DNA from: Calothrix sp. NIES-2100
GTDB taxonomy: Bacteria; Cyanobacteriota; Cyanobacteriia; Cyanobacteriales; Nostocaceae
NCBI GenBank assembly: GCA_002368195.1
Contig: AP018178.1
Coordinates: forward strand, 5,273,286-5,337,285
Reading direction: 5' to 3'
Length of the DNA stretch: 64,000 bases
Shown: in pieces, positions 1 to 64,000 of the stretch
Layout: each line of letters opens with the position of its first letter
Position numbering within the stretch: the first letter of the stretch is position 1
The notes under the pieces: model-generated
What the model was told of the DNA's origin: nothing
Database searches by the model: none
The model's input: only the letters and a program-made list of their open reading frames with translations
Position numbers and translations under genes: made by a program

Positions 1-25
1 AGTTAACCCGTACAGTTGAACCTTT

Positions 26-577
26 ATGTTTGATCTGTTTGAAAATTGGACACTTCCCCAGGTTTTGCCCGTAGGTGCAGTTTTATTTGATTTGTTATTT
101 ATACTTATGGCTATCTCTATTGAAGCATATTGTTTCAATAGTAGATTAAATTTTGACAAAAAGACTAGCATTTTTTATGCCATTTCTATTAACCTCTTTT
201 CCAGCATAATTGGTTGGGTAGTATTTTTCCTAATCGAGCCAGTATTGCCAATACAGTTGAAGTCAGAATTAATTAATTTTGTCTTTTTCAATAGTTTGAA
301 ATTTTCTAATACGCAAACAGTAGTCATTTTGATGGCTTTTATTATTTTCTTTGGCACATTCATCGTGAAACTATTTCTTCTGAGAATATTTTCCCTCGTA
401 TTAAATGAAAATATAGGTAAAAAATCAGAAGATGACCCACCAACTACTGACCGTTATAAATGGCGAAATCTGAACCGAAATAAATTAATCAGTAATCGGT
501 TGGTGTCTACTATGTTAATTGCTAATTCTTTGAGCTATAGTGCCATAACTCTTGTGTTATTGTTCCGAAGGAAATAA
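26..577 (+). CDS. hypothetical multi-pass membrane protein
   Basis: 183-aa ATG ORF with several hydrophobic stretches; no recognisable family motif. Confidence 0.4.
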   Translation: MFDLFENWTLPQVLPVGAVLFDLLFILMAISIEAYCFNSRLNFDKKTSIFYAISINLFSSIIGWVVFFLIEPVLPIQLKSELINFVFFNSLKFSNTQTVVILMAFIIFFGTFIVKLFLLRIFSLVLNENIGKKSEDDPPTTDRYKWRNLNRNKLISNRLVSTMLIANSLSYSAITLVLLFRRK

Positions 578-646
578 CAGTATTTTCAATAATTTGCCTA
601 AAAAATGGCATAGCGATCGCTAAATGATATAGAGGTGCAAGCAAGA

Positions 647-1687
647 ATGAATACATTATTTAAAGACTTATTGGGCTTAACAGGCTTTGTTTCCGATATT
701 TATGCAGGAATTAAAAAGTTCTTTGTCCCAGATAGAGCTTATTCCTGGCAGACGTTAATCTATTTAAGCCTTTTTTCTTGGGCAATATCATCCTTTGCCA
801 CTGGTCCGATTAAAGATACAATTGCCTTTTTTGGGTGGTTATTTTTAATCGCGGGTACAGCTTGGTATACTACTGATGATCCAGCAAGAATTCCTGGGAC
901 TTATATGCCAGTAGGGGCAGTAATAACTGGATTTTTAGTTAGTGTTTTTGCCTTTGGACAACAGGCGAATGGAATTACATCGGGTACAATCGTTTTTTGG
1001 CCGACATTTTCGGCATTAATTACCGCCATACCAGAGTTCTTTGAAGGAAGTGGTACTGATTACAAAACTCAACTTCCTAAACCTGAAGATCGCCAAAAAA
1101 TTGTAGTATTAGTTGCCAGCTCTATGCTTCTGAGTTGCTGGATTCAGTTTTACTTTGTGGTAAATAATTGGATAGCAGAATATCCTAGTTTGCTGTCAGA
1201 TAATTTCCAACGTAGTACCTTTGTTATTAGAACAGAGCCACCAGTTAAGGTTTCGCCAAACGGTGCTGTAATATTGAAAGAACTGCAACCAAAATTAGAA
1301 CAAGCAATAGATAAACAGTCTTGGGCGCAAGTAGAAAGATGGCTACAAAATGCCAATGCTAATCTCGCAAACCTGAGCCAGAAAATATTGCAAGACAAAC
1401 GTCTTCGGGAAAAAGACGAGAAGAATTTATGGCGGATTGAACCGCGAATTACCAATCCTAATCCTAGGAAGAAAGACGAGTATAACCTAGATATACTAAG
1501 TATCTGGACTGGCCCGAGTTCCGACCCACGAGGGTATTATTTGAAAAAGTCTTGTCAGATTCGCCCAATTGCACAATCTCCAAACAAATCAACTGCTCAA
1601 AAGCCAGATCAAACTTCCCTGACTGCGGAAATTGAGTGTAGTCCTGTTAGTAAACCCATTATTGGTTTACCTCCCGCGCAACGCTGA
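647..1687 (+). CDS. hypothetical membrane protein (N-terminal TM region, C-terminal soluble domain)
   Basis: ORF track 635..1687 begins at GTG; internal ATG at 647 is preceded by GAGG ~10 nt upstream; hydrophobic N-half. Confidence 0.5.
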   Translation: MNTLFKDLLGLTGFVSDIYAGIKKFFVPDRAYSWQTLIYLSLFSWAISSFATGPIKDTIAFFGWLFLIAGTAWYTTDDPARIPGTYMPVGAVITGFLVSVFAFGQQANGITSGTIVFWPTFSALITAIPEFFEGSGTDYKTQLPKPEDRQKIVVLVASSMLLSCWIQFYFVVNNWIAEYPSLLSDNFQRSTFVIRTEPPVKVSPNGAVILKELQPKLEQAIDKQSWAQVERWLQNANANLANLSQKILQDKRLREKDEKNLWRIEPRITNPNPRKKDEYNLDILSIWTGPSSDPRGYYLKKSCQIRPIAQSPNKSTAQKPDQTSLTAEIECSPVSKPIIGLPPAQR

Positions 1688-1789
1688 AGATGCTTTGCTT
1701 CCCATGAATCTAACCTGCTGCTTGTCTCTCACCGAGAATTTCGGTAGAGACAAAATTTAATTCTTTATTTAAAATTTGGGCGTAGATGT

Positions 1790-1936
1790 TTTTTGCGCAA
1801 TGGTCATTTGTCATTGGTCATTTGTCCTTGTCTCCCTTGTCTCCCTTGTTTCCCTCATCCCCCTCATCTCCCTCATCTCCCTCATCCCCCTCATCCCTAG
1901 CCTCTAGCCCCTAGCCCCTAGCCCCTAGCCCCTATT
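1790..1936. repeat. STRR-type heptanucleotide tandem repeat arrays (TGGTCAT; CCCTCATC; CTAGCCC units)
   Basis: direct reading: tggtcatttgtcattggtcatt..., ccctcatctccctcatcc..., cctagcccctagcccctagcccc. Confidence 0.8.
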
Positions 1937-1937
1937 T

Positions 1938-2720
1938 ATGATGAATTTCAGCAGAATTTTGGTGATGGCAAGTAATGTATTTCAGGAAGTGATCCGCGAT
2001 CGCATTTTATATATTATCGGTTTTTATACGCTGATACTTGCCGCTGCTATACGCATACTTCCGGAAATAGCAGCCAGTAGCGAAAACAAAATATTCTTAG
2101 ACTTTGGTATAGTCTTAATGAGTGTCATCGCCTTAATAGTGGCGGTGTTTATTGGCACTGGACTAGTTAACAAAGAAATTGAAAAACGCACTATTTTGGT
2201 ATTGATTGCCAAACCCATCAGTCGCAGTGAGTTTATCACGGGTAAATACTTCGGTTTATCGGCTGTGCTAGCTGTACTCATCACCATTATGACGGTGATT
2301 TATTTAGGATTTTTACAAGTAGCACACGTTCCTCATGGGACAGCTAGTATTTTGATTGCCATCGTTTTTTTATTCCTACAGATATCCTTAATCAATGCTT
2401 TGGCTATTAGTTTTGGTTCATTTACCAGTTCCTTGTTGGCGGTAATTTTAACCTTTGCTGTCTATTTAATGGGCAATATCTCTCAAGATTTATTAAAATT
2501 TGGTCGTCTTAGCCGTAACCCAGGTATTGAACACCTGACTCAAGCTTTGTATTTAATATTGCCCGATTTATCGAGATTAGATTTGAAAAATCATGCTGTT
2601 TATGGTCTGCAAGCCCTACCTAGCCCAACAGCAATGATGGCTAACGCTGGCTATGGCTTGCTTTACAGTTCCATGCTGCTAGCGATCGCTATCTTGATAT
2701 TCTCACGCCGGGAGTTTTAA
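1938..2720 (+). CDS. ABC-2 family transporter permease
   Basis: 260 aa, ~6 predicted TM helices, overall resemblance to ABC-2/NosY-like permeases; no ATPase partner adjacent. Confidence 0.5.
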   Translation: MMNFSRILVMASNVFQEVIRDRILYIIGFYTLILAAAIRILPEIAASSENKIFLDFGIVLMSVIALIVAVFIGTGLVNKEIEKRTILVLIAKPISRSEFITGKYFGLSAVLAVLITIMTVIYLGFLQVAHVPHGTASILIAIVFLFLQISLINALAISFGSFTSSLLAVILTFAVYLMGNISQDLLKFGRLSRNPGIEHLTQALYLILPDLSRLDLKNHAVYGLQALPSPTAMMANAGYGLLYSSMLLAIAILIFSRREF

Positions 2721-2730
2721 TCACAGGTTT

Positions 2731-2758
2731 CGTAGTCAGGATTGAAGTCCTGACTACG
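2731..2758. terminator. bidirectional hairpin between convergent genes
   Basis: cgtagtcagga-ttgaag-tcctgactacg perfect 11-bp stem, lying between the 3' ends of convergent genes. Confidence 0.5.
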
Positions 2759-2774
2759 AACTGATTTACCCATA

Positions 2775-3380
2775 TTAAATAAATGCTATTTGCGGTTCCT
2801 GAATTGTACCGTCGGGCATGATTGTGTCCCGAAGCCTGGTATAAATTATTTTGCTTCCCCAAAGCTTGGCTTCAGTTAAATTAGCCGATGTTAAGTTTGC
2901 CCATGTCAGGTCTGCACCAATTAAATTAGCATCAGTTAAATTTGCTTCCAATAAAATTGCTCCACATAGCTTTGCGCCAGCAAGATTGGCTCGGACTAAT
3001 TTCGCTTCAATTAAAGACGCTTCAATTAAAGACGCTTCACTTAGGTCAGCTTCGCCCAAATCGACTCCACACAAAGAAGCATACGTAAGATTACTACCAC
3101 AAAATTGCGATCGCCATAAAACTGCTCCACATAAATTCGCTTGTGTTAAATCAGCATCGCTTAAATTCGCTTCGCATATAGCGGCTTGCGTCAGATTTGC
3201 CTCACGTAGGTTAGCACCAGTGAGGATAGAGCCAGATAAATTTGCACCCCGCAAATCTGCTCCTAAAAAGTTAACACCACTCAAATCCACTGCTCTCAGG
3301 TCGATTCCGCTCAAGTCACATCCGCTGAAATCCCCACTTTGACTTAATATCAAGTCCTGTTTGTCAGCATAATTTCTCAT
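2775..3380 (-). CDS. pentapeptide repeat protein
   Basis: 201 aa, continuous A(D/N)LxG-type pentapeptide repeats (ANLSGSILTGANLREANLTQA...). Confidence 0.85.
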   Translation of the reverse strand: MRNYADKQDLILSQSGDFSGCDLSGIDLRAVDLSGVNFLGADLRGANLSGSILTGANLREANLTQAAICEANLSDADLTQANLCGAVLWRSQFCGSNLTYASLCGVDLGEADLSEASLIEASLIEAKLVRANLAGAKLCGAILLEANLTDANLIGADLTWANLTSANLTEAKLWGSKIIYTRLRDTIMPDGTIQEPQIAFI

Positions 3381-3574
3381 GGTATTACCTCAAGGTGTAA
3401 ATTATGGCAACAGTCTATTGTGAAAGTTACTGTATATCGAGAGTACACCCCAAAAGTGATAATCCGAGTCGTAAATCAATAATAATTTCCGAAAAAATTC
3501 GTCAAAAGCGTAAAAACAGGCTTTGAAGCCCTTTTTTAAACAAAAAATGCTGACATAAGTCAGGGAAATTTGAT

Positions 3575-3595
3575 ATATAACAATTTGTTATATAA
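3575..3595. promoter_or_regulatory. near-perfect 21-bp palindrome in divergent promoter region upstream of rpsB
   Basis: atatataacaa-t-ttgttatata between divergently oriented genes. Confidence 0.3.
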
Positions 3596-3815
3596 TTTAC
3601 ATACTAAAGTGTATCATTTGTCAAGAAGGCAATAGTTATTTCTCCTGGAGCTTCCTCTGCTTCCCATGCTGCCTGAGATATTAATTACCGTTCATAGCGG
3701 CCCAAATATGCTACCCTAGTATGGCTAATTAATCTCGCACATCCAAGAATTCGGGTGTTTCCTCATGGGGAAATACGCTTGGGTGGAGGTTTAACCCGAA
3801 TCGGAGTAACTATAT

Positions 3816-4607
3816 ATGCCAGTTGTTTCATTGGCTCAGATGATGGAGTCAGGAGTTCACTTTGGTCATCAGACCAGGCGTTGGAACCCAAAAATGTCTC
3901 CATACATTTATACTTCCCGCAATGGTGTACACATTATCGACTTGGTGCAAACTGCCCAGTTGATGGAAGATGCGTATGCTTATATGCGTACACAAGCAGA
4001 ACAAGGGAAAAAATTCCTGTTTGTCGGTACTAAGCGGCAAGCAGCAGGAATTATTGCTCAAGAAGCCAGTCGTTGCGGTTCCCACTACATTAACCAGCGT
4101 TGGTTGGGTGGAATGCTGACTAACTGGACAACTATCAAAACCAGGGTAGACCGCCTCAAAGATTTGGAACGCCGGGAAGAAACCGGAGCATTGGACTTGT
4201 TGCCGAAAAAAGAAGCCTCAATGTTACGCCGGGAGATGGCGAAGCTACAAAAATATTTGGGCGGGATTAAAACCATGCGGAAAGTTCCCGATGTGGTGGT
4301 GATTGTAGACCAACGGCGGGAGTATAACGCAGTTCAAGAATGTCAAAAACTGGCAATTCCCATTGTATCGATGCTAGATACAAACTGTGACCCCGATGTA
4401 GTAGATATTCCCATCCCGGCAAATGACGACGCTATCAGGTCAATTAAACTGATCGTCGGCAAATTGGCGGATGCGATTTATGAAGGTCGTCATGGTCAGT
4501 TAGAAGCAGAAGAAGATTATGACTATGAAGATGGGGAAGAAGACTATGACTATGAAGAGACTGAGTTGTCTGGTACATATGTAAGCGACGACGAAGACGA
4601 AGAATAG
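3816..4607 (+). CDS. rpsB: 30S ribosomal protein S2
   Basis: N-terminus [27 protein letters not shown] is the S2 signature; acidic C-terminal tail; followed by tsf as in most bacteria. Confidence 0.95.
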
Positions 4608-4758
4608 GATGAAGGATGAAGTATGAAGGATGAAAACTAAAATTTCAGACTTCATACTTGACAATTCACCGTTTTTTGATCCCCAGCCCTGAGTAAGATA
4701 GAAATACTCAACACCCGTGAGCGATTACAACTCGAGGTCAAGTAGGAATTGAGGCAAC

Positions 4759-5703
4759 ATGGCGGAAATATCTGCAAAACTCGTCCAAGAGCTACGCCAA
4801 AAAACTGGTGCTGGCATGATGGACTGCAAAAAAGCACTAAAAGAAACTGATGGCGACATAGAACAAGCCGTAGACTGGTTAAGAAAAAAGAACTTAGTTT
4901 CGGCTGGTAAAAAAAGCGATCGCATTGCCGCAGAAGGTCTAGTAGACACCTATATACAGCCTGGATATCAGGTGGGTGTACTGATAGAAGTCAACTGCCA
5001 AACTGATTTTGTTGCCCGTAACGATGCTTTTAAGGCTCTAGTTAAGAACCTGGCAAAGCAAGCAGCAACTGCTGATAGTGTGGAGTCTTTGTTGGCTCAA
5101 CCTTATAGTGAAGATCAAAGCTTGACCGTAGAAGATTTCATCAAACAAGTCATTGTTACTTTGGGTGAAAATATCCAGGTGCGCCGCTTTGTCAATTTTT
5201 CACTAGCAGAAGGCAAATCAGGCATAGTAGACAGCTACATTCACACTGGCGGTCGAGTTGGTGTGTTAGTTGAGGTAGACTCTGAAACTGATGCAGTAGT
5301 TGGCAATGAAGAGTTCCAAAGCTTAGCACGGAACAGCGCCATGCAAGTAGCTGCTTGCCCTAATGTTGAGTATGTCAGTGTAGGCGAAATCCCCGCTGAA
5401 GTTGCTGCCAAAGAAACAGAAATTGAAATGGGGCGGGATGATTTAGCTAACAAGCCACAGAACATCAAAGAAAAGATTGTTCAAGGACGGATTGAAAAAC
5501 GTCTCAAGGAATTGGCTTTGCTAGATCAGCCTTTCATTCGCGATCAAAGCATTTCTGTAGAAGACTTGGTGAAACAAGTTAAGTCTAAAGTAGGGCAAGA
5601 CATCAAAATTAAACGCTTTGTGCGCTATGTCCTAGGTGAAGGCATTGAAAAGCAAGAAAGCAACTTTGCTGAGGAAGTCGCTGCACAAATGGGCGCAAAA
5701 TAA
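4759..5703 (+). CDS. tsf: translation elongation factor Ts
   Basis: [44 protein letters not shown] = EF-Ts UBA-like N-terminus; duplicated dimerisation/core domains; rpsB-tsf synteny. Confidence 0.95.
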
Positions 5704-5770
5704 TTTAGTCATTTGTCATTTGTCATTTGTCATGAGACTAAGGATAAATGACTGATGATTTGTTAAAACA

Positions 5771-5808
5771 CAGGTCAAGCAATTATGCTGACCTGTATTT
5801 TATTTTTT
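5771..5808 (+). terminator. rho-independent terminator after tsf
   Basis: caggtcaagc-aattat-gctgacctg stem followed by tattttattttttag. Confidence 0.55.
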
Positions 5809-6170
5809 AGTCCTGAGAACTTGGGCGTTAGGGACTTACAAAAAATAAATTACCCATATTCCGTAGTGCGAGCATCTTGCTCGATGAGTGAACACCACCT
5901 CGCGAGACGCTCGCACTACAAATTTATTGGGTATTTAAAAAAATACCCACGGGGGTAGGGGCACGGCATCGATAAAATATTGGTAATACCGAAAGTTGGA
6001 TAATTTATTTTTTGGAGTTCCCTTAAGCTATAAAAACTTGGGTGCTAGGCTGCTATTGCAGGGAATTTGCTATACTTTCGGAAAAATCTTAAATCCTCGG
6101 AATGTTTAATTTATCATAGATTCGTACATTTGTACTATTATTGGGTTTAGGAGGGCAATTAATAGAAGAT

Positions 6171-7043
6171 ATGGCTAGAGCAATCGAGCGAATTGATCGG
6201 GATATTGTATTGCTGAAAGAAGCGATAAAAGCGATCGCGGCAGAACTACAAAACGCTTATGCTATTTATTTCACTCTGTTAGGGCAAGCCGTTCGCCAGC
6301 AGTTGATTCTGGCAACCTATCACCTGTGTACCCAAGGTTATCCCGAAAAATTCCTGAGTTTGTCATTGAATCAACGGCAACATTTGCAACAAGCCATCCG
6401 CAAGTTGGGTAAACAGACAGCTGAACATTTGCTGACTATTATTAGTAGTGAGGAATCTCAGCATGAGGAAGATGAGGGGGATGAGGGGGATGAGGGGGAT
6501 GAGAGGGATGAGGGGGATAAGGGGGATGAGGGAGATGAGGAAGGTGAAAACAATTCTAAATCTCAAATTTCCAATTTAAAACTTACTGACTCTTCTAACC
6601 CAATGGAACTAGTAGCATGGCAACAGAGTGTAGAAAAGTTGACACAACATACACTCAAAAAACTGTCTCATGATGCTAATGCTGTGTTACAAAAAGTCAG
6701 TCTTTTACCCAAAAAGATCCCAGAACCGATTTTAGAAATAGCTGCGGCTGCATCAGAAGCATCTGCCGAAGTTATACCTGGGCCGCCTAACTTATTAAAC
6801 GTGGTCATTGAAATCGAAAATGAACAGGATGCGGAGGAACCTAGCCTGACAAAAGTTATGGCCATTAACCTCCGGCTAGGGGAAATTGAATTTGCTGATG
6901 CTAGACTCTCCTCGGCACGCAAACAGATTCGCAACACCCTACTTCAGTTAAATAAACTAGGACAAGATTATCAAAAAAAGCACCGAGAACGCTCAATTGC
7001 CGAAGCTGAAGCTGCTTGGCGTGCGATTTGGGATGATGATTAA
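6171..7043 (+). CDS. hypothetical protein with internal acidic (DEG)n repeat
   Basis: ORF track starts at TTG 6141; first ATG at 6171 (MARAIERID...); DEGDEGDEGDERDEGDKGDEGDEEGE encoded by a gatgaggggg tandem repeat. Confidence 0.5.
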   Translation: MARAIERIDRDIVLLKEAIKAIAAELQNAYAIYFTLLGQAVRQQLILATYHLCTQGYPEKFLSLSLNQRQHLQQAIRKLGKQTAEHLLTIISSEESQHEEDEGDEGDEGDERDEGDKGDEGDEEGENNSKSQISNLKLTDSSNPMELVAWQQSVEKLTQHTLKKLSHDANAVLQKVSLLPKKIPEPILEIAAAASEASAEVIPGPPNLLNVVIEIENEQDAEEPSLTKVMAINLRLGEIEFADARLSSARKQIRNTLLQLNKLGQDYQKKHRERSIAEAEAAWRAIWDDD

Positions 7044-7045
7044 CT

Positions 7046-7135
7046 AGTCATTTGTCATTTGTCATTTGTCATTTGTCATTTGTGAATAACTAGTGTCCAA
7101 TGCCCAATGCCCACTTGCCCCATGCCCAATGCCCC
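7046..7135. repeat. STRR heptamer arrays (GTCATTT then CCCAATG)
   Basis: gtcatttgtcatttgtcatttgtcatttgtg...ccaatgcccaatgcccacttgccccatgcccaatgcccc. Confidence 0.8.
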
Positions 7136-9622
7136 ATGAGTGACAAACCAGATTGGATCAGATTGCAAAAAGCCTTGGCTGTAGAGGCGGAACACGGTTT
7201 TACAGATTTGATGGGTAGACAATATCGCTTTAGTGAATTTCTCAGCCTGACTCTGGGCAAATTCCCCATTGGTTTACCCGCAACTGAACGCCGTCGCTGG
7301 CAAGAATTAGCGATGCAATTTGCTAAATATTCAGATCTAGGTTTGGAAGAGAGACAACATTTAGTCGCAGACACTCGCAGGTATCTGTATCAATTACAGC
7401 AGGATGATGGGAAACCGCCAGAAAAAAATGGCGTAGTAGCGGAACCAGAGAGAAATTATCAATCTAAAAATCAAACTCCCACAACTCCGATTGTGCCTGA
7501 AGTGAGTCGGAGACTTGCACCAAAAATTGACCAAAAACTCAGCGATTTACCAGAAATCGGCATGAGAAAAGCTGATAATTTGGCGCGTCTGGGTTTGTAT
7601 ACTGTGCGTGACTTACTTTACTACTATCCCCGCGATCATATTGACTATGCGCGTCAGGTAAATATCCGCGAGTTGCAGGCGGGTGAGACGGTGACGATAG
7701 TCGCAACGGTGAAGCGCTGTAACTGTTTTAATAGTCCGAAAAATCAGAAACTTTCAATTTTAGAACTGATACTGAAGGATAACACCGGACAAATCAAAGT
7801 TAGTCGCTTTTCGGCGGGTACAAGGTTCACTAGTCGTGCTTGGCAAGAAAGTTTAAAACGCCGCTATCCTGTGGGTGCTGTGCTTGCGGCTTGTGGGTTG
7901 GTGAAGGAAAGTAAATTTGGCTTGACGCTGGATAACCCCGAATTAGAAGTATTGGCAAATCCGGGAGATGCGATTGATTCCTTGACAATCGGTCGGATAG
8001 TGCCAATTTATGCTTTAACTGAGGGTATCGCGGCGAATATGGTGCGACAGGCGGTAATAGCTGCTTTACCTGCGGCGGCGAATCTCAAAGACCCCTTACC
8101 CAGTGGTTTGCGGGAGAAATATGGTTTGATGGAATTGAAAGATGCGATCGCTAATATTCACTTTCCCCCAGATAGCGCCTCTCTGCAAGTTGCCCGTCGT
8201 CGCCTGGTTTTTGATGAATTTTTCTATTTGCAATTAAGTTTACTGCAACGACAGTATCAAGCAAGGCAAATCCAAACTAGCGCTATTCTGGCTCCCAAAG
8301 GACAGTTATTAGAAAATTTCTACGAAATACTGCCTTTTAAACTCACTGGCGCACAGCAGCGAGTAATTAACGATATTCTCAACGACTTACAACAACCTAC
8401 ACCGATGAATCGGTTGGTGCAAGGTGATGTAGGTTCCGGTAAAACTGTTGTGGCTGTGGTGGCTATTTTAGCGGCGATTCAATCAGGCTACCAAGCAGCG
8501 TTGATGGCTCCGACGGAAGTTTTAGCAGAACAGCATTACCGCAAGTTAGTCAGTTGGTTTAACTTGCTGCATTTACCAGTAGAATTACTGACAGGTTCGA
8601 CAAAAACTGTTAAACGGCGACAAATTCACGCTCAACTGGAAACGGGAGAGTTACCCCTGTTAGTGGGCACTCACGCCTTGATTCAAGACCCCGTAAACTT
8701 TCGCCAATTGGGGTTAGCGGTAATTGACGAACAACATCGGTTTGGGGTGCAACAAAGGGCGCGGTTGCAACAAAAAGGTGAACAACCCCATGTATTAACA
8801 ATGACCGCCACTCCCATTCCCCGGACATTGGCGCTGACGATACATGGGGATATGAATGTCAGTCAAATTGATGAGTTACCGCCAGGGAGACAAAAGATAC
8901 AGACTACAATGCTTACAGGTCAGCAACGTAGCCATGCTTACGACCTGATGCGGCGAGAAATTGCCCAAGGACGACAAGTTTATGTAATTTTGCCTTTGGT
9001 GGAAGAATCAGAAAAGTTAGATTTGCGTTCTGCTGTCGAAGAACACCAAAAATTACAGGAAAGCGTTTTTCCTGACTTTCAAGTTGGGTTGCTTCATGGT
9101 CGCATGAGTTCCGCCGAGAAAGACGAAGCAATTACGCAATTCCGGGATAACAAAACGCAAATTTTAGTTTCTACTACCGTTGTTGAAGTCGGTGTAGATG
9201 TCCCTAATGCTACAGTGATGCTCATTGAACATGCAGAACGGTTTGGTTTATCACAACTGCACCAACTGCGGGGACGGGTTGGGCGTGGTGCAGCGCAGTC
9301 CTATTGTTTGTTAATGAGTAGTTCTCGAAGTCCTGACGCGCAACAACGACTAAAAGTGATGGAACAGTCTCAGGATGGCTTTTTTATATCAGAAATGGAT
9401 ATGCGTTTTCGCGGCCCTGGGGAAGTGCTGGGAACTCGTCAATCTGGTGTGCCGGATTTTACACTTGCAAGTTTGCTGGAAGATGAGGAAGTTTTGCTGT
9501 TAGCGCGACAAGCAGCAGAGAAAGTCATCGAGATAGATGCAACTTTAGAGCGTTGGTATTTGATGAAAGAAGAGTTGAAGTATCGGTATGAGCGATTGAT
9601 GGGTGGGGCGATTATGACTTGA
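7136..9622 (+). CDS. recG: ATP-dependent DNA helicase RecG
   Basis: Walker A GDVGSGKT, DEQH box (VIDEQHRFG), helicase motifs TATPIPRT / QLRGRVGRG; ORF track begins at 7100 inside the CCCAATG repeat, so in-frame ATG at 7136 (MSDKPDW) preferred. Confidence 0.9.
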   Translation: MSDKPDWIRLQKALAVEAEHGFTDLMGRQYRFSEFLSLTLGKFPIGLPATERRRWQELAMQFAKYSDLGLEERQHLVADTRRYLYQLQQDDGKPPEKNGVVAEPERNYQSKNQTPTTPIVPEVSRRLAPKIDQKLSDLPEIGMRKADNLARLGLYTVRDLLYYYPRDHIDYARQVNIRELQAGETVTIVATVKRCNCFNSPKNQKLSILELILKDNTGQIKVSRFSAGTRFTSRAWQESLKRRYPVGAVLAACGLVKESKFGLTLDNPELEVLANPGDAIDSLTIGRIVPIYALTEGIAANMVRQAVIAALPAAANLKDPLPSGLREKYGLMELKDAIANIHFPPDSASLQVARRRLVFDEFFYLQLSLLQRQYQARQIQTSAILAPKGQLLENFYEILPFKLTGAQQRVINDILNDLQQPTPMNRLVQGDVGSGKTVVAVVAILAAIQSGYQAALMAPTEVLAEQHYRKLVSWFNLLHLPVELLTGSTKTVKRRQIHAQLETGELPLLVGTHALIQDPVNFRQLGLAVIDEQHRFGVQQRARLQQKGEQPHVLTMTATPIPRTLALTIHGDMNVSQIDELPPGRQKIQTTMLTGQQRSHAYDLMRREIAQGRQVYVILPLVEESEKLDLRSAVEEHQKLQESVFPDFQVGLLHGRMSSAEKDEAITQFRDNKTQILVSTTVVEVGVDVPNATVMLIEHAERFGLSQLHQLRGRVGRGAAQSYCLLMSSSRSPDAQQRLKVMEQSQDGFFISEMDMRFRGPGEVLGTRQSGVPDFTLASLLEDEEVLLLARQAAEKVIEIDATLERWYLMKEELKYRYERLMGGAIMT

Positions 9623-9720
9623 TTGCTCAGTGCTAGAGTACCGATTCAGTATTGACAACTTTGACGAATAATTACGAATTGTTAATAGAGTCATAAGTAG
9701 TCGGACAGAATTAATTACAC

Positions 9721-9830
9721 AATTTCATTGCGAGCGTTTGCGTAGCGTCTCGTTGGCGCAGCTTCTCCTAGAGAAGAGAAGCAATCGCAAGGGCTGGGAT
9801 TGCTTCTCTCCGCTCGCAATGACTGTAATT
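9721..9830. repeat. dispersed ~100-nt structured repeat, copy 1 (nested inverted repeats)
   Basis: cattgcgagcgtttgcgtagcgtctcg...gagaagagaagcaatc...gattgcttctctccgctcgcaatg; related copies at ~36340-36440 and ~58680-58760. Confidence 0.5.
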
Positions 9831-10033
9831 ATTTTTGTCCATCTACTTACTTACTACGATCTCCTTTGATTTGTCTATATAAACCTATCGACAACTGGGA
9901 ATAATAAACTTGCTTTCCTAAAACTAGGGTTGGTGGATTTGCTGCGTTTTATACTGAGAGTCTTTACTCTAAGCGTCAGTTAAATGCATCACCTCTGAGC
10001 TTCAGTTTATTTCCAAAAGATGAGGTTTGCTCT

Positions 10034-10681
10034 ATGAGTCAGATGAGTAGAGACGATGTTCGTGAACGGCTGGGTAATATCGATCAGATCCGCGATATTA
10101 TTTTTGGAACGCAACTAAGAGAGTACGACAATCGATTCAGCAAGCTGGAGTCGGATATTTCGCTGTTGCAACAACAAATGCGATCGCATGTAGAGCAACT
10201 GAAGTTAAACTTTTCGGCTGAACTCAAGGCGGGGATTGAGGCGCTAGAAAAAAAACTGAAGTCACTCAACCAGACAACTCAAGAAGAAACTTTTGACTTA
10301 CGCCAACAGGTTGATCGTCTGAATAAAAAATTCTCTACCAGTGTTCAGTCGCTTGATGAGGCGTTAGATAGTCAAACTACTTCGATTCGCGATGAAGTTT
10401 TTCAGACTAAAGTCCAATTACAAGACGATGTGACGGCGTTACGAGATCTGATTTTGGAAGAATTAGATCGACGTTTCTCCCAGTTGACAGACACTAAAGT
10501 TTCTAAAGACGATATGGCGGAAACTTTGTTTGCTTTGGGAATGCGACTTAAGGAAACTGAATTTATTCCCAAACTGCGGGAAGCAGCCGATGAACGCGGC
10601 GATAACTATACTGCTGTCACGTTTCTAGAAACTACAAAAGTGTTAACTCACTCCAATGGTGCGACTGAATTACATTCTTAA
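10034..10681 (+). CDS. coiled-coil protein, first gene of GTPase/kinase operon
   Basis: 215 aa, heptad-like Leu/Gln/Glu-rich sequence throughout; ATG start. Confidence 0.55.
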   Translation: MSQMSRDDVRERLGNIDQIRDIIFGTQLREYDNRFSKLESDISLLQQQMRSHVEQLKLNFSAELKAGIEALEKKLKSLNQTTQEETFDLRQQVDRLNKKFSTSVQSLDEALDSQTTSIRDEVFQTKVQLQDDVTALRDLILEELDRRFSQLTDTKVSKDDMAETLFALGMRLKETEFIPKLREAADERGDNYTAVTFLETTKVLTHSNGATELHS

Positions 10682-10737
10682 TCAACAAGACAAACTTTGA
10701 CATTATACTTTGACAATCGATAGCGATACTTACTGAT

Positions 10738-12936
10738 ATGACTCAGGTGAAAAATTCGATTTCCCAATCTTTTGAGTTAAAGCCAGAAGAAACTGCACAG
10801 ATTGAAAATCTAGTAAATCTACTCGTCGATCTCAAAATTATCGAACCACCTGAGCAATCTTTTCCTGAATTAGCATCAGAAAATAATCATCAGGAGTATA
10901 TTTTAGAAGAAACTGGATTACTGCGACTCCCTCCAGTTCCATTGGAAGTATGTGAAGCTTATTTAGAATCTGCTGTTGATTCTCCTTTTTGTTTACCTAA
11001 TTCATCGCCAGTTACCGATGATAAATTAGAAGAACCTCTGGAAATTATTGCCACCTTTGAGGAAAAATTAGTTGAATCTAATTTAGATAATTCACAGGAT
11101 GCATTTCAAAAATTACAAGCGATATTAGTCGGAGGCGAATTAGCAGATTTAAACGATTTGACGGCTAAACTCGCACAAAAACTCACAAATTTAGAGCATC
11201 AAATTTACGATCCTCAAGAGCTAATCAACTTACTACTCCCGTCGATTTCTGAGCTTTTAAGGCTGAAAATTACGGAATCGAAAGAGGAAATTGCACAGGT
11301 ATTTACTCCGATTATCGATCAGGCTATCCGCAGTCGTACTGAACAAGATAAAATTAGCATGAGTGAAGCATTAGCTCCTGCTGTTCCTCTAGCTATTTCC
11401 CACCAGATCATTGTTGCGCCTGAAGAAGTTTCCGATGCGATCGCACCTTCAATGGGACGAGCAATAAAAAAGCAGATTGAAATTGAACAAAATATCGTTG
11501 TGGATGCACTCTACCCAATTATTGGTAGTACCATAGCCAAATATATGGCAGAGACAATTAGTGCTATTAACCGACAAGTTGAAGAAACCCTCAGTGTCGA
11601 AGGGATTAAACGGAAAATTCGTGCCAAATTACAAGGAGTTTCCGAAGCAGAATTAATTTTCAAAGAATCTCTGACATTTAAAATCAAAGCTATTTTTTTG
11701 ATTCATAAAGAATCTGGTTTAGTCATCTCAGATATTCAGCAATCTGATGCACAGCAACTAGAGTCAGAAATGGTAGCAGGAATGCTGACGGCGATTCGCA
11801 GTTTTGCTAATGATTGCATCAACCAATCTGGTAGCATATCAGAACTAGACGCGATTGACTATGGTACGTCGAAAATAATTTTAGAAGTTGCAGGATATTG
11901 TTATTTAGCGATTGTTGTTCAGGGAGAGCCAAGCAAAAAATTCATCCTTGCTATGCGGCAAAATCTCGGCAATATAGTGCAACAATATGGTGATTTAATT
12001 GAAAAATTTGACGGCGTTCCCGATACAATTCCGAATGAAATCCATAGTCTTTTAGAAGTACTGAAAGATTCAGATTCGCAGGAGAAAAAGAAAAAAAGTC
12101 AACCTTCACCACTATTGGTATTAAGCTTAACATTGCTCGGCATTATTTTCATTCCTTGGGGGTTTTGGCAATACCATATCGGAATAATTCGTTCGATTGA
12201 AAATAAAACTTCCCTGGCTTTAGCTTCTACTCCAGAGTTAGCTGTCTATCGTCTAACAGTGCAAGTAGAACATAACAAATTAAAATTAACTGGACAAGTA
12301 CCTAATCAACTTTTGCGTCAGAAAGCTGAACAAATAGTCAAAATAACCTCACCTAAATGGTTGATTGACAATCAAATTTTATCAGTAGAAGTCCCTGCCG
12401 ATCCTATATTAGCTGCGGCTGAAGTTAAACGAGTCACCGCAGTTTTAAATCAGATGGACGGTACAGCAATTTCTGCTCAATATATCGCTAGTAAAGTAGC
12501 TATCGAGGGTACTGTCAACCGGATTACAGATGCTCACACTATTACTCATGCATTTGAGCAAATTCCCGGTGTAAAGTTTGTATCTAGCGCCGTGCGGGTG
12601 CAACCTTTGCAGATTGAAGTTAGATTTTACTTTCAAATCGACTCAGCAAATTTGAGGATAACAGATTTAGGGTACAAGGTTCAACAAGTTAAGTTGTTCC
12701 TCAATCAGCATCCAAACAAACAGGTTAAAATCGTTGGTTATAGCTATGAGCATACTAATGTGAATCCAAGTCAACAGTTAGCCTTAAAGCGAGCAAAAGC
12801 TGTACAACAAGCACTAATTAATCAAGGCGTTAACCCATCTCGTCTACACATTATCGGAAAAACAAATTTACCGCCAGGAATTGATGCTACTCAACCCTCA
12901 TGGTTAAGCAGATGTGTCATTATAGAAGCTATTTAA
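10738..12936 (+). CDS. multidomain membrane protein: Roadblock/LC7-like domain, one TM helix, BON-like and OmpA-like C-terminal domains
   Basis: aa ~315-425 (AIFLIHKESGLVISD...MVAGMLTAIRSF...ILEVAGYCYLAIVVQGE...) fits Roadblock/MglB alpha-beta pattern; TM PLLVLSLTLLGIIFIPWGFW; C-term VKIVGYSYEHTNVNPSQQLALKRAKAVQQALINQG resembles OmpA/MotB C-domain. Confidence 0.55.
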   Translation: MTQVKNSISQSFELKPEETAQIENLVNLLVDLKIIEPPEQSFPELASENNHQEYILEETGLLRLPPVPLEVCEAYLESAVDSPFCLPNSSPVTDDKLEEPLEIIATFEEKLVESNLDNSQDAFQKLQAILVGGELADLNDLTAKLAQKLTNLEHQIYDPQELINLLLPSISELLRLKITESKEEIAQVFTPIIDQAIRSRTEQDKISMSEALAPAVPLAISHQIIVAPEEVSDAIAPSMGRAIKKQIEIEQNIVVDALYPIIGSTIAKYMAETISAINRQVEETLSVEGIKRKIRAKLQGVSEAELIFKESLTFKIKAIFLIHKESGLVISDIQQSDAQQLESEMVAGMLTAIRSFANDCINQSGSISELDAIDYGTSKIILEVAGYCYLAIVVQGEPSKKFILAMRQNLGNIVQQYGDLIEKFDGVPDTIPNEIHSLLEVLKDSDSQEKKKKSQPSPLLVLSLTLLGIIFIPWGFWQYHIGIIRSIENKTSLALASTPELAVYRLTVQVEHNKLKLTGQVPNQLLRQKAEQIVKITSPKWLIDNQILSVEVPADPILAAAEVKRVTAVLNQMDGTAISAQYIASKVAIEGTVNRITDAHTITHAFEQIPGVKFVSSAVRVQPLQIEVRFYFQIDSANLRITDLGYKVQQVKLFLNQHPNKQVKIVGYSYEHTNVNPSQQLALKRAKAVQQALINQGVNPSRLHIIGKTNLPPGIDATQPSWLSRCVIIEAI

Positions 12937-12947
12937 AGTAAAATTTC

Positions 12948-13472
12948 ATGTCTATCATCTCTAGAAAAATCTGTTTATTTGGTGATTTTGGTGTTGGCAA
13001 AACTAGCCTAATTCGCCAATTTGTAGAACGGCAATTTAATGATAAATATCTTTCAACTGTTGGAGTAAAAATTTCTAAAAAATTGGTTGAATTGTCACCA
13101 ACAGACTTACAGCAGGCACAAAAAATACAGTTTTTAATTTGGGATATTGAAGGTAGTAATAAATTTAAAGCAATTGCTCCTAATTATTTTCAAGGCGCTA
13201 AAGCTGCTGTAATAGTTGGTGATGTAACACAACCAGAAACCCTGAATCATCTCCAGGAACATATCCACAGTTTTTTAGCTGTTAATCCTCAAAGTTATAT
13301 TGCGATCGCTTTGAATAAATCGGACTTGATTGCAGCAGAATATTTAGAAAATCTCCAACGCATTTATCAATTTAGCGACCAGACTAATGTCATAGCTACC
13401 TATACAACTTCCGCGAAAACTGGTAATAATGTTGATGAAATATTTCACATATTAGCTACTCATTTAATTTAA
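12948..13472 (+). CDS. Ras-like small GTPase (MglA/Rup-like) with non-canonical switch II
   Basis: G1 GDFGVGKTS, G3 WDIEGS (canonical DxxGQ with Gln replaced by Ser), G4 LNKSD, G5 SAK; 11-nt gap after upstream gene. Confidence 0.8.
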   Translation: MSIISRKICLFGDFGVGKTSLIRQFVERQFNDKYLSTVGVKISKKLVELSPTDLQQAQKIQFLIWDIEGSNKFKAIAPNYFQGAKAAVIVGDVTQPETLNHLQEHIHSFLAVNPQSYIAIALNKSDLIAAEYLENLQRIYQFSDQTNVIATYTTSAKTGNNVDEIFHILATHLI

Positions 13473-13476
13473 TAAA

Positions 13477-15804
13477 ATGGAATCATTATTGACAAATCTG
13501 TTGTCTATATATCGGATTGAATATCTGACGATTGATGAAAACTTCCAGATTCTGGAGACTTCTCCGGGAATTAATCGTCTGAGCGATATTTATGAAGAAG
13601 TGCAGCTAGGTGAGGATATTCGGATTGTATTTCCGGAAATAGAGGGACTTGAAGATATTTTTGATGCGATTCGACAGGGTGAACAAAATAACTTTGAATT
13701 AAAAGGAATTAGGCGATCGCCAGATACAGCTTCTCCTTTATATATTAATATAAATATTACTAAAGTAGAAAATTATAGCAATAAGATCATAATTTTTGTG
13801 GAAGATGTGACAGAACGAATGGTTCTGGAGCAATCTTTATTTCAGGGTGCAAATGAAGCAAATCTTTTGCTACGTAATAACAAAGCTGCTAAACAATATA
13901 TTGACCAGATTTTGACATCAATGGCGGATGGTTTGTTGGTCACAACGCTTTCAGGAAATATTAAAAAAATCAACCCAGCCGCCAAAATTTTATTAGAATA
14001 TGACGAATCAGAACTTATCGGTCAACCTATCAGCAAAATTTTTCGAGAAGTGGATAGATGTAAGTTAGCAATCGGCGAAATCGAAAGTATCGTTACAACC
14101 CAAAATCCAGAAATTCCTCTACTGAAAGAAGTAGAAACTATTTGTCAAACCAAAAGCGGTAAAACAATTCCGATAGCTGTTTCATACTCAATAGTTCAGA
14201 CAGAAGTTGAACATTTCCAAGGTTATGTTTATATTTTGCGAGACATGACCGAACGAAAGCAAGCAGAACTGGCTAAACAAGAATTTTTAGCGATGATTAG
14301 CCATGAAGTTCGGACTCCGATCGCATCGGTAATTGGGATGGCGAGTTTGTTGCTGAATACTGGATTAACTACTGAGCAACGTGACTTTGTGGAAACCATC
14401 TACACTAGTGGAAATGCTTTACTAGAAATTATTAACGATTTCCTTGACCTCTCGAAAATAGAATCAGGTAAGCTGGAATTAGAAGAACAACCTTTTGCTT
14501 TGCGAACTTGCATTAATGAAGCGCTTTCTCTACTTGCGCCCAAAGCGAGAGAAAAAAAATTAAAACTCACATTTTTAGATACTCCAGAACTTCCAACGAC
14601 AATTGTGGGTGATATCACCAGACTGCGCCAAGTCTTGATTAATTTACTCAGTAATGCTTTAAAATTTACCGAAACTGGAAGTATAGAAGTTTCCGTCATA
14701 AATCGCCAGCTTCACGATACTACAGAGGAAATTCAGTTTACTGTTAAAGATACAGGCATTGGCATTCCCCGCGATCGCCTGGAGCGTTTATTTAAAGCTT
14801 TTATTCAAGTCAACTCCTCCATTACTCGACAGTACGGCGGTACGGGGTTAGGTCTTGCTATCTGCAAGCAACTGTGTGAGTTAATGGGTGGTAGAATTTG
14901 GGTAGAAAGTGAACCAGGTATAGGCAGTAAATTTCACTTCACAATTACTGTAACTGTGATTCCAGAAGAAGTTAGGAGTCGGGAGTCAGGAGTTAATGAT
15001 GCGCAGATTGATACTCATCTAGCCGAACAATATCCATTGAGGATACTTTTAGCTGAAGATAATGCCATTAATCAAAAGATGATTGGGTTGATGTTGCAAG
15101 GAATGGGTTATCAGCCAGATATTGCTAACAATGGTTTAGAAGTAATCTCAGCGCTACGCCGCCAACGCTACGATGTAGTATTGATGGATGTACAAATGCC
15201 AGAAATGGACGGTTTAACAGCAAGCCAGCATATCTGTCAAGAATGGACACCACAAAACCGCCCGCGACTGATCGCATTAACAGCAAGTGCAATGTGGGGC
15301 GATCGCGAAAATTGTCTAGCAGCTGGGATGGATGACTATCTTGCTAAACCAATCCGGATTGCAGAATTGATGCGAGTACTCAAAAGATGTCAGCCTCTCT
15401 CTGCGGTGGAGAAACCGATAGAGAACCAAGCAAAAGTTTCCCATCCAATTGATTCTACTGCCTTAGAAAACATCAGGGGCATGGCAGAGTTTAATACAGA
15501 GGTTGAGTTTAAAGAATTTGTGCGGGAAATTATTAATGACTACCTTGAAGATGCTCCTAAAATACTACAAAATATGCGAGTAGCATTAAGTCAAGGTAAT
15601 TTCAAAAATCTCAGGCTAGCAACGCATACCCTTTACTCTACCAGTGCTACCCTAGGCGCAATGACTCTAGCAAGCCACTGTGCAGAATTAGAAATTGTAG
15701 CCGCAGTTGAAGAACTGGAAAAAGCAACAGCAGGAATTTTAATGATCGAAACTGAATACCAAAATGTTGAAATTGCTTTACAACAAGAAAGGCAAAAACT
15801 CTGA
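13477..15804 (+). CDS. hybrid sensor histidine kinase/response regulator with C-terminal Hpt domain
   Basis: PAS region, HisKA H-box (ISHEVRTPIAS), HATPase_c N/G1/G2 boxes (NLLSNALKFT, DTGIGI, GGTGLGLAICK), REC with phospho-acceptor Asp (VLMDVQMPEMDG), Hpt-like C-terminus (ATHTLYSTSATLGA); starts 4 nt after GTPase stop. Confidence 0.9.
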   Translation: MESLLTNLLSIYRIEYLTIDENFQILETSPGINRLSDIYEEVQLGEDIRIVFPEIEGLEDIFDAIRQGEQNNFELKGIRRSPDTASPLYININITKVENYSNKIIIFVEDVTERMVLEQSLFQGANEANLLLRNNKAAKQYIDQILTSMADGLLVTTLSGNIKKINPAAKILLEYDESELIGQPISKIFREVDRCKLAIGEIESIVTTQNPEIPLLKEVETICQTKSGKTIPIAVSYSIVQTEVEHFQGYVYILRDMTERKQAELAKQEFLAMISHEVRTPIASVIGMASLLLNTGLTTEQRDFVETIYTSGNALLEIINDFLDLSKIESGKLELEEQPFALRTCINEALSLLAPKAREKKLKLTFLDTPELPTTIVGDITRLRQVLINLLSNALKFTETGSIEVSVINRQLHDTTEEIQFTVKDTGIGIPRDRLERLFKAFIQVNSSITRQYGGTGLGLAICKQLCELMGGRIWVESEPGIGSKFHFTITVTVIPEEVRSRESGVNDAQIDTHLAEQYPLRILLAEDNAINQKMIGLMLQGMGYQPDIANNGLEVISALRRQRYDVVLMDVQMPEMDGLTASQHICQEWTPQNRPRLIALTASAMWGDRENCLAAGMDDYLAKPIRIAELMRVLKRCQPLSAVEKPIENQAKVSHPIDSTALENIRGMAEFNTEVEFKEFVREIINDYLEDAPKILQNMRVALSQGNFKNLRLATHTLYSTSATLGAMTLASHCAELEIVAAVEELEKATAGILMIETEYQNVEIALQQERQKL

Positions 15805-15805
15805 T

Positions 15806-16930
15806 TTAACTTAATTGACGGCGGAATTGGTTGATGCTGATGGATAAGAGTAATGTAGCAAAGATAAAAAGTGCGATCGCATTCCACCAAAGTACTTCTA
15901 ATCCTACACCTTTGAGCAAAATTCCCCGCACAATCTCTATATAATGGCGTAGCGGGTCTAGTAGAGACAAATATTTAAAGAATTCCGGCATACTTTCAAT
16001 GGGAGAGATAGCCCCAGAAAGTTGAATCAAGGGTAAATTGATAAAAAATGATGTCAGCACAACTTGCTGTTGAGTGCGACAAACCGTAGCCAGCATAATG
16101 CCAATGCCAATACCAACAAATAAATAAAGTCCTGATAGGGTTAAAAAAAGTAAAGCATTGCCGCGAAAAGGGACACCAAATACTAATCTACCGATACTTA
16201 AAGCTAAAATCACATCACCCATTAACAGCACAAATAAAGGCACAATTTTAGCGAGTAAAATTTCCCAAGCTTCCGCTGGAGTCATTAACAATTGTTCGAG
16301 AGTTCCTGTATCTTTTTCTCTGACAACTGTTACTGAAGAAACCAAAGAACTAATCAGCGTTAAAACTAAGCCTAAAACGCCGGGGATGAAAAACCAACTA
16401 CTGCGTAATCCCGGATTATAAAGGAAAGTCGTTTGCGGATTAATTAACGGCGGGGCTTGATTAGAGGATAAGCGGCGACTAAATTGATTAATCATCTGAT
16501 TGAGGTAACCTTGAGCAATACCCGCAGTATTGGCATCGACTGCATCAATTAAAATTTGTACTTCACCAGATTTATCTTCTGATAATTTACGTTTAAAATC
16601 TGGCGGAATGATTAAACCTGCTGTGATTTTTCCTTGTCGAACTTGCTCACCTAAATCTTGATCGTTAAACAGATATTTTTCTAAGGTAAAGACTTTATTG
16701 ACCGTTAATACAGAAACTAATTCTCTACTTTCATAACTATTGGCATAATCGACAACTCCTAACTTGAGATAATGGACATCAGGATTGAGAGCAAAGCCAT
16801 AAAGCAGCATTTGCACTGTGGGAGGGATGATTAACAAGACTAAAGTCTCTCGACTGCGCAGTATTTGGCGAAATTCCTTAATTGCTAAAGTCCAGAATCG
16901 GCTATTCAACAGACTTTGAATAAATTTCAT
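15806..16930 (-). CDS. ABC-2 type transporter permease
   Basis: 374 aa; large N-terminal extracytoplasmic region followed by ~6 TM helices, typical of YhhJ/YadH-like ABC-2 permeases; convergent with kinase gene. Confidence 0.7.
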   Translation of the reverse strand: MKFIQSLLNSRFWTLAIKEFRQILRSRETLVLLIIPPTVQMLLYGFALNPDVHYLKLGVVDYANSYESRELVSVLTVNKVFTLEKYLFNDQDLGEQVRQGKITAGLIIPPDFKRKLSEDKSGEVQILIDAVDANTAGIAQGYLNQMINQFSRRLSSNQAPPLINPQTTFLYNPGLRSSWFFIPGVLGLVLTLISSLVSSVTVVREKDTGTLEQLLMTPAEAWEILLAKIVPLFVLLMGDVILALSIGRLVFGVPFRGNALLFLTLSGLYLFVGIGIGIMLATVCRTQQQVVLTSFFINLPLIQLSGAISPIESMPEFFKYLSLLDPLRHYIEIVRGILLKGVGLEVLWWNAIALFIFATLLLSISINQFRRQLS

Positions 16931-17039
16931 GGCTATTAGTTTGATAGTAAATATATCCGCACTATGCAGGGTTTAGCATTGCCCTACAGGAATTCTCTGG
17001 CTTACCCGAAATAACGCCCGCAGGCTAGAAGCCTGGGGC

Positions 17040-17105
17040 TATCGATGCAAAGCCCACCTTCGTGGGCTGAATCCTTTAGCCCACGAAGGTGGGCTTTGTT
17101 AATAT
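17040..17105. repeat. REP-like hairpin
   Basis: caaagcccaccttcgtgggctgaatcctttagcccacgaaggtgggctttg long perfect inverted repeat. Confidence 0.5.
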
Positions 17106-17204
17106 AGCCGCACCCTTCTAGGGTGACGGCGGTCTGTTGGGTAAGCGAAGGATCTTACCCCTGATTCACCAGCGGTATCCTTGATAAATGACAACTTCAA
17201 TTTG

Positions 17205-19256
17205 TCATCCCAAACCGAATAACTTAGAAATTAGCGGCAATAATTTATTTCCAGCTTCCACCAGTGAAGCCACAGCAGGTAAACCTGTAAATATTCCCTT
17301 TAACATGGTGATTGCAGTCTTTGCAGTCTTCTTACTTCCATTCTCTTGGGGATTTTTCGCGGCTTCTGCTAAAGTTTGCACCTGTTCTAAAGCCTCAGCT
17401 TTGTCCTCATCTGATAACTCTGATGATTGGGAAATTTCTTCTTGCAATTGCGTCAACAATTCTTTGATTCCGGGTTTCTCTGCTGACGGTGCATCGGGTA
17501 ACTGATTGAGCGCAACACTCACATTACCGCTAATCGTTCCCAGGTTGGCGACAGCGGCAGAACCACCGCCAGCAATACCGCTAACATTTGTACTACCTTG
17601 AATATTGATGCCGCTGATATCAGACACTTTGTTATCTCCTTGTATATAGTATTTCGACTGCTGAAGTGCAGTTGTCAGCATATTTTCTAAACTAAGAATA
17701 CGACTATCTTTTTCTATAAGTAGGGCTTGCTGACTTTGGGATAAAGCCTTGAGTTGATTATAGTCATCGAAATATTCGGCACTCAGTTGGGATTTATCAC
17801 TCCCTGGTGCGGTTTTAGCTCTAAGTAAGAATTTATCATCGCCGCGTTTCTCCATTGCCACAATTTCTAACTCGGCTTCTGGGTGATTTTCTGCCAGCTT
17901 TTTGAATGCAATTGCAATGGCGCGGGGGTCAACGTTTTGATTGTGGTAAAGGTCAAGGGTGTCAAAAATTGGCTTGATAAAGTCGGCAAAGTCGCCTTCT
18001 TGGAAGACTTCTTGTTGATTATCTGGTTTGCGGAGGGGGTCGGGGTTTTCTTTGGTGGGTAAGCGCATGAAGATATATTCACACCTCACTCCATGCAATT
18101 TAGTTTCACTGGTAATGCCCCAATCTTCAATGAATGCACCTGTGAGGGTTGCACCTGTTAAATCGGTTGCGTCTAGTTGGGTTTGCTTGAGTTTGGCTCT
18201 GGATAAATCCGCATCTTGCAAATTAGCTTCACTGAGGTCAGCGCTGATGAAGCTAGCATCGGCTAGGTTTGCTGATTGTAAGTTTATACCTCGCAGGATT
18301 TGACGGTCAAAGTTTTTGTCCTGTCCTTGTCCTGTAATTAGTAATTCGCGGATTTGTGGGTGTTGCAGGTAAGTTGAGCCAGGGCGAACGCGGTCAAGCA
18401 TTTTGGCTTGATGCCAACGGGTATTAGTCAGGATAGTTTTGTGGAAATCTGTACTTTTGAGTGTGGCTTTGGTGAAATCAGCCTGAGTTAAAGTAGTGCC
18501 ATGAAAACTTGTTCCGCCTGTGGCTGCAAAGTTGACAGCAATATTACGAACCAAGGAATATTTTTCGTCTCCTTTCATTGCTCGCCAAGCGATGTAGATA
18601 CTAAATAATGTTCCAGAAAAGGCGATGGCGAAGGCGTAGGCTCCAGCAAAGGCTCCGTTAACGGAGGCTGCGGAGGCTGCGTAGGCTCCGACGAAAGCTC
18701 CGGCAATAACTTCGGCTCCAGAGACTGCGAAAGCAACGGCGATGGCGTAGGCTCCAGCAAAGGCTCCGGCTCCGGAAACTGCGAAGGCGAAGGCAAAGAC
18801 GAAACCAAATATTCCAGTGAAGGCTCCGGAGGCTGTAAAGGCAAAGGCGAAGGCGACAGCGACAGCAACAGATCCTAAACTAGCTGCTATTCCTTGGCGA
18901 ATTGTAGTTAAGAAAAAGACAATCAATACGATTAAAGCAGTCCAGCCGACGATCCAATTCTCCGTACTATCTCCAAATATAAATGAGACTAAGTAACCGT
19001 TGATAGCCCATAAAAATACAGACACCCCTGACAATAACGAGGAAATAAGCAATAGAAAAATTGCCCAACGACGTTGCAGTCCCGCTTTAGCATGGCTAAA
19101 GTTTGCACCTGTTAAATTAGCATTGGTGAAATTTGCCCCTCGGATGTCGGCATAGCTAAAGTTTGCGCCTGCAAGGTCTTGTCCTTTGAAGTTGCGTCCT
19201 CGGAGATTTTGCCCAGAAAAGTCTAACGCCATGTTCCACTGCGCGAAGATGAGCAA
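17205..19256 (-). CDS. large pentapeptide-repeat membrane protein
   Basis: 683 aa; N-terminal and central pentapeptide repeats (NLRGRNFKGQDLAGANFSYADIRGANF...), Ala/Phe/Gly-rich low-complexity TM block (AFAFAFTASGAFTGIFGFVFAFAFAVSGAGAFAGAYA), coiled-coil C-terminal domain. Confidence 0.8.
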   Translation of the reverse strand: MLIFAQWNMALDFSGQNLRGRNFKGQDLAGANFSYADIRGANFTNANLTGANFSHAKAGLQRRWAIFLLLISSLLSGVSVFLWAINGYLVSFIFGDSTENWIVGWTALIVLIVFFLTTIRQGIAASLGSVAVAVAFAFAFTASGAFTGIFGFVFAFAFAVSGAGAFAGAYAIAVAFAVSGAEVIAGAFVGAYAASAASVNGAFAGAYAFAIAFSGTLFSIYIAWRAMKGDEKYSLVRNIAVNFAATGGTSFHGTTLTQADFTKATLKSTDFHKTILTNTRWHQAKMLDRVRPGSTYLQHPQIRELLITGQGQDKNFDRQILRGINLQSANLADASFISADLSEANLQDADLSRAKLKQTQLDATDLTGATLTGAFIEDWGITSETKLHGVRCEYIFMRLPTKENPDPLRKPDNQQEVFQEGDFADFIKPIFDTLDLYHNQNVDPRAIAIAFKKLAENHPEAELEIVAMEKRGDDKFLLRAKTAPGSDKSQLSAEYFDDYNQLKALSQSQQALLIEKDSRILSLENMLTTALQQSKYYIQGDNKVSDISGINIQGSTNVSGIAGGGSAAVANLGTISGNVSVALNQLPDAPSAEKPGIKELLTQLQEEISQSSELSDEDKAEALEQVQTLAEAAKNPQENGSKKTAKTAITMLKGIFTGLPAVASLVEAGNKLLPLISKLFGLG

Positions 19257-19326
19257 ATTTTACTACACGCTTCAGTCTGTATATTCAGCAATGGTGAGAT
19301 ATTCTTCATGATTCAGGCTCAAAGGT

Positions 19327-19592
19327 GCAGCGTTGAGGGTAAAAGCCGCAATTTCGAGGATAAAAGCCGCAACGTTGAGGATAAAAGCCGCAATTTCGAG
19401 GATAAAAGCCGCAACGTTGAGGATAAAAGCTGCAACGTTGAGGATAAAAGCCGCAATTTCGAGGATAAAAGCTGCAACGTTGAGGATAAAAGCTGCAACG
19501 TTGAGGGTAAAAGCTGCAACGTTGAGGGTAAAAGCTGCAACGTCGAGGATAAAAGCTGCAACGTTGAGGGTAAAAGCTGCAACGTTGAGATT
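19327..19592. repeat. 21-bp tandem repeat array (~12.5 copies; unit ataaaagccgcaacgttgagg with aatttcgagg variant)
   Basis: direct reading; lies immediately 5' of the minus-strand pentapeptide gene; encodes heptad repeats in both strands' ORFs. Confidence 0.9.
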
Positions 19593-19619
19593 TGAGGGAT
19601 TGCCAATTTCAAAATTACC

Positions 19620-19690
19620 CAAATTGTAGGGGCACGGCATCCAAAGACTTTCGGTAAAACAGACAATTGATCGGTGCCGTGCCCCTACCC
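19620..19690. repeat. GTAGGGGCACGGCA-family hairpin repeat
   Basis: gtaggggcacggcatcc...ggtgccgtgcccctaccc inverted repeat; related copies ~5947-6000, ~19795-19835, ~29705-29735. Confidence 0.5.
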
Positions 19691-20112
19691 GATGGATAAT
19701 TGATTTTTTGGTATTCCTTAAAGATGCAACATTGAGGTTTTAGGGACTACCAATTTCCAAAATACCCCCAAATGACAAGCGAAAATAAAGTGTGCAGGTA
19801 GGGGCATCGGCATTGCCGTGCCCTGACAATAATCGGGTACGGAAAAATATTTATATAATTGCGATCGCAAAAAGCCTAAACCCTGGCGATTGTTTCAGTT
19901 AGCCCTTGTGGGTAGTGCCCACCCTACTGAATTTGCCTAGCATATTATATCAGTAAATGTTTTGTCTGTGGCAATGTGGATATATAGCGGTTCTCGTGTG
20001 GATGCAATACACAATCGGGCACAGCAGTGCTGTGCCCCTACGAATGGTATGTATTCTATGCAATTGAGAACGCTATCGGCACAGCATAAACATTCATTTA
20101 CAGGAAAGACTA

Positions 20113-20277
20113 ATGGAACGCTCGAAAATAATTGCCATTCTTACAGGTGCAATTTCTGTACTTTTAGCGATCGCCTACCTGATCGTCGTCCAAATTCTCG
20201 ACTACCGCGATATGAAACCCGCCCCTATTAGCCAACTGAACCAACCGCCGGCAATTGTGGCTTCCGCTTGGAACTAA
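20113..20277 (+). CDS. possible small single-TM protein (54 aa) upstream of ndhF-like gene
   Basis: ATG ORF MERSKIIAILTGAISVLLAIAYLIVVQILDYRDMKPAPISQLNQPPAIVASAWN; below the ORF-track size cutoff; hydrophobic helix. Confidence 0.3.
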   Translation: MERSKIIAILTGAISVLLAIAYLIVVQILDYRDMKPAPISQLNQPPAIVASAWN

Positions 20278-20644
20278 AAATTCCCTTTTCGCATATACCT
20301 AAGGATATAAATATTTGAAGAGACGCAATCAATTGCGTCTTTTGTCGTTTATATCCATTGATAAAACAAATGATAACTATTGATTAATTGCAATGATTGT
20401 CTATAGATAGAAATTAATAGTTACGATTTGTTAATCAAATAAAGCCCTTATATAAGAATTAATTAGAGGAAGTATCGATGATTTATTTAATTAAAGTATT
20501 TCCTTTTTGTCATAGATAAAGGTAAGCTATTTTTAACAAAATTAAGCAAAAATAAAATCGAACTATTTGAGATGGCTGGGTTAGCTGCTATCAAAGCTTT
20601 TTGATGCATAACCCCAGAGTTTTGCTGCAAATTATAGAGGTAAG

Positions 20645-22507
20645 TTGATGGCTCAGTTTCTCTTAGAGACTGTTTGGCTAGTTCCGTGCTATGCCTTAAT
20701 AGGTGGGCTTTTAGCCGTTCCTTGGTCGCCAGGAGTAATTCGCCGCACTGGCCCAAGACCGGCGGGTTATGTCAATTTAGTAATGACATTTCTAGCGTTG
20801 ATGCACAGTGCGATCGCATTGTTCGCCACTTGGAATCAACCACCAGTAGAAGTATTTATACCTTGGCTTTCTACAGCTGGTTTAAATCTTACCATTGCTA
20901 TAGAAATTTCTTCCATAAGTGTGGGAGCGATAACTGTAATCACTGGCTTAAATTTCTTAGCCCAAATTTATGCCATTGGTTACATGGAAATGGATTGGGG
21001 TTGGGGACGCTTCTATTCTTTATTAGGACTGTTTGAAGCGGGATTGTGTGCCCTGGCTCTATGTAATAACCTGTTCTTTAGTTATGTAATTCTGGAAGTT
21101 CTGACTTTAGGAACCTATTTGCTAGTTGGCTTATGGTTCAGTCAGCCCTTGGTAGTTAGCGGTGCGAGAGACGCTTTCCTTACCAAACGGGTGGGTGACT
21201 TATTCCTGCTGATGGGTGTGTTGGGATTGTGGCCTTTAGCTGGTACTTGGAATTATACAGAATTAGCTGAATGGGCGACAACTGCCAATGTTGACCCCAC
21301 AGTTATCGCCCTGGTGGGTTTAGCTTTAATTGCGGGGCCAATGGGTAAATGTGCCCAATTCCCCCTGCATTTGTGGTTGGATGAAGCAATGGAAGGCCCA
21401 GTTCCCAGTACAATTTTGCGGAACTCGGTGGTAGTAGCCAGTGGTGCGTGGGTACTAATTAAACTGCAACCTGTATTAACTTTGTCTCCTTTTGTTTCCT
21501 CAGCAATTGTAGCAATTGGTGCAGTTACAGCCGTTGGTGCTTCCTTAATTGCGATCGCCCAAGTTGATATTAAACGCTGTCAATCCTATTCTGTCAGCGC
21601 TTACATGGGTTTGGTGTTTATCGCTGTGGGGACGAAACAAGACGACGCAGCACTGTTGTTAGTACTGACCCATGCTGTATCAGCGGCACTGTTGGTCATG
21701 AGTACTGGGGGAATTATCTGGAACAGCATTACCCAAAATGTTACCCAATTAGGTGGACTATGGTCACGTCGTCCAATATCTGCGATCGCCTTTATTATTG
21801 GAACTTTGGGATTAATTGGGTTTCCACCTCTAGGCGGCTTTTGGGCGCTGATGGAGTTAACGGATAGTCTTTGGGAAAATCAACCTTGGTTGGTTGGTGT
21901 GGTTGTAGCTGTCAACGTTTTAACCGCAGTCAGTTTAACCAGAGAATTTGGTCTAGTTTTTGCTGGTAAACCCAAACAGATGAGTGAGCGATCGCCTGAA
22001 GTACATTGGCCAATGGTATTGCCAATGGTGATTTTATTCGGTTTCGTCCTACATCTGCCCTTAGTGTTACAAAGTTTAGCATTATTACCAGATTGGGTAA
22101 CTTTGAATAAAGACGTTGCACTGTTGTTAATTTGGTCAACAATTTTTGGTTGTGGTATTAGTGGCGTAATTTATTTAGGTAATATTCCTAAACCAATTCG
22201 CTTACCTTGGCAACCTTTACAAGACTTGTTTGCCTACGATTTTTACACCCCAAAAATCTATCGGATGACGATTATTTTCAGCGTCGCCCAACTTTCCAAA
22301 TTGGCTGATATGGTTGACCGTTTCGTAGTAGATGGTATTGTGAATTTGGTGGGTTTATTCTCCCTATTAACTGGCGAAGGTCTGAAATATAGCACATCTG
22401 GACAAACCCAATTTTATGCTTTCACTGTGCTTTTAGGCGTTGGTGTATTGGGAATGTGGGTAACTTGGCCATTCTGGGGAGTACAGTTTTTAAATTTGAT
22501 GTTTTAG
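20645..22507 (+). CDS. ndhF4: NAD(P)H-quinone oxidoreductase subunit F homologue of CO2-uptake NDH-1 complex (NdhF3/F4 class)
   Basis: 620 aa polytopic antiporter-like subunit; length and neighbours (ndhD-like, cup gene, no cupS) fit the constitutive ndhF4-ndhD4-cupB arrangement; the 3-versus-4 assignment is an inference. Confidence 0.8.
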   Translation: MMAQFLLETVWLVPCYALIGGLLAVPWSPGVIRRTGPRPAGYVNLVMTFLALMHSAIALFATWNQPPVEVFIPWLSTAGLNLTIAIEISSISVGAITVITGLNFLAQIYAIGYMEMDWGWGRFYSLLGLFEAGLCALALCNNLFFSYVILEVLTLGTYLLVGLWFSQPLVVSGARDAFLTKRVGDLFLLMGVLGLWPLAGTWNYTELAEWATTANVDPTVIALVGLALIAGPMGKCAQFPLHLWLDEAMEGPVPSTILRNSVVVASGAWVLIKLQPVLTLSPFVSSAIVAIGAVTAVGASLIAIAQVDIKRCQSYSVSAYMGLVFIAVGTKQDDAALLLVLTHAVSAALLVMSTGGIIWNSITQNVTQLGGLWSRRPISAIAFIIGTLGLIGFPPLGGFWALMELTDSLWENQPWLVGVVVAVNVLTAVSLTREFGLVFAGKPKQMSERSPEVHWPMVLPMVILFGFVLHLPLVLQSLALLPDWVTLNKDVALLLIWSTIFGCGISGVIYLGNIPKPIRLPWQPLQDLFAYDFYTPKIYRMTIIFSVAQLSKLADMVDRFVVDGIVNLVGLFSLLTGEGLKYSTSGQTQFYAFTVLLGVGVLGMWVTWPFWGVQFLNLMF

Positions 22508-22673
22508 GGACTAGGGACTAGGGATTAGGGACTAGGGACTAGAAAACAGAGATTTTTTCGGGATTGACTGATTAAAAAATGCTGAATGTCGAATAAAAAT
22601 ACTAGCCCCTACCCCCTCCATAGACAATTTTTCAATTCCATGCATAACAATTTCCTGGTGTGAGCAAAAAACC

Positions 22674-23393
22674 ATGACAAAACAACATCGCCAAACAAAT
22701 GTTTCTCGCAGAAATTTACTCAAGCTAAGTGCAGGTGCAATTAGCGCAGGAGTATTAACAGCCGGATTAGGTTCAAATTTGGTTGCACCTGAAAAAGCCT
22801 CAGCACAAGACAAAAAAGATATCACTCCCGATGACGCACTAAAAGCATTATTGGATGGAAATGATCGGTTTGTGAAAGCCAAAAAACGCAACCCTAACCA
22901 AAGCCAATCACGTTTACGCGAAGTTGCAAAAGGTCAAAACCCCTTTGCTTCTATTCTAGGTTGTGCAGATTCACGAGTGCCTTCGGAGATAGTTTTTGAT
23001 CAGGGTTTAGGAGATTTATTTGTCTGCCGTGTAGCAGGTAATATTGCCACAAAAGAAGAAACCGGTAGCCTAGAATTTGGCAGCTTAGTATTAGGTTCTA
23101 AGCTAATTCTGGTACTAGGTCATGAAAGATGTGGGGCTGTAGATGCAACTATTAAGGGTGCATCAGTACCAGGAGAAATTGGTAGTTTATTAGAAGCAAT
23201 TAAACCTGGTGTAGAAAGATCTCAAGGACAAGCAGGCGATAAATTAGAAAATGCTTGTAAAGCTAACATTTTAGTACAAATTGAGAAATTGAAATCATCC
23301 CCAGTGCTATCTGAGTTAATCAAAGCTGATAAACTGAAAATAGTTGGTGGTTATTACGATTTGGATACTGGCAAAGTCAGCTTAGTTAGTTAG
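22674..23393 (+). CDS. beta-class carbonic anhydrase with twin-arginine signal (EcaB-like)
   Basis: RRNLLKLSAGAISAG Tat motif; beta-CA zinc ligands CADSRVP and GHERCGAV. Confidence 0.8.
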   Translation: MTKQHRQTNVSRRNLLKLSAGAISAGVLTAGLGSNLVAPEKASAQDKKDITPDDALKALLDGNDRFVKAKKRNPNQSQSRLREVAKGQNPFASILGCADSRVPSEIVFDQGLGDLFVCRVAGNIATKEETGSLEFGSLVLGSKLILVLGHERCGAVDATIKGASVPGEIGSLLEAIKPGVERSQGQAGDKLENACKANILVQIEKLKSSPVLSELIKADKLKIVGGYYDLDTGKVSLVS

Positions 23394-23553
23394 GTCATTG
23401 GTCATTGGTCATTGGTCATTGGTCATTGGTCAGAGGGAATAGCACAGAATTTTGAATTGTTTGTCTACCTTGAATTTTGACTCTTGACCTTTGACTCTTG
23501 ACCCTTGACTCCTTTGAAAATCTCTACTTTTCACTAAACTTACCCAAATTGCC

Positions 23554-25053
23554 ATGTTAAGTGTTTTGATTTGGCTCCCGATTTTAGCAGCAGCTATTAT
23601 AGCAGTAATACCTAAAAATCTGCCGACAAATACTGTACGGTTAAGTGCTTTATACTTTGCTGCGATAACTTTGCTTTGGAATATTTTTATTCTCTTCAAA
23701 TTTGATATCAGCAATCCGGGGATGCAGTTTCAAGAAAATATTCCTTGGAATGAAACTCTCGGTTTAAGTTATCAATTAGGAGTTGATGGACTTTCTATAC
23801 TCATGCTGGTGTTAAATAGCTTACTAACTTGGATTGCTATTTACAGCAGCAGTAAAGAGACTGAAAGACCTCGGCTTTTTTACTCGCTAATTTTATTAGT
23901 TAGTGGTGGGGTAGCAGGTGCGTTTCTAGCTGAGAATTTACTGCTATTCTTCTTGTTCTATGAATTAGAATTAATTCCCTTCTATCTTCTAATCTCTATT
24001 TGGGGAGGGGAAAAACGTGGTTATGCAGGTATCAAATTCCTGATTTACACAGCTGTTTCCGGGGCGCTAATTTTAGCAACTTTCTTGGGTACAGTTTGGC
24101 TGACTGGTTCTACCAGTTTCGCCTTTGATGCGATTTCTACCCAAACTCTATCCGCCGGAATGCAAATCATTCTTTTGGCAGGGATAGTATTAGGTTTTGG
24201 GATTAAAATTCCCTTGGTTCCCTTCCATACCTGGTTACCTGATGCTTATGTGGAAGCTTCTGCACCAATTGCGATTCTTTTGGGTGGTGTATTAGCAAAG
24301 CTGGGAACCTACGGACTGTTAAGATTTGGGATGGGGATGTTTCCCGAAGCGTGGAGTACCATTGCACCAACATTGGCGACTTGGGGCGCAATTAGTGCAA
24401 TTTATGGGGCAGTAGTTGCGATCGCCCAAAAAGATATCAAGCGCATGGTAGCATACAGTTCCATCGGTCACATGGGTTATATTTTGCTCGCTGGTGCTGC
24501 TAGTACTCCCCTGGCGTTGGTTGGTGCTGTCGCCCAAATGTTTAGCCACGGTTTGATTCTCGCTATCTTGTTCCATTTGGTGGGAGTCGTGGAAACCAAG
24601 GTTGGAACCCGGGAGTTAGATAAACTCAATGGTTTAATGAGTCCAATTCGGGGTTTACCTTTAATTAGCGCTTTGCTGGTATTAAGTGGAATGGCGAGTG
24701 CTGGTATTCCCGGTTTAACAGGATTCGTTGCGGAATTTATCTCTTTTCAGGGTAGTTTCTCAGCGTTTCCTATCCCGACGCTGTTGTGTGTTGTCGCTAG
24801 TGGTTTAACCGCAGTTTATTTTGTCATTCTTCTCAACCGCACCTGTTTTGGTAGACTTGATAATTTAGCCTACTATCCTAAAATTCAATGGTTTGAGAGA
24901 ACACCTGCGTTAATTTTGGCAGCTTTAATCATCTTTTTGGGAGTTCAACCGACTTGGTTAGTGCGTTGGAGTGAACCAACAACTACTAAGATGGTGGCTG
25001 CTATTCCGGCGTTGGAAAAAACCGTTAACTCTGAAGTTGCTTTGAAACCATAA
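23554..25053 (+). CDS. ndhD4: NAD(P)H-quinone oxidoreductase subunit D homologue of CO2-uptake NDH-1 complex (NdhD3/D4 class)
   Basis: 499 aa polytopic NuoM/NdhD family; the 3-versus-4 assignment inferred from context. Confidence 0.8.
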   Translation: MLSVLIWLPILAAAIIAVIPKNLPTNTVRLSALYFAAITLLWNIFILFKFDISNPGMQFQENIPWNETLGLSYQLGVDGLSILMLVLNSLLTWIAIYSSSKETERPRLFYSLILLVSGGVAGAFLAENLLLFFLFYELELIPFYLLISIWGGEKRGYAGIKFLIYTAVSGALILATFLGTVWLTGSTSFAFDAISTQTLSAGMQIILLAGIVLGFGIKIPLVPFHTWLPDAYVEASAPIAILLGGVLAKLGTYGLLRFGMGMFPEAWSTIAPTLATWGAISAIYGAVVAIAQKDIKRMVAYSSIGHMGYILLAGAASTPLALVGAVAQMFSHGLILAILFHLVGVVETKVGTRELDKLNGLMSPIRGLPLISALLVLSGMASAGIPGLTGFVAEFISFQGSFSAFPIPTLLCVVASGLTAVYFVILLNRTCFGRLDNLAYYPKIQWFERTPALILAALIIFLGVQPTWLVRWSEPTTTKMVAAIPALEKTVNSEVALKP

Positions 25054-25236
25054 ATTCTCTTACTCTCTGCGCCTCTGCGTCTCTGCGTGAGATTAATAAT
25101 TTAAACGAACAGCAAAGGCGCGTTCGGCGAAGCCGTTCCCGAAGGGTAGTACACAAAAGAAGAAAAAAATGAAGAGACTTTCTCAGATGATTTAGGATTG
25201 CTATCAGGAGTTACACAACAATAATCAGGAGGAAGG

Positions 25237-25863
25237 ATGAATTTAAAATTAATTCCCAGTGCTTTAGTACTATTTCGGTTTTTAATTTCGCCCTTCCTCC
25301 TTTGGGATGCTCTTGATGGTAAAACTAGTATTTGGTTCATTGTTGGTTTCGTCGCCGCTTTCCTCTCAGATATTTTTGATGGCATTATTGCTAGAAGACT
25401 TGGTGTGAGTACTGCCGAATTAAGACAAGCTGATAGTTGGGCTGATGTTTGCCTGTTTAGTTGCATATTTGTGAGTGCTTGGCTGGTATATCAAGATGTT
25501 TTAATTGCTTATCGAGTGCCTTTACTCACAGTAGTTTTTGCTCAGTTGATATGGTGGATAGTGAATTTAGTAAAATATGGTAAACCTGCTAGCTATCACA
25601 CCTATTCAGCTAAGTTTTGGGGCATCACTCTTTGTATTGCGATTATTTCTCTATTCGGCTTTAACTATGCTGGAATAACTTTATGGCTAACTTGTATTGC
25701 TGGTGTAGTCTACAGTATTGAAGAAATAGCCATGACAATCATTCTGCCAGTTTGGACACATGATGTTTTAAGCATTTTTCATGCCCTGAAAATTAGGGAA
25801 AATTTATTAATTCAAAATAACGTGATTGAATCACAACAATCACTAATGACAAATGACCAATGA
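25237..25863 (+). CDS. CDP-alcohol phosphatidyltransferase-like membrane protein (divergent motif)
   Basis: DALDG...DGIIARRLGVSTAELRQADSWAD approximates DG(x)2AR(x)8G(x)3D(x)3D with Gly replaced by Leu; 208 aa, multiple TM helices. Confidence 0.45.
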   Translation: MNLKLIPSALVLFRFLISPFLLWDALDGKTSIWFIVGFVAAFLSDIFDGIIARRLGVSTAELRQADSWADVCLFSCIFVSAWLVYQDVLIAYRVPLLTVVFAQLIWWIVNLVKYGKPASYHTYSAKFWGITLCIAIISLFGFNYAGITLWLTCIAGVVYSIEEIAMTIILPVWTHDVLSIFHALKIRENLLIQNNVIESQQSLMTNDQ

Positions 25864-25891
25864 CAATTGACAAATATAAAAGGATTTAAAA

Positions 25892-27211
25892 ATGACAACA
25901 ACTGTTAATACATCAACTAAATTACCCCCTTCCCGCCATGAATTTGCTGAAGTAATTCATCGCTTAGAAGCTGGCGGTTCAATGTTACCAGATACGCCAG
26001 AAAATTTAATGCAAATTATCGGCTTGTATAAAGCTTATGCAGTGCCGATGGATTTTTACTGGCGAGATTTACTTTATATTGCGGAACAGGAATTTTTAAA
26101 TCCCTTTCCCTTCTTTAAATACTTCTTACCTAAAGAATATTTAGACAGACATAATCATTATGCTGGTGATGATGCCGATTTACGCATTTGGCGGGGACAC
26201 GCAACAGCCCATCCTGAGTTATTAGCATTTATTGAAAAAGGTGAAACTGGGAAAATGCCCAGATTATTTCACCATTTATTCCACGATCGCATTAACATGG
26301 AGTTTGCTGAAGCTTGTATGCGCGCTATGCTTTGGCATCGGCAGATGTATGCGCCAGTAAACCAGTTTGACGCTTACCTCGATTCAGAAGAATATAAAGC
26401 TAACGCCGATAGGGCAATTAAAGCTTACTTCAAAGGTAACCCAGTGATGTTGACACTGCACAAGCTGTTCCCCGATATGTTTATCGAACAGTGTCGCCAG
26501 ATGTCTTACTACTCTAATTTAGGGTTATTCTGGGAAGTCATGGCACCCGTGTTCTTTGAAATGTCGGATATCTACGACGAAGGCGGGTTTAAAGGTGTCC
26601 CCGACGCGATGAATTTTATAGTGAACGGCATTTTTGCGATCGCAGGTCGTCCGATTTATCATCATGTATATATAGATGGGGAATGCTATGAAATCATCCC
26701 CAAATCTAAGGGTTTCACCTGGCTATACGAAGCCGCCTTACCTTATGTAGAAGCCGTTTTCTACCGCACCGCACCTTTTAGGGGGACAAAATCTTATAAT
26801 GCTCAAGCAGGTCAAGTACCTGATGACCAAAAAGATTTTCACTATGGTATTCTCTACGCTGATGTCTTCCCAGTTGGTACAGCCGGTATCCCCCCCACAC
26901 TGTTGATGCAAGATATGTTACACTTCTTACCCCAATATCTTGTTGATTATTACAAAAAACATTGTCGTGGCGAAGAAGATATGTTGATTCAGTTAGGAGT
27001 GAGTTTCCAACGTTCAATGTATAATGTAACTTCCGCAGTAATTCAAGCATTACGCACTGCACTTTTATATCCTTTAGATGACCAAAATCCCAAGCATTTA
27101 CAAGCAAACCGGGATTTCTTTGAAATGCAGCTAAATCGCTTTACTCGCGCTGATTACAATATGCGCGATTCAGCCCGTTTACGGAGTATTCAAAGCCAGG
27201 ATTACAGGTAG
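25892..27211 (+). CDS. cupB: CO2 hydration protein (ChpX/CupB-like)
   Basis: 439 aa; overall similarity to ChpX/ChpY family; no cupS neighbour. Confidence 0.8.
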   Translation: MTTTVNTSTKLPPSRHEFAEVIHRLEAGGSMLPDTPENLMQIIGLYKAYAVPMDFYWRDLLYIAEQEFLNPFPFFKYFLPKEYLDRHNHYAGDDADLRIWRGHATAHPELLAFIEKGETGKMPRLFHHLFHDRINMEFAEACMRAMLWHRQMYAPVNQFDAYLDSEEYKANADRAIKAYFKGNPVMLTLHKLFPDMFIEQCRQMSYYSNLGLFWEVMAPVFFEMSDIYDEGGFKGVPDAMNFIVNGIFAIAGRPIYHHVYIDGECYEIIPKSKGFTWLYEAALPYVEAVFYRTAPFRGTKSYNAQAGQVPDDQKDFHYGILYADVFPVGTAGIPPTLLMQDMLHFLPQYLVDYYKKHCRGEEDMLIQLGVSFQRSMYNVTSAVIQALRTALLYPLDDQNPKHLQANRDFFEMQLNRFTRADYNMRDSARLRSIQSQDYR

Positions 27212-27389
27212 TCAAAGAAAGCGGTACTGCTGTCATATAGGGCTAGTATTTGATTTTTGAAATATAGGTAGGTGGGCATTGCCCACCCTACACTTTACAC
27301 TCACGCTTCAGGTGTACGGGATTTGTTCAAAAATCACAACAAATATTTTTTACCGAAAATATAAAAACTTAAAATTTATAAAAATGAAA

Positions 27390-27671
27390 TTATAAATGGT
27401 TTGGACAGGAACCAAATTTCTCTAAAAGCTCAGAGATGCGCTCATTATCTGAACAACGCCAAGTAATGTTAATAGATTTTTCCTCATTAAAACCTGGTTC
27501 ACCATAACCTGAGAATGCATTAGCATCAGGGCTTATATACTCTTCATACACGCAAGTTAGTAGCCTATTTTCAGTTGGTGAAACTTGTTGAAGACCAAAA
27601 TCGTGTTTGAATGTCCCTGCAACCCATCCATTAGGTGTTAAATGCCATTCTCTCCATTCTTTGCTTGCCAT
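27390..27671 (-). CDS. hypothetical small protein
   Basis: 93-aa ORF, Trp-rich, no recognisable motif. Confidence 0.35.
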   Translation of the reverse strand: MASKEWREWHLTPNGWVAGTFKHDFGLQQVSPTENRLLTCVYEEYISPDANAFSGYGEPGFNEEKSINITWRCSDNERISELLEKFGSCPNHL

Positions 27672-27804
27672 TTTGTAGTTCCTTTGTGTAATTCAATCGA
27701 TATACTTTGCTCAAGCTGTAACAAGTATAGCATTAGTACATTTACTTATTTAACCCCAGCTTTAGTGGCATGGCAAGGCTAACGCACCTTAAATTTTCGT
27801 TAAT

Positions 27805-28285
27805 GCGGAATCAACTTCAGGGTTCTCGGAATCAACTTCAGGGTTGACGTTTCCGTGTTTCGCGTACCCGGAATCAACTTCAGGGTTCCCGGAATTAACT
27901 TCAGGGTTGACGTTTCCGTGTTTCGCGTACCCGGAATCAACTTCAGGGTTCCCAGAATCAACTTCAGGGTTGACGTTTCCGTGTTTCGCGTACCCGGAAT
28001 TAACTTCAGGGTTGACGTTTCCGTGTTTCGCGTACCCAGAATCAACTTCAGGGTTCCCGGAATCAACTTCAGGGTTGACGTTTCCGTGTTTCGCGTACCC
28101 AGAATCAACTTCAGGGTTCCCAGAATCAACTTCAGGGTTGACGTTTGCGTGTTTCGCGTACCCAGAATCAACTTCAGGGTTCCCAGAATCAACTTCAGGG
28201 TTGACGTTTGCGTGTTTCGCGTACCCAGAATCAACTTCAGGGTTCCCGGAATCAACTTCAGGGTTGACGTTTCCGTATTTCGCGC
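27805..28285. repeat. complex tandem repeat (~63-bp composite unit: 2x cggaatcaacttcagggttcc + gacgtttccgtgtttcgcgtacc), ~8 copies
   Basis: direct reading; open in three + frames and one - frame; lies between two minus-strand genes. Confidence 0.9.
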
Positions 28286-28312
28286 AAGCTGTAGCTATTT
28301 CCGCATCCCGTT

Positions 28313-29500
28313 TTAAGCAACTTCTGATAATTTCCCATCAAGACGGCGAAATAGAAATAACCAAATAGGTAGTGAACTATTAATGGCAATCAGTCTGACT
28401 AAATGACCAGTTGTGACAACTTCAACATTATGATTCAATACCAGAGACACGAGAATCATCTCTGCTGAACCTCCGGGCGCTGTCACCAATAGACAAGTTA
28501 ACCAATCCCAAGAAGTTAATTGCATAGCTAGCATAGCAGCGATCGCACCTGCAATTAAAGTCATGACTACAGATATTACCGCATAGACTACAGTACGTTT
28601 TTTAAAGCTGGGTTTTTCTCCCCAATACTCACCGATGGTAATTCCTAACAGCATTTGCCCAACTATATTGATCAGTGAGGGTGGGGTAAAGTGAAGATTA
28701 TGGACAAAAGGTAGCAAATTTAGCACAGGATTAAATCCGATACCAATTAATAAAGCCCCAAAAAAATCCCCAGCGGGGATTTTAAATAATATCGACAGGT
28801 AAACTACAAATCCTGTTATCCCCAAGGCTAACAATAGTAATCCTAATTGAGAACTATCGAAATTCAACAAACTACTTTGTATGGTGATTGTTTGTGGATT
28901 CCAAGCATTACCAACTGTGGTTCTAGCAATAAAAGGAATCAGAAAAACTACAGATGTAACGCGCAAAGCCTGAACTAATGCTACTAGGGTGACATTTCTG
29001 CCATAATCAGCCGCAATAGATGCCATAATTCCCACACCACCGGGGACTGTAGCTAGCATTGCTGTTAACAAGTTAGTTTGACTGAGGCGGGAATAAATGT
29101 AGCCAATACCACTACCACAAAGTAACAGAAAAAATGTTAATAAAACAAAAATCGGAATCCCAGAAGCGACACTAGCTAAATCACTATGGGTAGTTGAGGC
29201 TCCAACTGTTAATCCTACCAATCCCATGCCCACCTTTCTGGCAGTTCGGTTAGGTTTGGGAGAATATTGATAGAAAATTCGACATCCCTGTAAAACTATA
29301 GTACCAGCCGCAATCCCCCCAAATATCCAAGCAATTCCGCCAATGTGGAATGTTGCTAAACTTAAACCTAAAGGTAATGCCAGTAGCATTTCTAAAACTA
29401 GGACAGCTAGTTGCTTGATAAATGGGTTTTCTGGAGCAACGGTAGGATTTCCAGCAGTGGATTCCTCTACAATGGGAATAAGATTAAAACTATGATTCAT
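28313..29500 (-). CDS. polytopic membrane protein (possibly AbrB-duplication/putative transporter family)
   Basis: 395 aa, ~10 TM helices with internal duplication; family assignment weak. Confidence 0.45.
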   Translation of the reverse strand: MNHSFNLIPIVEESTAGNPTVAPENPFIKQLAVLVLEMLLALPLGLSLATFHIGGIAWIFGGIAAGTIVLQGCRIFYQYSPKPNRTARKVGMGLVGLTVGASTTHSDLASVASGIPIFVLLTFFLLLCGSGIGYIYSRLSQTNLLTAMLATVPGGVGIMASIAADYGRNVTLVALVQALRVTSVVFLIPFIARTTVGNAWNPQTITIQSSLLNFDSSQLGLLLLALGITGFVVYLSILFKIPAGDFFGALLIGIGFNPVLNLLPFVHNLHFTPPSLINIVGQMLLGITIGEYWGEKPSFKKRTVVYAVISVVMTLIAGAIAAMLAMQLTSWDWLTCLLVTAPGGSAEMILVSLVLNHNVEVVTTGHLVRLIAINSSLPIWLFLFRRLDGKLSEVA

Positions 29501-29799
29501 TGATAAAGCGCTTTTTCCATTAGTTTAACTATGCCCATAAGCTAATGCGATGTCTACGACGGGCTACGCCTACGCGCAATACCCCAAGCAGGAGATAAAT
29601 TTAATTATTCTCACTAATGATGAAGGATGTATATATACTGAATGTAGCTCTAGCACGATCACCAGCAATTTCTAAAGAATTTTTGTAGACGACAATATTA
29701 TAGTAGGGGCATAACATAAGTTGTGCCCCTACCCACAAACTGTATTTTTTTCAGAGTCTAGTTGTTGATTGTTTCAGCTATCTTGGCATCTTGAATCAA

Positions 29800-30138
29800 T
29801 TAGTCTTCATCAAGCGCCGGGAAAGCTTCTTCTAACTGCCACAACTCATCTTTGTGTTCCATGAACCAAATCCGAGTTTCTGGTGTTAATTGGCTCCAAA
29901 TGATTTCCACAGGAATATGAGGAGATGCGTATCGATACTGCTCTCCCAGTAATTTGAGATTTTCCGCCACATCAAGGGGAATACCGAACTCGCGCCAATC
30001 AACTTTTACATTTCTGCCAGAAAGTCCGGCTGCGGGGTCGAAAATTAATTGTGCAGCTCTAACTAAATCAGCAAAGTGATTTGCTTTAAGTCCGATTATT
30101 TGCTGAATTTGGGGTGATTCATTATGCTGTTGAGACAT
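29800..30138 (-). CDS. hypothetical protein
   Basis: 112-aa ORF, no motif recognised. Confidence 0.4.
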   Translation of the reverse strand: MSQQHNESPQIQQIIGLKANHFADLVRAAQLIFDPAAGLSGRNVKVDWREFGIPLDVAENLKLLGEQYRYASPHIPVEIIWSQLTPETRIWFMEHKDELWQLEEAFPALDED

Positions 30139-30253
30139 TGTCGCTGGAGTGGTGAAGATTGATGATGGGTTGAACTTACTGCCAGAGATTTTTATCCCAA
30201 TTATATTATTTTAGCCCATAGCCACTAAGATGGATACGGCAAAAGTAATAATT

Positions 30254-30694
30254 TTAAGAGCGCAATTGTGCCACCATTGCGGCTGGATTCCAGTAAGCAC
30301 GGGTAGTTTGAATCTTACCTGCTGCGTTAATCTCAAAAATTGTAATGCCTTCAAAAGTTACTGATTTACCAGTTTTACTCACTCCTCGCATTGTCCATTT
30401 CACTGCTGCTTCATTAGCAGCTACAAAAATATGCTCGGTGGTTGGTTCTAGTTTTTCAAACACTGCTTGCAATTGCCCAATAAACTCACGAAATCCCTCA
30501 TGGACTTTTGTCGGTGGTTCCCCAACGGGATCATAACTTAATGCATCATCAGCAAAATTTTCTACCCAGCCTTCAGGATTCATAGTGGCAATATTGCTAA
30601 AGTAAGCAGCAACAATTTGTTCAATGTTTAAAGTTGACATAAGATCAATTTCCTTTGATATCAATGGTGACAAATTATCTATTACAAAAAACAA
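30254..30694 (-). CDS. NTF2/SnoaL-like fold protein
   Basis: 146 aa; pattern resembles ketosteroid-isomerase-like/SnoaL family. Confidence 0.5.
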   Translation of the reverse strand: MFFVIDNLSPLISKEIDLMSTLNIEQIVAAYFSNIATMNPEGWVENFADDALSYDPVGEPPTKVHEGFREFIGQLQAVFEKLEPTTEHIFVAANEAAVKWTMRGVSKTGKSVTFEGITIFEINAAGKIQTTRAYWNPAAMVAQLRS

Positions 30695-30699
30695 GTTTA

Positions 30700-30835
30700 A
30701 ACTCGTTTATTTTGAAACCCGGAGTGCGGGACTCAAAGCCCGCTACTACAAGCAGGGAGATATTTTGAAACATGGAGTGCGGGACGAAAAGCCCGCTACT
30801 ACAAGCAGGGAGCAAGATACTCCCACTACTTTTAA
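30700..30835. repeat. two direct copies of a ~50-nt hairpin element
   Basis: ggagtgcgggac(t/g)(c/a)aaagcccgctactacaagcaggga x2; each contains the gcggga...cccgc stem. Confidence 0.6.
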
Positions 30836-30868
30836 AACTATGGTTCTCAAAATAGATGTGGTTTATAT

Positions 30869-31657
30869 CTAAATTTGGCGATGAAATATTTCGGAAATCA
30901 ACAGTTGAAAATTACCGAAATTGTCATATTTTGCTGTTAGTCGCTTAAATTGGTTTTCCGATACAAACCTACCAGCTATAATGTCAAATTCTTGACCAAT
31001 GCTTAAACTTGTAGGAGCATTGATAACTATACCATCAGGTAAGAAAAAAGTTTGATTTTGCTCTTCTAAAGGAGCTAACACCAGATTTTGAATAGTTTCA
31101 GCATTTGAAACTGTTAAATCAGGGGTTATGTACTGTTTTTTTCCTATCCATTTACCTTCAATAGTTTTTACTTTTGCACCTGGAGTTTCGGCAGGGAAAC
31201 TACCTAAATGCTCGCGAATATGAGTGATTTTTTCAACGGCGCTATTTTCTCCATAAATAACCGATACACTATTTCGCCAATCTTCATGTCTGAAGAATAA
31301 CTCCATTCCAAAGTGTTTACCTGGTTCAAATGTTTTACTCAACCAAGCTTGTACACCAGGAGCAATTGATAATGCCCTCATAGAAGGTATGGCTGTATGA
31401 ATTATGCCATCAGGTTGGTTAGAAGTTTGCTTATCAAGTTGCCAGTTTTTTTCTTCCGTACTGCCATCGGCATAAGTGTAATTATTAGTTTGGTAAATAA
31501 CTGTTTTATCTTCGTTAGCGCGAAAACTTCTGATACCTTGAAAAGACTGAATCACCTCTAAATCTGGAGAATATCTAGTCCATATTCCGTGCCAACTCAT
31601 ACCTTCAGGAGTATGATGAGCAAATAAATTTGACCAGTTTTGCTCTTGTGCATTCAT
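30869..31657 (-). CDS. hypothetical protein
   Basis: 262 aa, no motif recognised; 43 nt downstream of Rieske oxygenase gene. Confidence 0.5.
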   Translation of the reverse strand: MNAQEQNWSNLFAHHTPEGMSWHGIWTRYSPDLEVIQSFQGIRSFRANEDKTVIYQTNNYTYADGSTEEKNWQLDKQTSNQPDGIIHTAIPSMRALSIAPGVQAWLSKTFEPGKHFGMELFFRHEDWRNSVSVIYGENSAVEKITHIREHLGSFPAETPGAKVKTIEGKWIGKKQYITPDLTVSNAETIQNLVLAPLEEQNQTFFLPDGIVINAPTSLSIGQEFDIIAGRFVSENQFKRLTAKYDNFGNFQLLISEIFHRQI

Positions 31658-31700
31658 GATATTTAATGTTTAAATTTGAATTTTTTACAAACGAGTGTGA

Positions 31701-33119
31701 TTAGTGACGGGTATAAGCACGCTCAAATTTAGTTTTGAGTTGCTGTGCTACCGCAGCTAAAGCGACTACTAATAAAGAGGTGGAAACAGTAGCAATTTTT
31801 ATTCTAGAATCATCTGCAAGTATAGCCACAAATGCTAGAGCGATCGCTAACCCGATCAAAGTTTTTCTGAAACTATTCGTGACTTGATATGTGCGATTGC
31901 AAGAATTACACAGTTGTGTATGTCGCAGATATCGGTCGATTTCTACTGGATGGCGATCGCACTGCTCTATGTCTACATTTTTAGATGTAGAATAACCTTG
32001 ATAAAAAGGTAAAGCAGCACCAAATCTATCTAACCATTTGCGATATTCAATCACAAAAGCGTCGGATGTTTTCAGTGGTAAATACACATCTTGGAGATTT
32101 TTTCCCAACCGCTGAATTTCCGCTTGTTGTCCGACAACTAATGACAAATCTTCTTCTAATATTTTGCTCTGATTGAAATGTATAAGCCAACGAGGTTTAA
32201 GCTTGATTTCCCAAGTTACAAAGTTGCGGTAACTGCGGGTGAGAACTCGACACCGATTTTTACCTAGAGGAAAAGAATAAAGTGCTAGTCCAAAATTCCA
32301 ACCTTTTTGTTCAATTGTAAATTGAAAAAGCACCAAATTAGGTGCAATAAAATCCATCCTGCGCCAAGCATCATCAGGTTCTCTCGTGTTCCGAAACCTA
32401 CCGCGAAATCCTTGCACTGAACTTTCAATTACCTCCATTTCTAGAGGTTGAGCATTGTTGCGATTACCCTGGCTACCGTCATGGCTAATATTAACATGTG
32501 CTGGGTCTAAAACATTCTCAATAAAATAGCTTTGTTCGTAAGGCAAATCGGTGATTTTATCTGTATGGACAAATCCGGGCTTGTCTACATCAGCTAATGT
32601 GGGGATTAATTCTTCAATTGCTGCTTCACTTTCTCCTGCCCACATCCAAATAATACCTTGACGTTCCACCACTTTAAAAGAGGCTACGCAAGCATTACTA
32701 GGAATTTTGGCATTACTTGGTAACTGGGGAATATGCAAACACTCACCATTAATCCCAAACTGCCAACCGTGGTATAAGCACTCAATTTTACCATCGATAA
32801 TTTGCCCATCAGATAGTTTAGCGGCACGATGGGGGCAACGATCTGTTAAACAAATTAGCTGTCCCTCTTGATTTGTGAACAAAACAAAAGGTTCGTCGTA
32901 CAAAGAAAAGCTATAAGAACGGTTTTTCGGTAAATCTTGTTGAAAGCAGACAGGATACCAACATTGCTTCCAGTTAAATTCTTGTTGTGCTTCTGGTAAA
33001 TGAAAAGTATCTGTTGGTGGTGTCGCCTCTGGTGTTTTAATTTCTAATGTCATAACTGGTTTCAGGCTGATATTTAGCCTATCTATATTTCTCTGATCAT
33101 AGATGAAATTATGAGGCAA
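31701..33119 (-). CDS. Rieske [2Fe-2S] non-heme iron oxygenase, PAO/Tic55-like, C-terminal membrane anchor
   Basis: Rieske ligands CPHR...CLYHGW; mononuclear iron region ...NVLDPAHVNISHDGSQG...; C-terminal TM LIGLAIALAFVAILA. Confidence 0.8.
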   Translation of the reverse strand: MPHNFIYDQRNIDRLNISLKPVMTLEIKTPEATPPTDTFHLPEAQQEFNWKQCWYPVCFQQDLPKNRSYSFSLYDEPFVLFTNQEGQLICLTDRCPHRAAKLSDGQIIDGKIECLYHGWQFGINGECLHIPQLPSNAKIPSNACVASFKVVERQGIIWMWAGESEAAIEELIPTLADVDKPGFVHTDKITDLPYEQSYFIENVLDPAHVNISHDGSQGNRNNAQPLEMEVIESSVQGFRGRFRNTREPDDAWRRMDFIAPNLVLFQFTIEQKGWNFGLALYSFPLGKNRCRVLTRSYRNFVTWEIKLKPRWLIHFNQSKILEEDLSLVVGQQAEIQRLGKNLQDVYLPLKTSDAFVIEYRKWLDRFGAALPFYQGYSTSKNVDIEQCDRHPVEIDRYLRHTQLCNSCNRTYQVTNSFRKTLIGLAIALAFVAILADDSRIKIATVSTSLLVVALAAVAQQLKTKFERAYTRH

Positions 33120-33350
33120 AAATGCTGAGGAGATATTCAGTCTTAGGGTTGAAATCTTGTTAATACCAATTCTATGTGAGGCTGCACATTAACGCCCTCA
33201 CCCTCCAAGGGTGGGGCTACACAAACAAAGCCTGCCTACCTTTTGGGAACTGCTCCGCAGAACGCAGGCTAATTATATGCATCTTCATAAAGAATTGGTA
33301 TAAGGTAAATTTATTATTTGATTGACTAAACATTCAAATTACTGCCACAG

Positions 33351-33740
33351 TTATTCTGTTTCAATCAAAACAGTAACAGCCGCAACCGCTATCAACATTT
33401 CGTCATTTTTATCGTTGAGAGAAGGAATTGCCCGTCCTTGAACTACCATCCCCCCAGCTTCTACAGTGAGAGTTTTACGACCAAAGGGTAATACTGCTAA
33501 TACATCATCATGCTTGACTTGTTCCGGGTATGGTACTGCTACCTGGACTTCCACAATCATGTCATTGGGGTCAGTTAAACCTGCTACTTCCCAAACACCA
33601 GGTAAAGCATTATTTGCGATCGCATTTCGTACCGCCCTCGCCGCTGCTACAGTCGGTTCCTGTCCGTGCTGATCGATTCCCATCCCCATTTCGATAATCA
33701 AGCGTTTTCGCACCACTGCAACCTCCCAAAAATTTTGCAC
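33351..33740 (-). CDS. conserved hypothetical protein
   Basis: 129-aa ORF. Confidence 0.45.
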   Translation of the reverse strand: MQNFWEVAVVRKRLIIEMGMGIDQHGQEPTVAAARAVRNAIANNALPGVWEVAGLTDPNDMIVEVQVAVPYPEQVKHDDVLAVLPFGRKTLTVEAGGMVVQGRAIPSLNDKNDEMLIAVAAVTVLIETE

Positions 33741-33872
33741 ATTTAGTCAATAAAACTATGATAAATTGGTTCACGCCAAGGGCTTTTAGGCGTTGGATTC
33801 TTGGTTAGTGCGAATCAATGTATCGCTTGTGAGTTTCCCTAACTAGACATAGCAATGTCTCTCTTTGCCGTG

Positions 33873-34772
33873 CTATGAGTTCGATACTTGTCGGTTTTCG
33901 GCTATTTTGGTAAAAAACTCTAAAAGCTGTTTAGCAAAGGCTGCGGGTTGTTCTTCAGGAATGAAATGACCGCAATTCTCAATTACACCTCCATGCACAT
34001 CCGTAGCTACACTTTTCAGCATTTGCTTAACGTGTTCGCCCAAACTGCGATCGCCACCAAGTCCCAGAATCGGCGTTTTGATTTTTTTCTGAGCATAAGG
34101 TGCGGTTTGCTTCATCGTATCAAATATCGCCCGATACACACCGATTGCGCCCCTAATACCATCTGCTGTGGCAAAGGTACGCAGATATTCATTAACGGTT
34201 TCGTCATTGATTGACTGGCGATCGTAGAGATATCGATCATAAAACCAGGTGAGAAACTCCCGTTCATGACCAGCAATCAAAATTTCGGGTATTTTGGGCG
34301 CAAGGCTAAATAACCACCACCACATACTCCCTTCCTGCATCGTCTCTGGCGCAAACGTGAGGAATGGTTGAATGTGCTCTTCTAAAATGACTGGGTCTTC
34401 CAAATACGCTAAGGCTCGAACTTCATCGGGGTATTGACCGGCATAAACCAGCGCGGGGGGTGCGCCCATGTCATGCGCAACAATGAATATTTTGGCAAAA
34501 CCAAGCTGATGAATTAGCGAGCGAAAATCCTCCATCAAAGTACGAGCATCATACCCGCTTGCTGGCTTGTCTGAGTCGCCATAGCCACGCATATCGGGAG
34601 CAATTACCGTATAGTGTTTCGCCAAAATCGGCATGAGCTTATGCCAAGAGTAGCTAGTTCCCAGAAAGCCATGCCACAGCAGAATTGGATCGCCTTGACC
34701 ACCAATGACATAATGCAAGCGAATGCTGTTTACAGCAGTGGTGTGGTGAGTGAAGGTGCCATCGTTCATCAT
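33873..34772 (-). CDS. alpha/beta-fold hydrolase (epoxide hydrolase/haloalkane dehalogenase-like)
   Basis: HGFLGTSYSW oxyanion region, nucleophile elbow VAHDMGAP, 299 aa. Confidence 0.75.
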   Translation of the reverse strand: MMNDGTFTHHTTAVNSIRLHYVIGGQGDPILLWHGFLGTSYSWHKLMPILAKHYTVIAPDMRGYGDSDKPASGYDARTLMEDFRSLIHQLGFAKIFIVAHDMGAPPALVYAGQYPDEVRALAYLEDPVILEEHIQPFLTFAPETMQEGSMWWWLFSLAPKIPEILIAGHEREFLTWFYDRYLYDRQSINDETVNEYLRTFATADGIRGAIGVYRAIFDTMKQTAPYAQKKIKTPILGLGGDRSLGEHVKQMLKSVATDVHGGVIENCGHFIPEEQPAAFAKQLLEFFTKIAENRQVSNS

Positions 34773-35296
34773 TAAGCTTTACCTCAGATGTCAGAAGAAA
34801 TTGTGCGTAGACAAGGTGTCGCTTGCCTCCGGCATCCCATTCCCATTTTTTCAGATCAACTTCTTTGTTGGGAAAGTAGGTCAAAAAGTCCGCCCCTAGA
34901 GGTTAAGCAACTAAACCCACTTTTATTACTTGAGTTAAAGAAAAATTGACAATCCTGATTTTTCCAGATTTACTCTTCAAAGCGTAACATGAGAAGGGTG
35001 AACTACCACGCCGTAAGACTGACGGGGCTTCCCAATTCATCAGGAATAGCCTCCAGAACTTCGTAGTTCTATTGGTCTTACATTCCCTCCCTGGGCAGGA
35101 GTCCTGGTTCCCAAGACCCAAATCTTCTTCTTGCAACATATACCTGTTAGCTTGGTTTTCGCTTATGGCATTGATGGTCAAGATAATACTTAGTTTACAA
35201 GAATTGATGATTCGTATGACGAATCAAGAGATCACAATCCCCATCTTAGGAATACCTTGAAGATGGCGACTTCCGCAACCCGTTAAATTTGACTTC

Positions 35297-36316
35297 ATGA
35301 CCATCCAGCGCCGACAATTTCTCACTAGCTTGGGATTAACTACCTTAGCCACTCAGTTACAACCATTGACTGCCCAAGGTCAACTATCTCTGGGGACTAT
35401 CCTCAAGCCGCCTCGTTTGCAAATTGGCGATACTGTGGGATTAATTGCCCCGGCGGGTATCGTTGACAAACAAGATGTGGAAACAGCACAGCAAAACATT
35501 GCAGATTTAGGTCTCAAAGTCAAGTTAGGGAAACATATCTTAGATCGTTATGGCTATTTAGCAGGAAAAGATCGCGATCGCGCTTTTGACTTAAACGCCA
35601 TGTTTGCAGATCAATCTGTGAAAGCAATTATTGCTATGCGCGGTGGCTGGGGCTGTAATCGCATTTTACCGTTACTCAACTACCCTATCATCCGCTCCCA
35701 TGCCAAAATCTTACTGGGTTACAGCGATATTACTTCTCTATTGTTAGCGATCAACGCCAAAAGCCGCGTCATTACTTTTCACGGACCGGTTGCCACTTCC
35801 ACCTGGAATCAGTTTACGCTGGATTACGTTCAGCGGATTCTGTTTGCTGGAGAAGCTGTGACAATGCAAAATCCCACCAATAACGAAGTGCAATTCTCGC
35901 CAATTGCACCAGGGAAAGCGAAAGGTAAACTCGTAGGTGGTAATTTATCAGTACTAGCAGCAATGCTAGGTTCGCCTTACCTTCCTGCATGGAACCAAAG
36001 CATTTTATTTTTGGAAGAAATCGGCGAGGATGTCTATCGTGTAGACCGGATGCTGACCCAGTTAAAAAATGCTGGCATCCTGAATCGCATTGCGGGTTTG
36101 ATTTTTGGGCAATGCACCAATTGTAGTTTAGGCGATGAACCGAATTTTACTTTAATGCAAGTATTGCAAGACCACATACTTCCCTTAAACATTCCCGCTT
36201 GGTACGGTGCTGCGATCGGTCATATTAAAGATAAATTTACCATGCCAGTGGGTGTAAATGTTGAAATCAATGCAATTGCTGGCACAATCCAGATGTTAGA
36301 GTCAGCTGTTGATTAA
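35297..36316 (+). CDS. LD-carboxypeptidase (peptidase S66, LdcA/MccF-like) with Tat-type signal
   Basis: RRQFLTSLGLTTLA twin-arginine signal; nucleophile motif GYSDITSLL. Confidence 0.75.
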   Translation: MTIQRRQFLTSLGLTTLATQLQPLTAQGQLSLGTILKPPRLQIGDTVGLIAPAGIVDKQDVETAQQNIADLGLKVKLGKHILDRYGYLAGKDRDRAFDLNAMFADQSVKAIIAMRGGWGCNRILPLLNYPIIRSHAKILLGYSDITSLLLAINAKSRVITFHGPVATSTWNQFTLDYVQRILFAGEAVTMQNPTNNEVQFSPIAPGKAKGKLVGGNLSVLAAMLGSPYLPAWNQSILFLEEIGEDVYRVDRMLTQLKNAGILNRIAGLIFGQCTNCSLGDEPNFTLMQVLQDHILPLNIPAWYGAAIGHIKDKFTMPVGVNVEINAIAGTIQMLESAVD

Positions 36317-36339
36317 GATTAATTAAAACTTACGCACTC

Positions 36340-36440
36340 GTGACGAAAAACTCAGCTTTAGCGATTACTTCCCTTCTCTTCTCACTCGGGGAGACGCGCA
36401 AGGGACGAGACGCTAACGGGAACGCTCGTAATTATGTAAA
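36340..36440. repeat. dispersed ~100-nt structured repeat, copy 2 (inverted orientation)
   Basis: reverse complement reads acgagcgttcccgttagcgtctcgtccc...gagaagagaagg, closely matching 9727-9790. Confidence 0.45.
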
Positions 36441-36589
36441 ATCCCAGTCCTTGCGTCAGTCCTGTCAATAACTAATCATCAGGAAATTTAAAATTTAATT
36501 ATACAAATGAAAGATAAATTCATCAAAAATTTATATTAACGATGAGAATTAGTGCTTTTCAATGTTTTTATCTAATTATGAAAAAAACT

Positions 36590-36602
36590 AGCCAAAATGG
36601 CT
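36590..36602. promoter_or_regulatory. single AGCCAAAATGGCT palindromic motif ~320 nt upstream of RTX-like gene
   Basis: actagccaaaatggctaaattg. Confidence 0.35.
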
Positions 36603-36924
36603 AAATTGTCGTTTAATATGAATTATCCTGTTTATAGGCAAGCATTAACTATAGCTAGCTAATTAATAATTGTAAAGAACAATTATCTATCAAAATTAAA
36701 TCAGACGTACTTCTATCGCCAGTTATTTACTGGGAAAAATCTTATTTTTATGTGATGGGTAAAGCCCAGAGTCAGATTATAAAAAAGGGTGCAGGATAAA
36801 AGTTTATGCACTTATTTATTAATAAATAGGTGAAAAATTAACTGCACATAAATACTTAAGATAGATGGTTCAATAACCATAACTTAAGAATGATGCAGTG
36901 AATAAAGATGAAAAGGACGGTTTC

Positions 36925-38259
36925 ATGACAGCCTTAAACTTAAGCGAAGTCAGATTTAGCAATTACTCTGATGTAGTCAATCCAGGTAGGGCAATATACA
37001 ATAGCCAATACTCATCTGTAGATACATTAGGAGGAGACGATCAAATTATCGGTACTTCCAATGTAAGTGGTGATTTCGCTTTGGTAGCCTATTCCGGAGC
37101 TGCTACCCAATACGGCAAAGCGATCGCCTCTAGCCACTTGAAAGATAAGGCTACTGTTGCTACCTATGGGATTAAAAACGAAGGAACTATCAATACAAAC
37201 TATGGCAACGATATAGTCAGAGGAAAGGCGACAGCTAACATCAGCGCCACTGCTGTGACAGTATCTGAGGCTATAGCTAATGCTCAGAAATCAGATGCTA
37301 TTGCGATCGCCAATGCTTTTGCATCCATTAACGTCAAAGCTACCGCGGACGGCATTGATAACTCCTGGGGTAAGCTTTATACTGGTGATGGAAGTGACTC
37401 TGTAACTGGTAATACTGACGGTTCTGTGAGTGCGGTAGCTGTAGCGATTTTAGATGCCTCAGCCATCGTTGAGGCTATCTGCAAAGCCCCAATGTCTCAA
37501 GGTTTGACAGCTTTCGCCCAAGCAATGGCTACAAGTTTAGCCAAAGGAAGCATCACTGCTACTGGCTTGAAGAATAACAACGGAGTTATTACCACTGGGA
37601 AGGGTGACGATACACTCAGTGCTAGTGCCACTTCGAGTGCTGGTACCTTTGCAAGTAGTGTGAGTTCTACTTTAGCGAGTGCGACTCCCGGTAATCAAGC
37701 TTTAGCGCAAAGTGTCGCATTAGCTAGTGCTCAAGCTTCTGATACCGCGATCGCCATCGACAACTCGCGAGGCTTGATTGATACCGGAATTGGATACGAT
37801 ACTATAGATGCTAATGCTAAGGCGAGTGACAAAGCGATCGCCATTAACAACAGTGGCGGCAAGATTAGTACCGGGGATGGAAACGATACAATTACTGCCA
37901 AAGCTAGTGGCGCTGAAAGTTACGGTATTTTTGGCGGCAATATTGACACAGGTTATGGAAACGATCGCGTCATCGCCTCTAGTTTCGGCGGTGGGGTCAA
38001 CATAGACCTGGGATTAGGTAACGACTTTGTTCAAGGTTTTGGTGACGCTAAATTGGATGGTAGTCTAGGTTGGGATACACTCGACCTGAGCTCTTACAAT
38101 AAAGACAATTTTAAAATCAGTTTTGGTGGTTTGTTTGGCTTTAGCTTGAACAATAGTGTGAGTTTTCAACTAGATGGCGTTACCATGACCACCACTGGTT
38201 TTGACCAATTCAACTTTGCTAATGGCAGTTACAACTTTGCTCAATTAAGGTGGGCTTAG
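36925..38259 (+). CDS. secreted repeat protein with degenerate RTX-like GxGNDxI beta-roll repeats, paralogue 1
   Basis: start moved to ATG after conserved ggacggtttc (MTALNLSEVRF...); Ala/Thr/Ser/Gly-rich; C-terminal GNDTITAKASG...GYGNDRVIAS...GLGNDFVQGFGDAKLDG. Confidence 0.6.
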   Translation: MTALNLSEVRFSNYSDVVNPGRAIYNSQYSSVDTLGGDDQIIGTSNVSGDFALVAYSGAATQYGKAIASSHLKDKATVATYGIKNEGTINTNYGNDIVRGKATANISATAVTVSEAIANAQKSDAIAIANAFASINVKATADGIDNSWGKLYTGDGSDSVTGNTDGSVSAVAVAILDASAIVEAICKAPMSQGLTAFAQAMATSLAKGSITATGLKNNNGVITTGKGDDTLSASATSSAGTFASSVSSTLASATPGNQALAQSVALASAQASDTAIAIDNSRGLIDTGIGYDTIDANAKASDKAIAINNSGGKISTGDGNDTITAKASGAESYGIFGGNIDTGYGNDRVIASSFGGGVNIDLGLGNDFVQGFGDAKLDGSLGWDTLDLSSYNKDNFKISFGGLFGFSLNNSVSFQLDGVTMTTTGFDQFNFANGSYNFAQLRWA

Positions 38260-38407
38260 TGAGTCACACCTAACACTATAATCAGGGACTTCCAACTAAA
38301 AAAATATTCTCTCGCTGTGTGGTCTGATGGCGACAGAGTCAGCAGAGTTTCTCTCAATAATTCGATAATCTAATTTCTCGAATTCCCTAAATTATCCCAC
38401 TTAAATT

Positions 38408-38470
38408 TGTAATTGTTGGCGGTTAATTATGAACAGTCAACTGCCAACAATTACAATGAGATGTTTTTGA
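38408..38470 (+). terminator. rho-independent terminator after paralogue 1
   Basis: tgtaattgttggcgg...ctgccaacaattaca 15-bp stem then atgagatgtttttgatt. Confidence 0.5.
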
Positions 38471-38691
38471 TTGTGAAATCCCTCAAGAAAGCATATGACT
38501 AATTATTTGGTGCATCTGTGCAAAAAGCTTTTCCGCCTCCTAATTCTGTAATGGGTATTAACGCGGTGGGATAGGCGACGGTGTCAAGTTAATCGTGTCA
38601 TTGGGTTGCATGTAGTTAATGATTGTTGATGATGATTATTTCACCATCATTTAAGACTGATGCAGTGAATATATATAGGATGGATGGTTTT

Positions 38692-40011
38692 ATGGCAGCC
38701 TTAAACTTAAGCAAAGTCAGATTTACCCACAAATCTGATGTGGTAAATCCAGGTAAGGAAATATACAATTCCCGATTTTCCTATGTAGATACATCAAAAG
38801 GTGATGATCAAATCATCGGTACTTCCAATGTAACTGGTGATTTCGCTTTAGGAGCTTATGTCAAAGCCGCAGGCAAAAACAGAAATGCGATCGCTTCTGC
38901 TGACTTGAATGGAGAAGCTAGTATTGCTACCTATGGGATTAAAAACGAAGGAGTTATCAATACAAACGATGGCAGCGATATAGTCAGAGGAAGGGCAACA
39001 GCTAACATCACCGCCACCGCAGAAACAGTATCTGTTGCCATAGCCACTGCTCAGAGAACAGATGCGACTGCTTTTGCCAGTGCTTTTGCTGACCTTAACG
39101 TCAAAGCTACTGCTGACGGCATTGATAACTCCTGGGGTGTGCTTTACACTGGTAAAGGCAGTGACAGCGTAAGTGGTGATACTGAAGGTTCTATCAGTGC
39201 GGTAGCCGTAGCGACTTTAGATGCCTCAGCCATCGTCGAGGCTATCTGCAAAGCTCCGGAGTCTGAAGGTCTGACAGCTTTTGCACAAGCAATGGCTATA
39301 AGTTTAGCAGAGGGAACCATTACTGCCACCGGCATTAAGAATTTTGGCGGTATAATTGCTACAGGTAAGGGTGACGATACTCTCACAGCTAGTGCCACTT
39401 CTAGTGCTGGTACATTTTCAGGTATTAATTTTTCGGCTTTCGCCAGTGCGACTCCCAATAATCAAGCGTTAGCTGAGGCTGTCGCCAATGCTAGTGCTAA
39501 GGCTACTGACAAAGCGATCGCCATCGACAACTCTAGAGGCTGGATTGATACCGGGACTGGAGATGATACCATAGAAGCGACTGCTAAGGCTATTGACAAA
39601 GCGATCGCTATTGAAAACTCTAGAGGCTGGATTAGTACTGGGTTTGGAAACGATAGCATTATTGCCAAGGCTACAGGCGCGGACACTTACGGTATTTATG
39701 GCGGTAATATTGATACAGGTAAGGGAAGCGATCGGATCGTTGCCTCGAGTTTCGGAGGTGGGATCAACATAAATTTGGGAGAAGATAACGACTTTATTCA
39801 AGGTTTCGGTAACGCTAGAGTTGATGGTGGTCAAGGTTGGGATACAATCAGCTTTGGCTCCTACAATCAAGACGACTTTCAGATCAGTTTAGGTGCTAAT
39901 AACAATCGTGTGAGTTTTCAGCTAGATGGAATTAGCATGACCACCACTGGATTTGAGCAATTCAACTTTGCTAATGGCAGTTACAGCTTCGATCAATTAA
40001 AGCCGGCTTAA
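38692..40011 (+). CDS. secreted RTX-like repeat protein, paralogue 2
   Basis: MAALNLSKVRFTHKSDVVNPGKEIYNS... collinear with paralogue 1 over the full length; 5' leader (tgatgcagtgaata...gg(a/t)ggttt(c/t)atg) also duplicated. Confidence 0.6.
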   Translation: MAALNLSKVRFTHKSDVVNPGKEIYNSRFSYVDTSKGDDQIIGTSNVTGDFALGAYVKAAGKNRNAIASADLNGEASIATYGIKNEGVINTNDGSDIVRGRATANITATAETVSVAIATAQRTDATAFASAFADLNVKATADGIDNSWGVLYTGKGSDSVSGDTEGSISAVAVATLDASAIVEAICKAPESEGLTAFAQAMAISLAEGTITATGIKNFGGIIATGKGDDTLTASATSSAGTFSGINFSAFASATPNNQALAEAVANASAKATDKAIAIDNSRGWIDTGTGDDTIEATAKAIDKAIAIENSRGWISTGFGNDSIIAKATGADTYGIYGGNIDTGKGSDRIVASSFGGGININLGEDNDFIQGFGNARVDGGQGWDTISFGSYNQDDFQISLGANNNRVSFQLDGISMTTTGFEQFNFANGSYSFDQLKPA

Positions 40012-40051
40012 TGTGTTACACCTATTTTGTACATAAAAAAGTTGGCGATTT

Positions 40052-41383
40052 TTAGTTACATAGCTCATGACGAATTACAAATTCTGTCATGAGTTTTAAC
40101 AAATCATGTGCTAATAATCTATCAGCAGCATTTTTAATCACATCAAATGTAATACCTGACTTTTGGGCAATATCCAACAAAGTATGTTGACCATCGGAGA
40201 AATTCAAAACCCACAACATTGCCATTTCATGTAATCTTTTATCTTTGACTTCGTTATTGCCTTCATAAAGACCTCTTTTTCCCAACTGTGGCTCACATTT
40301 GGGATTTTGATTTAAGAAAACTTGATTATTATCAAGGATATGCAATATGGAAAGACATTGAGCAAATGATTCTGCTAGATATTGGGGGTGAATAAAATTT
40401 AAATCATCTGCTGATGTGTGATATTCGGGAAAACTACCATGAGGCGATCGCATTAAGCAACCTACAGCTAAATTAAATCCAGGTGAGCAATACTGGCGTT
40501 CATCATAGCCATAGGGAAAGAAATCGATAATTTCATATTCCTGAGGAGAATTTTTCAAAACATAAGCCGCAACTCGATCAATTTCCGTATTACCTCTACG
40601 GCTTTTTTTATAGGTAAATTTTCCCCCATCTCCTAAACAGGTGAGGACTAGCCCATGCTTAATATTGCTCACTTGAGCTTCATTTACAGCCAACCATGTA
40701 ATTGAGCCGATAGTTCCCGGAATCCAGATAAATCGATAGGAGTATCTTGGGTTACTTTGACTTAAGTATTTAGCTATAAAAGTAGCGATCGCAATTCCCG
40801 AAAGATTATCATTGCACAGTGAAGGATGACAAGCATGGCAAGAAATTAAGACTTCATCTGTGCTTTCTCCAGGGATAAAATATTCACCATAGGTCAGATG
40901 ACCCGGTTCTAATGAAGAATTAATATATACTTCATATTCTTCATCTTTTAGTTGTAAATACTGGTTATGGCTGAGGCAAAAGCCCCAAGCTTCTTTATAA
41001 TATGAAGTGCGATAGGGAATCCAATCAGGATAATCTGGAAGCGTAAACAGATGTGATTTTAATTCTGCAAGAGACAGCTTTTGATGTACAGGTATACTGT
41101 AGTTCAGAACGTGCAGATTTGAATTAGCAAAATCTACAATTTTTTCACCTTGGGAGTTTTTAATATAAGCATCTTTAATATTCCATTCATTAGGAACTGT
41201 CCAATCAAAGACTTCAGTTCCCGTGGGTACTTCATGAATTGATAAAGGAATATATTGCTGAATAATTTTCAGGGTTTCTCGAAAGCCATTACCAGTAATA
41301 CTACGACAGATCGGATATAGCTCAGCGATTAGCTGATAAATTTCCTGAGCAATGTCAGATGATGCGATATTATCAAGGATCAT
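40052..41383 (-). CDS. DUF4910/aminopeptidase-like domain protein (last gene of sugar operon)
   Basis: 443 aa; resemblance to DUF4910 proteins found in polysaccharide/glycan clusters; assignment from memory of family. Confidence 0.5.
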   Translation of the reverse strand: MILDNIASSDIAQEIYQLIAELYPICRSITGNGFRETLKIIQQYIPLSIHEVPTGTEVFDWTVPNEWNIKDAYIKNSQGEKIVDFANSNLHVLNYSIPVHQKLSLAELKSHLFTLPDYPDWIPYRTSYYKEAWGFCLSHNQYLQLKDEEYEVYINSSLEPGHLTYGEYFIPGESTDEVLISCHACHPSLCNDNLSGIAIATFIAKYLSQSNPRYSYRFIWIPGTIGSITWLAVNEAQVSNIKHGLVLTCLGDGGKFTYKKSRRGNTEIDRVAAYVLKNSPQEYEIIDFFPYGYDERQYCSPGFNLAVGCLMRSPHGSFPEYHTSADDLNFIHPQYLAESFAQCLSILHILDNNQVFLNQNPKCEPQLGKRGLYEGNNEVKDKRLHEMAMLWVLNFSDGQHTLLDIAQKSGITFDVIKNAADRLLAHDLLKLMTEFVIRHELCN

Positions 41384-41407
41384 ATCTTTGTTGCCAGATC
41401 AATGGAA

Positions 41408-42154
41408 TTATAAGGGTTTTGCGAACGGTCTAATGTTAATATCAGTCACTTCAGCAGTACGAGGTAAGCTAAGAGCGTTAATCACTACATCAGCCACATC
41501 ATCTGGTTGCATGAGACGTTCTGGGTGATAAGGTTTACCCTCTATTTCGTGAATTCTGGCTTGTAGAGGAGTAGCAGTCCGGCCAGGAAACACGTTAATA
41601 ACCCGTATTTGCTCAACATTCACTTCTTCGCGGAGACTATCAGCGATCGCCTTGAGGGCGTGTTGGGTAGCAGCATATTGTCCCAAATTCGCCCTAGGAC
41701 TGTTAATTACACTGGAGTTGATAAACAAAATTTGTCCGCTACTAGATAAAAGCATCGGGAGTAAAGTTTGTGTCAACAGATAAGGTGCACGAACATTAAC
41801 CCGATAAAGCAAGTCTAACTCTTGAACAGAACTCGTTTGCAATGTCCCCATTGAGAACATACCTGCACTTTGGATAAGCAAGTCAATCTGCTCAAAATCT
41901 CGCTCCAGATTTGTTTTTAGTTTGCGGATATCTTCATCGATCGTCAAGTCGATTGCATAGCAAACAACTTTAGGGGAAGTTTCAAGAGCGATCGCGGCTA
42001 CTGTTTGCAGGGTTTCCAAGTTGCGTCCTAGCAAACAAAGTTTTACACCTTGCGCAGCCAAACCTAAAGCGATCGCTCTCCCGATTCCACTACTAGCCCC
42101 TGTGAGAACTGCAACCTGACCGATTAAAGTTTCCATTTTGAGAGTACTATTCAA
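41408..42154 (-). CDS. short-chain dehydrogenase/reductase (candidate sugar ketoreductase)
   Basis: TGASSGIGRA Rossmann motif; SDR catalytic region with YAATQHALK-type YxxxK; 248 aa. Confidence 0.8.
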   Translation of the reverse strand: MNSTLKMETLIGQVAVLTGASSGIGRAIALGLAAQGVKLCLLGRNLETLQTVAAIALETSPKVVCYAIDLTIDEDIRKLKTNLERDFEQIDLLIQSAGMFSMGTLQTSSVQELDLLYRVNVRAPYLLTQTLLPMLLSSSGQILFINSSVINSPRANLGQYAATQHALKAIADSLREEVNVEQIRVINVFPGRTATPLQARIHEIEGKPYHPERLMQPDDVADVVINALSLPRTAEVTDINIRPFAKPL

Positions 42155-42229
42155 TTCAGTATTGAAGTTGTATTGCTAATGAAATCCTTTGACACTAACC
42201 CATCAAGCTATGCTGTGCTTTTCCCAGCT

Positions 42230-42787
42230 TTACGTTACCCTAGGTGTGACAATTTTTGTCCGCTCAAATAAACTCCAAGTTTTATCTTTTTCCGATATTT
42301 CACTCACTCTTAGAGGCCATTCAATATCAAAAGCTGGGTCATCATAACGATATCCATCGGCATATTCTGGAGCATAGAAATCACCCATTTGATACATCAC
42401 CTCTGTGTCATCGCTAAGAGTTTGAAAACCATGAGCAAATCTATCCGGGATATAAAGCGCCCGCCGATTGTCAGCAGTTAACTCTACACCAATGTGAGAT
42501 AAATAAGTCGGAGATTCTGGGCGTAAATCAATAATCACATCATAAATTGCACCCTGGATGCAACGCACTAACTTTGTTTCCTGGGAAGGAGGCTTTTGAT
42601 AATGCATCCCCCGCAATGTTCCTTTTTTATTATTAAAAGATAAATTGCATTGAGCGATTGTAGATTTTAATCCATAAGCTGCAAATTCATTGATGCAAAA
42701 AGTCCGAGCGAAAAAACCCCGTTCATCCTGGCGCAACTCTAAATCAATAATAAATGCCCCTTTTAGCTTAGTTTCAGTGAATAACAT
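42230..42787 (-). CDS. NDP-4-keto-6-deoxyhexose 3,5-epimerase (RmlC-like cupin)
   Basis: 185 aa; conserved GxLRGMHYQ region (KGTLRGMHYQ) and overall RmlC pattern. Confidence 0.8.
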   Translation of the reverse strand: MLFTETKLKGAFIIDLELRQDERGFFARTFCINEFAAYGLKSTIAQCNLSFNNKKGTLRGMHYQKPPSQETKLVRCIQGAIYDVIIDLRPESPTYLSHIGVELTADNRRALYIPDRFAHGFQTLSDDTEVMYQMGDFYAPEYADGYRYDDPAFDIEWPLRVSEISEKDKTWSLFERTKIVTPRVT

Positions 42788-42803
42788 AAATTTCTAAATT
42801 CGA

Positions 42804-43457
42804 TTAAAAAAACATTTTTCGGCAGTAAAAGGCTTCAGCGTAATTATTAGGTGAATTAGATTCTATTCCCCGAATTCTCAGGATTGAACGAAAAGTATCT
42901 TCTGTAAACCATTGCTTATGATTCTGGGTGAGAAATGAATCTAGAATATAGTTGATTTTTTGCCGACAAATTGTGTCATCTAAATGCACAAAGAAATTAG
43001 GAATCCCCAAGTCACCATCGTACTTGGGGATTTCATATTCCAGAATTAAATGATTTCTAAATGTGTTCCAAGTCAAATTGGAAATTAAACGATGATCTTG
43101 ATGGCGATCGTCTCGGTGATGAGTCAAAATAATATCTGGGTCAAATTCCTGCTTCAACTCCTCAAAGCATTCTTTTACCTCTATTCCGTGGAAAGGTAAA
43201 AAGCCATCTCGAAAATTTTTAATGATGACTTTCTTTGTGTTTACCTCTTTTAAAAAAAGATTGGCGCTTGCAATTGCTTCCTGCTTTCTCTCCTCGTTGG
43301 AACTAAATACTACCCAATATACAATGACATTTTTGTAATTTTCAATCAGTTTTAAGACTGTCCCTCCACAGCCGATTTCAATATCATCGCAATGAGCGCC
43401 TAGACAGAGAATCTTATATTGCGATTCATCTGTCTTATTCAAGCTAAGCTTGATCAT
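42804..43457 (-). CDS. PIG-L/LmbE family deacetylase
   Basis: N-terminal AHCDDIEIGCGG metal-binding motif; 217 aa; 4-nt overlap with upstream gene. Confidence 0.75.
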   Translation of the reverse strand: MIKLSLNKTDESQYKILCLGAHCDDIEIGCGGTVLKLIENYKNVIVYWVVFSSNEERKQEAIASANLFLKEVNTKKVIIKNFRDGFLPFHGIEVKECFEELKQEFDPDIILTHHRDDRHQDHRLISNLTWNTFRNHLILEYEIPKYDGDLGIPNFFVHLDDTICRQKINYILDSFLTQNHKQWFTEDTFRSILRIRGIESNSPNNYAEAFYCRKMFF

Positions 43458-44251
43458 ACATGAGATGCCTCTAGATTTTTATCTCTCCATACTTCCCAAG
43501 GTCTTACACCCTGAGCATACATATCATCCAACTGTTGCTTTTCTTTAAAGGTATCCATAACCCCAAAAAAGCCAGTATATTTATAAGCAATCAGTTCCTG
43601 TTGATTAATCAGTCTTTGAAAAGGTTCTAGAACAAGTTCTTCCCCATAATTAATATACTTGAAAATATCTTTTTTGAAGATAAAATATCCCCCATTAATC
43701 CAGATATCACGCTGCTTCACATCCTGGAGGTCTTGCACCAAACCATTATCATCTATATCTACTAAATGAAAACTTTGGCTTGGTCTCACACACAGAAAAC
43801 TACCTATTTTATCACGCCGATAAAAATTATCAATGTATGTAGGTAAATGCAAATTTGTCAAGCCGTCACTGTAATTAGCGAGAAATACTTCTTCGCCATC
43901 AAGATATTCTTCAATTGCCTTAAACCTTTGTCCAATATTAGCAGTTAAACCAGTATCCACAAAAGTGATATTCCAATCTTGGATATCATGGTTAAACAGT
44001 TGAATTTTGCTGCCACTAGAAAGAGTAAAGTTATTAGAAAGCCATTCATTATAATTTAAGAAATAGCTTTTTATTAGATCAGCTTTATAACCCAAACACA
44101 AGATAAAATCCTTATGTCCATAATGGGCATAGTATTTCATCACATGCCATAAAATCGGTCTATATCCGATATTAACCATCGGCTTAGGAATGGATTCGGA
44201 ATAATCTCTCATCCGCGTACCTAAACCACCACAAAATAGTACTACTTTCAT
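43454..44251 (-). CDS. rfbF: glucose-1-phosphate cytidylyltransferase
   Basis: MKVVLFCGGLGTRMRDYSESIPKPMVNIGYRPILWHVMKYYAHYGHKDFILCLGYK matches the RfbF N-terminus closely. Confidence 0.85.
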   Translation of the reverse strand: MKVVLFCGGLGTRMRDYSESIPKPMVNIGYRPILWHVMKYYAHYGHKDFILCLGYKADLIKSYFLNYNEWLSNNFTLSSGSKIQLFNHDIQDWNITFVDTGLTANIGQRFKAIEEYLDGEEVFLANYSDGLTNLHLPTYIDNFYRRDKIGSFLCVRPSQSFHLVDIDDNGLVQDLQDVKQRDIWINGGYFIFKKDIFKYINYGEELVLEPFQRLINQQELIAYKYTGFFGVMDTFKEKQQLDDMYAQGVRPWEVWRDKNLEASHV

Positions 44252-44261
44252 TTTGCACCTC

Positions 44262-44346
44262 AGTTAATAGTCAATAGTCAATAGTCATTTGTTATTATCT
44301 CCCTCATCTCCCTTATCCCCCACATCCCTAGCCCCTATCCCCTATC
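44262..44346. repeat. STRR heptamer arrays inside sugar operon intergenic gap
   Basis: tcaatagtcaatagtcaatagtca...ccctcatctccc...cctagcccctatcccctatcccc. Confidence 0.8.
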
Positions 44347-44348
44347 CC

Positions 44349-45593
44349 CTAGTAAACATTAACTTCCGGAATAGGGACAACAAACTTACCGCCCCAATCG
44401 CGAATGTAAGAAATTTGTGTCATAATTTCATCCTTAAGATTCCAGGGTAAAATCAGCACATAATCAGGTTTAGTTTCTTGAATTTTGTCAGGATGAAAAA
44501 TGGGAATGTGAGTCCCTGGTAAAAATTGACATTGTTTGTAGGGACTACGATCTACTGTATAGTCAATAAAATCTGTACGAATACCGCAGTAGTTTAACAA
44601 AGTATTTCCCTTACCAGGAGCGCCATAACCAACAATTGTTTTACCTTCACGCTTAACTTTGATCAAAAAATCTAATAACTTGCGTTTGGTTTCTTTAACT
44701 TTCTCACCAAAATCAAAATAATATTCTAATTTCGTAAAACCAGCGGCTTCTTCTCTAGCTTTCAGTTCTAAAACCTGCTGACTAATAGGTTTAGAATCGT
44801 CTTCTGTGTGACGGGCATAAATTCTTAAAGAACCGCCATGAGTAGATAATTCTTCGACATCAAATATAGTCAAACCGTGAGCAGCAAAAATTTTCTCTAC
44901 CGTAGTGAAGGAAAAATAAGAGAAATGCTCGTGGTAAATAGTATCAAATTGATTTTCTTCTATTAACCTCATGAGATGAGGGAATTCCATCGTAATCACA
45001 CCGTGCTGTTTCAGGATAATTTTCATCCCTTTAACGAAATCATTGAGGTACGGTGTATGAGCAAGGACATTATTTCCCAGTAATAAATCCGCCTGTTTTC
45101 CCTTAGCAACTTGTTCTTGGGCTGTCTCCTGTCCAAAAAATTTGACAACGGTGGGAATCCCTTTTTTAATCGCTACTTCAGCAACATTTGCAGCTGGTTC
45201 GATTCCCAAAGCCGGAATATCTTTGGCAACAAAGTATTGCAGTAAGTAACCATCATTACTCGCAATTTCTATGACTTGGCTTTCCTGATTTAGTTGGAAA
45301 CGCTCAACTGCCATATCAACATATTTTTTGGCGTGTTGCAACCAGCTATCGGAGTAGGAAGAAAAATAAGCGTAGTCGCTAAAGATATTTTCCGGACTTA
45401 TGTATTCTTGGAGTTGAACTAAAAAACAATTGTCGCAAACATAAACATGCAATGGATAAAAAGGCTCCATTTCATTTAGCTGTTTAATGTTGCGATAGCT
45501 TTCGCAAGGAGGAGACATACCTAAATCTACGAAGGTATGCTGTAATCCGTTCCCACAAAATAGACAATTACCAGTTGTGTGTTGAATATTCAT
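44349..45593 (-). CDS. NDP-hexose C-methyltransferase (TylC3/EryBIII-like)
   Basis: N-terminal Cys4 zinc ribbon (CLFCGNG...CESY...CDNCFLVQ), class I SAM MTase core, C-methyltransferase C-terminal domain; 414 aa. Confidence 0.75.
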   Translation of the reverse strand: MNIQHTTGNCLFCGNGLQHTFVDLGMSPPCESYRNIKQLNEMEPFYPLHVYVCDNCFLVQLQEYISPENIFSDYAYFSSYSDSWLQHAKKYVDMAVERFQLNQESQVIEIASNDGYLLQYFVAKDIPALGIEPAANVAEVAIKKGIPTVVKFFGQETAQEQVAKGKQADLLLGNNVLAHTPYLNDFVKGMKIILKQHGVITMEFPHLMRLIEENQFDTIYHEHFSYFSFTTVEKIFAAHGLTIFDVEELSTHGGSLRIYARHTEDDSKPISQQVLELKAREEAAGFTKLEYYFDFGEKVKETKRKLLDFLIKVKREGKTIVGYGAPGKGNTLLNYCGIRTDFIDYTVDRSPYKQCQFLPGTHIPIFHPDKIQETKPDYVLILPWNLKDEIMTQISYIRDWGGKFVVPIPEVNVY

Positions 45594-45629
45594 GATTTAA
45601 ATTTATTTTTTAAATACCGAATTTTAAAC

Positions 45630-46658
45630 TTAAAGAGTACGCCAGAAGAAGCTTTGATCAATTTGCTGAGTGCGAATGAGATACTCAAGTTGTTTCAAGC
45701 GAGTAAAGGCTCTAAACTCAAATGTTTCTTTACTCATATCAATTTGCTTAAAGACATTATAAAGTTGTTGCGCACCCCGTTGAGCATTCCATTCACATTT
45801 GAATCCTGGCAAAGTTTGGTTAATTTTATCGAAAGAAACCCGATAGCTACGGTTATCAGGATCATGTTTGCCAAAGCTTAATTGACAACCTGTAAAAACA
45901 TCTGCAACTATTTGGGCAATTTCTTTAACTTGATAGTTGCTATTTGTATCACCGACATTAAAAATTTGGTTGTGAATTACATCACGCGGAGCTTCTAAGG
46001 TACAGATAATTGCTTTACAAATATCCAGCAGATGTACTAAAGGCCGCCAAGGTGTACCATCACTGTTCATCTTAATTTCTTTAATTGTCCATGCCCAACC
46101 TGCGAGATTGTTTAAGACAATATCAAAGCGCATCCTGGGGGAGGCTCCATAAGCTGTCGCATTGCGCAAAAAGGTAGGAGAAAAGCTATCATCAGCTAAG
46201 AGTTTTACATCCTGTTCTACCAATGCTTTGCATTTAGCATAAGCTGTTTGGGGATTGATGTTAGACTCTTCGTTGACATAATCTTCAGTAGCAAAGCCAT
46301 AAACACTGCATGAGGATGTGTAGACAAAGCGTCGTACTCCTGCTTCCTTAGCCAGTTTTGCTAAATGTACTGAGCCTTTATGATTAATATCGTAGGTAAT
46401 ATTGGGCGCTAATTGTCCTAGTGGATCGTTGGAGAGTTCTGCCATGTGAACTACTGCTTCTATTCCTTCGAGATCAGCAGCTTGTAGATTGCGAATGTCT
46501 TTGTTTAAAGTTTTGGCAGTTAGCTCTGTGCCGTTGTACAACCAGCCTACTTTATAAAAGCCCGTATCCACAGCAAGAACTTCATAACCTTGTTGCAGTA
46601 ACAGGGGGGCTAATAATGAGCCGATATAACCTTCAGTTCCAGTGACAAGTACTTTCAT
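45630..46658 (-). CDS. NAD-dependent sugar epimerase/dehydratase (candidate CDP-hexose 4,6-dehydratase)
   Basis: VLVTGTEGYIGSLL Rossmann motif, catalytic YAKCK; 342 aa. Confidence 0.8.
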   Translation of the reverse strand: MKVLVTGTEGYIGSLLAPLLLQQGYEVLAVDTGFYKVGWLYNGTELTAKTLNKDIRNLQAADLEGIEAVVHMAELSNDPLGQLAPNITYDINHKGSVHLAKLAKEAGVRRFVYTSSCSVYGFATEDYVNEESNINPQTAYAKCKALVEQDVKLLADDSFSPTFLRNATAYGASPRMRFDIVLNNLAGWAWTIKEIKMNSDGTPWRPLVHLLDICKAIICTLEAPRDVIHNQIFNVGDTNSNYQVKEIAQIVADVFTGCQLSFGKHDPDNRSYRVSFDKINQTLPGFKCEWNAQRGAQQLYNVFKQIDMSKETFEFRAFTRLKQLEYLIRTQQIDQSFFWRTL

Positions 46659-46669
46659 ATACGCAAATC

Positions 46670-48541
46670 CTAGGCTGTAATTGCAGGTTGTAGATGCTTT
46701 GGTTCAGTAGCAATAGTTAATGGCTGAATTTCTTGATGATTTACCAGCAATACTTTGGAGACAATTTCATCTCGCAAAGGGGCTGCTTCGTCTTGGGTTA
46801 ACCAAAAGAAGAGCTTTGCTAATGATTGTGGAGAACGATCAATTTTGAGGATTTCTTGGAGCATCAGCAAAGCTCCAGCTAAATTACCCGCCTTGAGAGG
46901 AATTGCTGCATTTGCCAGACAATAATTAAAGTTATAGCTACGAGCTTGACGTGTAATCTCTGAACACAGGTCAGTAGGAAGATAACTCTCAGTAATTTCT
47001 ATATTTTGGCGAATGTAAGCGGCAAGTTTCCCAGATACTAATTGACCATCTGTCATGTTGTTAGTATGCAAGCGGTAACATGCCAAACTTCCTGGCTCGT
47101 ACAACCAATCATAAACAACAGCAATGCGCTTGTATAGTTCCCATTCAGGGGCGCAAACTAATTCAGGATGATAACCTCCTCTGTGTTCATAAGTTACCCG
47201 ACGAATTACAACCGCAGGTACCTGCAACGGAAGTGTGATACCAATTATTTGCAGAAAATTCTGAAGTATGCCTTTGTGTTCTCCAAACAAGGAAACTGGT
47301 TCTCCTGGGTTAACTACTGTTCCTGTCTCATTGATGTATTCAAAACCTGTGAAAGCTGCTCCCACAGAATCTGGACAATCTTCGAGACTATGCTGGAGAC
47401 GGGCGTAAAAATTTGGAAAAACACAATCGTCATCATGTAAAATATGAATCCATTCACCCCGACTAACGCTAACACCCACATTATGATTTGGTAGTGCGCC
47501 AACATTTTGCTGATTGCGGTAGTAGCGAATTACTCCTCCCCCCAAACTATTCACTAGATCAAATAAAGGTTTGGTACTGGCATTGTCCATCACCAGTATT
47601 TCCATTTGCTCTGCCCCAGGCCATTGCACCAGAACGCTAGCTAGACATTCGAGTAGATAATCAGTACGGTTATATACCGGAATCACGACAGACCAAAACG
47701 GTCGAGGTTGCTCAGGGTTGGTGACAGGTGGTATCCCTGGAAACTGATAAGCGCCTACAGTAACTTCGCAGTGGGGTATGGGTGGAGTAACAAGGATATC
47801 CTGAGGGCTGCCAGCTTCTTGATAAGCGGCTACTGCTTGGGCATAGTGAGGATTGAGTAACTTTAATCCTTGGCGATAAGCCGCGATCGCACCCGGAAAA
47901 TCCTTCTGTTGTTGATAAACCCTGCCTAATTTGAGGTACAGTTCGCCATTATCAGGATTGAGTTCCACAGCTTTTTGATAATAAGCGGCAGCAATTTGCC
48001 AATCTCCGGCTGTTTCCCGTTCCATTGCCAATTGCTGATTCAATTGCTCGTAGTAGCTTTTTTGTTCTGCTAAAAGCTTCCCTTGGCTATGCAGTATGTT
48101 GCCTAAATTTACCTCGGCTTCTGTACAGTTAGGCTGAATTTCTAAGGCTTTTTGGTAGCAGCTAACTGCCTCATCTAGCTGCCCTTGTTGTTGGAAGGTG
48201 TAACCCAGGTTGTTGTAAATTGGAGCAGCATCTGGCTTGAGGGCGATCGCTTGTTGGTAAGCTACCACTGCTGCTGCTAATTTACCTTGAGCTTGCTGCA
48301 AATTCCCTAAACTAAACCAGGCGGGAAATAATTGCGGTTGCGCCGCCAATGCTGCATTGAGTAACTCCTCTGCTTGGAGTAGATTACCACGCTGTTGTGC
48401 TATTGTACCTAATCTATATAATGCCTCTGGATGATCGGGCTGTGTTTCCAAAACCTGATGGTATATCATCTCAGCCTGCTCTAAACGATTAGCTCGATGA
48501 TTTTCAATAGCAAGTTGAAGGAGTTCAGAAGCGTTTACCAT
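46670..48541 (-). CDS. TPR-repeat protein fused to family-2 glycosyltransferase domain
   Basis: N-terminal ~250 aa TPR repeats; C-terminal GT-A domain (FWSVVIPVYNRTDYLLECLASVLVQ...VMDNAS...HDDD). Confidence 0.8.
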   Translation of the reverse strand: MVNASELLQLAIENHRANRLEQAEMIYHQVLETQPDHPEALYRLGTIAQQRGNLLQAEELLNAALAAQPQLFPAWFSLGNLQQAQGKLAAAVVAYQQAIALKPDAAPIYNNLGYTFQQQGQLDEAVSCYQKALEIQPNCTEAEVNLGNILHSQGKLLAEQKSYYEQLNQQLAMERETAGDWQIAAAYYQKAVELNPDNGELYLKLGRVYQQQKDFPGAIAAYRQGLKLLNPHYAQAVAAYQEAGSPQDILVTPPIPHCEVTVGAYQFPGIPPVTNPEQPRPFWSVVIPVYNRTDYLLECLASVLVQWPGAEQMEILVMDNASTKPLFDLVNSLGGGVIRYYRNQQNVGALPNHNVGVSVSRGEWIHILHDDDCVFPNFYARLQHSLEDCPDSVGAAFTGFEYINETGTVVNPGEPVSLFGEHKGILQNFLQIIGITLPLQVPAVVIRRVTYEHRGGYHPELVCAPEWELYKRIAVVYDWLYEPGSLACYRLHTNNMTDGQLVSGKLAAYIRQNIEITESYLPTDLCSEITRQARSYNFNYCLANAAIPLKAGNLAGALLMLQEILKIDRSPQSLAKLFFWLTQDEAAPLRDEIVSKVLLVNHQEIQPLTIATEPKHLQPAITA

Positions 48542-48582
48542 ATTTAATTATCTGATTAATTAAGCAATTTTTTAACTAACTT

Positions 48583-50502
48583 TCAGTTGTTATCAAAATC
48601 AATTGGCAGTGAGATTAATTTATGAGCGATCGCATCCCTGAGGGGAGCCGCTTCATCACAGGTTAACCAAATAAATGACTGTGCCACTGCTTCAGGCGAG
48701 GAATCTACAATCAAGGCTTCTTGGAGTTTTACAGCAGCAGCATTAACATTGCCAATTTTTAGTAAATGTGTGGCTTGTGCTAGGAAATTTTGCCAGTAAA
48801 AACTTCGTGATTTAGCAGTAATATTTGCAGCATCTTCTACAGGCAGATAGCTTTCGGAGATTTCAATTGCCCGACTGATATCTTTTCCTTGATTTCCTGC
48901 TAATGAAAGTTCGGTAGTGGCATTTTGAGAATGCTCGCGGTAGCGTGCTAAAACTTCCGGCTCACACCACCAATCATCAGTAGCCGCAATGCGTTTGTAG
49001 AGTTCCCAGTCAGGAGTATATTTCAACTCAGGATGATAAACACCAAGCCTTTCATGGGTGGCGCGCCGAATAACCACCGCAGGCATATTTAATGGGTTAC
49101 CTATCCCAATCCCCTCTATCCAATTTGGCGCTATGCCTCTATACTCTCCATATAGTTTTTGAGTGAAAATTACTTGACCGCGATCGTTAATATTTTCGTA
49201 ACCTGTAAAAGCTGCACCCACCGAGTCTGGACAATTTTCTAAACTCTGCTGTAATCGTTCATAAAATCCAGGCAGAATCAAATCATCATCGTGAAGCAAG
49301 TGAATCCACTGTCCCCGACTCAAAGCAACTCCAGCATTCCAATTACCTGGTAAGCCAAGATTTTGCTGGTTGTGGTAGTAGCGTACTATTCCACCCCCAA
49401 TTGAATTGACTAACTCAGCCAGAGATGAGGAACTAGAATCATCCATGACGATGATTTCCATGTTCTCTGCCCCCTGCCATTGTCGCAGTACACTGGCAAG
49501 ACATTCAAGCAGATAGCTTTTACGGTTATATACAGTAACTACAACAGTCCAAAACGGTCGATTTTCTGCACTGGCTAACACTGGTGAAATTGCGGGAAAT
49601 CGATTTTTGCCAACAATCACTTCTTCAAAGGTAATCGGCGGGGTAGCTTGTTCTAACTGGGTGTAAGTACTATCATCAACCGCCACTGCTTTTGCATAGT
49701 GGGGATTAACTAAGCTTAACCCTTGCCGATATGCACCCACCGCCTTTGGGAATTGGTTTTGCTTTTGATAAATGCTACCTAGGTTAAAGTAAACTTCTCC
49801 ATAGTTGGGGTTGATTTGTTGGACTCTTTCGTAACAAGCGATCGCCTCTTCTAATGTCCCTTGTTCTTGCAGCACTACTCCCAAGTTATAATGAGCTTCT
49901 AGTAAATCGGGTTGTAGTGCGATCGCTTGTCTGTAGTAGGTAACAGCATTCTGCAAATCTCCGGCTTTTTTATGAGCAACACCCAACTTGTTATTTAATT
50001 TTGCATAGTGAAGTTTTTGCTCGCTAGAAAGCTTACCTTGGGCGTGCAGTGTATTCCCCAAATTCGCTTCGGCTTCGCTAAAATCTGGTTTTAATTCGAG
50101 AGCTTTTTGATAGTAGTTAATTGCTTCGTCAAATAGTCCTTGTTGTTGCAGCGCATAGCCCAAGTTGTTGCAAATTGGTATTGAATCCCGTCGGAGAGCT
50201 AAAGCTTGATGGTATGCTGTTACTGCTTGTGAAAACTGCTGTTGAGCTAAACGCAAATTACCTAAACTGAACCAAGCCTTAACAAAGTCAGGCTGCACCT
50301 GCACAACAGTATTCCAGAACTTTTCTGCCGACTCTAACTCACCTTTTTGCTGTGCTAGTACACCTAATCTGTATAATGCTTCTGGATGGTTTGGTTCTTC
50401 TACTAACACCTGATGGTAACTTTGTTCAGCTTCGATTAATTGATTAGCTTGATGATACTTAATAGCAACTTGAAGAGTTGAGGAAGAAGAAATCGTCACC
50501 AT
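48583..50502 (-). CDS. TPR-repeat protein fused to family-2 glycosyltransferase domain (paralogue, first gene of operon)
   Basis: collinear with 46670..48541 (FWTVVVTVYNRKSYLLECLASVLRQ...VMDDSS...HDDD). Confidence 0.8.
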   Translation of the reverse strand: MVTISSSSTLQVAIKYHQANQLIEAEQSYHQVLVEEPNHPEALYRLGVLAQQKGELESAEKFWNTVVQVQPDFVKAWFSLGNLRLAQQQFSQAVTAYHQALALRRDSIPICNNLGYALQQQGLFDEAINYYQKALELKPDFSEAEANLGNTLHAQGKLSSEQKLHYAKLNNKLGVAHKKAGDLQNAVTYYRQAIALQPDLLEAHYNLGVVLQEQGTLEEAIACYERVQQINPNYGEVYFNLGSIYQKQNQFPKAVGAYRQGLSLVNPHYAKAVAVDDSTYTQLEQATPPITFEEVIVGKNRFPAISPVLASAENRPFWTVVVTVYNRKSYLLECLASVLRQWQGAENMEIIVMDDSSSSSLAELVNSIGGGIVRYYHNQQNLGLPGNWNAGVALSRGQWIHLLHDDDLILPGFYERLQQSLENCPDSVGAAFTGYENINDRGQVIFTQKLYGEYRGIAPNWIEGIGIGNPLNMPAVVIRRATHERLGVYHPELKYTPDWELYKRIAATDDWWCEPEVLARYREHSQNATTELSLAGNQGKDISRAIEISESYLPVEDAANITAKSRSFYWQNFLAQATHLLKIGNVNAAAVKLQEALIVDSSPEAVAQSFIWLTCDEAAPLRDAIAHKLISLPIDFDNN

Positions 50503-50700
50503 ATAAATTTCTCTAATAATTTGTAATAGCTAAACCCATAAAAAGCCAGGGCTGTCTTCAAATCAGCTGCTTATTTTGGAGTCACACCCAACTTTTTATT
50601 TATTGATGCATAACTAATATAGTTACTTTGTAAATTTTTTTACCTTCGGTTTTTTATAAATATCTACTACTACTATTAGCTAAATAAATTCCATTTGTAT

Positions 50701-50743
50701 AGTCAAATTGGCTAGAAATCAAAATTTTCTAGCCAATTTGGCT
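50701..50743. promoter_or_regulatory. paired AG(T/C)CAAATTGGCT palindromic motifs, 30-nt centre-to-centre, ~200 nt upstream of sugar/GT operon
   Basis: agtcaaattggctagaaatcaaaattttctagccaatttggct; also forms a 15-nt-arm inverted repeat. Confidence 0.45.
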
Positions 50744-50879
50744 GAGATTTTAATTGCTGCACTCAGTCTGAATTATAAATTATAAAATCTTAGTAAATCT
50801 TAAAAATTGCCGCCAAGTCGATGTAGAGTATGAGAATTACCTGATGTGGACAGAGTGGTATCCAAATTTACTTGATATT

Positions 50880-50950
50880 TAAAGCAGTTGGGATAAATTT
50901 CCCAAGGTTTTTGACAACAAGCGATCGCCTCTTCTAACTAGCTTTGTTCT
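50880..50950 (-). pseudogene. decayed fragment of a TPR-GT paralogue
   Basis: ...acaagcgatcgcctcttctaa...ttgttctgggagtacaacacc closely matches 49845-49900 inside the intact gene, but has no ORF. Confidence 0.4.
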
Positions 50951-50967
50951 GGGAGTACAACACCCTG

Positions 50968-51160
50968 TTAAAATAATTCGTAATTCGTAATTCGTAATTT
51001 TTAATGTAGGGGCACCTTCACCGATATCCTTGTTGAGTACCGACGATCCAAATAAACCCGCCCCTATAGACAGGCGTATCGCCTGACTCAAACAAATTCA
51101 CGTATAGAGTCAGGGGAATTAAACCCAAAAATTACGAATTAGTAATTCGTTAAAATTGAC
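50968..51160. mobile_element. MITE-like element with ~20-bp terminal inverted repeats built on AATTCGT units
   Basis: left aattcgtaattcgtaattcgtaattttt; right aaaaattacgaattagtaattcgtt (reverse complement); ~130-bp core; no ORF. Confidence 0.35.
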
Positions 51161-52177
51161 TACTCTTCAACTAGCCCATTCACCGATCAACAGTAGCTGT
51201 TGATATCGATGGAGCGGTGTTTTTTCGTCGTCTAAATCAGCATTTAGGGCGATCGCTTCGCTGCGATCGGCAACAAAAGTCTGTCAATCACCTATTGCCA
51301 ACAAAACAGTGATGATTGCCTGTCGCTCAAATTTCTTCTATTGAAATCGAACTAAAACCGGATTGTGAACAACTACTAGAAGTAGAGCTTGAGTAACTAA
51401 TCGAACTTGAATTTACGTAAATACTTGCATTTCCCTCAGAGGAAATACTGACAGAAATGCTCTGACTGACCTCACTTTGATCGTCGCCAGATGCCTTGAC
51501 AAAACTTTTAACCTCGGCTATAGTCTTTCCATCAGGTGAGACTATCCGTTTATTTACAACTCGATAGCGATTCACGATCGTCCTACCTACTTGTTGTTTA
51601 TTTGGATAAGATAAGCAAATCAGAGGAAGGATAAGTCAGGGGATAATGCGCGTTACAATTATCACCTGAATTGATCTGGCTCTGATGGCTCGCAACAACA
51701 AAATAAAAGTTTTTTCTGAGATTTGTTAACTTTGGGCAATTAATTTTTTAATTGCCCATGTTCATTATATAGCATAATTGGTGATTAACGATCATATTTT
51801 TGACTGTGTAATTCATAAAAATATCTCATCTATTGATAGATAGTAATTTGATTTTTTATGGTTTTAAATAGATAAATGCCAAAGTTATGGCTAATAACTA
51901 GCAAATTTTCTTGTCCAGATTTAAGCGATGGTTTTTTAGTTTTTGAAGCGATACAAAATCTGTCTTTGCCTTGGAAACTTTCCCATTAGTAAAGTAACCT
52001 GAATTCAAAGATTTATGTATTAACCTGACCCCCAATCCCCAGTATTAAAAATTCTTCCGGATCTTCCCCTCAACCCCGCCACTGCAAATGAGGGGTAGTG
52101 AAAATCGTAATTTTTCTGATTCTTCCCTCTCCTTGTAGGAGAGGGGGATTAGGTGGGTGAGGTTTTTGTAATACAAG

Positions 52178-54652
52178 TTAAAGTATTGCGCCTGCTTTTG
52201 TTTCCTCTAACTTCTGCTGACTTTCATCAATATCTTCTAAAATCCTGTGAACTTCCCTATGGTTGGGATTCAGTTCTAGCGCTTGTTGAAAATAAACTTT
52301 GGCAGTTTGTAAATCACCTGCCTTTTTTCGACTAAGACCTAATTTATAATTTAATTCTGCATAATGAGCTTGTTGGTCTTGTGAGAGTTTACCTTGGGTA
52401 TAAAGCGCATTACCTAAATTTACATCCGCTTCAACGCAGTTGGGCTGTATTTGTAAAGCTTTTTCATAGCAATTTATCGCTTCTTCCCATTTGCCTTGTT
52501 GTTGCAAAGCATAACCCAGGTTGTTGTAAATTGAAACCGCATCTGGTCGCAGAGCAATGGCTTTTCTGTAAGCGTGTTCAGCTTTTGGTAACTGTCCCTG
52601 TAGTTGACACAGATTTCCTAAAGTAAACCAAATTTTGACAGAATCAGGTTGAACTTGTGAAGCTGTACTGAGGAATTTCTCAGCTGCTTGCAATTCTCCC
52701 CTTTGCTGTGCAATTACACCTAGACCATATAAAGCATCAGGATGGTCTGGCTGGATTGACAAAACCTGACGGTAAGCTTGTTCGGCTGGTTCTAAGTGAT
52801 TTTCTCGATGTTCTTGGATTGCTAGTCGCAGGGTTTCCGCAACGCTATTTATAGCAGATATCCTGGGTTTGCCGACAGCATTCAGCAAAAATTCCTCTAA
52901 GGCTCGAATTGGCTCCAAGTCGCCATATAATTTATGCTTGTTCTGGGAAATTAACTCGGATATGTAGTGACGATATTCAGAATCTCTCCCTAGACGGATG
53001 GCAAATTGTACATATTCCTCCTTGCTAGAAGCAATTGTTTCCTCGATACCCATCATCTTCAAGATTGCCAGAGTATGTCGTCCCCTCATCAATTCCCCTG
53101 GTAGAGTGATAACGGGAACGTTATAGGCAATACATTCCAAGGTAGAATTACATCCAGACCAACCGATGCTATCCAGAAAGACATCTGCTATGGCAGCTGT
53201 GCCAGCAAACCTTCTGCTACTCATGCCCGGTAAAAATATACAGTAGTCTTGATAATTCAGCCCAAATTCCTGAAAAATTTGCTGTAAACGCTGACGAAAT
53301 ACTTCAGTAATATATTCACTCTCATCATGTTGGATAAATACAAACTTACAATTGCTTAACTCTTTAGCAATTTTGGGAAAAACGTCATCATGTTGAGGTA
53401 AATATTTAAATAAGGATTGGCAACACCATAACATAATTTCATTATCGGCAATGCCAATATCTTTTTTGCTCACAGCCTCATATTCAGTTGCTAGAGGCGT
53501 GTAATGAATAGATAGATTTGGTAATCTGACTAATTTTTCTGTATAGTGTTCTTGAGCATTTTCTGGTTCCATTAATTCACTGCTCAAGTAATAATCAATG
53601 GTTGGTAAACCACTGGTTTGAGGATGTCCCCAAGAAGTGATTTGAATAGGAGCTAGCTTTAAACAACCTAGTCTTACTGTCATATGATCCATCCCAAATT
53701 CCGGGAAAATCAGGATGTGTAAATTGTCTTTGTAAATTAGCTCAGCCCATTCTTCAAATGACAGTGACCCTTGAGTAAATTTGTCAAATTCTTTTGCGGC
53801 TCTTGTAGTGTTATGATCTCGCTTGGAGTTAGTGTGATATGCAAATAATTCAAATTCACTCCTATCCAAGTTTTCGATCCAACCCTTGATGGGAATTTTC
53901 CAATTAGAATGACTGTAAAAAAATTTGGAAACTAAACCAATACGAACTTTTTGATTTGGCTTTAAATCTGGCAGAGGAATAGCTTGACTCCATTGGGGAT
54001 AACAATTCGACGTAATATGAACAAGCATTTCCCCATAAGTTTTCTGCAAAGTCCGGTCATTTAAGCATTGATAAGCCAGATAAAAAGGCTGTAGTGAACC
54101 TACTGTATCTACAGATTTTTCTAACTCTTGTTTGTCAGCTATTTGATAATTTTGAGCTAATTCTTCTAGGTAATTTTGATAGTTATTTCGCTGAGTATTT
54201 ATTTCTGTATAACTGGAGTAAATAATTGGCAATTGAGCAATGAGAAGTCCAAATTTTGCTCTAGATAAATCAGGTTGAAACTTTAAGGCTTGCTGATATG
54301 CTTCTATAGCAGCCTCTAGGTCACCTAAGTCATAATATGTATTTCCTAAGTTCCAATAAGCATATACAAAATCAGGCATAATTTTTAATGCCTGTTGGAA
54401 GCATTTTTTAGCTGACTCTAAGTCGCGTTGACCCGTCAATGCACAGCCCAAGTTATGATGAGCCTCAGCATAGTCAGGTCTGATTTTTAATGACTGTTGG
54501 AAAGATGCTGCTGCTGCTTCTAGCTTACCTTCTTTTAGAAATATATTCCCTAAATTGAAATGTTCTTCAGCATTCAAATTGGTGTCTGTTACAGGAGAAT
54601 TCGATTGCAAAGATAGAGCCTCTGATGACATAACAACCTCATAAATCTGCAC
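52178..54652 (-). CDS. TPR-repeat protein with central O-GlcNAc-transferase-like (GT41/SPY-like) glycosyltransferase domain
   Basis: N- and C-terminal TPR blocks; central region (RIGLVSKFFYSHSNWKIP...APIQITSWGHPQTSGLPTIDYYLSS...) resembles GT41; C-terminal TPR block near-identical to N-termini of the two TPR-GT2 proteins. Confidence 0.8.
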   Translation of the reverse strand: MQIYEVVMSSEALSLQSNSPVTDTNLNAEEHFNLGNIFLKEGKLEAAAASFQQSLKIRPDYAEAHHNLGCALTGQRDLESAKKCFQQALKIMPDFVYAYWNLGNTYYDLGDLEAAIEAYQQALKFQPDLSRAKFGLLIAQLPIIYSSYTEINTQRNNYQNYLEELAQNYQIADKQELEKSVDTVGSLQPFYLAYQCLNDRTLQKTYGEMLVHITSNCYPQWSQAIPLPDLKPNQKVRIGLVSKFFYSHSNWKIPIKGWIENLDRSEFELFAYHTNSKRDHNTTRAAKEFDKFTQGSLSFEEWAELIYKDNLHILIFPEFGMDHMTVRLGCLKLAPIQITSWGHPQTSGLPTIDYYLSSELMEPENAQEHYTEKLVRLPNLSIHYTPLATEYEAVSKKDIGIADNEIMLWCCQSLFKYLPQHDDVFPKIAKELSNCKFVFIQHDESEYITEVFRQRLQQIFQEFGLNYQDYCIFLPGMSSRRFAGTAAIADVFLDSIGWSGCNSTLECIAYNVPVITLPGELMRGRHTLAILKMMGIEETIASSKEEYVQFAIRLGRDSEYRHYISELISQNKHKLYGDLEPIRALEEFLLNAVGKPRISAINSVAETLRLAIQEHRENHLEPAEQAYRQVLSIQPDHPDALYGLGVIAQQRGELQAAEKFLSTASQVQPDSVKIWFTLGNLCQLQGQLPKAEHAYRKAIALRPDAVSIYNNLGYALQQQGKWEEAINCYEKALQIQPNCVEADVNLGNALYTQGKLSQDQQAHYAELNYKLGLSRKKAGDLQTAKVYFQQALELNPNHREVHRILEDIDESQQKLEETKAGAIL

Positions 54653-54928
54653 TAGATTTAATCCACTCGAACACTATTAAGTGGATTAGTAAGGACACAG
54701 TTTAGAGATGTTAATAAACAAACACAAACTTTGAATAATTTCGTGTCCTTACAAGGACTTCATTTAATTCACATTATTAAATCTTCTTTAGGCGATCGCG
54801 GTCAATACGGTTCAGTTATGACTAAAACTCTTTGTCGAAGTTAATTTTTTAACTTTGACGCTACCCGAAGCTGCTGCTCAAAGGGTAGCGCAGAGGCGCA
54901 GAGTCCATAAGAGAAAAGGAAGAAATCC

Positions 54929-55747
54929 TTAAGTGATGATTTGTATCGAGAGTTGATTAGGAGCGACTCCCTGCACAAACCCAATTAAGTCTAAACCACC
55001 AGCCGCAGTAGGCGATGCAGCAGAAATAAACGTATCAGCACCATTATAACCAAATGAATACGTCGCCGCGCCACTTAACTGGATAATATCCTTACCAACC
55101 TCGTAGTCAAAAATAAACGCATAGTCTGCGTCCTCCCCACCTAGATAAAACGTCCCACCAGCATTACCCAGAACGAATGTATCGGCAGCGTTATCGGGGG
55201 ACAAGCCTACTATATTACCATCGTTGAGAACACCACTACCAACCAAGATATCAAACCCACCCGTCGGAGCAGCAGCGGAAGCTCCCACTATGGTGTCACT
55301 CCCCGCTCCTCCAAATAACTGGTCATCACCATCACCGCCAGTAAGGCTGTCATTGCCGCTATCCCCATAGAGGACGTCATTACCTACAGTGGCATCGAGT
55401 AGATCATTGCCTGCACCCCCATCCAAGTAATCATCGCCTAGACCGCCAAAAAGTTTGTCATCGCCGTTATCCCCAAAGAGTCTATCATCCCCAAAACCCC
55501 CTACCATGAAGTCATTACCATCGCCCCCACGGAGGGTATCATTACCGAAATCTCCGGTGAGGTTGTCATTGCCTTTACCCCCAGAGATGCTGTCATTGCC
55601 GTCACCCCCTAAAATGTTATCATTACCACCTCCACCTATGATGGTGTCATTTCCACTAAGACCTAAGATACTATAGTTAACAGTAATACTGTCTCCCCCT
55701 GGTACAGTGATTTTATCGTTGCCATTGGTTCCTAATTTAGAAGGCAT
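54929..55747 (-). CDS. hemolysin-type calcium-binding (RTX) repeat protein
   Basis: tandem GGxGNDxLxG nonapeptides ([42 protein letters not shown]...). Confidence 0.85.
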
Positions 55748-56085
55748 ATTTTTTGTCTCCTATAGTCTTAAAATTACAATTTTTTTGACACTGGTTATAT
55801 TTGTGTGAAAACCGCTATATTTCGTTTACACAAGCATTTCCACCCAGCCTAATTACATTGGCTTTCAAGTAATGCCTGTTGAAGATTTTTTCACATTGCA
55901 AAAATGTCACTCATCTATAGTTTTATGTGTTCAGAACTATAGAAAAGTGACTTATGTTTTTACCAACTTTTTGTTTACCTAAATTATCTATTGCTGAAAG
56001 ATTCTTAAAAAGCTCCCAGCAATTTTTATCAAATTTTGAAAAGTTGGCGATTAAGTTTCTATTTCGACCATGTCGAACTAGAAAC

Positions 56086-56385
56086 TTACTTTCCGCTGTA
56101 AGCAGTAGAGTTAACTAAAGCGTTAGCAGCACCAGCTGTGGTTTGAGTAACAAATACGATTTGAGCAATGTTCTTTTGTCCACCAGAAGCATCAGCAGAA
56201 CCAGATACTTCAGCCAAGTTACCAGCTAAACCACCGGTGTTCACAGCAAAGCTCTTGTAGGTGGTTTCGACAATGGTTTGCTTAACGTTTTTGTTGAGGT
56301 TAAAGGCTACGTTGGTAGCGAATCCGTCGCCACCAATTACTTCTTCAGATGCATCTTCAAAGTAGTTTAGGTCGTTGATAATCAT
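56086..56385 (-). CDS. small secreted peptide precursor with double-glycine-type leader (bacteriocin-like), copy A
   Basis: start set at MIINDLNYFEDASEEVIGG (strong AGGAGA RBS 9 nt upstream; ORF track begins further upstream); 99 aa; Gly/Ala/Thr/Asn-rich core. Confidence 0.6.
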   Translation of the reverse strand: MIINDLNYFEDASEEVIGGDGFATNVAFNLNKNVKQTIVETTYKSFAVNTGGLAGNLAEVSGSADASGGQKNIAQIVFVTQTTAGAANALVNSTAYSGK

Positions 56386-56465
56386 TGCTTTTCTCCTGAG
56401 ATTTGTTTGTATCAACTCTGTTTGAGTTGTTGATATCAATATAGCTAAGTCAATTCTGCTTGTAT

Positions 56466-56508
56466 AGCCAAATTGGCTGGATTTTAGAATTTCCTAGCCA
56501 ATTTGGCT
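56466..56508. promoter_or_regulatory. paired AGCCAA(A/T)TTGGCT motifs, 30-nt spacing, ~80-120 nt upstream of copy A
   Basis: tagccaaattggctggattttagaatttcctagccaatttggctga. Confidence 0.45.
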
Positions 56509-56700
56509 GATTAATTCAGTTAGAGTCAAAAACCGAAAATTGTTCAGGGGTGATTGAGCAACAAAACCCAACATTTTCGGGACTTTGTTGGGGTTCACTA
56601 CGTCCAAATACCACCTTGGTCAAGTCGAGAAACTTGCTCATGGAAGTGGCTCTCTAACCTACAATGATCCTTAACACCAAGCGTATTGGGTAATAATCGG

Positions 56701-56740
56701 AAATAAAAACACACCCAGTTTTATGTTTTCAACTGGGTGT
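56701..56740 (-). terminator. minus-strand rho-independent terminator between duplicated units
   Basis: minus strand reads acacccagttgaaaacataaaactgggtgt followed by gtttttattt. Confidence 0.55.
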
Positions 56741-56983
56741 TATTTCTTAAAAGCGTTATATCAATTGTATGTATATTGACAGAATAAAAGCAGAGGGCAG
56801 GAGGCAGGTATACTGCTATCTATGAATTAGGCTATAAAAAAGTTACTTACATGTTATTACCAACCTTTCTTTAACTAAATAATTAATTGGTGAAAGCTTT
56901 TAAAAGCTTTCACCAATTTTTATCAAATTTTGAAAAGTTGGCGATTTAAGTTCCAATTTCGACCATGTCGAACTACCGGAAAC

Positions 56984-57283
56984 TTACTTTCCGCTGTAAG
57001 AAGTAGAGTTAACTAAAGCGTTAGCTGAATTGGCTGTGGTTTGAGTAACAAATACGATTTGAGCGATGTTCTTTTGTCCGCCAGAAGCATCAGCAGAACC
57101 AGATACTTCAGCCAAGTTACCAGCTAAACCGCCTGTGTTCACAGCAAAGCTCTTGTAGGTGGTTTCGACAATGGTTTGCTTAACGTTTTTGTTGAGGTTA
57201 AAGGCTACGTTGGTAGCGAATCCGTCGCCACCAATTACTTCTTCAGATGCATCTTCAAAGTAGTTTAGGTCGTTAATAATCAT
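56984..57283 (-). CDS. small secreted peptide precursor with double-glycine-type leader, copy B
   Basis: 99 aa; differs from copy A at a few core positions (TTANSANALVNSTSYSGK versus TTAGAANALVNSTAYSGK). Confidence 0.6.
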   Translation of the reverse strand: MIINDLNYFEDASEEVIGGDGFATNVAFNLNKNVKQTIVETTYKSFAVNTGGLAGNLAEVSGSADASGGQKNIAQIVFVTQTTANSANALVNSTSYSGK

Positions 57284-57362
57284 TGCTTTTCTCCTGGTTT
57301 TGTTTGTATCAACTCTGTTTGAGTTGTTCATATAAATATAGCTAAGTAAATTCTGCTTGTAT

Positions 57363-57405
57363 AGCCAATTTGGCTGGATTTTAGAATTTTCTAGCCAATT
57401 TGGCT
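57363..57405. promoter_or_regulatory. paired AGCCAATTTGGCT motifs, 30-nt spacing, upstream of copy B
   Basis: atagccaatttggctggattttagaattttctagccaatttggctg. Confidence 0.45.
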
Positions 57406-57544
57406 GCTTAATTCATTTAGAGTCAAAAACTGGAAATTGTGCAAGAGGGATTAATGATTGAAACCCTACATTTTCGGGACTTTGTTGAGTTTTTACACGC
57501 TGAAACCAACATACAGTTATCCTAATCATATTGGGTAATAATTT

Positions 57545-57588
57545 GAAATGAAAACACACCCAGTTTTATGTTTTCAACTAGGTGTTGT
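57545..57588 (-). terminator. minus-strand terminator upstream of copy B promoter
   Basis: minus strand reads aacacctagttgaaaacataaaactgggtgtgttttcattt. Confidence 0.45.
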
Positions 57589-57893
57589 TTTTCCCTGGCG
57601 TTATATCAATAATATGTATATAGCAATCCTCAATAATTTGCGAACAACACAAACCCCGACTTCTTAAAGAAATCGGATATCTGAGGTTCTCAGTACTGCT
57701 ATATGTATGTATATTGACGCTTAATAAGGCGTGGATAATTAAAACAAATATCTGAGTTTTAATTCGTAATTACAAATTCCCCGCAACAGTATCAGTTTTC
57801 TAGGCTTAAATATTAAGCGTGTAGCTATCAACAAACTCTAAAAATTACTAAATGTAATCGGGAGAATTTGCTTTAATTCGTGGCTGGATAATT

Positions 57894-58160
57894 TTATTTA
57901 GATGCATAAGCAAGCGCTTGCGAAGAAGCAACAGCTATATAAGGAACTTTTTTTAAAGGTGATGTTATCACTTGCGATCCAGCTCGTGCATAAGTGGTTT
58001 TACCTTCGGCTGAGGCAAAACCACTACCATTTGAAAAGGCACTGAATCGCGATGCTTCACTTAAACTCGAAGATGATGAGACTGCTGAAACACCACCGCT
58101 TAAGATGATGCTGTTTTCCGCAGTTATAGAGGCTAAATATTCTAAATCAGCAATTTTCAT
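57894..58160 (-). CDS. small secreted peptide precursor with GG-type leader (divergent, Ser/Ala-rich core)
   Basis: start set at MKIADLEYLASITAENSIILSGG (ttggagaatttaaaagcATG RBS); 88 aa. Confidence 0.5.
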   Translation of the reverse strand: MKIADLEYLASITAENSIILSGGVSAVSSSSSLSEASRFSAFSNGSGFASAEGKTTYARAGSQVITSPLKKVPYIAVASSQALAYASK

Positions 58161-58413
58161 GCTTTTAAATTCTCCAATTAATGGTTGTAACAATATTAGA
58201 CAATTGTAAATTTTAATAATTTTATTTAGAATATAAATTTATCTATCCTAAATAAAAAGCATCTATCTTTTGATAGATTTTTACCCGGGAAAGGAAAAAT
58301 GATTATGCAGAATGTAAATTATCAAGATTTAATTAAAAAAATCTTTAGAAACCTGTGTTTTTTCTTTTGAATTAAACCCGAGAAAATTTTAACTAATTTC
58401 ATTAGAGATGAGG

Positions 58414-58426
58414 AGCCAATTTGGCT
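58414..58426. promoter_or_regulatory. single AGCCAATTTGGCT motif upstream of 57894..58160
   Basis: gaggagccaatttggcttc. Confidence 0.35.
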
Positions 58427-58679
58427 TCATTTTTATAGATAAATATCTCAGTCCTCAGCAAAATGCCCACAGTAAAGGCGAATGGTGAATTGTAAAGAGT
58501 TGGTAAAGTTAATTACAACCACAAATAGGGGTAGCATCAGCCGTAAACATCCCTTTCTGGAAAAGTTTTCATCCAAGTACAGTGGGCGCGTCAATAAACC
58601 ACCCATTAACAATTTCTGAAACAACAAGCGAAAATTTAACAGGACTTACGCACAACACAACGAAAGTAGCGTTTATAAG

Positions 58680-58760
58680 TAGGTAGACACAATTATTTAG
58701 AAGACGCATTTCGACTTCTCCCAAGGGGAGACGCTACGCGAACGCTCAATGCTCGATAGC
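58680..58760. repeat. partial copy 3 of dispersed structured repeat
   Basis: gggagacgctacgcgaacgctc matches cores of copies at 9727 and 36395. Confidence 0.35.
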
Positions 58761-59055
58761 TTGACAAGAAGAGGGTTGAGAGGAGTCGAAACCCGGTAAT
58801 GCGTTCGTTAGGTTTAATTTAGTCCCCTTAGGGAAGGCGAAGCCCAAGGGGAATAGGAACCTCTTCAAGGGAAAGAGTTTTGCTACCCAGATATAAGGGC
58901 TTCGCCCAACGCAGTACGCATATACATGAATGAAAGCTACGCAAAAATCAGGTTTTTGGTCACATTTTGCGTAAGTTCTACCTAATTAGGAATTACGTAG
59001 ATGCAGGTATAGCCTGAGCAGCTTCTTTTAGGCTAGTGCGGAGGCTGACAGGGTA

Positions 59056-59391
59056 TTAAGAATTACCTACTCCTCGCAAAGGTATTAGTACCTTGGGTTT
59101 TAATATTGATGATGCAACTGCGAGAAGTTTACTAATACCTTTAACCGCAGATGGAGTAACTAACGGTATCGCCTTAGCCCAATTTAAACGCCAATTCCCG
59201 ATCGCTGTACCAATTCCTGGGCTGGAGCTAGCAGTCTTGCCTGTATTATAGTTACTCAAACTCATAGCACTTACAGAAATACTACGGTTCTGGTTCAGAC
59301 TAGCAGTGACATTGAGATCGCCACCCCCGATAACAGTGTCATCGTCAGAAATAGGCTCTAAATGGTCTAAATCGTAAATCTTCATGCTCAT
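59056..59391 (-). CDS. small secreted peptide precursor with GG-type leader (divergent)
   Basis: MSMKIYDLDHLEPISDDDTVIGGG leader; aattggagaattta 5' leader shared with 57894 gene; exact start (59391 versus 59385) uncertain. Confidence 0.5.
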   Translation of the reverse strand: MSMKIYDLDHLEPISDDDTVIGGGDLNVTASLNQNRSISVSAMSLSNYNTGKTASSSPGIGTAIGNWRLNWAKAIPLVTPSAVKGISKLLAVASSILKPKVLIPLRGVGNS

Positions 59392-59778
59392 TAAATTCTC
59401 CAATTTATGCATTGTTGAGCATCTATATGAATTCTGACTTTAATATTTATAAATTCAGGAACTACCTAGTTGGTTCAAAAAATGATGGTAGAGGCACCAA
59501 ACTATCGCTGCAAGGTAATTAAAAAATTAGACAATATTCAGCTAACTGGATGTTTATTTTTTTCCGGCTCTTATGCAGCAAGCTTGATGACAAACTTGCT
59601 AGTTAAAAAAGCAGATTCAAGCCTACTTATTTTTCTTTTTAAGTAAAAAATTTACGCCATATTTAAGGAAAATTTCCAGTTTTAAATTTTGATATGGTTT
59701 GTCAACATTTCGCGATTTTACTTTTATCTAAGTTCATCAAACCTTTAAGAGTCTACCTAATTTAATCGAAAAATTAAA

Positions 59779-59791
59779 GCCATTTTGGCTA
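59779..59791. promoter_or_regulatory. single AGCCATTTTGGCT motif upstream of 59056 gene
   Basis: aaagccattttggctaa. Confidence 0.3.
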
Positions 59792-60635
59792 ATTTTTGGA
59801 AAAAATAGCAGGTGCATCAATCAAGCGCTAATTAACCGCTTATTTACAATATCTGATAATATATGTGACAATATAAGAATTAAGAATTAAGAATTATACG
59901 TTAGCGTTAATATTACATAGCAGTGGAAATCAAGCTACTAGCTAAAATTGGTAAAAAACTCCGATTTGTGGGTGGAGTTTTTGTCAGCGATCGCGGTAAA
60001 GCACTATGCTAAACCCCGAAAACACAGACGCGCAGCGCAGTGCAGTAAAACGTGTGTACCATAAGTATTCTTTCTCTTGACTTTTGCCTTATTGCACTAA
60101 TAGTCCATCACATTAATTATTATGGATACGTAGTTCGCAGGGGAGGGTGCTGAAAATAAGCACTCAAGTCCTGACTACAAAATTATTTACTTAAGTGTTC
60201 TGATTTGCGATCGCCTACTAGCGATCGCCCCACTAAGCTACTTTTTTATACTGTATACCAACTTGGATTACGGTCTACTTTGTCTTAATAAACACTACTT
60301 ATGATGAGTAGATTGTAACTAGTGTCAGTTGATAAAGTGTCACTCACCACATTCCTGAAATTGTTCTAGAAGATATATCCTTAGTTAGTGCAAGGAGTGA
60401 TACCACTTCACGACATGTTTGTTACAAGTAATTCTCGTAATGCTCCTCCTACAAGGATTGTTGCGGATTTCAGATGTTGCATCAAACAAGTGGATTGGTA
60501 TAAAGTTATACGGAGGAGCGCTTGGGTGAGCAAAACTCTCAAGCGCTTTTTCGTGTATAAATAAAAAAATTTTCCTCTTAGTGGTAATGAGTAAGTTTTT
60601 AAAAGCACATAGCTGGGAAGGGTCTAATTGTAGAC

Positions 60636-60760
60636 TGGGTACTAGGGACTAGGGGGATGAGGGGGACAAGGGAGACAAGGAGGACAAGGGAGACAAGGGA
60701 GACAAATATTCAATACCCGATGCCCAATGCCCAATGCCCAATGCCCAATGCCCATTTTAT
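60636..60760. repeat. STRR heptamer arrays (CTAGGGA, GACAAGG, CCCAATG)
   Basis: gggactagggggatgagggggacaagggagacaagg...cccaatgcccaatgcccaatgcccaatgccc. Confidence 0.8.
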
Positions 60761-62913
60761 GATTTCATTTCGCCGAACTTAGGACTCCACCAGCCTTTTT
60801 GGGTATGAAAGTAAGCTACATCTTTGTGTTTCTTATCTTGACGAGACTGGGGATTGGAACACCGCAGCATGGTTTTACGCTGTCCATCTTTGGTGTAGCT
60901 GTATTCTTCCAAAAACTTTTTACACACCGGACAGGGGTATGAGGTGATTTTCGCTGTCGATTTTTCATCCTTGGTGTCTTTGGTGCGAGGTGCTTCCCAA
61001 GCTTTGTGAAATTCGTTCCAAAATAGGACAATGTTTTCACAGCCACTATGACATTTAAGGAAGTACTTCTTTTTAACTTTAGTGCTAGGAATTTTGGCGA
61101 GAAAATTATTGCACTGCGGACAACGAGTTCTGGAAGTTTCAAATTTGCGATCAGCGACAGCAGCAGTTTTCACCCCATTGCTTGAATTCACAGCTACAGT
61201 TTTGGCTTTAGCTAAGGCTGGTGCAAAGTAATTTTGATTCCAACTTGTGAGGTATTGCTGCCAAGGTTGTTTTCCGGAGGCGATCGCATCTAAAGCATCT
61301 TCCATTTTGGCGGTAAATTCTGCCTCTAGTAAATCTGGTAAGGCTTTTTGTAAAAAAACGTCAACTTCTAACCCTAGAGTTGTCGGCTGGATACTTTCTT
61401 TTGTTAACTGGATGTAACCCCGTTTTTTCAAAGTAGCAATGGTGGGAGAATAGGTACTAGGACGACCAATGCCTTTACGCTCCATCAGTTGCACTAATTT
61501 TGGTTCGCTGTAACGCGGTGGTGGCTGGGTTTGTTTTTTCTCGTGACCTGCATCTGCTAAAGTTAGCATTTGTCCTTGTTGCAAGGCAGGTAACATAGTA
61601 TCTTTGCCAAGATTAGGCCAGTAGCGCGCATAACCTAAAAATTCGACTACTTGTCCTCTAGCTTGCCAGATGATTTCACCAGATTGAGTGATAACCTTCG
61701 TTTTCCGGAGTTGGGCTGGGCGACATTGAGAAGCGATCGCTCTTTTCCAAATTAAAACATACAAGTTAAATTCATCGTTCGGCAATTCCACTCGTAACTG
61801 CGCCGAAGGACGAAACACATCTGTAGGACGAATCGCTTCATGGGCTTCTTGCGCAGTTTTATGGCTGCGATGTCTAGTTGTACGTTGGGGTACGTTCTGC
61901 GGATCGTTTGCTTCTAACCACTTACGCGCACTTTCACAAAACTCAGGACTTAGCATCACTGAGTCTGTCCGCATATATGTAATTAACCCCGCTTCATAAA
62001 GCTTTTGGGCTACCTGCATGGTTTTCTCAGGGGGAAATCGTAACCGAGAACCAGCCGCTTGTTGGAGAGTGGAGGTGATAAAAGGTGGCGGTGGTTGGCG
62101 GTTGCTGACTTTTCCTTCATATTGCACAACTTGGTGGGGATGGCGTTTCGCTTCTTCCACTAGGCGTGTGGCTTCGGCTTCGGAAAGCACCCGCGTCGAT
62201 TCTGGTGCTGTTTGATTATTAATTGTCGTATCATCATGTACCTCGGTTTCCTGCTTCGCCGCTTCCTGAGTTGCATTCGCCATCCCGTGATAAAAAGCCC
62301 GGAATCCCTCAGCATAGTCTACCCAGACACTCCAGTAATCTTGGGGGACAAAGGTTTGAATTTCGCGTTCTCTCTGACAAATTAGGTGTAATGTGGCACT
62401 CTGGACTCTGCCGACACTCTTAGCACCATTATTTAAAGCCCATACTAAAGGACTGCCCTTATAGCCTACCAGCTTGTCTAAGCAATCTCGACACAAACCT
62501 GCACCGACTAAATTCAGGTCAAGTTTTCGCGGATGAGCGATCGCACTGCGCACAGCTGATGCGGTAATTTCTGTATAGACTACTCGCTTGACTTCCCTTA
62601 AACCTAGCACTTCTTGGAGATGCCAAGCGATCGTTTCCCCCTCTCTATCTGGATCGGTGGCTAAGACAACTTCAGTTACCTGTTTAGCTACAGTCTTCAA
62701 TTGCTGGATAGTTTCTTTTGACCGTTCGTCACGGGGGACATAATTGCAGCGCACTTTACCATCATCCATACTAAATCCCAGCGCATCTTCTCCTTGATCG
62801 CTGAGTTCGCGAATGTGACCGCAACTCGCACGCACAATCCACTCTGTACCCAGAATTTCACTGAGTTTTTTGACTTTTCCCGGCGATTCAACTACTAGAA
62901 GGCGTTTAGGCAT
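60757..62913 (-). CDS. topA: DNA topoisomerase I
   Basis: N-terminal Toprim MPKRLLVVESPGKVKKL...; 718 aa; C-terminal Cys-rich zinc-ribbon repeats (CPQCNN..., CPVCKK...). Confidence 0.9.
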   Translation of the reverse strand: MPKRLLVVESPGKVKKLSEILGTEWIVRASCGHIRELSDQGEDALGFSMDDGKVRCNYVPRDERSKETIQQLKTVAKQVTEVVLATDPDREGETIAWHLQEVLGLREVKRVVYTEITASAVRSAIAHPRKLDLNLVGAGLCRDCLDKLVGYKGSPLVWALNNGAKSVGRVQSATLHLICQREREIQTFVPQDYWSVWVDYAEGFRAFYHGMANATQEAAKQETEVHDDTTINNQTAPESTRVLSEAEATRLVEEAKRHPHQVVQYEGKVSNRQPPPPFITSTLQQAAGSRLRFPPEKTMQVAQKLYEAGLITYMRTDSVMLSPEFCESARKWLEANDPQNVPQRTTRHRSHKTAQEAHEAIRPTDVFRPSAQLRVELPNDEFNLYVLIWKRAIASQCRPAQLRKTKVITQSGEIIWQARGQVVEFLGYARYWPNLGKDTMLPALQQGQMLTLADAGHEKKQTQPPPRYSEPKLVQLMERKGIGRPSTYSPTIATLKKRGYIQLTKESIQPTTLGLEVDVFLQKALPDLLEAEFTAKMEDALDAIASGKQPWQQYLTSWNQNYFAPALAKAKTVAVNSSNGVKTAAVADRKFETSRTRCPQCNNFLAKIPSTKVKKKYFLKCHSGCENIVLFWNEFHKAWEAPRTKDTKDEKSTAKITSYPCPVCKKFLEEYSYTKDGQRKTMLRCSNPQSRQDKKHKDVAYFHTQKGWWSPKFGEMKS

Positions 62914-63360
62914 AGCACCTGCTGTTTAGATGCTGTAACAGATACAACTTTTTATCATATCTTGAGTATAAATGTACTATATAAAGAATGCGACAGTACG
63001 AATAATTTCTTGGTATTTCCCATCAATGGCTGAGAAGTCGGAGAGCTAAATTCAGCTGATTTCTCAAAAATTCGCCCCTAAATATGCAATATTTTTTAAT
63101 TTTTCCTTCCCTCAGACTGTCGATATTTAATGCGCGGTATAGAGCGATCGCCCAACTGCAAAACCATCCTTTCATAGTCTTGCCAGTCTCCCAACAGTTT
63201 CAACACAGCCCCAGGTGGCAACTCAATTTTTTCTGATGTAATTACAGTGTCCATAGTTAAGTCAACAATAGCTATCTAAATTATGGGCACAAGGCAGACA
63301 AGAGAGACAAGGAGACACGAGAAAGAGGAGAAATAACTAATGACTAATGACTAATGACTA

Positions 63361-64000
63361 TCAACACAATGAAGCGTAGTTGTTATTTAAAAATGTCTTG
63401 AGTAACAATGCTTCAATTTGGTGAACAGCTAGAGGTGGAGAAAACAAGTAGCCTTGACCAAATTCACATCCAAGTTCCTGTAACCATTGCAGCTGTTGTT
63501 GTGTTTCAATACCTTCTGCCAGAACTGCTAAACCAAGTTGATTGCTGAGTGTGATGATAGTTTTTACCAGTTGATAATTTCGACTCCCTTCTTGCATTTG
63601 ATTAATAAAAGAACGGTCTATTTTCAAAGTGTCAGCGGGTAAGCGATGCAGATAATTGAGTGACGAATAGCCAGTACCAAAATCATCAATACTAATTTGA
63701 ATTCCTAATTTTTTTAACTGCTCTAATACAATGAGCATCTCAGTAATATTATCAATTAGCATACTCTCGGTAATTTCTAAAGTTAGATATTGACCATCTA
63801 AACCTGTATCAGTGAGAATGCGTTCTACGTCTTTCACTAAAGTAGGTTTATGAAGGTCTTGAACTGATAGATTAACACTAACCTTGAGTGGGAATTGAGC
63901 GCCAAAATGAGTTTGCCAGGTTGCCATCTGCTGACAGGCAGTGTGGAGTATCCAGTTATCTAGAGGAATAATTAGTCCTGTTTCTTCCGCTATGGGAATA
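63361..64000 (-). CDS. EAL-domain (c-di-GMP phosphodiesterase) protein, partial; N-terminus beyond window end
   Basis: LEITES, DDFGTGYSSL, QGYLFS motifs; reading frame stays open upstream of the track's first Met (…FIPIAEETGLIIPLDNWILHTACQQMATW…) to the window edge. Confidence 0.8.
   Translation of the reverse strand, partial: IPIAEETGLIIPLDNWILHTACQQMATWQTHFGAQFPLKVSVNLSVQDLHKPTLVKDVERILTDTGLDGQYLTLEITESMLIDNITEMLIVLEQLKKLGIQISIDDFGTGYSSLNYLHRLPADTLKIDRSFINQMQEGSRNYQLVKTIITLSNQLGLAVLAEGIETQQQLQWLQELGCEFGQGYLFSPPLAVHQIEALLLKTFLNNNYASLC

Follow-up and report, generated by a model that had tools for sequence, protein, structure and literature searches.

What is the function of a 13-base palindrome that stands in front of four GG-leader peptide genes, a gene for a 440-aa protein and a 10.5-kb sugar/glycosyltransferase operon in Calothrix sp. 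NIES-2100, the genes downstream of its nine copies in the 64-kb stretch of DNA analysed here (the window)? The initial annotation read the motif as the operator of a dimeric factor with a dedicated regulon, and this reading has gained support, as neither generic occurrence nor lack of conservation was found. We consider the palindrome most likely to be the putative binding site of a transcription factor, and this factor probably to be an activator; it is from the sequences that we infer transcription starts, protein binding and the sign of regulation alike.

The island and its genes

The genes preceded by the palindrome are located as follows:

36898/36925-38259, + strand: gene for the 440-aa protein, downstream of a single palindrome
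40052-50502, − strand: sugar/glycosyltransferase operon (Pfam), downstream of a dual site
56086-56388, − strand: pep1 (NIES2100_43090), 100-aa GG-leader peptide MIINDLNYFEDASEEVIGG...
56984-57286, − strand: pep2, GG-leader peptide, DNA 96% identical to pep1
57894-58163, − strand: pep3, GG-leader peptide MKIADLEYLASITAENSIILSGG...
59056-59391, − strand: pep4, GG-leader peptide MKIYDLDHLEPISDDDTVIGGG..., with an orthologue at 15347-15667 of the related locus L112

The gene at 36898 had been described as RTX-like, a description that we withdraw, as neither Pfam nor NCBIfam gives an RTX match. Its product is a member of a family of ~440-aa proteins that is widespread among cyanobacteria and carries no Pfam domain. 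The gene that does encode RTX repeats (54929-55747) lacks a palindrome of its own, and none stands upstream of the second 440-aa paralogue (38623). According to Pfam, the operon encodes two TPR-GT2 glycosyltransferases, a sugar C-methyltransferase, a nucleotidyltransferase, a PIG-L deacetylase, an epimerase/dehydratase, a 3,5-epimerase, an SDR and a DUF4910/HTH_47 aminopeptidase-like protein. Relatives of the peptides are few, only five having been found in the homology search; the pep1 orthologues adjoin genes for a C39-peptidase ABC exporter and an HlyD-type protein. When the corresponding NIES-2100 exporter locus was sought via the rotamase that flanks the exporter in relatives, the best 120 matches included no protein of NIES-2100.

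Sequence and distribution of the palindrome

The palindromes and the −10 hexamers predicted downstream of them are:

36590-36602, + strand: single palindrome of the 440-aa gene, AGCCAAAATGGCT (pattern search)
36624-36629, + strand: predicted −10 box TATCCT of the 440-aa gene, 21 nt after the palindrome
50701-50713, − strand: promoter-proximal palindrome of the operon, AGCCAATTTGACT in gene orientation
50731-50743, − strand: distal palindrome of the operon, 30 nt upstream of the proximal copy
50673-50678, − strand: predicted −10-like TAATAG of the operon, 22 nt after the palindrome; weak, final T missing
56466-56478, − strand: proximal palindrome of pep1 (pattern search)
56496-56508, − strand: distal palindrome of pep1, +30 nt
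56438-56443, − strand: predicted −10 box TATATT of pep1, 22 nt after the palindrome and followed by a 5'-terminal hairpin
57363-57375, − strand: proximal palindrome of pep2 (tandem duplicate of pep1)
57393-57405, − strand: distal palindrome of pep2 (tandem duplicate of pep1)
57335-57340, − strand: predicted −10 box TATATT of pep2 (hexamer search)
58414-58426, − strand: single palindrome of pep3 (pattern search)
58386-58391, − strand: predicted −10 box TAAAAT of pep3, 22 nt after the palindrome
59778-59790, − strand: single palindrome of pep4, AGCCAAAATGGCT in gene orientation
59750-59755, − strand: predicted −10 box TAGACT of pep4, 22 nt after the palindrome

All sites reported by the initial annotation are real, the last of them starting at 59778 rather than 59779. 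The form given there, AGCCAA(A/T)TTGGCT, is matched exactly by six of the nine copies; the other three depart from it by one base (36590, AGCCAAAATGGCT; 50701, AGTCAAATTGGCT; 59778, AGCCATTTTGGCT), and AGCCA-WWW-TGGCT, a 13-base palindrome whose consensus AGCCAWWWTGGCT fits all data, is the better notation. With at most one mismatch to AGCCAWWWTGGCT the window holds exactly nine sites against 0.44 expected, a count reached in none of 100 shuffles, which bears out the earlier remark that the motif occurs nowhere else in it. A search for AGCCAA(A/T)TTGGCT at up to two mismatches returned 15 matches (2.9 expected); the six additional ones carry two mismatches each, all lie in coding sequence and represent chance level. 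All nine palindromes lie in non-coding DNA, which makes up 22% of the window. The earlier placement in the leader needs amendment in one respect: the sites are non-coding, but they stand upstream of the predicted −10 box and not in a transcribed leader.

The palindrome has an odd centre: 3 bp lie between its two 5-bp arms, whose centres are 8 bp apart. Across 18 sites, positions 2-5, 9, 10 and 12 are invariant, both arms are equally conserved and the flanks are not consistently palindromic; GTA-N8-TAC occurs in none of the 18, in agreement with the previous failure to fit the motif to NtcA. Three promoters (operon, pep1 and pep2) carry two copies, and the reported 30-nt centre-to-centre spacing is exact in each. 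The copies are not all independent of one another. The pep1 and pep2 pairs (56466/56496 and 57363/57393) lie within a ~900-bp tandem duplication and count as one, and a 69-nt module at 83% identity is common to the operon pair and the pep1/pep2 pairs, so that three of the six window promoters have it. Because of the duplication and this module, the independent contexts in the window number four: the 69-nt module, pep3, pep4 and the 440-aa gene.

No published description of the motif came up in literature searches with the 13-mer or its 11-nt core, and PLSDB plasmids gave no match. The exact dual motif was also sought in 185,579 species-representative genomes; no cyanobacterial match came back, the NIES-2100 genome itself likewise not being returned, and the matches were seven unrelated non-cyanobacterial assemblies with tandem repeats. 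In metagenomes, a relaxed dual pattern gave 88 loci, nearly all of them tandem relics of the dinoflagellate spliced leader CCGTAGCCATTTTGGCTCAAG; the sole match with a 17-nt gap and an AATTT centre (L072) showed no cyanobacterial features.

Predicted promoter architecture

The proximal palindrome and the predicted −10 hexamer are separated by 21-22 nt at the six NIES-2100 promoters. Among 13 promoters from four organisms this distance is 22 nt throughout, except at the 440-aa gene, where it is 21 nt in all three species. The hexamer found at this fixed distance conforms to TAnnnT in 11 of the 13 promoters, against a background of 2.1% of positions in the non-coding DNA of the window, and reads TAATAG at the two operon promoters. 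If the predicted TAnnnT box is set at −12 to −7, the palindrome centre would fall at about −41 (22-nt spacer) or −40 (21-nt spacer), and the second copy, another 30 nt or some three helical turns upstream, at about −71. The −41 placement suggested here rests on the −10 assignment, which has independent support from a stem-loop with compensatory changes that begins 5-8 nt after the hexamer in pep1 orthologues, whether these carry the palindrome or not. Most promoters also have a G at −14. An alternative alignment by MAFFT sets TATACA, directly after the palindrome, opposite the −10 box of the orthologues; we rejected TATACA as a general −10 box, since the pep3, pep4 and 440-aa promoters have nothing −10-like at this place.

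Conservation and loss in relatives

Conservation at orthologous promoters, the absence of which had been named beforehand as evidence against an operator, was found, and with diverged flanks. The palindrome, its spacing and its single or double layout are kept at orthologous promoters of Tolypothrix sp. FACHB-123, assembly GCA_014697075.1, and of one metagenomic relative, and another metagenomic relative has a variant palindrome at orthologous promoters. Motif-positive, besides NIES-2100 and FACHB-123, are the organisms of L017 and CHAS20. The layout is conserved promoter by promoter: pep1 has a pair with 30-nt spacing in both NIES-2100 and FACHB-123, the operon has such a pair in both NIES-2100 and the related locus L017 (21284/21314), and the 440-aa gene and pep4 have one copy each (orthologous palindrome of pep4 at L112 16160). 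In front of the 440-aa gene, the orthologous sites of L017 (9589) and L112 (9674) both read AGCCATTTTGGCT and each is followed after 21 nt by TATCCT; the atatgaattatcct stretch at this −10 box is kept in both loci and the 21-nt spacer differs. More generally, the spacer between palindrome and −10 box has diverged across relatives with the palindrome kept. The operon promoter of L017 shares both the G-to-A departure of the proximal palindrome and an identical TAATAG.

The same genes occur without the palindrome in Gloeotrichia, Nostoc sp. UHCC 0252 and two metagenomic taxa, and there a TTGACT −35 box replaces it in the peptide promoters. In Gloeotrichia echinulata GP01, the only genome sampled twice, the palindrome is absent at both loci, which points to an all-or-none distribution per genome; in FACHB-156 the site is degenerate. 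The putative regulon is thus lineage-restricted.

A putative activator operator and its alternatives

We propose that AGCCA-WWW-TGGCT is bound by a transcription factor that acts as a homodimer and has its gene outside the window. Centred at about −41, the promoter-proximal copy would occupy the place of the −35 box, and the bound factor would recruit RNA polymerase to promoters that have a −10 box only, as at NtcA-dependent class II promoters; the second copy at about −71 (pep1/pep2 and operon) might add cooperative binding or a second contact with the polymerase. The regulon would comprise the four GG-leader peptide genes, the gene for the 440-aa secreted-type protein and the TPR-glycosyltransferase/nucleotide-sugar operon. 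We assign a probability of roughly 60% to this scenario, an operator of a homodimeric factor serving class II-like activation of a small regulon. The position of the palindrome, upstream of the predicted −10 box and with its centre predicted near −41, points to activation rather than classical repression. Weighing against an activator, the hexamer TAATAG at the operon is poor, and the overlap of the palindrome with the −35 position would fit a repressor equally.

Could the palindrome then be a repressor operator, at which a dimer, or a tetramer across copies 30 nt apart, blocks the −35 region and upstream contacts until a signal arrives? Repressors often have paired operators about three turns apart, TATACA-17-TATATT at pep1/pep2 scored 9/12 as a sigma-70-like promoter in our scan, so that some basal promoter may exist, and the conserved G at −14 could free most of these promoters from the need for a −35 box. 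However, the best −35 match in the palindrome promoters is only 2-4 of 6, the combination of a −10 box with a poor −35 being that of class II promoters, whereas the palindrome-less orthologous promoters have gained the near-consensus TTGACT (5/6) at 16-17 nt, as would be expected with an activator lost or absent. Strict phasing at 21-22 nt is, moreover, a hallmark of contact between activator and polymerase, repressor operators being positionally freer. We therefore regard repression as unlikely, though worth keeping in mind.

No specific regulator would be needed if the palindrome were a small repeat of the REP, MITE or SDR kind, dispersed or mobile, or if duplication or gene conversion had simply spread a promoter cassette. 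The 69-nt module and the pep1/pep2 duplication are in line with such an origin, as is the possibility of folding the operon pair into a 19-bp hairpin, and the central triplet of the palindrome is flipped between orthologues in a way that resembles hairpin-loop inversion. Yet no copy lies outside the island in ~40 kb of the window, and none outside orthologous promoters in ~174 kb of related cyanobacterial DNA; a small dispersed repeat would be expected in many copies irrespective of gene function and promoter position, and the initial annotation had named just such an occurrence as what would speak against its reading. The pep3, pep4 and 440-aa sites, furthermore, share with the module only the palindrome and the −10 box, and the sites persist across genera with arms and spacing conserved in diverged surroundings. 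The lack of the exact dual motif from every other cyanobacterial species representative scanned argues in the same direction, and we give little credence to a repeat or cassette.

Still less probable, in our view, is that the right arm TTGGCT serves as a −35-type element for an alternative sigma factor (group 3 SigF/SigJ-like or ECF) with no separate factor involved. The promoters do lack a sigma-70 −35 box, most have a G at −14 together with TAnnnT, and the pep4 promoter of FACHB-123, GGGTAGAAT, loosely resembles the SigJ J-Box GGGaAtacT. However, TTGGCT and the −10 box are 21-22 nt apart, far over the 16-19 nt spanned by sigma region 4 and region 2, and one-sided contact by a sigma factor would leave the equal conservation of both arms unexplained. 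It is hardly credible, finally, that the palindromes act in RNA, forming hairpins in read-through transcripts as terminators or processing sites between tandem genes: although a terminator scan flags 50700-50744, 58412-58428 and 59778-59790, the flagged strand is +, where no gene ends nearby, no T-run follows the hairpin in gene orientation, so that the palindromes are not intrinsic terminators, single sites offer only a 5-bp stem, pep2 already has a strong terminator at 56885-56918 in the same scan, Rfam gives no family match (two chance-level matches, E 0.5-0.7, both lie inside peptide coding regions), and the fixed distance to the −10 box would go unexplained.

Returning to the activator operator, which protein might bind it? 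The initial annotation had seen no regulator gene in the window, and Pfam agrees, detecting no classical transcription factor in any ORF of 100 aa or more. Past the right edge, 7.9 kb of sequence encode an MS channel, an IS605 OrfB and a GGDEF/EAL protein, with no candidate regulator gene. The DUF4910 protein with a C-terminal HTH_47 (40052-41383) was considered as regulator and rejected, being absent from the motif-positive loci L017 and L112 and present in FACHB-156 with its degenerate site; a conserved 112-aa protein (29800-30138) was likewise rejected, nothing DNA-binding being seen in it. We leave the protein family of the factor wide, because the 13-bp odd-centred site is shorter than sites of the CRP/FNR/NtcA type.

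Implications

The island represents an uncharacterised system that is widespread in filamentous cyanobacteria, combining double-glycine-leader secreted proteins, the 440-aa protein, an RTX protein, TPR-fused GT2/GT41 glycosylation enzymes and an unusual nucleotide-sugar pathway. An operator reading predicts that the island genes are switched on as a unit; the conserved putative operator would define genes acting together and could be used as bait for the regulator. Across genera these promoters appear to have been rewired, a common −10 box and 5' hairpin being driven either by a consensus −35 box or by the putative factor site at −41. One may further imagine an autoinduction circuit, in which an exported GG-leader peptide, possibly glycosylated by the co-regulated TPR-glycosyltransferases, signals via the factor onto its own promoter and the glycosylation operon. 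We consider this quite improbable; if true, heterocystous cyanobacteria would possess a regulon akin to peptide quorum sensing, acquired in some lineages through the replacement of constitutive TTGACT promoters.

Comparison with known systems

Operators of the CRP/FNR family are even-centred palindromes that span 14-22 bp and have half-sites of 5 bp at a distance of 9-11 bp; the palindrome described here, odd-centred and of 13 bp with half-site centres 8 bp apart, differs from them in each respect. In the peptide-pheromone and bacteriocin regulons of streptococci, GG-leader peptide genes and their accessory operons are preceded by ComE/BlpR boxes, direct repeats to which LytTR response regulators bind. 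Here, too, a short repeated motif precedes each GG-leader peptide gene and an accessory operon; unlike in those regulons, the repeat is inverted and the island has no kinase, regulator or exporter gene.

At canonical promoters under NtcA activation, a site centred at −41.5 is combined with a TAN3T −10 box (PMC3898017). The promoters considered here resemble this class II arrangement in that a palindromic site takes the place of the −35 box, ends ~22 nt before TAnnnT and leaves no −35 consensus. They differ in having no GTA...TAC, in an odd-centred 13-bp site with a 3-bp gap versus an even-centred one of 14-16 bp, in the second copy at about −71 in some promoters, and in targets that concern secretion and glycosylation, not nitrogen control. 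The SigJ J-Box of Nostoc punctiforme, GGGaAtacT, is an extended −10 element whose GGG trio has been called ‘absolutely conserved’ (PMC6495340). Both cases share the lack of a conserved −35 box and the reliance on the −10 region, a G at −14 being frequent here. The trio, however, is present in only one of the 13 promoters (FACHB-123 pep4), and the J-Box has no upstream palindrome.

A parallel in the kind of genes is the ebfG operon with PteB of Synechococcus elongatus PCC 7942, which comprises small secreted GG-motif matrix proteins and a C39-peptidase transporter under SigF1 control (PMC11345509, PMC9981879). The peptides described here have no detectable sequence homology to those proteins, and a TPR-glycosyltransferase/nucleotide-sugar operon is included here. 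The two systems have in common small secreted proteins with a double-glycine leader, a C39-peptidase exporter, which in relatives of the present island is a cNMP-binding ABC exporter accompanied by HlyD, and a dedicated set of co-regulated genes, the co-regulation being read in our case from the promoter sequences.

Results

Palindromes in one gene island

All nine copies of the 13-bp palindrome AGCCA-WWW-TGGCT match AGCCAWWWTGGCT at ≤1 mismatch, and no other such match exists in the 64 kb, as the initial annotation had stated; 0.44 would be expected by chance, and none of 100 shuffles attains nine. Eight of its nine positions were correct, the last site starting at 59778 and not where first placed, and its consensus describes most sites, with three off by one base. 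The non-coding placement (all nine within the non-coding 22% of the window) and the three pairs spaced exactly 30 nt apart, both described there, are borne out. The nine sites are less independent than the count implies, because the peptide genes pep1 and pep2 form a tandem duplication of ~900 bp and the promoter of the sugar/glycosyltransferase operon has a 69-nt module, 83% identical, in common with theirs.

An S66 LD-carboxypeptidase gene at 35297-36316 marks one border of the island and topA, at 60757-62913, the other; both also flank its counterpart in relatives. Two of the encoded proteins match entries of Calothrix sp. NIES-2100 on a 9.9-Mb replicon at 100% identity, the pep1 product NIES2100_43090 and the 440-aa protein NIES2100_42950.

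Genes of the island
36898 and 38623, +, pair of paralogues, ~450 aa each, without Pfam domain
50502 to 40052, −, operon: two TPR-GT2 glycosyltransferases, epimerase/dehydratase, sugar C-methyltransferase, nucleotidyltransferase, PIG-L deacetylase, dTDP-sugar 3,5-epimerase, SDR and DUF4910/HTH_47 protein
52178-54652, −, TPR-GT41 protein
54929-55747, −, RTX-repeat protein
ATGs 56388, 57286, 58163 and 59391, −, four small genes whose products carry a ~20-aa leader ending GG

A serine-rich ORF of 82 aa (MNRYRVVNKRIVSPDGKTIAEVKS...; 51327-51575, −) without Pfam match is likely to be a genuine small gene belonging to the island, because Tolypothrix sp. FACHB-123 has a clear orthologue (L112 13884-14117). 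Just past topA come a gene for an IS605-type OrfB/TnpB and a large protein of GAF-PAS-GGDEF-EAL type (L015 2630-3799, ~4 kb past the window's right edge), the C-terminal part of which is the EAL ORF at 63361-63927. GC-rich stretches (...ggggagacgc...cgctacgcgaacgctc...) recurring between genes at 36360-36430 and 58690-58770, with similar ones in Gloeotrichia echinulata GP01 (L008 9360-9420) and Nostoc sp. UHCC 0252 (L113 ~9780-9850), resemble a dispersed repeat family of Nostocales.

Spacing to the predicted −10 box

With each site oriented by its gene, a rule beyond the initial annotation emerged: exactly 22 nt separate the promoter-proximal palindrome from a downstream TAnnnT, the exceptions being the 440-aa gene (21 nt) and the operon (in its hexamer).

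Predicted −10 hexamers after the proximal palindrome
pep1 and pep2: TATATT after 22 nt
pep3: TAAAAT after 22 nt
pep4: TAGACT after 22 nt
440-aa gene: TATCCT after 21 nt
operon: −10-like TAATAG after 22 nt

In the non-coding DNA of the window, just 2.1% of positions carry TAnnnT. The offset was spotted post hoc and not preset; with ~40 offsets allowed, three independent matches at one offset and one at the adjacent offset are very unlikely by chance. A promoter scan independently gives TATACA-17-TATATT at pep1 and pep2. With this hexamer taken as the −10 box, the palindrome would span ~−47 to −35 relative to the predicted start, centred near −41, and the distal copies would centre near −71. The hexamer at the −35 position of these promoters matches TTGACA at only 2-4 of 6 bases.

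Relatives with the palindrome

Comparison loci were found either via pep1 orthologues or via the 440-aa protein. A 115-kb metagenomic contig (L017/L018) with the same flanking genes as the window carries AGCCATTTTGGCT-N21-TATCCT 5' of the 440-aa gene; 5' of its TPR-GT2 operon, AGTCAATTTGGCT and AGCCAATTTGGCT form a pair at 30-nt spacing that shows the same one-base departure as NIES-2100. Five sites, versus 0.20 expected, are found in Tolypothrix sp. FACHB-123.

Sites in Tolypothrix sp. FACHB-123 (L112)
5' of the 440-aa gene: N21-TATCCT
pair, 30 nt apart, 5' of a GG-leader peptide gene: N22-TATATT
5' of the pep4 orthologue: N22-TAGAAT
15240-15252: N22-TAAAAT, no ORF >39 aa before the next promoter

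The last of these could be the trace of a pep3 orthologue in decay, or else belong to a small RNA. In an ENA metagenome, a pep1 orthologue (L108/L109) has the symmetric variant TGCCAAAATGGCA-N22-TATATT before both of two tandem gene copies, and the 440-aa promoter of Calothrix sp. FACHB-156 contains AGCCATTCAGGCT, a degenerate form. Over 18 sites, positions 2-5, 9, 10 and 12 never vary, and only A or T is found at the central three; the 21-22-nt spacer is constant in length and divergent in sequence between orthologous promoters.

At the 440-aa promoter the centre is AAA in NIES-2100 (36590-36602) versus TTT in L017 (9589-9601) and L112 (9674-9686), so that the two forms of the 13-mer are exact reverse complements of each other; a micro-inversion of the hairpin-loop type seems to have taken place, or else the orientation of the centre may be free. 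The JGI contig with the closest 440-aa orthologue (L016, 75% identity) starts a few bases 5' of the −10 hexamer, and the palindrome position is therefore missing; the assembly may have broken off at the palindrome.

Relatives without the palindrome

Three pep1 orthologues (L008 and the JGI metagenome contigs L011 and L012) have no palindrome even at ≤2 mismatches, and their promoters read TTGACT-16/17-TAnnnT; the promoter in Nostoc sp. UHCC 0252 is likewise of the TTGACT kind, without palindrome. The conservation at orthologous promoters expected of the regulon first proposed is seen in L017, L112 and, as a variant, L108/L109; the regulon is lineage-restricted, the motif being absent from L008, L011, L012 and L113. 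Both Gloeotrichia loci (L008, L111) lack the motif, so that its presence is all-or-none in this single genome sampled at two loci. The GG-peptide system occurs in two arrangements, one adjoining C39-ABC/HlyD/rotamase export genes with TTGACT promoters (L008, L011, L012, L113), the other a separate island from S66 peptidase gene to topA with palindrome promoters (window 36.5-60.7 kb; L112 9.6-16.9 kb).

Peptide orthologues in relatives lie directly 3' of a cNMP-binding C39-peptidase ABC exporter, an HlyD-type protein and a parvulin-type rotamase, an arrangement that fits export with cleavage at the double glycine. The position of the 440-aa gene directly after the exporter and peptide genes in UHCC 0252 ties it functionally to this system.

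In each of the eight pep1-type promoters, palindrome or not, minimum-free-energy folding predicts a stem-loop 5-8 nt past the hexamer.

Predicted stem-loops
window: 56405-56430 and 57303-57327, −
relatives: L008 9932-9955; L011 8361-8386; L012 6019-6043; L113 5' of 9092

The stems (CAACTC/GAGTTG, GTGGAC/GTCCAC, GTGAGC/GCTCAC, TAGCCAAC/GTTGGTTA and CAAACAA/TTGTTTG) differ in sequence in every genome, so the changes are compensatory. The structure, which matches no Rfam family, could serve to stabilise the 5' end or have a regulatory role. Since it lies at a like distance from the hexamer in all eight, the −10 box and transcript 5' end are predicted to be orthologous. What varies between genera, as the promoters read, is the −35 side, TTGACT or palindrome.

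Discussion

We favour a dimeric activator bound to the palindrome at predicted −41, with a helper site at predicted −71 in the strongest promoters (probability about 0.6), because the architecture is, judged from sequence, of the class II activator-dependent type. A repressor on the same sites, the main rival, is the less likely of the two. A sigma-factor −35 element, an RNA hairpin or terminator and a dispersed repeat are all contradicted; in ~174 kb of related cyanobacterial DNA no site occurs away from the orthologous, palindrome-bearing promoters, which answers the concern about a generic repeat raised initially. Two collection-wide DNA scans, one of 185,579 species-representative genomes for the exact dual motif and one of metagenomes with a relaxed dual pattern, gave no informative match. 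The dinoflagellate spliced leader (CCGTAGCCATTTTGGCTCAAG) has AGCCATTTTGGCT at its core, and the marine ones among the metagenome matches (L020-L107) are dominated by tandem 15-nt spliced-leader relics; kinship with the cyanobacterial element is ruled out, the match being coincidental.

As noted initially, no neighbouring regulator gene was found in the window; the same holds for 7.9 kb past its right edge and for the syntenic flanks. The DUF4910/HTH_47 protein of the operon was rejected as regulator, showing no co-occurrence with the motif among the compared loci.

An exact-string literature search returned no published description of the motif. The element is of a familiar kind; as far as could be checked, the motif and its regulon are new, as is the predicted alternation of TTGACT box and factor site among genera. 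NtcA provides the cyanobacterial class II example: its promoters lack a −35 box and combine a TAN3T −10 box with an NtcA site whose centre is at −41.5 (PMC3898017). The promoters described here resemble NtcA-activated ones in the palindrome centre near predicted −41, the TAnnnT −10 box and the poor −35 hexamer, although the palindrome itself is not an NtcA box, in agreement with the initial annotation. Unlike CRP/FNR sites, it is 13 bp long and odd-centred, with arms 8 bp apart.
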